A stretch of DNA of 23,028 bases from an uncultured virus (IMG/VR IMGVR_UViG_2504643008_000009) (IMGVR_UViG_2504643008_000009); one strand, 5' to 3'. Counted from the first letter of the stretch, positions 1 through 23,028 are shown. Notes: generated by a model from the letters alone, not told the origin. Program-made: numbers and translations.

Positions 1-42
1 TCTGGGCTTGAGGGCTTTCAGGGCGGTGTCTGTGAGCGGCAT
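1..42 (-). CDS. 5' end of a P4-type tyrosine integrase (runs off the window)
   Basis: Reverse complement reads ATG CCG CTC ACA GAC ACC GCC CTG AAA GCC CTC AAG CCC AGA = MPLTDTALKALKPR, the typical arm-binding N-terminus of P4/IntA-family integrases. GAGG RBS lies just upstream. Confidence 0.75.
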   Translation of the reverse strand, partial: MPLTDTALKALKPR

Positions 43-51
43 GCGGGCCTC

Positions 52-152
52 TTTATGTCCATGTCATCCTGTTCAGTACGTCCATCCATCTACATTGACA
101 TAAATATGGACATAAAAAACGTTGGCTGCCTTGGGGGCTGAGTGGACATTAT
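52..152. repeat. TGGACATAAA-type repeats upstream of the integrase; candidate arm-type binding sites
   Basis: TTGACATAAA 95-104 and TGGACATAAA 107-116 (direct, 12-bp period), inverted copy TTTATGTCCA 52-61, degenerate TGGACATTAT 143-152. Confidence 0.5.
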
Positions 153-212
153 AAGAACAAAAAAGCCAGTATTAAAGCGGGTTTTAAGAGGGGGACTGGA
201 TGTCCTGGGACG

Positions 213-458
213 TTAAAAAACTAGTGTTATTTTCGTGGCCGGAATATCCACCACCTTGCGCGCCAGCCAATTGGTCCGGTACATCGCCTCCAGTTCGACA
301 CGATCAATCACCCGGGGCAGCAGGTACCGCCCATAGCTCATCTTGTCGCGCTGATCGCCCAATCCGGCCACCAGGTTCTGCAAGGTGTCCACGACATGCT
401 GAGGCGCAGCACCGGATCTGGCCCGCGCGGCGCGCTTGTTGCGATTGCGGCCACTCAC
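213..458 (-). pseudogene. Truncated portal-like (DUF1073-type) gene, 5' fragment only
   Basis: GTG overlaps the terL stop (GTGA). LEAMYRTNWLARKVVDIPA resembles the DUF1073 N-terminus. The frame enters AT-rich sequence at ~234 and stops after ~81 aa. Confidence 0.7.
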
Positions 459-2005
459 ACCCAGCGACTCCAATCACTTGCCGGATGCGCCAGCAGATCA
501 TTAATCGCATCCACCATCGGATCAATTTGATCATCGTGCGCATGCGTGCCATCGGCGCTGAACGCTTCACACTCAGCCACAAAATCCTTCACCCATCCCG
601 CCTGCTCTGGAATCACCACCCATCCCGCATCAATGTAGGACACCACATCCATCACCCGCGTGAGCTTGTCGGTCACCCGTGCAATCCCAGTCACCGGAAT
701 ACGCCCCTGACCAGCGCCACCTCTGGCAATGTCCTGAATTAAGCCCGTGCCGCTAGATTTGTCCTCAATCTTCATCTGACGGATCGGAGCCGATACCTTA
801 TGGTCGTAGGCGCGATGCGCATTCCAAAAATCAATCGCCCGCCGCTTGAGTTCCGGCGCTTCCCACTTGCCGCGAATCATGTCCAACAGATAGATACGCT
901 TGTCCTCTCCCAACCCCCACAGTTGGAAGACGCTGTAATCATTGCGCTCAGCCGTCTTCTGCGCCGTATCGCCATACACCGTGCGCGAGAGAATGCGCGG
1001 CAGCACCGTATAGCGCCCAAATTGATCCCCTTTGATGATCCCACCGCCCAGCGGACTGGGCCGCTGCTGATATTGACCGCTGAACACATAACGATCCGTC
1101 GCTTCCAACGCCAGCAACTCAGCTAACGGCTCTTTGTACGGCCAGTAGCTATAGCGTCCGTCCTGGTCCTGCACATCACGCACCACCTGCCCTTGCACCT
1201 GCTCCGGCAAACCGGACACGTAGGCATCATCAATCAATGCAGGAATCTCAATACATTCCCACGCCCCCGGGAATCCCCCAGACTGGATGAACCCCGTCGG
1301 ATCGTCCTGCGCCAAACGTTGCATAATCACAATAATTGGCGTGTCCGGACTGGCTTTACGACTCTTCACCGTGGACACCAGCTTACGGTTGGCCTTACTG
1401 CGTCCGGTCTTGCTGTAGGCATCTTCCACCTTCAGCGGATCATCAATAATGATCGCCCCCTGCCATCCCGGGGCCATGTGTCCGGCACGAAACCCCGTCA
1501 CCTGTCCCCCCAGACTCACCGCATACACCCCACCGGCTTTCTTACCATCCACCACCACATTCCAACGCTTCTTTGACTTGGCATCATCGGCAATCTCCAA
1601 CGGCCACAACGCACGATACTCATCAGACTGCACAATCTCCCGCGCCGTCTCCGAATTCAGCAGCGCCAAATCATCCGAATAACTAATATGCAAAAACCGC
1701 GCATACGGATTCAGCGCCAACCCACGCGCCATCAAATTAATCGCCACAAGCTCCGTTTTCGACGACCCAGGAGGCACATTAATCACCACATCCTTGCGCC
1801 GCCCTGCAATCACATCATCCACCACCCCAGCAATCACCTGATGGTGCCAATTCACCCTAAACCGCAGTTGCTGACGCTGTTTGAAAAAATACCGCGTGAA
1901 AAATAAATGATCTGCTTCGCACCTAGCCTTGATCACCGCTTGATCAATGGCCTGTTCAGTACTCAGCCTCAAGCCGCTTGAGGGCCGAGGCGATTTGTTT
2001 TTCAT
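455..2005 (-). CDS. terL: Terminase large subunit (true start probably ~1965-1975)
   Basis: Walker A-like PPGSSKT, Walker B IIIDDP, nuclease-domain motifs DTAQK and HDDQID; lies between terS and portal. Confidence 0.93.
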
Positions 2006-2354
2006 CGACTAACGCCAATCCAACCTTCTGTTCAATCGCCCCCCCATCGCGGCCAGACACCTCAACGCGTTGCGTGTCTTTCCAGCCAGCCCGCGCATTC
2101 ATCCAGCCAAGGGCCGCATGCGCGTTCGGCCTCGTCGGGTGGGTCGCCATATTGAACAGACTTTCGGCCACCTTGGCATTGGCTTGAATACCACCAATGT
2201 CCAGCTCGCGACGATAGTGCTTACGCAACGTCGGCGCACTGATCTGCATCAACAAGGCAATGTGATCATGAGGCGTGCCAAACGACGCCAGCTTTTCTAC
2301 CATCACGCGATTTTCATCTGTCGGTAGATGCGCTTTACGTCCTCTCTCAGCCAT
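1956..2354 (-). CDS. terS: Terminase small subunit
   Basis: HTH-like segment ([23 protein letters not shown]), C-terminal [12 protein letters not shown], overlaps terL start, GGAGG RBS. Confidence 0.8.
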
Positions 2355-2444
2355 CGCACGGCCTCCCTGGAAAACAAAATATCCGGTGAATTTTTTTCGT
2401 TTCTCTATATATAGGGGGCGAAAAAAATTGAGGAAACACCCGCC

Positions 2445-2762
2445 TCATTCGCCCTCTTCCCCGCAGCCCTGCGGTGACCACGGCTGCCCGACGCTGGCCG
2501 CCTGTACCCATGCCGCAACACAGCGCACTTGCGCCGCACAGTGTTCATACGCCAAACGCCATGCCAGCGTCTGATTCAGCACGTCGCGGACTGTCTCTAC
2601 ACGCGGCAATGGCGGCTCCTCACACGGCTGCAACAAACCCTGCGGCGGGGTAATCACCTCAACGCGGGTCTGCGTGACGATAACTGGCTTGACAGGACCC
2701 CCCGTCGAGCAAGCACCCAAGCACGTCAGGCACATCCATATCCAGAAAGGCTTTCGCCTCAT
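2445..2762 (-). CDS. Outer-membrane spanin lipoprotein (Rz1-like)
   Basis: MRRKPFWIWMCLTCLGAC signal with lipobox LGA|C, Pro-rich with PPQGLLQPC; overlaps the 3' end of the Rz-like gene. Confidence 0.8.
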   Translation of the reverse strand: MRRKPFWIWMCLTCLGACSTGGPVKPVIVTQTRVEVITPPQGLLQPCEEPPLPRVETVRDVLNQTLAWRLAYEHCAAQVRCVAAWVQAASVGQPWSPQGCGEEGE

Positions 2763-3120
2763 CGCTGTGTTGCTCCAAATGCGTGATGCGCTGCCGCAAT
2801 GCACGGTCGCGCAACGTGATCCGATTCAAATCCGTATGCAGCCCCGCAATCGCCTGCCTGTCGATCTCCCGTAACGCACGCAGCCGCGCAATCGCAGCGT
2901 CTTGCTCCGTGTTGATCGCAACCTGCGCATCCAACGTGCTTTCCACCGCCGCTAACTGGCCTTCCAGCTGCGCCGCCCGCTGCGCTAATTGACTGCGCTC
3001 GGACCAGGCCAGGACTGCATGTGCAACCAGCGCCACCAACGCACCAATCATCATGTACTCAACCAACAGCCGCACACTGGGCAAACCTCGCCCCACACGG
3101 CGCAGTGTATTAACGATCAT
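2659..3120 (-). CDS. Inner-membrane spanin (Rz-like)
   Basis: N-terminal TM helix followed by coiled coil and VPDVLGCLL tail; position after holin. Confidence 0.78.
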   Translation of the reverse strand: MIVNTLRRVGRGLPSVRLLVEYMMIGALVALVAHAVLAWSERSQLAQRAAQLEGQLAAVESTLDAQVAINTEQDAAIARLRALREIDRQAIAGLHTDLNRITLRDRALRQRITHLEQHSDEAKAFLDMDVPDVLGCLLDGGSCQASYRHADPR

Positions 3121-3439
3121 CCGAACTCCTTCTCCCGCCCCCCACTTTAGGGACAATAAAGCTTTGAATTAGGTCCAAACTGGCAGAGGCCCCAAGCCAA
3201 CCAAACACCCCCACTGTGACTGCCGTCAGTTGCTGGCTTAACTCCAGCGATTCACACACCCACATTGCAAACAGCCCCACAAGCCCAGCCGCGCTGGCTT
3301 CGATCAGCACACGCGCCCAGGTCGGTTTCTCGCCGTTGTCGAGCGTGCGCATTAAGTAGCCGAGTACCCCAGCCACCATCGCAAGGCACGTATAGAACGC
3401 TTCTTTCCACCAGGACATCATGGACGAGGGATCAATCAC
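3110..3439 (-). CDS. Holin
   Basis: 109 aa, three hydrophobic segments, charged C-terminus; lies between endolysin and spanins. Confidence 0.8.
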   Translation of the reverse strand: MIDPSSMMSWWKEAFYTCLAMVAGVLGYLMRTLDNGEKPTWARVLIEASAAGLVGLFAMWVCESLELSQQLTAVTVGVFGWLGASASLDLIQSFIVPKVGGGRRSSDDR

Positions 3440-3932
3440 GGCGACCCTTGCTCTTCAAAGCGGCACGCTGTTTCTCCGCTTCGGCACGCCAGTCACCATA
3501 TTCAAATAACACACGTTCGGCGGCACGCCTGATGATTAAGCCAGACTGCACACGACCGCCCGCCCATTTCCACACATGAAACTGCTGCGCCGCACCAGCA
3601 ACGTCACCGGCATTAAGCTTGCGTAACAGCGTCGAGCGGTGGAACGCGCCCACACCAATGTTGAAGCTCAGCGATACCAGCGCATCGAACTGCTGTTGCT
3701 TGAGTGGCACACGCGCATAACGCCGTACAGCCGGTTCAAACTCTTTGGCTAATCGAGCACGTAACATTGCATCCGCTTCCTGCTCATTGGCAAGACGCAT
3801 ATCAGGCCTAACGTGCTTGCCCGTCTCGCCATAGCCAATCGTCAACACACCCCCAGGACAGGTATACGAGCTCAGCTTGCAACCCTCAAAAAACTTAATC
3901 AGTGCAATGCCTTCTTCACCAATGGTCTGCAT
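3432..3932 (-). CDS. Endolysin (GH24 phage lysozyme)
   Basis: LIKFFEG...YTCPGGVLTIGYG, QQFDALVSLSFNIG, GLIIRRAAE. ATG at 3932 has a GGAG RBS. Confidence 0.93.
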   Translation of the reverse strand: MQTIGEEGIALIKFFEGCKLSSYTCPGGVLTIGYGETGKHVRPDMRLANEQEADAMLRARLAKEFEPAVRRYARVPLKQQQFDALVSLSFNIGVGAFHRSTLLRKLNAGDVAGAAQQFHVWKWAGGRVQSGLIIRRAAERVLFEYGDWRAEAEKQRAALKSKGRRD

Positions 3933-3950
3933 GAGGGGACTCCAGTACGC

Positions 3951-3971
3951 AAAAAACCGCCCGAAGGCGGT
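3951..3971 (-). terminator. Intrinsic terminator upstream of the lysis genes
   Basis: Minus strand ACCGCC-TTCG-GGCGGT followed by a T-tract. Confidence 0.8.
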
Positions 3972-3985
3972 CGCTGGCTTTGAAT

Positions 3986-4014
3986 AAAAAAAGCCCTGCT
4001 GAGGTGGGCAGGGC
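3986..4014 (-). terminator. Intrinsic terminator (tR'-like)
   Basis: Minus strand GCCCTGC-ccacctca-GCAGGGC-TTTTTTT. Confidence 0.8.
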
Positions 4015-4058
4015 GCGAGTAAATCATTCGATGAGGGCATAGCACCACTCAGGCGCGT

Positions 4059-4088
4059 AGATTAGGGGGGAAAGTGCGGACCTATCAA
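4059..4088 (-). promoter_or_regulatory. Late promoter (pR'-like)
   Basis: TTGATA-18 bp-TAATCT pointing into two terminators and the lysis cassette. Confidence 0.55.
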
Positions 4089-4110
4089 GTCCGAACTACG
4101 GTGCCGTTGT

Positions 4111-4947
4111 TCATTGAGTATGCCTGCTTGCATTGCCCATGCCCTTTTGGGCGGTCTGCTCCATGTGCGGGCCGATGGCTTTTTCTGAGAACGCTTTGCT
4201 CATGCGTTCAATCGCGGCTTTTGCGATATCGGGTAGATGCTTGCTTGGAAACGTTGGGTGTCTGACCCAATCCGCTACTTCGTCGCTAGTAAGAAAATTG
4301 GTATGCAGTGTTACGGGTGTCAGCCGTAGCCTGAAGTCAGGACCGAAATTCAGTATCCAGCGATGCCATCTCAATAGTTCGACGAGTGCCGATGTGGCAA
4401 TGGCTTTACTATCTTCCAACCCTTTTGGAAATTCAGGCTCTTTTATTCCTGCGGACTCAAGTAGCCTTCTGACATCGCTAATCCAACGGTTATGAGCGGT
4501 GTTTAACGCCTCCATTTGCTTACGGTCTTTGGAGTAGCTGCGCATCTGGTCGTATTCCAGATCGGGATTAACCGTGTACTCGCCCATAGTCTGCTGCTGC
4601 GACCAATGCGCCCATAACACATCGTCGCATTCGTTCTGGTAGGTGAGGACACGTTCCCTAAGTTCTGGGCGAAGCTTGTTCGGATGGATCGTCATAAGCC
4701 AACCAGGGAGCTTGCGTAACGGGAGACAAATCGTCTGTTGTTCACCACCATGCGAAGGGATCAGGATTTCCTTGATACCCCAACGGCCTTCATTGGTACG
4801 TAGTTTTTCATGCTGCCCCTGCCAAGACATTCCCATACCCATCACAATAGGTTTCATCGGTGTGTATGGCTGTCCTCCGTGGCCTATCACCATGAGTTCA
4901 GCACCATAGAAAGGCACACGAATTTGAGTAAGTGCGGTAGAATTCAT
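4111..4947 (-). CDS. Antirepressor-like protein: P22 Ant N-terminal-type domain plus a C-terminal domain shared with 9701..10489
   Basis: VPFYGAELMVIGHGGQPYTPMKPIVMGMGMSWQGQHEKL and ICLPLRKLPGWLMTIHPNK resemble P22_AR_N; AAGGA RBS. Confidence 0.82.
   Translation of the reverse strand: MNSTALTQIRVPFYGAELMVIGHGGQPYTPMKPIVMGMGMSWQGQHEKLRTNEGRWGIKEILIPSHGGEQQTICLPLRKLPGWLMTIHPNKLRPELRERVLTYQNECDDVLWAHWSQQQTMGEYTVNPDLEYDQMRSYSKDRKQMEALNTAHNRWISDVRRLLESAGIKEPEFPKGLEDSKAIATSALVELLRWHRWILNFGPDFRLRLTPVTLHTNFLTSDEVADWVRHPTFPSKHLPDIAKAAIERMSKAFSEKAIGPHMEQTAQKGMGNASRHTQ
4120..4585. repeat. 466-bp direct repeat, copy 1 (copy 2 at 9710-10175)
   Basis: Manual alignment at offset 5590 gives about 11 mismatches. 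Confidence 0.95.
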
Positions 4948-4948
4948 A

Positions 4949-5023
4949 AAGATTCCTTACTTGATCTAGTGGGTTTCTGTTTTCGACGCCTCAACAGTTG
5001 CTGCTGTTGGGGCGTTTACTTTT
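4949..5023 (+). ncRNA. Candidate sar-like antisense RNA covering the ant RBS
   Basis: TAGAAT -10 at 4938-4943 inside the ant start, and a plus-strand hairpin ACGCCTCAACAG...CTGTTGGGGCGT followed by TTACTTTT. Same position as P22 sar; no good -35. Confidence 0.4.
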
Positions 5024-5026
5024 GTG

Positions 5027-5191
5027 TCATCCGGTTGCACGTTCTGCCTCTCGCTTCCGGCTTTCTTCAAGCCGATGAACAATCTCGCTGTTCAAACTCC
5101 GCATGTTCTCGGCAGCTTTGGTAGCAAGCCAGTCTTTAAGGTTTTGGGAAACTCGCATGTTGAACTGCGGAATCTGTTTCGCATTTTGCAT
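5027..5191 (-). CDS. Arc-like ribbon-helix-helix repressor, 54 aa (absent from the ORF track)
   Basis: MQNAKQIPQFNMRVSQNLKDWLATKAAENMRSLNSEIVHRLEESRKREAERATG, with PQFNxR and RSxNSEI Arc motifs; AAGGAG RBS. Confidence 0.85.
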   Translation of the reverse strand: MQNAKQIPQFNMRVSQNLKDWLATKAAENMRSLNSEIVHRLEESRKREAERATG

Positions 5192-5204
5192 AATTCGCTC
5201 CTTC

Positions 5205-5290
5205 TTTAATATCAGATTGATACTATATCAGTATGCGATTAGTATCAAGTGGCGACTATTGGATGATAGCAATTTGATATTAATGTAGAA
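5205..5290. promoter_or_regulatory. Divergent AT-rich promoter/operator region between the two RHH genes
   Basis: Repeated TGATA/TATCA half-sites, e.g. TGATActaTATCA at 5218-5230. Confidence 0.5.
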
Positions 5291-5292
5291 GG

Positions 5293-5694
5293 ATGTCAAA
5301 AGAACGCACGTACCCAAGCAGAGCCGCAGATCAGTTCATTGTGCGCCTCCCTGACGGGATGCGCGGCGAGATAAGCGCCGCAGCCACAGCTAACAATCGG
5401 TCAATGAACGCCGAGATCGTCTCCCGATTGCAACAATCCTTCGATTCCGATGGTGATCTTGATGTGGACGTGCGTGAGATTGCTCAAAAGGTTGCTCAAC
5501 AACGTGGCCTATCGTTCAGGGATGCCCTGCGGCTGCTTGTTCTAGCAGGAGCCAATCCAGACGCGCCAAGTATCCTGTTCATCAAACCCACATCTGGCAT
5601 GACTTTGGAGGAGTATCGCTTGATGTTCGAGGTTGCCGATAAATTCACCCCACCCGATGCCACAATCTTGATGGACCCACCTGACAAGCCGTAG
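5293..5694 (+). CDS. Arc/Mnt-family repressor with C-terminal extension
   Basis: DQFIVRLPDGMRGEISAAATANNRSMNAEIVSRLQQSF RHH motif; divergent from arc-ant. Confidence 0.85.
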   Translation: MSKERTYPSRAADQFIVRLPDGMRGEISAAATANNRSMNAEIVSRLQQSFDSDGDLDVDVREIAQKVAQQRGLSFRDALRLLVLAGANPDAPSILFIKPTSGMTLEEYRLMFEVADKFTPPDATILMDPPDKP

Positions 5695-5722
5695 CTACCC
5701 GACCGCCAATAGGTTGAGCAAA

Positions 5723-6421
5723 CTACGCCACCTCCTTGTGTAACGCCTCTTGCAGTTCTCTAGCGGCCTGCCGTTCAGCGTCACGCATCCTGTCCAACAG
5801 CCACTCGTACACACCACGCCATCTTCTACGGTAAGCGGCTTCATCGCGACCAATAGCAAAGGCGCGTCTGCAATCACTCACCGGAGCTGAGCCACTCCCC
5901 CCGCACGCCGTGCACACCTTCACCAACGCCCCTACACGCCGTTCCCCCTGACCATGACAGCAGGGGCATAACTGCGGCGTGGACAGCTCATCCACCACCG
6001 CCGCAACCAGTACCGGTAACATCTCCAACGTCGCCTGCGGCCACAGGTGGGCTTTGAGCTTGTCCAGCCGCTCCTCCGCACGCCTCAGCGCAGCCTGCTG
6101 TGCGCTTGTCGTTGCTCGGGTCCACCCCATGCACGCTTTGACAATGCCCACGTCTGTACGCGCTTCCAGCAAGCGCTGCTGCTGCCGTCGAATCTCCGGC
6201 ACCACCAAGGCCACCGCCGCATCGCGCAAGGGGCCACGTCGCAACGCTGCGCCATCCGGCCACCAGCACGCTTGCAGTACCTCACGCCCCAACCCCGCAG
6301 GCACCAGCCCCAGGGCATGGGCAATGTCTTGCGCTGTCAACTCAGGCACTCCACCAGGCAGCGTGTCGTAGCGGATCGTGCTCGGGTTCAAACGAGCCAG
6401 TAAGCGTCGCGGATCAGTCAT
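5723..6421 (-). CDS. Late antiterminator Q-like protein
   Basis: CPCCHGQG...CTACGGSG zinc finger followed by an HTH-like segment; last early gene before the late region. Confidence 0.7.
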   Translation of the reverse strand: MTDPRRLLARLNPSTIRYDTLPGGVPELTAQDIAHALGLVPAGLGREVLQACWWPDGAALRRGPLRDAAVALVVPEIRRQQQRLLEARTDVGIVKACMGWTRATTSAQQAALRRAEERLDKLKAHLWPQATLEMLPVLVAAVVDELSTPQLCPCCHGQGERRVGALVKVCTACGGSGSAPVSDCRRAFAIGRDEAAYRRRWRGVYEWLLDRMRDAERQAARELQEALHKEVA

Positions 6422-6549
6422 GGCGGATGTCCTGTGGGTTTCACGTCAAAAGCGGTGACCAGAAGCAGTCACCAGGCGCTTCATAGCGCTCAGGTAGGCA
6501 TCACCTGAATAAACGTTGGTCACACGGCCATCACCACGGATGGGGAGGA

Positions 6550-7011
6550 TCAGAATGCAGGATTGGCGTGCAGGCGTGGCCCTCCGTTGCTTGCTTGCTG
6601 CGTGATGCCCGTGATGGTGATGACCACCTGTCCGGCATGGCGTACCTCATCCTCAATCAGCGGATGCGATACAAAACGCCGGTCATCAATGCCCAGGGCA
6701 TCGGCAATGCCATCCCGGTACGGCTTAAACCGCGCCAGCATGTTGTCATCGTCAGGCAGACAGCGTGTGGGCGGATAGAAGCTAATCCATAGATCCAAGC
6801 GTCCCTCAGCAGGCAGCGACAGGCCACCCCATCCGGCACACCGTGCCATCACCTCGGCGTAGCCTCTGGCCTGTTTTACGGCTTTGCTGCGCCGTGTCCA
6901 ATGCACCCGTGCGTTCGGTGACAGGTCCTTGGAGGGCCACGGCAATGTTAAAGATTGCATCTGCTTCACCCCTGCCATGGCGCAGGCAGCAATAGGCATC
7001 GCCTTACTCAT
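6550..7011 (-). CDS. rusA: RusA-like Holliday junction resolvase (possible start 6960)
   Basis: [15 protein letters not shown] and [27 protein letters not shown] acidic motifs. Confidence 0.75.
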
Positions 7012-7772
7012 AGCACCCCCGATTCAATCAGCTCATGCGCCTGATTCCGGCTGATGTGGAATTCGGCCATGAGCTTTTCCTCACGGGCGGCCAGCTCAGG
7101 GTGATGAAACATGCTGCTAATTTCCTCCAGCGCTGCGTGAGCCACGTCAGGGGAGGCCGGTTGGGGCGCTGCGGGCTGTTGCGCCTCAATCAGGGCGACA
7201 GGCACCTCTGGAAGGACGCCGCCACGCATCACAAAGTCTCGCGCTTGCTCGTAGGCCTCACGCAGCATCCGATCAGCCTCAGCACGGCTGGACTGGCAAT
7301 AGCTCCATGAATCGATGAACTCCCAGCATTTGGCTACAAACGGCGTATTGCACCGCGTGGTGCCTGCGGTGAAGTGACTCCGTACCGCCGCCAGGGATGG
7401 CACGCCTAAACACATGCTACGGAACCGCGGCGCACTGGGCGGAAACTCGCCACCTTCAGCAATGCACGCCGCCAACCCGTCCGCAAACTGAGACGCCTCC
7501 AGCCCAACCAGCGCCTTCTGCCAGGTTTCACCAGCCACGGTCAGGGCGCCTTCTTCGTCTTGGGCAGACTGACCATGAACATTCACCCAGGCGTGGCCAT
7601 AGAACGCAGTCATCCGCTCCCATAAGCGGCGCAGCCAGGGGAACGGGATCACCGTGGCTTGCGCAAGGGAAGCGGTGTTACTGGAGCGATCCGTCACGCA
7701 GGTCAAATTGTCTATGGAAGGCGCGTGCTTGGTCTGCAAGGCCGAGTCGCATAGGTCTTGAATTGTATTCAT
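7008..7772 (-). CDS. Replication protein, lambda P-like (helicase loader position)
   Basis: Follows the initiator; TWQKAL..L..SQFADGL...[12 protein letters not shown] resembles P-like proteins. Confidence 0.5.
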
Positions 7773-8565
7773 AGCGTTGATATCCGTGCTTCATGGAGCT
7801 GGTTTTGTCTTCGGCAGCGCGGCGAATCCAGTTACGCCAGGTGGCCTCCCAATCCTGTTTGCGCCCCTTGGCTCCGGCCACGCTGCGCCAGTAATCGCGG
7901 AATTTCTCGGCTTCGTAGCGTCCATCCACACCCTGCTGGGTGGCGTACAACACATCAACCTCACTGGGTACCCAGTCATCGGGCAGGCGTGAGCCGTGAG
8001 GCGAGCGCTTGGGTTTTCCCGTGCTGCCGGTGGCGTTGCCGTCCTCGGCGAATACCAAACTCTCTTCCGAACACAGTGAGGAAGAGATAATGGGATCTGG
8101 AGTCTGGTGTCTGGTGGGCTTTTGATTGGGTTCTATCTGGGTTTCATTTGGGTTTGTGTTGGCTTTTGATTGGGTTTCATTTGGGTTATCTAAATCAAAG
8201 TCAGCGGGTTTCTGTTGGGTTTGTGTCTGGCTATCATGATGAGCAGAATTTCTAGGCCGCCCTCCCTTTTTGCCGTTCTCCTGCTGTGCTGCTGCCCTTG
8301 CATGAAAGCGAGCGATTTCCTCATCACATCGCTTGTTATGCCAGCCGTCCTCTTGCAATAAGAAGAATTCATCAAGCACCACATCAACAGCGCTTTTCTC
8401 TTTTTTGCTATGGGCACGCGCGATGCGGTGCGCCTTGTTAGCCGGAATCGGTTGCTCTGTGGCGTAGTAGCGATCTAACAGCAGGCAGTAAATGCCATGT
8501 TCGAGCACCGAGAGGTACCCCGTGTCACGGGCGTAATCGCCAATGTGGCGTTCGTAATAATTCAT
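7678..8565 (-). CDS. Replication initiator, YdaU/DUF1376 N-terminus (O-like)
   Basis: MNYYERHIGDY..DT.YLS..EHG.Y.LLLD.YY, NGKKGGRP, C-terminal KFRDYW..DWEATWRNWIR; ATG overlaps the upstream stop (ATGA). Confidence 0.85.
   Translation of the reverse strand: MNYYERHIGDYARDTGYLSVLEHGIYCLLLDRYYATEQPIPANKAHRIARAHSKKEKSAVDVVLDEFFLLQEDGWHNKRCDEEIARFHARAAAQQENGKKGGRPRNSAHHDSQTQTQQKPADFDLDNPNETQSKANTNPNETQIEPNQKPTRHQTPDPIISSSLCSEESLVFAEDGNATGSTGKPKRSPHGSRLPDDWVPSEVDVLYATQQGVDGRYEAEKFRDYWRSVAGAKGRKQDWEATWRNWIRRAAEDKTSSMKHGYQRYEYNSRPMRLGLADQARAFHRQFDLRDGSLQ
8115..8222. repeat. Iteron-like ~11-bp periodic repeats inside the initiator gene (probable ori)
   Basis: TGGGTT at 8127, 8138, 8149, 8171, 8182, 8216, with variants at 8115, 8160, 8205. 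Confidence 0.65.
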
Positions 8566-9704
8566 GCAGCCTCCCTCAGACACGCGATGACGTCTGGATT
8601 CCACAAGAGTTGATAACTGCTGTGCCCGTTGCGTGAGTACGGAATGGCTTCACCCCACACGCGACCGGCTTCGGTTAATTCCCATTCGTCGCGTTCATTA
8701 CGGAACTGAAAGCCTCTGGAGGCTAATAATTGGTTCACCGCCTTGGCCGAGCAATGCAGCCGCTTGCCTAGTTGCGTGGCGTTGAGCAGGCAAAGCGGTT
8801 CCTGCAACGCAGGCAATGCACGGCGTAGTTCTTCGGTTGTTAAATTCGTGTTGCTTTTGATGCAGGCCAGCGTTGCCGCTGCGGCAATCCCTGGCTTCAT
8901 CCCTGGCACCGTGGAAATGTATTGGCCGATTAATAGGAGTGCGGCAATGCGATCCTGTGTCGGCCCAGGCAAGGTGGGCAGCGCCCCCGGTGTGGAGTAC
9001 GTGCCTGTCTTGCGCAGGGTGGGCAGGACTTCGCTCGTCACCCAACGCTTAAAACGCTTGGCCGCAGGTTTTGTGCTGCCCATGATCAGGGCATACAAAC
9101 CGGATTCGTTAATGTGGTTGGTCTGTCGGGTGCGCCCTAGGTTGTCGGTTGCGTCCAGCTTCTGGACGTCTTCTACATCGACGTGTGATTCAATCGCTTG
9201 GCGCGGATTGCCAAACTCTAATATTGAGCACACGTCATTGGCGTTGAACCATGGCGCATTGGCCTCGTCGAGCTGAATACGCACATCTTTTGATTCAAAT
9301 TGGAATGGGGTGATTGCGTTGGCGGAATGCGTGGAGTGGTCAAGCGCGGGACGGTTGCCTGTCTTGCGCATGGTTGGCAGCACTCCCTCAAATACCCAAC
9401 GCTCGAACCGCTCTGCGGCAGGGAGTTTGCTGCTCACAATCAAGCGGAGCATGTCAGGCTCGGAGATGATCCGGACTTCCTGCATTCCGCCTGGTGTCTG
9501 AAGGGGGAGGCGTTTTGCCTCCCCCTTGCAGTGGGCACTCAAAGCTTTGCTGTGATCGGCGTAGCCTAATACCGCAGCAACATCCTTGCCGACGAACCAC
9601 ACTTCACCGTGATCATCGACCACAGTTCGCACGGCTTGCGATTCAAAGTGAAACGGTGTGATTGCGTTCATTCCAACTCCCTGTTCATTACTGATGGTGT
9701 TCAT
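8562..9704 (-). CDS. Double Bro-N domain antirepressor-like protein
   Basis: Two Bro-N repeats (NAITPFHFES.. and NAITPFQFES.., each ending VLPTxRKTG) plus an ANT-like tail (NATQLGKRL..SAKAVNQLL). Alternative start at 9671. Confidence 0.85.
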   Translation of the reverse strand: MNTISNEQGVGMNAITPFHFESQAVRTVVDDHGEVWFVGKDVAAVLGYADHSKALSAHCKGEAKRLPLQTPGGMQEVRIISEPDMLRLIVSSKLPAAERFERWVFEGVLPTMRKTGNRPALDHSTHSANAITPFQFESKDVRIQLDEANAPWFNANDVCSILEFGNPRQAIESHVDVEDVQKLDATDNLGRTRQTNHINESGLYALIMGSTKPAAKRFKRWVTSEVLPTLRKTGTYSTPGALPTLPGPTQDRIAALLLIGQYISTVPGMKPGIAAAATLACIKSNTNLTTEELRRALPALQEPLCLLNATQLGKRLHCSAKAVNQLLASRGFQFRNERDEWELTEAGRVWGEAIPYSRNGHSSYQLLWNPDVIACLREAA

Positions 9705-10489
9705 GACAGATGCCTGCTTGCATTGCCCATGCCCTTTTGGGCGGCCTGCTCCATGTGCGGGCCGATGGCTTTTTCTGAGAACGCTTTACTCATGCGCTCA
9801 ATCGCGACTTTTGCGATATCTGGTAGATGCTTGCTTGGAAACGTTGGGTGTCTGACCCAATCCGCTACTTCGTCGCTAGTAAGAAAATTGGTATGCAGTG
9901 TTACGGGTGTCAGCCGTAGCCTGAAGTCAGGACCGAAATCCAGTATCCAGCGATGCCATCTCAGTAGTTCGACGAGTGCCGATGTGGCAATGGCTTTACT
10001 ATCTTCCAACCCTTTTGGAAATTCAGGCTCTTTTATTCCTGCGGACTCAAGTAGCCTTCTGACATCGCTAATCCAACGGCTATGAGCGGTGTTTAACTCC
10101 TCCATTTGCTTACGGTCTTTGGAGTAGCTGCGCATCTGGTCGTATTCCAGATCGGGATTCACTGTGTACTCGCCCGTCTTGCGGATCGAGGGAAGGACTT
10201 CGCCAGCTAACCACTTCTGGAATGGCAGAGCCTTTGGTTTATCACTGCGGCCAAGAAAGAAGTACAAACCAGGTTCGGAAATAACGATGACTTCTTGCTG
10301 CCCAGAGGGGGTGGAAACGGATTCCACCCCCCTCCACTCTGAGGGAACATGACTAATGCTTTTGCTAGCGTTCCAGCGATACTCCAACGCTTCGGCAATA
10401 TCCTTAGCAACGAACCACGGATTGCCATCGCGCATCACAACGCGCACAACGTGGGAATGAAAATCGAACGGAATAATGGACCGCGTCAT
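9701..10489 (-). CDS. Bro-N antirepressor-like protein
   Basis: PWFVAKDIAEALEY..ISEPGLY..EVLPSIRKTGEY; C-terminal ~155 aa nearly identical to 4111..4947. Confidence 0.87.
   Translation of the reverse strand: MTRSIIPFDFHSHVVRVVMRDGNPWFVAKDIAEALEYRWNASKSISHVPSEWRGVESVSTPSGQQEVIVISEPGLYFFLGRSDKPKALPFQKWLAGEVLPSIRKTGEYTVNPDLEYDQMRSYSKDRKQMEELNTAHSRWISDVRRLLESAGIKEPEFPKGLEDSKAIATSALVELLRWHRWILDFGPDFRLRLTPVTLHTNFLTSDEVADWVRHPTFPSKHLPDIAKVAIERMSKAFSEKAIGPHMEQAAQKGMGNASRHLS
9710..10175. repeat. 466-bp direct repeat, copy 2
   Basis: Matches 4120-4585. Confidence 0.95.
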
Positions 10490-11088
10490 AGAACGTCTCC
10501 TACTGCTGAGATGAGGCTACGGGAGACGTTTTGACGCGCCACGCCCGTAGGTGTCGGGAGGTTCAAAACCGCGCAGTAGTTACGGCGCACAGCTTTTCCC
10601 TTGCGGGTCTTGTATCGCTGTTGCCCTCCCGACATAAAAACGTACGAGTATAAAAAATCCGCGAGCTGACGAGTGCGGATACCGCCACTGCAAGAGTTTT
10701 GAAGCTCCTTACCGAAGACGGTACCGCAGCGGTGAATGTGGGTCAAGCTCACGGTGTCATTGCTTACATAGCTCCCCGTCTTGCGGATTGAGGGCAGGAC
10801 TTCATCCGTAACCCAATCCGAGAAGGCAACAGCCTCTGGCTTACGGCTCCGTAGGACAAGGCGGTATAAGCCCCCTTCGGAAACGATCGTAAGTGATTGA
10901 TTTCCTTTGATGGTACTCACAATGTGAGTACCCTTCTGATGTGCACCAACGTGGCGTGCTGCATTAGCCGCATCGCGGTAGCCGAGCGCTACAGCAACAT
11001 CGGTAGCAACGAACCACGGATTGCCATCGCGCATCACAATGCGGACAGTGTGGGAATTAAAGTCAAACGGAATAATGGACTGCGACAT
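10486..11088 (-). CDS. Bro-N protein whose C-terminal part reads through c4 cassette 2 (frame also open upstream to 11349)
   Basis: MSQSIIPFDF..PWFVATDVAVALGY..EVLPSIRKTGSY; GGGAG RBS; stop overlaps the next ATG. Confidence 0.8.
   Translation of the reverse strand: MSQSIIPFDFNSHTVRIVMRDGNPWFVATDVAVALGYRDAANAARHVGAHQKGTHIVSTIKGNQSLTIVSEGGLYRLVLRSRKPEAVAFSDWVTDEVLPSIRKTGSYVSNDTVSLTHIHRCGTVFGKELQNSCSGGIRTRQLADFLYSYVFMSGGQQRYKTRKGKAVRRNYCAVLNLPTPTGVARQNVSRSLISAVGDVL
10553..10633 (-). ncRNA. c4-like antisense RNA, cassette 2
   Basis: Closing stem GTCGGGAGG/CCTCCCGAC, CCC-GCAA-GGG hairpin, seeds CTACTGC and GTTTTGAA complementary to sites both upstream and downstream. Confidence 0.75.
10718..10746 (-). 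promoter_or_regulatory. Sigma70-type promoter of cassette 2
   Basis: TTGACC-17 bp-TACCGT; both hexamers are conserved in all three cassettes while this spacer differs. Confidence 0.65.
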
Positions 11089-11152
11089 AAAAATGTCTCC
11101 CGATTTATGAGAAGAACACAGGGAGACGTTCTTACGCGCCGCACCTGTGGGT

Positions 11153-11230
11153 GTCGGGAGGTTAAGAACCGAAATCGGACGGCGGGCAGCTTTCCCCTTG
11201 CGGGTGTTGTATGGCTGCCGCCCTCCCGAC
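11153..11230 (-). ncRNA. c4-like antisense RNA, cassette 1
   Basis: 78 nt, stem GTCGGGAGG/CCTCCCGAC, GCAA hairpin, seeds CCGATTTCGG and GTTCTTAA with matching flanking targets. Confidence 0.78.
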
Positions 11231-11314
11231 GTAAAGCGTGCGGGCGTAAAAAAACCGCATGATTTTCGGATGCGGGTACCGCCGATTTCGGAGTTCTTAA
11301 GCTCCTTACCGGCG

Positions 11315-11343
11315 ACGGTACCGCAGCGGCGTACAGTGGTCAA
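11315..11343 (-). promoter_or_regulatory. Sigma70-type promoter of cassette 1
   Basis: TTGACC-17 bp-TACCGT. Confidence 0.65.
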
Positions 11344-11345
11344 GC

Positions 11346-11711
11346 TCACGCTGTCGCCTCCACTGACGCTAATATCGGCAGTGCGGAGAGAAAACGTTCA
11401 AATTCAGCGCCGAACAGCGCGCTGTAAGTAACATGGACGGTGCCATCTGCTACAGGTGTGCTTACGTGCTGACTAAAGACAAGATCAGAATCAAACTCCT
11501 TATCAGAGGAAAGCTGATCGAGGAAGCCCAAAGCCAACTCAACAGCACGCTTTCTGGAATTAACAGGAATGTTTTCCAAAAGGGTCGCAAGCTGCCTTAG
11601 CTGCTCTTGCATCCCTGAAATATCAAAGAAAAAGCGAACAGCGGTGCTCATGGCATCACCGTCGCCAGAGTGCACCGTGTCCACGGCCCCGCTGTCATTG
11701 CTTGCTTTCAT
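11346..11711 (-). CDS. Hypothetical phage protein
   Basis: ATGA coupling to the upstream ORF; in the operon direction. Confidence 0.55.
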   Translation of the reverse strand: MKASNDSGAVDTVHSGDGDAMSTAVRFFFDISGMQEQLRQLATLLENIPVNSRKRAVELALGFLDQLSSDKEFDSDLVFSQHVSTPVADGTVHVTYSALFGAEFERFLSALPILASVEATA

Positions 11712-11956
11712 TCTTGATTCCTTAAGGGCTTTTTAAGTCCCTTCAAATAAACCACCACGCCTTTTCCAAGAGGCGAATGCCCATTCTTGGCCCGTAGCAG
11801 ATAAGCGTCCTTTAGTGCTTGTTTTGCAGCGTGTTCTACCGCTTCATCAACGCAAGCCAGTCCATAGATTTGTGTGTATTGCTCAAACATTTTTCGATCA
11901 GCAGGGCTTAGATCAATTTTCACAGGGCCTCCAAAGGGCCTGGTTAGGCACTTCAA
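11708..11956 (-). CDS. Hypothetical phage protein (small, possible DNA-binding)
   Basis: Overlapping stop/start chain with its neighbours. Confidence 0.55.
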   Translation of the reverse strand: MKCLTRPFGGPVKIDLSPADRKMFEQYTQIYGLACVDEAVEHAAKQALKDAYLLRAKNGHSPLGKGVVVYLKGLKKPLRNQE

Positions 11957-12141
11957 GCCGCGTCTGCTTGCCGCTTATCATTCTTTATCGCAGCAGTTGC
12001 TACCGATAACGCAAGTTCACGAACTAACGCCGCTGGTTGCATCCCGTTGTATTGAGCCAACGCAAGGATCAATTCGCGTTCGGCATCGTTAAAACGCACC
12101 TTCACCGGGTGACTACGAATGTGAGTTGGATCGGCATACAT
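11953..12141 (-). CDS. Small RHH-like regulator
   Basis: VKVRFNDAERELILALAQYNGMQPAALVREL pattern. Confidence 0.6.
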   Translation of the reverse strand: MYADPTHIRSHPVKVRFNDAERELILALAQYNGMQPAALVRELALSVATAAIKNDKRQADAA

Positions 12142-12201
12142 GGATTCATTACCAAGGGTTATTCAATGTCATTGGAAAGATCGAATACAGCGCATCACAC
12201 G

Positions 12202-12699
12202 TCACAGGGATTTCCCCACGACCTCTTGATGCTTCTTAAAAGCTTCTGCTTGATGCTGCATCAGCAAAAGATCTACTTGGGTTTTAAGCACCTCTATTGC
12301 CTCGCTGCGTTTTCTTTCTCTGGGAAAAGCAGCTTCTTGACTAGACATAGCTCTAATTTGGAGGTCCGAAATGTGTGTCAACAAGCTTGAAACGATGTCA
12401 TATAAAAACGAGATTCGACGCTCCAACGCCGCTGCGTTAATGGGTGCTTCTTCTTGCGTTGACGTTGCTTTGGGTTTTTCAGATTTCCCCAACATCCATC
12501 GCATCGGCTTGCCTGCGAATCCTCGACTCAAATCTAATTCAAGCAATAAGTCTTTCCGGGCTTTCACTTGTGACCGTGGCGGTCGTTTACAGAAAAGTGG
12601 CAAGGTGGGCTTGGATGATCGTTCTCCACAAATGGATAAAAGGGTACGTAAAGAAGCACCCCACAGCGAAGTAAAAAAAGTGCCTTTCTCACGCAGCAT
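12202..12699 (-). CDS. Hypothetical protein downstream of cro (start uncertain)
   Basis: Open frame; ATG at 12699 overlaps the cro end; helical C-terminal half. Confidence 0.35.
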   Translation of the reverse strand: MLREKGTFFTSLWGASLRTLLSICGERSSKPTLPLFCKRPPRSQVKARKDLLLELDLSRGFAGKPMRWMLGKSEKPKATSTQEEAPINAAALERRISFLYDIVSSLLTHISDLQIRAMSSQEAAFPRERKRSEAIEVLKTQVDLLLMQHQAEAFKKHQEVVGKSL

Positions 12700-12937
12700 C
12701 GGACACCTCCTGCCTGTGGCCTGTGGGGGGAGCGCCGAAGATAAGAACTTCTTTGCAAAGTTCTCCCTTCGAGATGCGCTCAATAGCTACGGCACGCTCC
12801 GGCGTAATACGAACTCGCCCTTTCTCAATTTGGGAAACGAGCGCTTGCGTAGTCGGGCAGCCGCCCTCAGTAAGCAGGCGCGCTAGTTTGGCTTGAGAGA
12901 TACCGACTGATGATCGGTAGGTTTTGATGATGTCCAT
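12689..12937 (-). CDS. cro: Cro/YdaS-like HTH repressor
   Basis: ISQAKLARLL..TTQALVSQIEKG..ITPERAVAIERISKG; divergent from cI. Confidence 0.85.
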   Translation of the reverse strand: MDIIKTYRSSVGISQAKLARLLTEGGCPTTQALVSQIEKGRVRITPERAVAIERISKGELCKEVLIFGAPPTGHRQEVSDAA

Positions 12938-12943
12938 CAGCAA

Positions 12944-13020
12944 ACAATAGCGCCACTTATCAAGAATATCAATAGTGGCGCTAATTGGTGATGAGCGCAG
13001 AAACAATTAGCGTTTTTAAT
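12944..13020. promoter_or_regulatory. OR region: pR, pRM and three 15-bp operators
   Basis: Operators AATAGCGCCACTTAT 12946-60, AATAGTGGCGCTAAT 12971-85, ATTAGCGTTTTTAAT 13006-20. pR (minus) TTGATA-17-TATTGT; pRM (plus) TTGGTG-17-TAGCGT. Confidence 0.75.
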
Positions 13021-13755
13021 ATGAATATACCTAGGACTAGAAAAGCCAAGCCCACACCAGCTGATATTGAAGCTGGAAAGCGTTTACGTGCTGAATGGGA
13101 TAAGCATGCTTTTGCACTTGGCTTAACGCAGGAAAAAATGGCAGACATCCTTGGCGGCACCCAAGGTTTAGTCAGCCAGTACCTTACACAGAGAATTCCT
13201 CTGAACTATAGGTCTTTGCTTCTCTTCTCCAAGGCACTTAATATCGCCCCGGAAGTCATTAGAACGGACCTTCCAGAACAAAAACTAGTTCAACCTTCTA
13301 CGAATACTGAAGACATGTGGGCTGATGTATGCAGTTATACGCAAGGTATGGGGTTAGGCACTACTGGACCAGAGATCGCGGAGGATGTGGATACCCACAT
13401 TCTGAAATTCCGCAAGGATTCGTTACATAAAAGGCACCTAAACTATGAAAACCTTGTCATCATGCATGGTAACGGCGATTCCATGCTCCCCAACATTGAA
13501 TCAGGGGACGCCATTATGTTTGACACATCAGACACTACGCCCCATGACAAGCACATCTATGTGATTGTCACCCCAGGTGCCGCCGCTGATGAGTACAACG
13601 TTAAGCGATGTATCATTGATAATAAAAAGCAGGTTTTTTTTGCCGCCGACAACCCTCTGGGGGATCACGACTGGAAGTCACCACGCTGGAAAGATGATCC
13701 AAATTACCCAATTAAGATTATTGGCAGGGTGAGGTGGGTTGGTAGGTGGCTATAG
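13021..13755 (+). CDS. cI: CI-like repressor (HTH + S24 peptidase domain)
   Basis: LTQEKMADILGGTQGLVSQYL HTH; GDSMLPNIESGD and NVKR catalytic motifs; IIGRVRW end. Confidence 0.92.
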   Translation: MNIPRTRKAKPTPADIEAGKRLRAEWDKHAFALGLTQEKMADILGGTQGLVSQYLTQRIPLNYRSLLLFSKALNIAPEVIRTDLPEQKLVQPSTNTEDMWADVCSYTQGMGLGTTGPEIAEDVDTHILKFRKDSLHKRHLNYENLVIMHGNGDSMLPNIESGDAIMFDTSDTTPHDKHIYVIVTPGAAADEYNVKRCIIDNKKQVFFAADNPLGDHDWKSPRWKDDPNYPIKIIGRVRWVGRWL

Positions 13756-13812
13756 TAATTGCAGCCACCTCCACCGCGACCCTCTTCAGCACGATAGTGT
13801 TACGCTAATGGT

Positions 13813-14331
13813 ATGGATACCGAATTGCATACCATGCGATGGGAACTTCTGTGGGGAGTGCAAAAGTCACAGCGCTATCACTCCTGCCGTATGGCGTTCT
13901 TTGAACGCTGCAACATGCTGAGTTCTTTTATCGGTCTATTGGGCGCTTCCGCCGTCATTGCTTCGTTCGGCAAGTACACAGCAGAGTGGATGGCTATTGC
14001 CGGAGCAGTCACTGTCACCATCGCCACCAGTATTAACCTGGTGGCTGGAACGGCACAGATGGCCCGTATCCATAGCGACCTACGCCGCCGCTTCTCTCAA
14101 CTTGAGTCCGACATCGTCAAGCATCCAGACGCAACGCAAGAACAAGTTTCTGCCTGGACTGCACAGCGTCTGGAGATAGAAAGCGATGAGCCGCCGATCT
14201 TTATTGCCTTGGATATTTTGTGTGAGAACCAGGTGACGCGATCTTATGCCCATCTAAAGGACCATCCATCGCACAAACTGCCCTGGTTCAAGCGTGTTAC
14301 GGCTCAGTGGCTGACGTGGGGAAATGCATAA
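13813..14331 (+). CDS. Two-TM membrane protein, SLATT-like topology
   Basis: N-terminal helix (SQRYH), two TM helices, then MARIHSDLRRRFSQLE helix. Confidence 0.6.
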   Translation: MDTELHTMRWELLWGVQKSQRYHSCRMAFFERCNMLSSFIGLLGASAVIASFGKYTAEWMAIAGAVTVTIATSINLVAGTAQMARIHSDLRRRFSQLESDIVKHPDATQEQVSAWTAQRLEIESDEPPIFIALDILCENQVTRSYAHLKDHPSHKLPWFKRVTAQWLTWGNA

Positions 14332-14353
14332 CTTGCGATGAGGAAAGATCACC

Positions 14354-14644
14354 ATGCGCCCCTCTGTTGCACTTGAGATGAAGCGCACCGCAGTGCGTGA
14401 AGCGGTAGGCCGCTTCCGCGCCGCTAACCCGCGTGTTTTCGGTTCGGTGCTACATGGCACTGACCACGACGGCAGCGACATTGATCTGCTGGTGGATGCA
14501 TTGCCTGGTGCGACACTGTTCGACCTAGGCGATCTTGAAGAAGAACTGAAATCGTTACTCGGCGTTGACGTCGATGTACTAACGTCAGGCGATCTGCCGC
14601 TTAAGTTCCGGGCGAAGGTGCTCGCGGAAGCGCAGCCAATATGA
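14354..14644 (+). CDS. mntA: Minimal nucleotidyltransferase (MNT) antitoxin
   Basis: FGSVLHGTDHDGSDIDLLVD = GS-X10-DXD; LLGVDVDVLT. Confidence 0.9.
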   Translation: MRPSVALEMKRTAVREAVGRFRAANPRVFGSVLHGTDHDGSDIDLLVDALPGATLFDLGDLEEELKSLLGVDVDVLTSGDLPLKFRAKVLAEAQPI

Positions 14645-15009
14645 GTGGGAATAGACTTCCAGATTACCTTGAGCACATGCAGCAGGCCGCCACAGATGCG
14701 TGTAGTTTTGTGGAAGGTTTGGCCAAAGAGGATTTTCTTGAGGACAAACGAACCCAGCAAGCCGTCATCATGAGCCTTATTATCATTGGTGAAGCCGTCA
14801 CAAAGGTGATGGATCGCTATGCTGAGTTTACCCAGGCACATGATCAGGTACCTTGGCGGAGTATGCGCGGCATGCGTAATCGCATCGCTCATGGCTACTT
14901 TGAAATTAACCTTGACGTGGTGTGGGATACCGTGCAATCAGCGCTCCCAGAGTTGCTCAAGCAATTGGCCGCTGTGCGTCAAGATGCCAATGACCAATCA
15001 CTTTTATAA
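14641..15009 (+). CDS. hepT: HEPN (DUF86) ribonuclease toxin
   Basis: IIGEA and PWRSMRGMRNRIAHGY = R-X4-H-X-Y; ATGA overlap with the MNT gene. Confidence 0.9.
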   Translation: MSGNRLPDYLEHMQQAATDACSFVEGLAKEDFLEDKRTQQAVIMSLIIIGEAVTKVMDRYAEFTQAHDQVPWRSMRGMRNRIAHGYFEINLDVVWDTVQSALPELLKQLAAVRQDANDQSLL

Positions 15010-15027
15010 GAGTCTAGAAGTTTTTTT

Positions 15028-15201
15028 ATGGGAAACGTGAGGTATAGAAAACATGAAGAATCCTCTAAGGTGAGAAGGGCGGTGCTTGGCCTTGTCTCTG
15101 AAGTTGTTGAAGTCAAGGAAAGAAATTCACGCCAGATAGCCCGCATTAAAAACGGTATGAAGCATGGTGCTGCGGAAGGAAGCAAAAAATTCCGTATTTG
15201 A
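15028..15201 (+). CDS. Small basic hypothetical protein, 57 aa (absent from the ORF track)
   Basis: MGNVRYRKHEESSKVRRAVLGLVSEVVEVKERNSRQIARIKNGMKHGAAEGSKKFRI fills the gap; stop overlaps the TTG of the next ORF. Confidence 0.45.
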   Translation: MGNVRYRKHEESSKVRRAVLGLVSEVVEVKERNSRQIARIKNGMKHGAAEGSKKFRI

Positions 15202-15599
15202 CGCTGGAAAGTTCATCACTTGCGGGCGACGGCAATCTGTCCCATGATGCCAGCATGGAAGCACGTATAGTTCAACTTGAAACCATCATCCCCACACTTG
15301 CCACCAAGGCAGATGTTGAAAGCTTGCGGGCTGACTTAAACAAGTCGGCAGGTGAACTACTGGCCGACTTAAACAAGTCGGCGGGTGAGATGCGTGCTGA
15401 TTTCGAGAAGGCTCAAAAAGAAAACCGGACATGGATGCTCGCTACGGTATTAGCCCTTTTTGCAGGCATTCTTGGTGTTGGCGGCTTCGTGGTCAGCAGC
15501 ATCAAGGGGAGCTATCAAGCGTTACCGGCTCAGTCCGCCCCAATCATCATCCAAGTTCCTGCTCAAGCATTGCAGCCACCGCCGCAAGCGGCTAAGTAG
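15198..15599 (+). CDS. Coiled-coil protein with one C-proximal TM helix (DUF1640/CCDC90-like; ATG alternative at 15255)
   Basis: LATKADV motif, repeated ADLNKSAGE, TM WMLATVLALFAGILGVGGFVV. Confidence 0.65.
   Translation: MTLESSSLAGDGNLSHDASMEARIVQLETIIPTLATKADVESLRADLNKSAGELLADLNKSAGEMRADFEKAQKENRTWMLATVLALFAGILGVGGFVVSSIKGSYQALPAQSAPIIIQVPAQALQPPPQAAK
15330..15395 (+). repeat. 33-bp in-frame tandem repeat x2
   Basis: GCTGACTTAAACAAGTCGGCAGGTGAA.. and GCCGACTTAAACAAGTCGGCGGGTGAG.. Confidence 0.85.
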
Positions 15600-15762
15600 T
15601 TTCTTTAGATTTGGGTTGCTCACGAAACGGCGCTAATGATATTAGTACCGCCGTAACAATCTCTTAGTGTCTGCTGTGTCATTCCCAGTTATGGAATGCG
15701 ACGAGTTCACTTTTCCTACTGAAAAAGCATTCATTGTGCTTTCATAAGAGATACACATAATT

Positions 15763-15804
15763 ATTAGTGCCGCTATTTACATTAATAATAAGCGGCACTA
15801 TTGT
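15763..15804 (+). promoter_or_regulatory. OL operators and pL
   Basis: ATTAGTGCCGCTATT 15763-77 and ATAAGCGGCACTATT 15788-802 (25-bp spacing, as at OR); TTTACA-17-TATTGT. Confidence 0.78.
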
Positions 15805-15859
15805 AACTCCATCGCCCCACGACACCCGCACCCGGCGGCAGGGGCCAGGAGATATCGAA

Positions 15860-16300
15860 ATGACATTGTTTTATCGGAATGGCATTAAGAATATGGCTGG
15901 CATTGGCTACAGCAGCTACAACGACCCCCGCCTGCAACCACCGAAAGACGATGCTAAAGAGTATTTCGCAGAACGGGTTAATGCTCGCGTTCAAGAGTAT
16001 TTAAGCGACCCTGAAAAAATCGAAGAAGCCGATGAATGGGTGGACGGTACGTTATCGGAGGCCCATTACAAAGAGATGGAAATCGTTCTAGCGGATTTAC
16101 ATGCCCTGCCTTCGGATCAGTTAAGCGACAGCGATGTATTAGCCCGTCTTTACGCACTGGCCGAAGTGCAAGGACTCGCACGCATGGAACAACTGCGCAT
16201 CCTTGCCGAGCAGGACGTACAAGAGGACATACAAACAGCGCAAGAAGCGCATTGGTATCACCGTAGCGGTATCGATGCCATGCAGGAGAACTACGCATGA
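15860..16300 (+). CDS. Acidic hypothetical phage protein, first gene of the pL operon
   Basis: AGGAG RBS before ATG 15860; coupled to the next ORF. Confidence 0.7.
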   Translation: MTLFYRNGIKNMAGIGYSSYNDPRLQPPKDDAKEYFAERVNARVQEYLSDPEKIEEADEWVDGTLSEAHYKEMEIVLADLHALPSDQLSDSDVLARLYALAEVQGLARMEQLRILAEQDVQEDIQTAQEAHWYHRSGIDAMQENYA

Positions 16301-16488
16301 TCCCCTGCACCATCACCGCACGCACCAAGCAGGGTGTGTACACCTACACCGGCCTGTTTCAGAAAACTGTTGAGGCTAAGTCTGACGCATACCGGCGCTT
16401 CGGATTCCCAGCTGTCATCGCCGTTACAGCCATTCACCGCAAATCAATGCGAAACAACACGCATCCCAGCCCGCCACGTGCGGCGTGA
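16297..16488 (+). CDS. Hypothetical phage protein
   Basis: AGGAG RBS, ATGA overlap. Confidence 0.6.
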   Translation: MIPCTITARTKQGVYTYTGLFQKTVEAKSDAYRRFGFPAVIAVTAIHRKSMRNNTHPSPPRAA

Positions 16489-16636
16489 TCTCACACAAAA
16501 ACCCCCGAGATTTTTCGGCAAAGGAATTCCTATGTCACACCTGTATCGCAATCTCAATTTCTGGATGGGTTGCTGTAATCATCATGCCGTAGACATCTAC
16601 GGCACACCTGCATATTGCAGGAAGTGTGCGCCTCAT

Positions 16637-17077
16637 TTATTTCTCGCGTCTGCGGACGACGTGAACGGCCCCCTCCGTGACTATCTCGACTTGCGATATC
16701 GGCTCAGTCGTCCAGTAAGCCTCAGCGATCTTACGGAAGTGCTCAAGCGGATCAACTCCGGGAAGGATGTCGAAATCGTAACACCCACGATGGATCCGAT
16801 GGACCTCCAAATCCGCCGTGACTTCGTAAACAAGTGTTCCGCGGGCATGGATGTCTCGATAGGTGATCGCATCTTGCAAATTTTCGAGGAGAAAGACCGC
16901 ATGCAGGCGGCTCGGTTTATCTGGGCTGATTTGCTGCCTTACGTACTCAAGGAAGGACTCCCTCCAGAGATTAGGAACTATCTGAGTATTCAAGCGCAGC
17001 ACTCTCCCCCAATTGCCAGGCTCAATGATGCTACCGGCTCCGAGAAGGATGGGTGAGCAGTGGAAATACGTCTTCAA
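16637..17077 (-). CDS. DUF2441-like protein (putative ADP-ribosyltransferase-like fold), antisense to the pL operon
   Basis: TYFH, RESFLEYVRQQISPDKPSRLHAVF, VYEV, AEAYW...VEIVTEG pattern; TTG start. Confidence 0.6.
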   Translation of the reverse strand: MKTYFHCSPILLGAGSIIEPGNWGRVLRLNTQIVPNLWRESFLEYVRQQISPDKPSRLHAVFLLENLQDAITYRDIHARGTLVYEVTADLEVHRIHRGCYDFDILPGVDPLEHFRKIAEAYWTTEPISQVEIVTEGAVHVVRRREK

Positions 17078-17174
17078 TGCAATGTCTGCAGGATCAGCGG
17101 ATAAAGCCGCCCATGATACCGGACCGACTTCTGAGCACCGCTGCTGCCCTGACTATCAAGCAGGAAACCCACCC

Positions 17175-17366
17175 ATGAACCGCTATCGCACACCGAAAGA
17201 ACAACACGTAGCACGTTGCAACTACGACGCGCACCCTGGGTTAGCCCAATGCATTTTGCGCGATACCCGAGCAATGCCCAATGCAATACGCATCACCAAT
17301 TACCGCGTTCGCCGCGCGCAATACGAAGCCGCTAAAACGCTTTCTTCAACCCTGATCAAGCACTAA
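17175..17366 (+). CDS. Small basic hypothetical protein
   Basis: AGGA RBS before ATG 17175. Confidence 0.5.
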   Translation: MNRYRTPKEQHVARCNYDAHPGLAQCILRDTRAMPNAIRITNYRVRRAQYEAAKTLSSTLIKH

Positions 17367-17386
17367 CACCACTGCTGGAGGACACC

Positions 17387-17731
17387 ATGTCTATCACTAC
17401 AGAAAGAACATCGTTAACAGACCTCGAACACCTATTTGAAGTCGCAGACGGCGGAATACTCGCCACAAAATTCGCAAAGGCATTAAGCGATGTGGCGTTG
17501 GCCATCAACTACACCCGTAAACAAGGTGAAGTCACGCTCAGCTTAAAACTCAAACCCATTGGCGAATCCTCACAAGTCATGATCGATCACACCTTGAAAT
17601 ATGTTGAACCAAAGCTACGCGGCAAAGTCATAGAGGAAGACACCACTAGCACGCCAATGTATGTCGGGGCACGCGGCAAATTAACGCTCATCCCAGAGAC
17701 ACAACAGCAATTGTTCGCTGAAAAAAACTAA
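17387..17731 (+). CDS. YfdP-like conserved phage protein
   Basis: DGG...ALSDVA..KQGEVTL..TPMYVGARGKLT; GGAGG RBS; paired with DUF2303. Confidence 0.7.
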   Translation: MSITTERTSLTDLEHLFEVADGGILATKFAKALSDVALAINYTRKQGEVTLSLKLKPIGESSQVMIDHTLKYVEPKLRGKVIEEDTTSTPMYVGARGKLTLIPETQQQLFAEKN

Positions 17732-17770
17732 TCATCACCCATTAAATAAACTGAAAAAAGGAGCTGATTC

Positions 17771-18592
17771 ATGGACAAAACAGCCATAGAACATATTCAA
17801 CAAACCGCCATTGATGCTAATAAATTCCGTTTACCGCCTGCATTACAGGATATCGCGGTAGCGATTCCAGATAACTATGACATCAGAAATCTCGAATCTC
17901 TCTACACATTACGCTCGCGTTTCCGTGGAGAAATGAAAACCCAATCTATTACCGACTTCGTGCAGTACATCAAGACAAAAGGAAATGGCGAAGGTTTTAT
18001 TAATGCAGAAAATCTCAGTGCCAAGATATTTTTCAATCTCGGTACAACAGAATCACCCGGTCATGGCGACTGGACAGCCACGCTCACACTTAACGCCACA
18101 GCAGCTTACAAAGCACTGCTGGATATTGACGGTAAAACACTCAATCAGCGGAAGTTGATTGATTTCCTGGAAGATTGGGCACCGCTGCTGTCGGCCACAT
18201 CACAAGAAAGCCTTGATGAACTACCGTTGACGACCGCGATTAACGCGATTCGCAAATTAACTATCAAGAAAACCTCAGAGTCAGAATCGACTCAGGGCGA
18301 ATTCAATACATCACGCTCCAAGTTCGATGATATCGAAGCCAAATCAGCTATTGGCTTACCGATTGGTTTCACCTTCAGGACCCAGCCGTATCTTGGATTA
18401 CCGGAACGCAGATTCCTGCTACGGCTGTCCGTATTTACCGACGAAGAAAAAGAAAAACCACTCATCACACTGCGCCTCATACAGCGCCAAGCACAGCAGG
18501 AAGCGATCGCCCAGGATTTTAAAAGTGTGTTGTTTCGTGATCTTGAAAGACACGCCACGCTGACGATTGGCACATTCTCCCCATCCCTTTAA
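17771..18592 (+). CDS. YfdQ/DUF2303 family protein
   Basis: RSRFRG, IFFNLGT..PGHGD, Q..LIDFLEDW, PYLGL.ERRF.LRL. Confidence 0.8.
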   Translation: MDKTAIEHIQQTAIDANKFRLPPALQDIAVAIPDNYDIRNLESLYTLRSRFRGEMKTQSITDFVQYIKTKGNGEGFINAENLSAKIFFNLGTTESPGHGDWTATLTLNATAAYKALLDIDGKTLNQRKLIDFLEDWAPLLSATSQESLDELPLTTAINAIRKLTIKKTSESESTQGEFNTSRSKFDDIEAKSAIGLPIGFTFRTQPYLGLPERRFLLRLSVFTDEEKEKPLITLRLIQRQAQQEAIAQDFKSVLFRDLERHATLTIGTFSPSL

Positions 18593-18607
18593 CAGAGCGA
18601 AGCTGCC

Positions 18608-19543
18608 ATGAACTCCCTGTCTGTCATCAAACCAAACAATGTCATACCAATGACAGCCGAATACCGGCAGTCGATCCGTACCGCATTGAAAACCAGTCTT
18701 TATCCTGGGGCTTCAGATACCTCTGTCGATATGGTGTTGGCCTATTGCCAAGCGGCTGATTTAGACCCGATGACAAAACCCGTTCACATCGTGCCGATGT
18801 GGATTCCAGAAAAGAAAGTCGATGGGCGCGTTGTGTCATCGGCAGGCATGCGCGATGTGATCATGCCCGGGATCGAACTGTATCGAACCAAGGCACACCG
18901 CACTGGCGAATACGCCGGACAAGATGAAGCCGTGTTTGGAGACACCGTCTGCGAAACACTGGGCGGCGTGCAGATACGCTATCCGTCATGGTGCCGCATT
19001 GCGGTGTACCGCATGGTTGCTGGTGAACGCGTCCGGTTTGCCGCAACCGTGTATTGGCTGGAAGCCTATGCCACCGCAAGAAAAGACAGCCCCGCCCCTA
19101 ACAGCATGTGGCAAAAACGCCCCTTTGGGCAGTTGGAGAAATGCGCTGAAGCCTTGGCATTACGTAAGGCATTCCCAGAAGCCGTGGGCGCTCAACCGAC
19201 GGCTGAAGAAATGGATGCCGGACGACACACGATTGAGGGCGAAACGATCCATGCTGCCCCCATCCCCGTTAACAAAGACATCAGAGAAATCAGCGGCCCT
19301 TACCCACAAGAAGAATTTGAAAAGAATTTTCCAAAATGGTGTGACCTGATTGAATCAGGAAAAACCACGGCAGATCGCATCATCACGATGCTGCATAGCA
19401 AAGACAAAGGCCAATTAACCCCAGAGCAACTCACCGCCATTCGCGCCTGCGCAGAAGACACCAGTGCTGCCAATGCTGAGCCTGTGCCTACAGACAACAC
19501 CCCACAGGAAAGCAACACCACTGACACGGAAGAAAACACATGA
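18608..19543 (+). CDS. bet: Bet/RecT-family single-strand annealing recombinase
   Basis: YCQAADLDPMTKPVHIVP, GIELYRTKAHRTGEYAG, MWQKRPFGQLEKCAEALALRKAFP. Confidence 0.9.
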   Translation: MNSLSVIKPNNVIPMTAEYRQSIRTALKTSLYPGASDTSVDMVLAYCQAADLDPMTKPVHIVPMWIPEKKVDGRVVSSAGMRDVIMPGIELYRTKAHRTGEYAGQDEAVFGDTVCETLGGVQIRYPSWCRIAVYRMVAGERVRFAATVYWLEAYATARKDSPAPNSMWQKRPFGQLEKCAEALALRKAFPEAVGAQPTAEEMDAGRHTIEGETIHAAPIPVNKDIREISGPYPQEEFEKNFPKWCDLIESGKTTADRIITMLHSKDKGQLTPEQLTAIRACAEDTSAANAEPVPTDNTPQESNTTDTEENT

Positions 19544-21192
19544 ACATCATTGAACTGACCCAAGGCACCCCGCAATGGCACACCCACCGCGCCAAGTATC
19601 TCAATGCCAGCGACGCACCGGCCATGATGGGATGCAGCCCCTATAAAAGCCGTGCCGAACTGATACGCGAACGCGCCACGGGGATCACCCCTGACTATGA
19701 CCAAGCCACGTTACAACGTTTTGCTGAGGGGCATCGCGTTGAAGAACTGGCACGCCCCTTGGCAGAACGCATCATCGGTGATGACCTGTATCCCTGTGTT
19801 GGTTTCGATGACATGTATTCGGCCAGCTTCGACGGCTTGACCTTGCTGGAAGACACCGTGTGGGAACACAAGCAACTCAATGACACGATTCGCGCCGCCA
19901 TGACAGACGGCAGCACCGGCCAAGACCTGCCATTACATTATCAAATACAGATGGAACACCAGTGCATGGTGTCCGGTGCCCAACGTGTCCTGTTCATGGC
20001 CTCGGCCTGGAATGGTGAACAGCTCATAGAAGAACGTCATTGCTGGTACACCCCAACCCCCGAATTACGTAACCGCATCATCAACGGATGGCAACAACTG
20101 CAAGCGGACATCGCCGCCTACCAGCCTGAGCCACCACCACCGCCTGCGGCCTTGGGGCGTTCACCAGAGCAACTACCGGCATTGCATATTGCAGTCACAG
20201 GAACGGTGACCACCTCCAACCTGCCGCACTTCAAAGCCTGCGCACTGGCCGTATTGCACAGCATCAACCGTGACCTGCGCACCGATGAGGATTTTGCCAA
20301 CGCAGAACAAACCGTGAAATGGTGCAAAGGCGTCGAGACGCGCCTAGACGCCACCAAACAACAGGTATTAGGACAAACAGCCGACATCGATGCCGTCTTC
20401 CGCACCCTGGACGAAATCGCCGAAGAAACCCGCCGTGTTCGCCTGGAATTGGATCGCCTGGTGAAAACCGAGAAAGATCACCGCCGTACTGAAATTGTCC
20501 ACACCGGCCTGAAGACCCTGCGTGACTACTACGCCAGCCTCAACGCGAGGTTAGAGGAGTATGCCCTACCGATTCCGGCTGATTTGCCTGCAAAGATCGG
20601 TGACACCATCAAAGGCAAGAAGTCGATGATCAGCATGCAGGAGGCTGTGAGCGCCGCCGTGGCTCACGAGAAGATCAACATCACTGCCCACGTGGAACGG
20701 GTGCGCGCCAATATCACCGTGATGGAAGCATGTAACGCGGCTTACCGCTCCCTGTTTCCAGACAGGGTGAGTCTATGCATCAGCAAAACACCCGATGACC
20801 TGCGCAATCTGATCCTTGCCCGCATTGCCGATCATCAGCAGCAGGAACAGGCACGCATCCAAGCCCAACGCGAGCGCCAGAACACCGTCGAAGCAACGCC
20901 ATTACCCACCCAGTCCACAGCTCACTGCTCCACCGAATCCACTGCAACCACTGCAACCACTGCAACCACCCCAGCATCCACAGGCCACCTCATCAAGCTG
21001 GGTGATATCAACGCATTGATTGCACCACTGTCCATCAATGCCGATGGATTAGCGTCACTGGGTTTTGTTCCTGTCAGCACCGAACGCGCCACCAAGTGGT
21101 ACGCCACTGCTGAATTTCCTGCGATCTGTCATACCTTGAAACAGGTGTTGTCCGACGCTTCATCCCGCACCGCCATCAAGCAGGCCGCGTGA
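19540..21192 (+). CDS. YqaJ/lambda-type exonuclease with a long coiled-coil C-terminus
   Basis: QGTPQWH..R..LNASDA..MG.SPYK, ASFDG, WEHK, YQIQMEHQ. Confidence 0.88.
   Translation: MNIIELTQGTPQWHTHRAKYLNASDAPAMMGCSPYKSRAELIRERATGITPDYDQATLQRFAEGHRVEELARPLAERIIGDDLYPCVGFDDMYSASFDGLTLLEDTVWEHKQLNDTIRAAMTDGSTGQDLPLHYQIQMEHQCMVSGAQRVLFMASAWNGEQLIEERHCWYTPTPELRNRIINGWQQLQADIAAYQPEPPPPPAALGRSPEQLPALHIAVTGTVTTSNLPHFKACALAVLHSINRDLRTDEDFANAEQTVKWCKGVETRLDATKQQVLGQTADIDAVFRTLDEIAEETRRVRLELDRLVKTEKDHRRTEIVHTGLKTLRDYYASLNARLEEYALPIPADLPAKIGDTIKGKKSMISMQEAVSAAVAHEKINITAHVERVRANITVMEACNAAYRSLFPDRVSLCISKTPDDLRNLILARIADHQQQEQARIQAQRERQNTVEATPLPTQSTAHCSTESTATTATTATTPASTGHLIKLGDINALIAPLSINADGLASLGFVPVSTERATKWYATAEFPAICHTLKQVLSDASSRTAIKQAA
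20941..20967 (+). repeat. 9-bp tandem repeat ACTGCAACC x3 in the exonuclease linker
   Basis: Read directly; encodes TAT x3. Confidence 0.85.
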
Positions 21193-21284
21193 TGACAGGG
21201 GCAACCAATATCACGAGCCATGTCATGAACAGCACGTTTGATGATCGCGTTCTCGGCAATCTCGATTCCAGATGCGGCCCGAGC

Positions 21285-21313
21285 TTGACCACTGTACGCC
21301 GCTGCGGTACCGT
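21285..21313 (+). promoter_or_regulatory. Sigma70-type promoter of cassette 3
   Basis: TTGACC-17 bp-TACCGT; 21281-21327 is an exact inverted copy of 11301-11347. Confidence 0.65.
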
Positions 21314-21401
21314 CGCCGGTAAGGAGCCTCGAAACTCCATTGCATCCAGCGGTTACCGCATCCGTCAATCTCGCGGTTTTTTTGTGCCCGTTCGTTTTCA
21401 C

Positions 21402-21480
21402 GGCGGGAGGGTGACGGATAAAAAACCCCGCAAGGGGGAAGAAGTCCGCCTGTCTGGTTGCAGGTTTCGAGCCTCCCGCC
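21402..21480 (+). ncRNA. c4-like antisense RNA, cassette 3
   Basis: 79 nt, stem GGCGGGAGG/CCTCCCGCC (compensatory change relative to the other copies), CCCC-GCAA-GGGG, seeds CTGGTTG and GTTTCGAG. Confidence 0.78.
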
Positions 21481-21545
21481 TTCTACGGGTGCGACGCCTC
21501 GAAACGTCTCCCCGTGGTCATCTTGATCAACCAGGAGACGTTCTC

Positions 21546-22136
21546 ATGGCGCAGTCCATTATTCCGTTCAATTTTCATTCTCACGCTGTCCGCATTGTGA
21601 TGCGCGATGGTAATCCGTGGTTCGTTGCTAAAGACGTTGCCAAAGCGCTTGGCTACCGTGATGCGGCTAATGCAGCGCGCCACGTGAGCACACATCAGAA
21701 GGGTACTCATATTGTGAGTACCCTCAAGGGAAATCAAGAACTTACGATCGTTTCAGAAGGTGGGTTATACCGTCTTGTTCTAAGGAGCCGTAAGCCAGAA
21801 GCTGTTGCCTTCTCGGATTGGGTTACGGATGAAGTCCTTCCCTCGATCCGCAAGACGGGGAGCTATACCGCCACGGGAACAATGGTGAATGAGGATGTGC
21901 TCTACAACATCTGGTTTCTGTGCGACCACTTCAAGAAGCTGCACGAGATGTCCCGCGTCAATAAGGTTCCGCAAGCACTGTATTGGCTTGGAGCGACAGA
22001 GATTAGCGGTGAGCTTGGTACGCGTCTTCTTGAGGGCATGAGGGGCGGCGTTCTCAAAATAGAAAAAGCCCTCGGCCCACACCTGGAGCAGGCCGCCCAA
22101 AAGGTCATGGGCAATGCAAGCAGGCATCTGTCATGA
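21546..22136 (+). CDS. Bro-N antirepressor-like protein (frame open upstream to 21189)
   Basis: Bro-N close to that of 10486..11088; AGGAG RBS; ends GPHLEQAAQKVMGNASRHLS. Confidence 0.85.
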   Translation: MAQSIIPFNFHSHAVRIVMRDGNPWFVAKDVAKALGYRDAANAARHVSTHQKGTHIVSTLKGNQELTIVSEGGLYRLVLRSRKPEAVAFSDWVTDEVLPSIRKTGSYTATGTMVNEDVLYNIWFLCDHFKKLHEMSRVNKVPQALYWLGATEISGELGTRLLEGMRGGVLKIEKALGPHLEQAAQKVMGNASRHLS

Positions 22137-22202
22137 ACACCATCAGCAATAACAGCATCTACCTGCCCCCTCCCCATCCATTGCCCTCTAGGAGCACTCA
22201 CA

Positions 22203-22649
22203 ATGGCACGCGGAATTAACAAGGTAATCCTAGTCGGCAACCTGGGGAACGAGCCGGATATCAAATACACCCAAAGCGGCATGACGATCACCAACATTAG
22301 CCTAGCAACCAGCAGCAAACGCAAGGACAGAGAGGGCAATACCCAGGAGCGGACCGAATGGCACCGCGTCAAGTTTTTCGGAAAGCTGGGCGAGATTGCC
22401 GCGGAATATCTGCACAAGGGATCGCAGTGCTACATAGAGGGTGCCATTCGCTACGACAAGTTCACCGGCCAGGACGGTCAGGAGCGTTATGTCACTGAGA
22501 TTATTGCTGACCAAATGCAAATGCTTGGCGGTCGTGATGAAGGCTCCAGCGGCATCACGCCACAGCGGCGACCGGCAAAGGTCCGTAACAACGATAAAGC
22601 CTATGCGTATGCAGGCGACGACTTCCACGATGACGACATCCCGTTCTGA
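22203..22649 (+). CDS. ssb: Single-stranded DNA-binding protein
   Basis: MARGINKVILVGNLG..TEWHRV..DDDIPF. Confidence 0.97.
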   Translation: MARGINKVILVGNLGNEPDIKYTQSGMTITNISLATSSKRKDREGNTQERTEWHRVKFFGKLGEIAAEYLHKGSQCYIEGAIRYDKFTGQDGQERYVTEIIADQMQMLGGRDEGSSGITPQRRPAKVRNNDKAYAYAGDDFHDDDIPF

Positions 22650-22707
22650 GGTGGAACATGGCGACGATTCCATTTAGCTCATTAATTGGCACAGGAGGAA
22701 CCCACAC

Positions 22708-23028
22708 ATGGGCGCTGCTGAGAAACTTCCAGAGTTGTATACCGAAGAGGAAGCCGCACGCTACCTAGGAGTTTCGGAAGTCACGCTGCGACGCTTCCGA
22801 AAACAAAAAAGAATTGGTTACATCCGAATCGCAAAAACTCCGAAATATACCGAATACCACTTACTTAAATACCTGGAACAACACACATGCCTCCCCGCTT
22901 CCGCATTGGAGAATACTGGCTCGAACAGCGAAAAGGATCAACGGTTTGGTATAAGGCATGGCGCGACGTTACGGGATGCAAGCAGCGCGCTTCGCTTGGC
23001 ACAAGAGATTTTAGCGAAGCCAAGGTAG
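22708..23028 (+). CDS. Excisionase-like HTH protein
   Basis: LYTEEEAARYLGVSEVTLRRFRKQKRI; AGGAGG RBS; end of the pL operon. Confidence 0.75.
   Translation: MGAAEKLPELYTEEEAARYLGVSEVTLRRFRKQKRIGYIRIAKTPKYTEYHLLKYLEQHTCLPASALENTGSNSEKDQRFGIRHGATLRDASSALRLAQEILAKPR
22887..23028 (+). CDS. Probable 5' end of the phage integrase (overlaps xis, runs off the window)
   Basis: MPPRFRIGEYWLEQRKGSTVWYKAWRDVTGCKQRASLGTRDFSEAKV, an arm-binding-like WY..W.D..G..R.SLGT.D..EA pattern; no stop before the window end. Confidence 0.55.
   Translation, partial: MPPRFRIGEYWLEQRKGSTVWYKAWRDVTGCKQRASLGTRDFSEAKV

Follow-up and report, generated by a model that had tools for sequence, protein, structure and literature searches.

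Probable antisense RNA locks of the sRNA-Xcc1 family, each with its own seed code, before three Bro-N genes of a Xylella-type prophage

What is the role of three similar cassettes that stand directly before three Bro-N genes in the genome of an uncultured virus (IMG/VR IMGVR_UViG_2504643008_000009)? The stretch of DNA analysed here, called the window, is 23,028 nucleotides long. A sequence-only reading had placed the cassettes at 10490-10747 (-), 11089-11344 (-) and 21284-21545 (+) and had taken them for c4-like antisense RNA switches with three different specificities. The cassettes are present, offset by 1-3 nt from those coordinates (Table 1). We consider it probable that each one forms a complete antisense-RNA lock in itself, of the kind known from P1 immI and Gifsy-1 IsrK, built with an RNA of the sRNA-Xcc1 family.

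Each cassette is about 260 bp long, and per-column identity among the three is 85%, with most of the divergence in a pair of seeds and the two sites that they target. All three follow a common scaffold, in which the order of elements was checked. A promoter-like element (TTGACC, 17 nt, TACCGT) comes first, followed by an AAGGAG...CTCC hairpin which has site a1 in its loop and site b1 after it, and then by a GC hairpin and a run of six or seven T. Next is the RNA (78, 81 and 79 nt in cassettes A, B and C), which is closed by a 9-bp stem and carries a GCAA loop. Sites a2 and b2 lie downstream of the RNA, b2 adjoining or overlapping GGAGAC, and the ATG of a Bro-N ORF follows. A simple consensus scanner reported no promoter and no terminator at any of the three cassettes; the -10 hexamer fits at only 3/6 positions, and the scanner accepts hairpin loops of up to 8 nt, a size which those of the cassettes exceed. 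All three cassettes are embedded in early operons, with no separate immI region, and two of them are 597 bp apart while the third is 10 kb off on the opposite strand.

Table 1. Positions of cassette elements, RNA family matches and associated genes in the window
Feature	Position	Strand	Details
Cassette A	11086..11343	-	-35 11338-11343; -10-like 11315-11320; ATG 11086-11088
Cassette A upstream sites	a1 11293-11300; b1 11282-11291; hairpin+T7 11248-11277	-	
Cassette A RNA core	11153-11230	-	b' 11169-11178; a' 11162-11169
Cassette A leader	a2 11128-11134; b2 11100-11106; GGAGAC 11095-11100	-	
Cassette B	10487..10746	-	-35 10741-10746; -10-like 10718-10723; ATG 10487-10489
Cassette B upstream sites	a1 10696-10703; b1 10685-10692; hairpin+T6 10652-10679	-	
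Cassette B RNA core	10553-10633	-	b' 10572-10579; a' 10562-10569
Cassette B leader	a2 10528-10534; b2 10500-10506; GGAGAC 10495-10500	-	
Cassette C	21285..21548	+	-35 21285-21290; -10-like 21308-21313; ATG 21546-21548
Cassette C upstream sites	a1 21328-21335; b1 21341-21349; hairpin+T7 21354-21383	+	
Cassette C RNA core	21402-21480	+	b' 21454-21462; a' 21464-21471
Cassette C leader	a2 21498-21505; b2 21528-21534; GGAGAC 21534-21539	+	
RF02221 match, cassette A	11145-11230	-	79.5 bits
RF02221 match, cassette B	10545-10633	-	64.3 bits
RF02221 match, cassette C	21402-21488	+	58.5 bits
Bro-N ORF A	10486..11088	-	200 aa; Pfam Bro-N 3.4e-23; Bro-N domain covers residues 1-~105 only
Bro-N ORF B (behind cassette B)	9701..10489	-	262 aa; Pfam Bro-N 3.6e-21
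Bro-N ORF C (behind cassette C)	21546..22136	+	196 aa; Pfam Bro-N 5e-26
cI-like S24 repressor	12985..13755	+	Peptidase_S24 1.2e-08; phrog_4 and phrog_6201 repressor families

Every seed and target string listed in the earlier reading is found in the window. Its labels for the first two cassettes were exchanged, however: the seed pair GTTCTTAA/CCGATTT belongs to 11089-11344 (cassette A) and GTTTTGAA/CTACTGC to 10490-10747 (cassette B). The upstream site is imperfect in cassette B, where two G-U pairs occur in the b1 pairing, and in cassette C, where b1 has a central U-U mismatch.

To which RNA family do these RNAs belong? All three match the Rfam covariance model RF02221 (sRNA-Xcc1) over positions 1-87 of 87 and score above its gathering cut-off of 53 bits. 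The check that had been proposed with the Rfam C4 and c4-a1b1 models gave a different answer: neither C4 (RF01695, clan CL00128) nor, for the upstream unit, c4-a1b1 (RF03163) or isrK (RF01394) matched at E<=10 in 10300-11500 or at E<=5 in the whole window, while P1 as positive control scored 68.8 bits with C4, 51.0 bits with c4-a1b1 and 35.1 bits with isrK. The c4-like interpretation thus stands for the layout, which is that of the P1/P7 c4 system, and for the covariation of the seeds, but the RNAs themselves are sRNA-Xcc1 rather than C4. The sRNA-Xcc1 family has at least 121 loci in many phyla. It was first found in a Xanthomonas campestris integron, and its founding member is a discrete 88-nt RNA, as Northern blotting and end mapping show (PMC2996969).

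The likeness to P1 is nevertheless close. P1 immI has the same succession of promoter, a1, b1, hairpin with U-run, c4, a2, b2 at the SD and ORF, with similar spacing; its a1 also lies in a hairpin loop, and its b2 also overlaps the SD. By inspection, the upstream unit of the window resembles c4-a1b1 in design (a1 in a hairpin loop, b1, terminator). The window RNAs share the C4-type topology as well, in which a closing stem encloses two hairpins, the second carrying b' in its loop and being followed by a' as a single strand. A CACC-like tail, as in P1/P7, is represented by ACC in cassettes A and B, whereas cassette C has UUCU in its place. Unlike P1/P7, the window cassettes gate Bro-N directly with no icd, occur in several copies per phage, and lie within early operons and an open reading frame; they also differ in lacking a match to the P1/P7 covariance models, and Rfam keeps sRNA-Xcc1 outside the C4 clan.

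Covariation between seeds and targets was examined in 41 unique related cassettes (alignment A2), all close relatives, which were selected with a search pattern in which the -10 region is fixed. Of 59 promoter-pattern matches, 10 were exact duplicates, four lacked the RNA (L009, L016, L077, L102) and four lacked the GGAGAC-ATG end (L017, L027, L076, L080); further pattern matches in 104 IMG/VR stretches had no cassette context and were left out. At the upstream target (T1, seeds against a1/b1), 96.9% of 685 cells are paired and 12/17 pairs show double changes, while slid controls reach at most 51.6% and 0/500 shuffles, which ignore relatedness, are as high. At the downstream target (T2, seeds against a2/b2 at the RBS), 98.7% of 522 cells are paired, with double changes in 10/13 pairs, slid controls of at most 51.5% and again 0/500 shuffles (which ignore relatedness) as high. 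The claim that the seeds change together with both target sites is therefore borne out, and central seed positions show up to five pair types among the 41 cassettes.

These regions are also the variable part of the cassette: column entropy is 0.81 bits for seed and target columns vs 0.29 elsewhere, and 17 of the 25 most variable columns are seed or target columns. Mean mismatches in the same alignment are 0.51 for cognate vs 3.74 for non-cognate combinations at T1, and 0.17 vs 2.99 at T2. Within the window, each RNA finds composite a..b sites in its own cassette only, which together with the covariation in 41 relatives excludes a chance origin of the seed-target matches. The pattern extends to 99 loci from many phyla, where a complement of at least 7 nt is present upstream for 95% of cognate vs 27% of non-cognate combinations, and downstream for 67% vs 20%. 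Since the layout equals that of P1 immI and the seeds covary with both sites, a c4-like antisense switch is well supported, with repression and RNA processing as its putative mode of action.

The three copies carry three different codes, as had been proposed, and they differ from one another more than P1 differs from P7. According to a review, P1/P7 heteroimmunity rests on c4; two bases of a and two of b distinguish these phages, at all three positions, and the window codes likewise change at all three. In the window, 2-4 seed positions in a and at least 4 in b distinguish the codes, so each RNA should act mainly on its own leader, and each of the three Bro-N genes should have a lock with an address of its own. 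A possible cross-pairing is between RNA C and b2 of cassette A (6/7 pairs, two of them G-U).

We propose the following sequence of events. Transcription would start near AAGGAG from the conserved promoter-like element, and the first ~60 nt, which form T1, would expose a1 in a hairpin loop with b1 alongside and end at a GCGG-loop-CCGC...GCGG-U-run terminator. By analogy with IsrK, most transcripts probably end there, giving a short a1b1 RNA. Read-through would produce the 78-81-nt RNA with its tRNA-like closing stem, seed b' lying in and next to the loop of the second hairpin and seed a' in the single-stranded stretch after it, and this RNA is presumably excised from the precursor. In P1, the c4 RNA is cut from the leader by RNase P. 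Both seeds then pair with a1/b1 and a2/b2, as the covariation shows. Because b2 lies at or over the GGAG of the Bro-N gene, with a2 in a leader-hairpin loop, binding would most likely block Bro-N translation, as in P1. The T1 site is the longer one (8+10 bp vs 7+7 bp at T2), and it may set a threshold, either through cis pairing that hides the seeds within the precursor or by titrating the RNA in trans. The Gifsy-1 IsrK/STnc1160/orf45-anrP module is arranged in the same way: a short, terminated RNA lies next to the promoter, and read-through leads into a processed RNA and an antirepressor operon. There, the short terminated IsrK is described as acting on its own read-through mRNA, and expression involves translational coupling (PMC4825925). 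The window differs in that the isrK model finds no match, and the direction of control at T1 is only suggested by this analogy.

Predicted folding agrees with pairing at T1. The MFE fold of the precursor pairs a1b1 with a'b' in cis in 3/3 cassettes, and cofolding gives cognate gains of -10.7, -3.5 and -7.6 kcal/mol, with non-cognate gains of -2.1 or weaker. Cofolding with the folded T2 leader, which considers nested structures, gives a net gain of about 0 kcal/mol for 9/9 RNA-target pairs, so the RNA would have to bind there during transcription or through a kissing interaction, or else act by something other than plain occlusion. Unconstrained duplex energies were set aside because off-register pairing of conserved GC segments dominates them.

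One alternative is that the RNAs mainly attenuate transcription and that the RBS site is secondary. P4 offers a model, likened here by description only: its CI RNA is also processed, and it has complementary sites (seqA and seqC) up- and downstream of its own gene. P4 CI RNA acts through premature transcription termination. In the window, RNA bound to nascent a1b1 would take a G shared with the GCGG-loop-CCGC hairpin, favouring the CCGC...GCGG-U-run terminator and silencing the RNA gene together with the Bro-N gene. The GCGG/CCGC/GCGG-U-run element does follow b1 directly in the window, in P1 and in Smp131, as well as in 37/99 wider family loci (0/99 in each of two control regions); T1 is both the longer pairing and the only one with a favourable predicted energy, and the IsrK paper itself draws the P4 CI parallel (PMC4825925). 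However, the proposed anti-terminator is just 4 bp, a2/b2 covaries at least as tightly as a1/b1, and b2 adjoins the SD, so we regard attenuation as the main mode as somewhat unlikely. Attenuation is compatible with translational control.

Could the RNA instead activate? In 3/3 leaders, the MFE fold hides the SD in a 7-9-bp GUCUCC/GGAGAC helix, and the last bases of a2 and b2 overlap the ends of this helix, so pairing at both sites could erode it and open an RBS that is otherwise kept off. One RNA of the Gifsy-1 module is indeed reported to activate translation (PMC4825925), but that activator is of the a1b1 type rather than the c4 type. Moreover, the SD has its first G(s) within b2, just as in P1, where c4 represses, and we find activation improbable.

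The published literature reads these RNAs differently again. X. fastidiosa Temecula1 has seven copies, five of them in tandem, from which sXF1-5 were described in 2025 as trans-acting sRNAs (PMC12189769). Transcripts of all seven were detected, 4/5 island copies were found in vesicles, and many targets were predicted (PMC12189769), as they were for sRNA-Xcc1 (PMC2996969). Bacterial or plant mRNAs would then be the targets, and local complementarity would be incidental. The targets published in these sources are predictions, though; three-way covariation with sites inside the RNA's own cassette cannot be incidental, and seeds that vary more than any other part of the cassette fit poorly with conserved trans targets. 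A purely trans-acting role is therefore quite improbable, although additional trans effects may occur alongside a cis lock. The parts of the sXF and sRNA-Xcc1 literature examined treat the RNAs as trans-acting, virulence-linked or vesicle-delivered and make no mention of cognate cis targets, antirepressor genes or c4, and no paper returned by full-text literature searches connected, by its listing, sRNA-Xcc1 with c4-type control.

What the locks would control is suggested by the genes behind them. A distinct Bro-N ORF follows each copy, as the earlier reading stated, with matches to PHROG 'anti-repressor' families: ORF B matches phrog_2593 over its full length (4.9e-73), and ORF C matches the same family (1.4e-81). 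In ORF A, the remainder after the Bro-N domain is translated cassette B, with a stop that overlaps the ORF B ATG (ATGA), and residues 109-199 match phrog_17048 (6e-31), a family built from cassette-derived ORFs. ORF A is the truncated product of a 597-bp duplication. The cI-like S24 repressor is the presumed target context for the antirepressors.

The cassettes have one property which a simple lock does not explain, namely that 39/41 are open in one frame. Counted from TTGACC, frame 0 has 3 stops in the 41 cassettes, while the two remaining frames have 99 and 167, and 9/41 cassettes are open on the antisense strand. At its end, the open frame either joins the ATG in frame or overlaps it as ATGA. 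The frame used over long segments changes from cassette to cassette (22 indel patterns), so the amino-acid sequence is not conserved and only the openness is kept. That the cassettes are protein-coding repeats is accordingly highly improbable, for despite the open frame, the phrog_17048 match of the ORF A tail and GenBank annotations (which label cassettes 'repeat-encoded protein' or take them as the N-terminal portions of 'Rha' and 'anti-repressor' genes), the shifted frames, RNA model scores and compensatory changes point to selection at the RNA level. Ribosomes may well pass through the cassette, but they are unlikely to make a functional repeat protein. This suggests that RNA genes have been annotated as protein-coding in phage records and in one PHROG family.

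The idea that a triplicated set is unusual does not survive comparison: one IMG/VR contig has six copies, Temecula1 seven, and Xfas53 (GQ421471) three in tandem. The Xfas53 DNA is 87% identical, and each of its ~380-bp units 5' of bro-N has one RF02221 RNA with its own code; it differs in that its units are annotated 'repeat_region' or 'repeat-encoded proteins' gp20/gp21 and that the window copies are dispersed. Coded multi-copy sets are common in the Xylella-type phage group, and the window comes from a Xylella-type prophage. What is new here is the c4-type reading of sRNA-Xcc1 RNAs, the frame open in most cassettes, and at least 25 a'/b' seed combinations among the 41 cassettes, with arrays of up to six differently coded copies.

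We tentatively suggest, as a possibility only, that Xylella-type phages use a combinatorial two-seed RNA address system, in which codes decide whose antirepressor co-resident or incoming prophages release, making a population-level RNA immunity network. If so, the RNAs published as vesicle-borne trans-kingdom sRNAs would be phage immunity RNAs, and ribosomes from upstream early genes would override the locks through the open frame during lytic growth. More broadly, the lock reading proposes a testable function for a widespread family whose role has so far been given in print merely as virulence-linked, and gives an alternative reading of the Xylella "sXF" RNAs. On a single scaffold, the cassettes offer a natural collection of short seed/target pairs that vary together, which bears on how phage immunity diversifies and might guide the design of orthogonal RNA regulators.

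Seed regions are shared within contigs in 0/29 pairs vs 54/1246 between contigs; as sharing between contigs is only 4.3%, the former is not beyond chance and not significant. The same b seed recurs in combination with different a seeds, and this suggests a requirement for both. A single code can stand before a Bro-N gene in one phage while another phage has it before a Rha-type gene.

Its encoded genes mark the window as temperate-phage DNA (features in the table below); GC content is ~0.47-0.62, and the cassette region shares 87% identity with Xylella phage Xfas53. Cassettes A, B and C share 85% per-column identity, each lies 5' of a Bro-N gene (ORFs A, B and C), and all elements named in the sequence-only reading were found in them; its sole error was that the seed lists of "cassette 1" and "cassette 2" were exchanged relative to their coordinates. 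Cassettes A and B are spaced 597 bp apart, and the duplicated unit is the cassette plus the Bro-N N-terminal domain, so ORF A is a truncated Bro-N gene that continues across cassette B until its stop codon overlaps the start of ORF B (ATGA). The PHROG "anti-repressor" family phrog_2593 matches ORFs B and C over their full length. The fourth Bro-N gene, of 380 aa and with two Bro-N domains, comes after ORF B, whose stop overlaps its start. It lacks a cassette, and the upstream locks would act on it through coupling only.

Features of the window, with position and strand
Feature	Position	Strand	Basis
Terminase, lysozyme			gene content
cI-like S24 repressor	12985-13755	+	
RecT, YqaJ-like nuclease, SSB, primosomal protein			
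P22-type Arc/Ant pair			
Four Bro-N genes			
Fourth Bro-N gene	8562-9704	-	
Cassette A	11086-11343	-	
Cassette B	10487-10746	-	
Cassette C	21285-21548	+	
sar-like match	4946-5020	+	
Gene beside sar-like match	4111-4947	-	
Gene beside sar-like match	5293-5694	+	
MNT-like/HepT-like gene pair	14354-15009	+	

Each cassette RNA carries two seeds (a' and b') which face an upstream site (T1, a1b1) and a leader site at the RBS (T2, a2b2), and we call a seed combination with its target sites a code. Scanning IMG/VR with a 15-nt cassette pattern gave 104 stretches, where 49 pattern matches had the RNA downstream and all of these (49/49) had GAGCTTGACC upstream. With the window and Xfas53 added, there were 59 promoter-pattern matches, 51 of them full cassettes (the other eight, without RNA or without the GGAGAC-ATG end, were left out), and the 41 unique cassettes were aligned as A2. 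In this alignment, the seeds covary with both target sites, as had been proposed from the three window copies: 96.9% of 685 a1b1 x a'b' cells were paired, with both-side changes in 12/17 pairs, and 98.7% of 522 a'b' x a2b2 cells were paired, with both-side changes in 10/13 pairs. None of 500 shuffles matched the observed value in either comparison, bearing in mind that the cassettes are closely related, that shuffles ignore relatedness and that the search pattern fixed the -10 region. The top slid controls were 51.6% (T1) and 51.5% (T2) paired, and central b positions showed four or five pair types (e.g., one column pair with UA 17, GC 10, AU 8 and CG 5); both speak against an artefact. Among 99 listed loci from many phyla, the RNA seed region had a complementary stretch (at least 7 nt) upstream in 95% for the own locus vs 27% for other loci, and downstream in 67% vs 20%. 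The complementarity is three-way and has been maintained in evolution, and the cassettes are well supported as a real RNA-RNA pairing system.

The window RNAs match the Rfam family sRNA-Xcc1 (RF02221) with 79.5, 64.3 and 58.5 bits (gathering score 53). The C4, c4-a1b1 and isrK models found no match at E<=10 in 10300-11500 or at E<=5 in the whole window, whereas P1, the positive control, scored 68.8, 51.0 and 35.1 bits, so by model score the RNAs fall outside C4. The earlier label "c4-like" is apt for the P1 immI-type architecture and not for the RNA family. Annotated P1 has the order promoters, a1, b1, GC hairpin with U-run, c4 (77 nt), a2, b2 overlapping the SD, and icd; the element order in the window cassettes is identical and the spacing similar. 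The sRNA-Xcc1 and C4 consensus structures also have one common topology: closing stem, hairpin 1, hairpin 2 (b' in its loop), single-stranded a' and, last, the closing stem's 3' strand with a short tail. A GCGG-loop-CCGC...GCGG-U-run element lies directly 3' of b1 in the window, P1 and Stenotrophomonas phage Smp131, and in 37/99 wider-family loci vs 0/99 in each of two control regions. In Smp131 (P2-like, 76% identity), a1/a2/a' and b1/b2/b' match perfectly in a code of its own. Both c4/IsrK-type antisense locks on antirepressor genes and sRNA-Xcc1 in Rfam are already known; a c4-type reading of sRNA-Xcc1/sXF RNAs with cognate cis targets was not found in the literature searched (coverage incomplete). 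The core RNA motif occurs at at least 121 loci among the matches listed, with record titles naming, among others, Pseudomonas, Xanthomonas, Neisseria, Haemophilus, Bartonella (three copies in one strain), Azospirillum, Desulfovibrio, an Alistipes MAG and a Synechococcus.

Transcription would start from the conserved -35 element with its weak -10; a consensus scanner called neither promoter nor terminator at the cassettes. By analogy with IsrK, most transcripts would end at the U-run as a short a1b1 RNA, and the cassette RNA would be excised from those that read through. Bro-N translation would be blocked through b2, which overlaps the first G(s) of GGAG, and the longer T1 site would compete. 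In precursor MFE folds, the seeds pair in cis with a1b1 in 3/3 cassettes. The T2 leader has a hairpin with a2 in its loop, for which compensating changes in the arms (five or more different pairs) give support, and the MFE fold of this leader also hides the SD in a 7-9-bp GUCUCC/GGAGAC helix. Nested cofolds predict net gains of -10.7, -3.5 and -7.6 kcal/mol at cognate T1 (non-cognate -2.1 or weaker) and ~0 at T2 for every RNA-target pair. Under this model, RBS binding must be of a kinetic or kissing type, or else attenuation at T1 must dominate. Two less likely readings accordingly keep some weight: attenuation may be the main effect of the RNA, or the cognate RNA may act as an activator that opens the RBS instead of repressing Bro-N.

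Pairing of each window RNA with its cognate sites is complete (a2 6/6 and b2 7/7 in A2 columns), while non-cognate b2 pairing is 3-4 of 7, except for RNA C on target A b2 (6/7, with two G-U pairs). The window codes differ among themselves by 2-4 bases in a and four or more in b; P1 and P7, whose heteroimmunity is based on c4 according to a review, differ by two a bases and two b bases, at all three positions. Differences of this size make orthogonality of the three codes plausible on sequence grounds. There are 25 distinct a'/b' strings among the 41 cassettes, seed and target columns have an entropy of 0.81 bits (0.29 elsewhere), and they make up 17 of the 25 most variable cassette columns. 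One code occurs in two contigs, 5' of a Bro-N gene in the first and 5' of a Rha-type ORF in the second (start MTQLPAAVC, annotated "Rha protein" in MT084350). Such combinatorial variety of sRNA-Xcc1-type cassettes was not found in the literature searched, which was incompletely covered. Three loci hold candidate recombinant cassettes: L024 (174-430), with an upstream b1 from another code and b' and b2 that match each other, and L048 (884-1140) and L073 (170-430), with leader-hairpin arms from different variants.

Contrary to the earlier view, a set of three is nothing exceptional, as multi-copy sets are the rule in this phage group. Xfas53 has three tandem 380-bp units, each with an own-code RF02221 RNA; its record labels them repeat regions and gives them "repeat-encoded proteins". 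An IMG/VR contig (L064 and L104, 10815-12805) has six tandem RNA cassettes at ~381-bp spacing, no two with the same a'/b' combination, although only four b seeds and three a seeds are in use. The multi-copy state of sRNA-Xcc1 in Xylella is already published (PMC12189769): X. fastidiosa Temecula1 has seven homologues, five in tandem (sXF1-5) and two 10 kb apart on opposite strands, the latter arranged as in the window. Transcripts were detected for all seven, which are interpreted there as trans-acting, vesicle-borne sRNAs, and the available portion of that paper does not mention antirepressors. Same-contig copies had an identical seed region in 0/29 pairs, which is not significantly different from the background of 54/1246 (4.3%).

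Nearly all cassettes also keep one frame open (in the window, 10487-11343 and 21189-21548). Read from TTGACC, this frame has three stops over the 41 cassettes, against 99 and 167 in the two remaining frames, and 39/41 are fully open in the sense frame vs 9/41 on the antisense strand. Because 22 indel patterns shift long segments between frames, openness is kept but protein sequence is not. At its 3' end, the frame is either continuous with that of the gated ATG or overlaps it as ATGA, and a GTGA overlap ties it to the preceding gene (11346-11349 and 21189-21192). In the wider family (loci listed), openness is weaker, at 43/99 sense vs 26/99 antisense. Our best guess is that ribosomes from upstream early genes need passage through the cassette, which would keep the internal terminator from acting and couple translation to the start of Bro-N. 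The searched literature, incomplete in coverage, held no conserved open frame through sRNA-Xcc1-type cassettes. In the window (10486-10810, -) and in loci L001 (5250-6166), L106 (1998-2270) and L107 (2414-2745), the RNA genes are contained in CDSs that are annotated or could be, under the labels "repeat-encoded protein", the 5' part of "Rha protein" and "anti-repressor". The database protein family phrog_17048 ("anti-repressor") matches the cassette-B-read portion of ORF A (6e-31), and it therefore appears to have been built on RNA cassettes.

Elsewhere in the window, P22 sar RNA (RF00262) has a match below threshold (28.1 bits vs a gathering score of 43, E 0.096), which runs antisense to the 5' end of a P22_AR_N antirepressor gene; an Arc-like gene is divergent from this gene. 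A P22-type immI module thus seems to be present in the prophage too. Adjoining the repressor region is a gene pair for an MNT-like nucleotidyltransferase and a HepT-like RNase, likely a toxin-antitoxin module.
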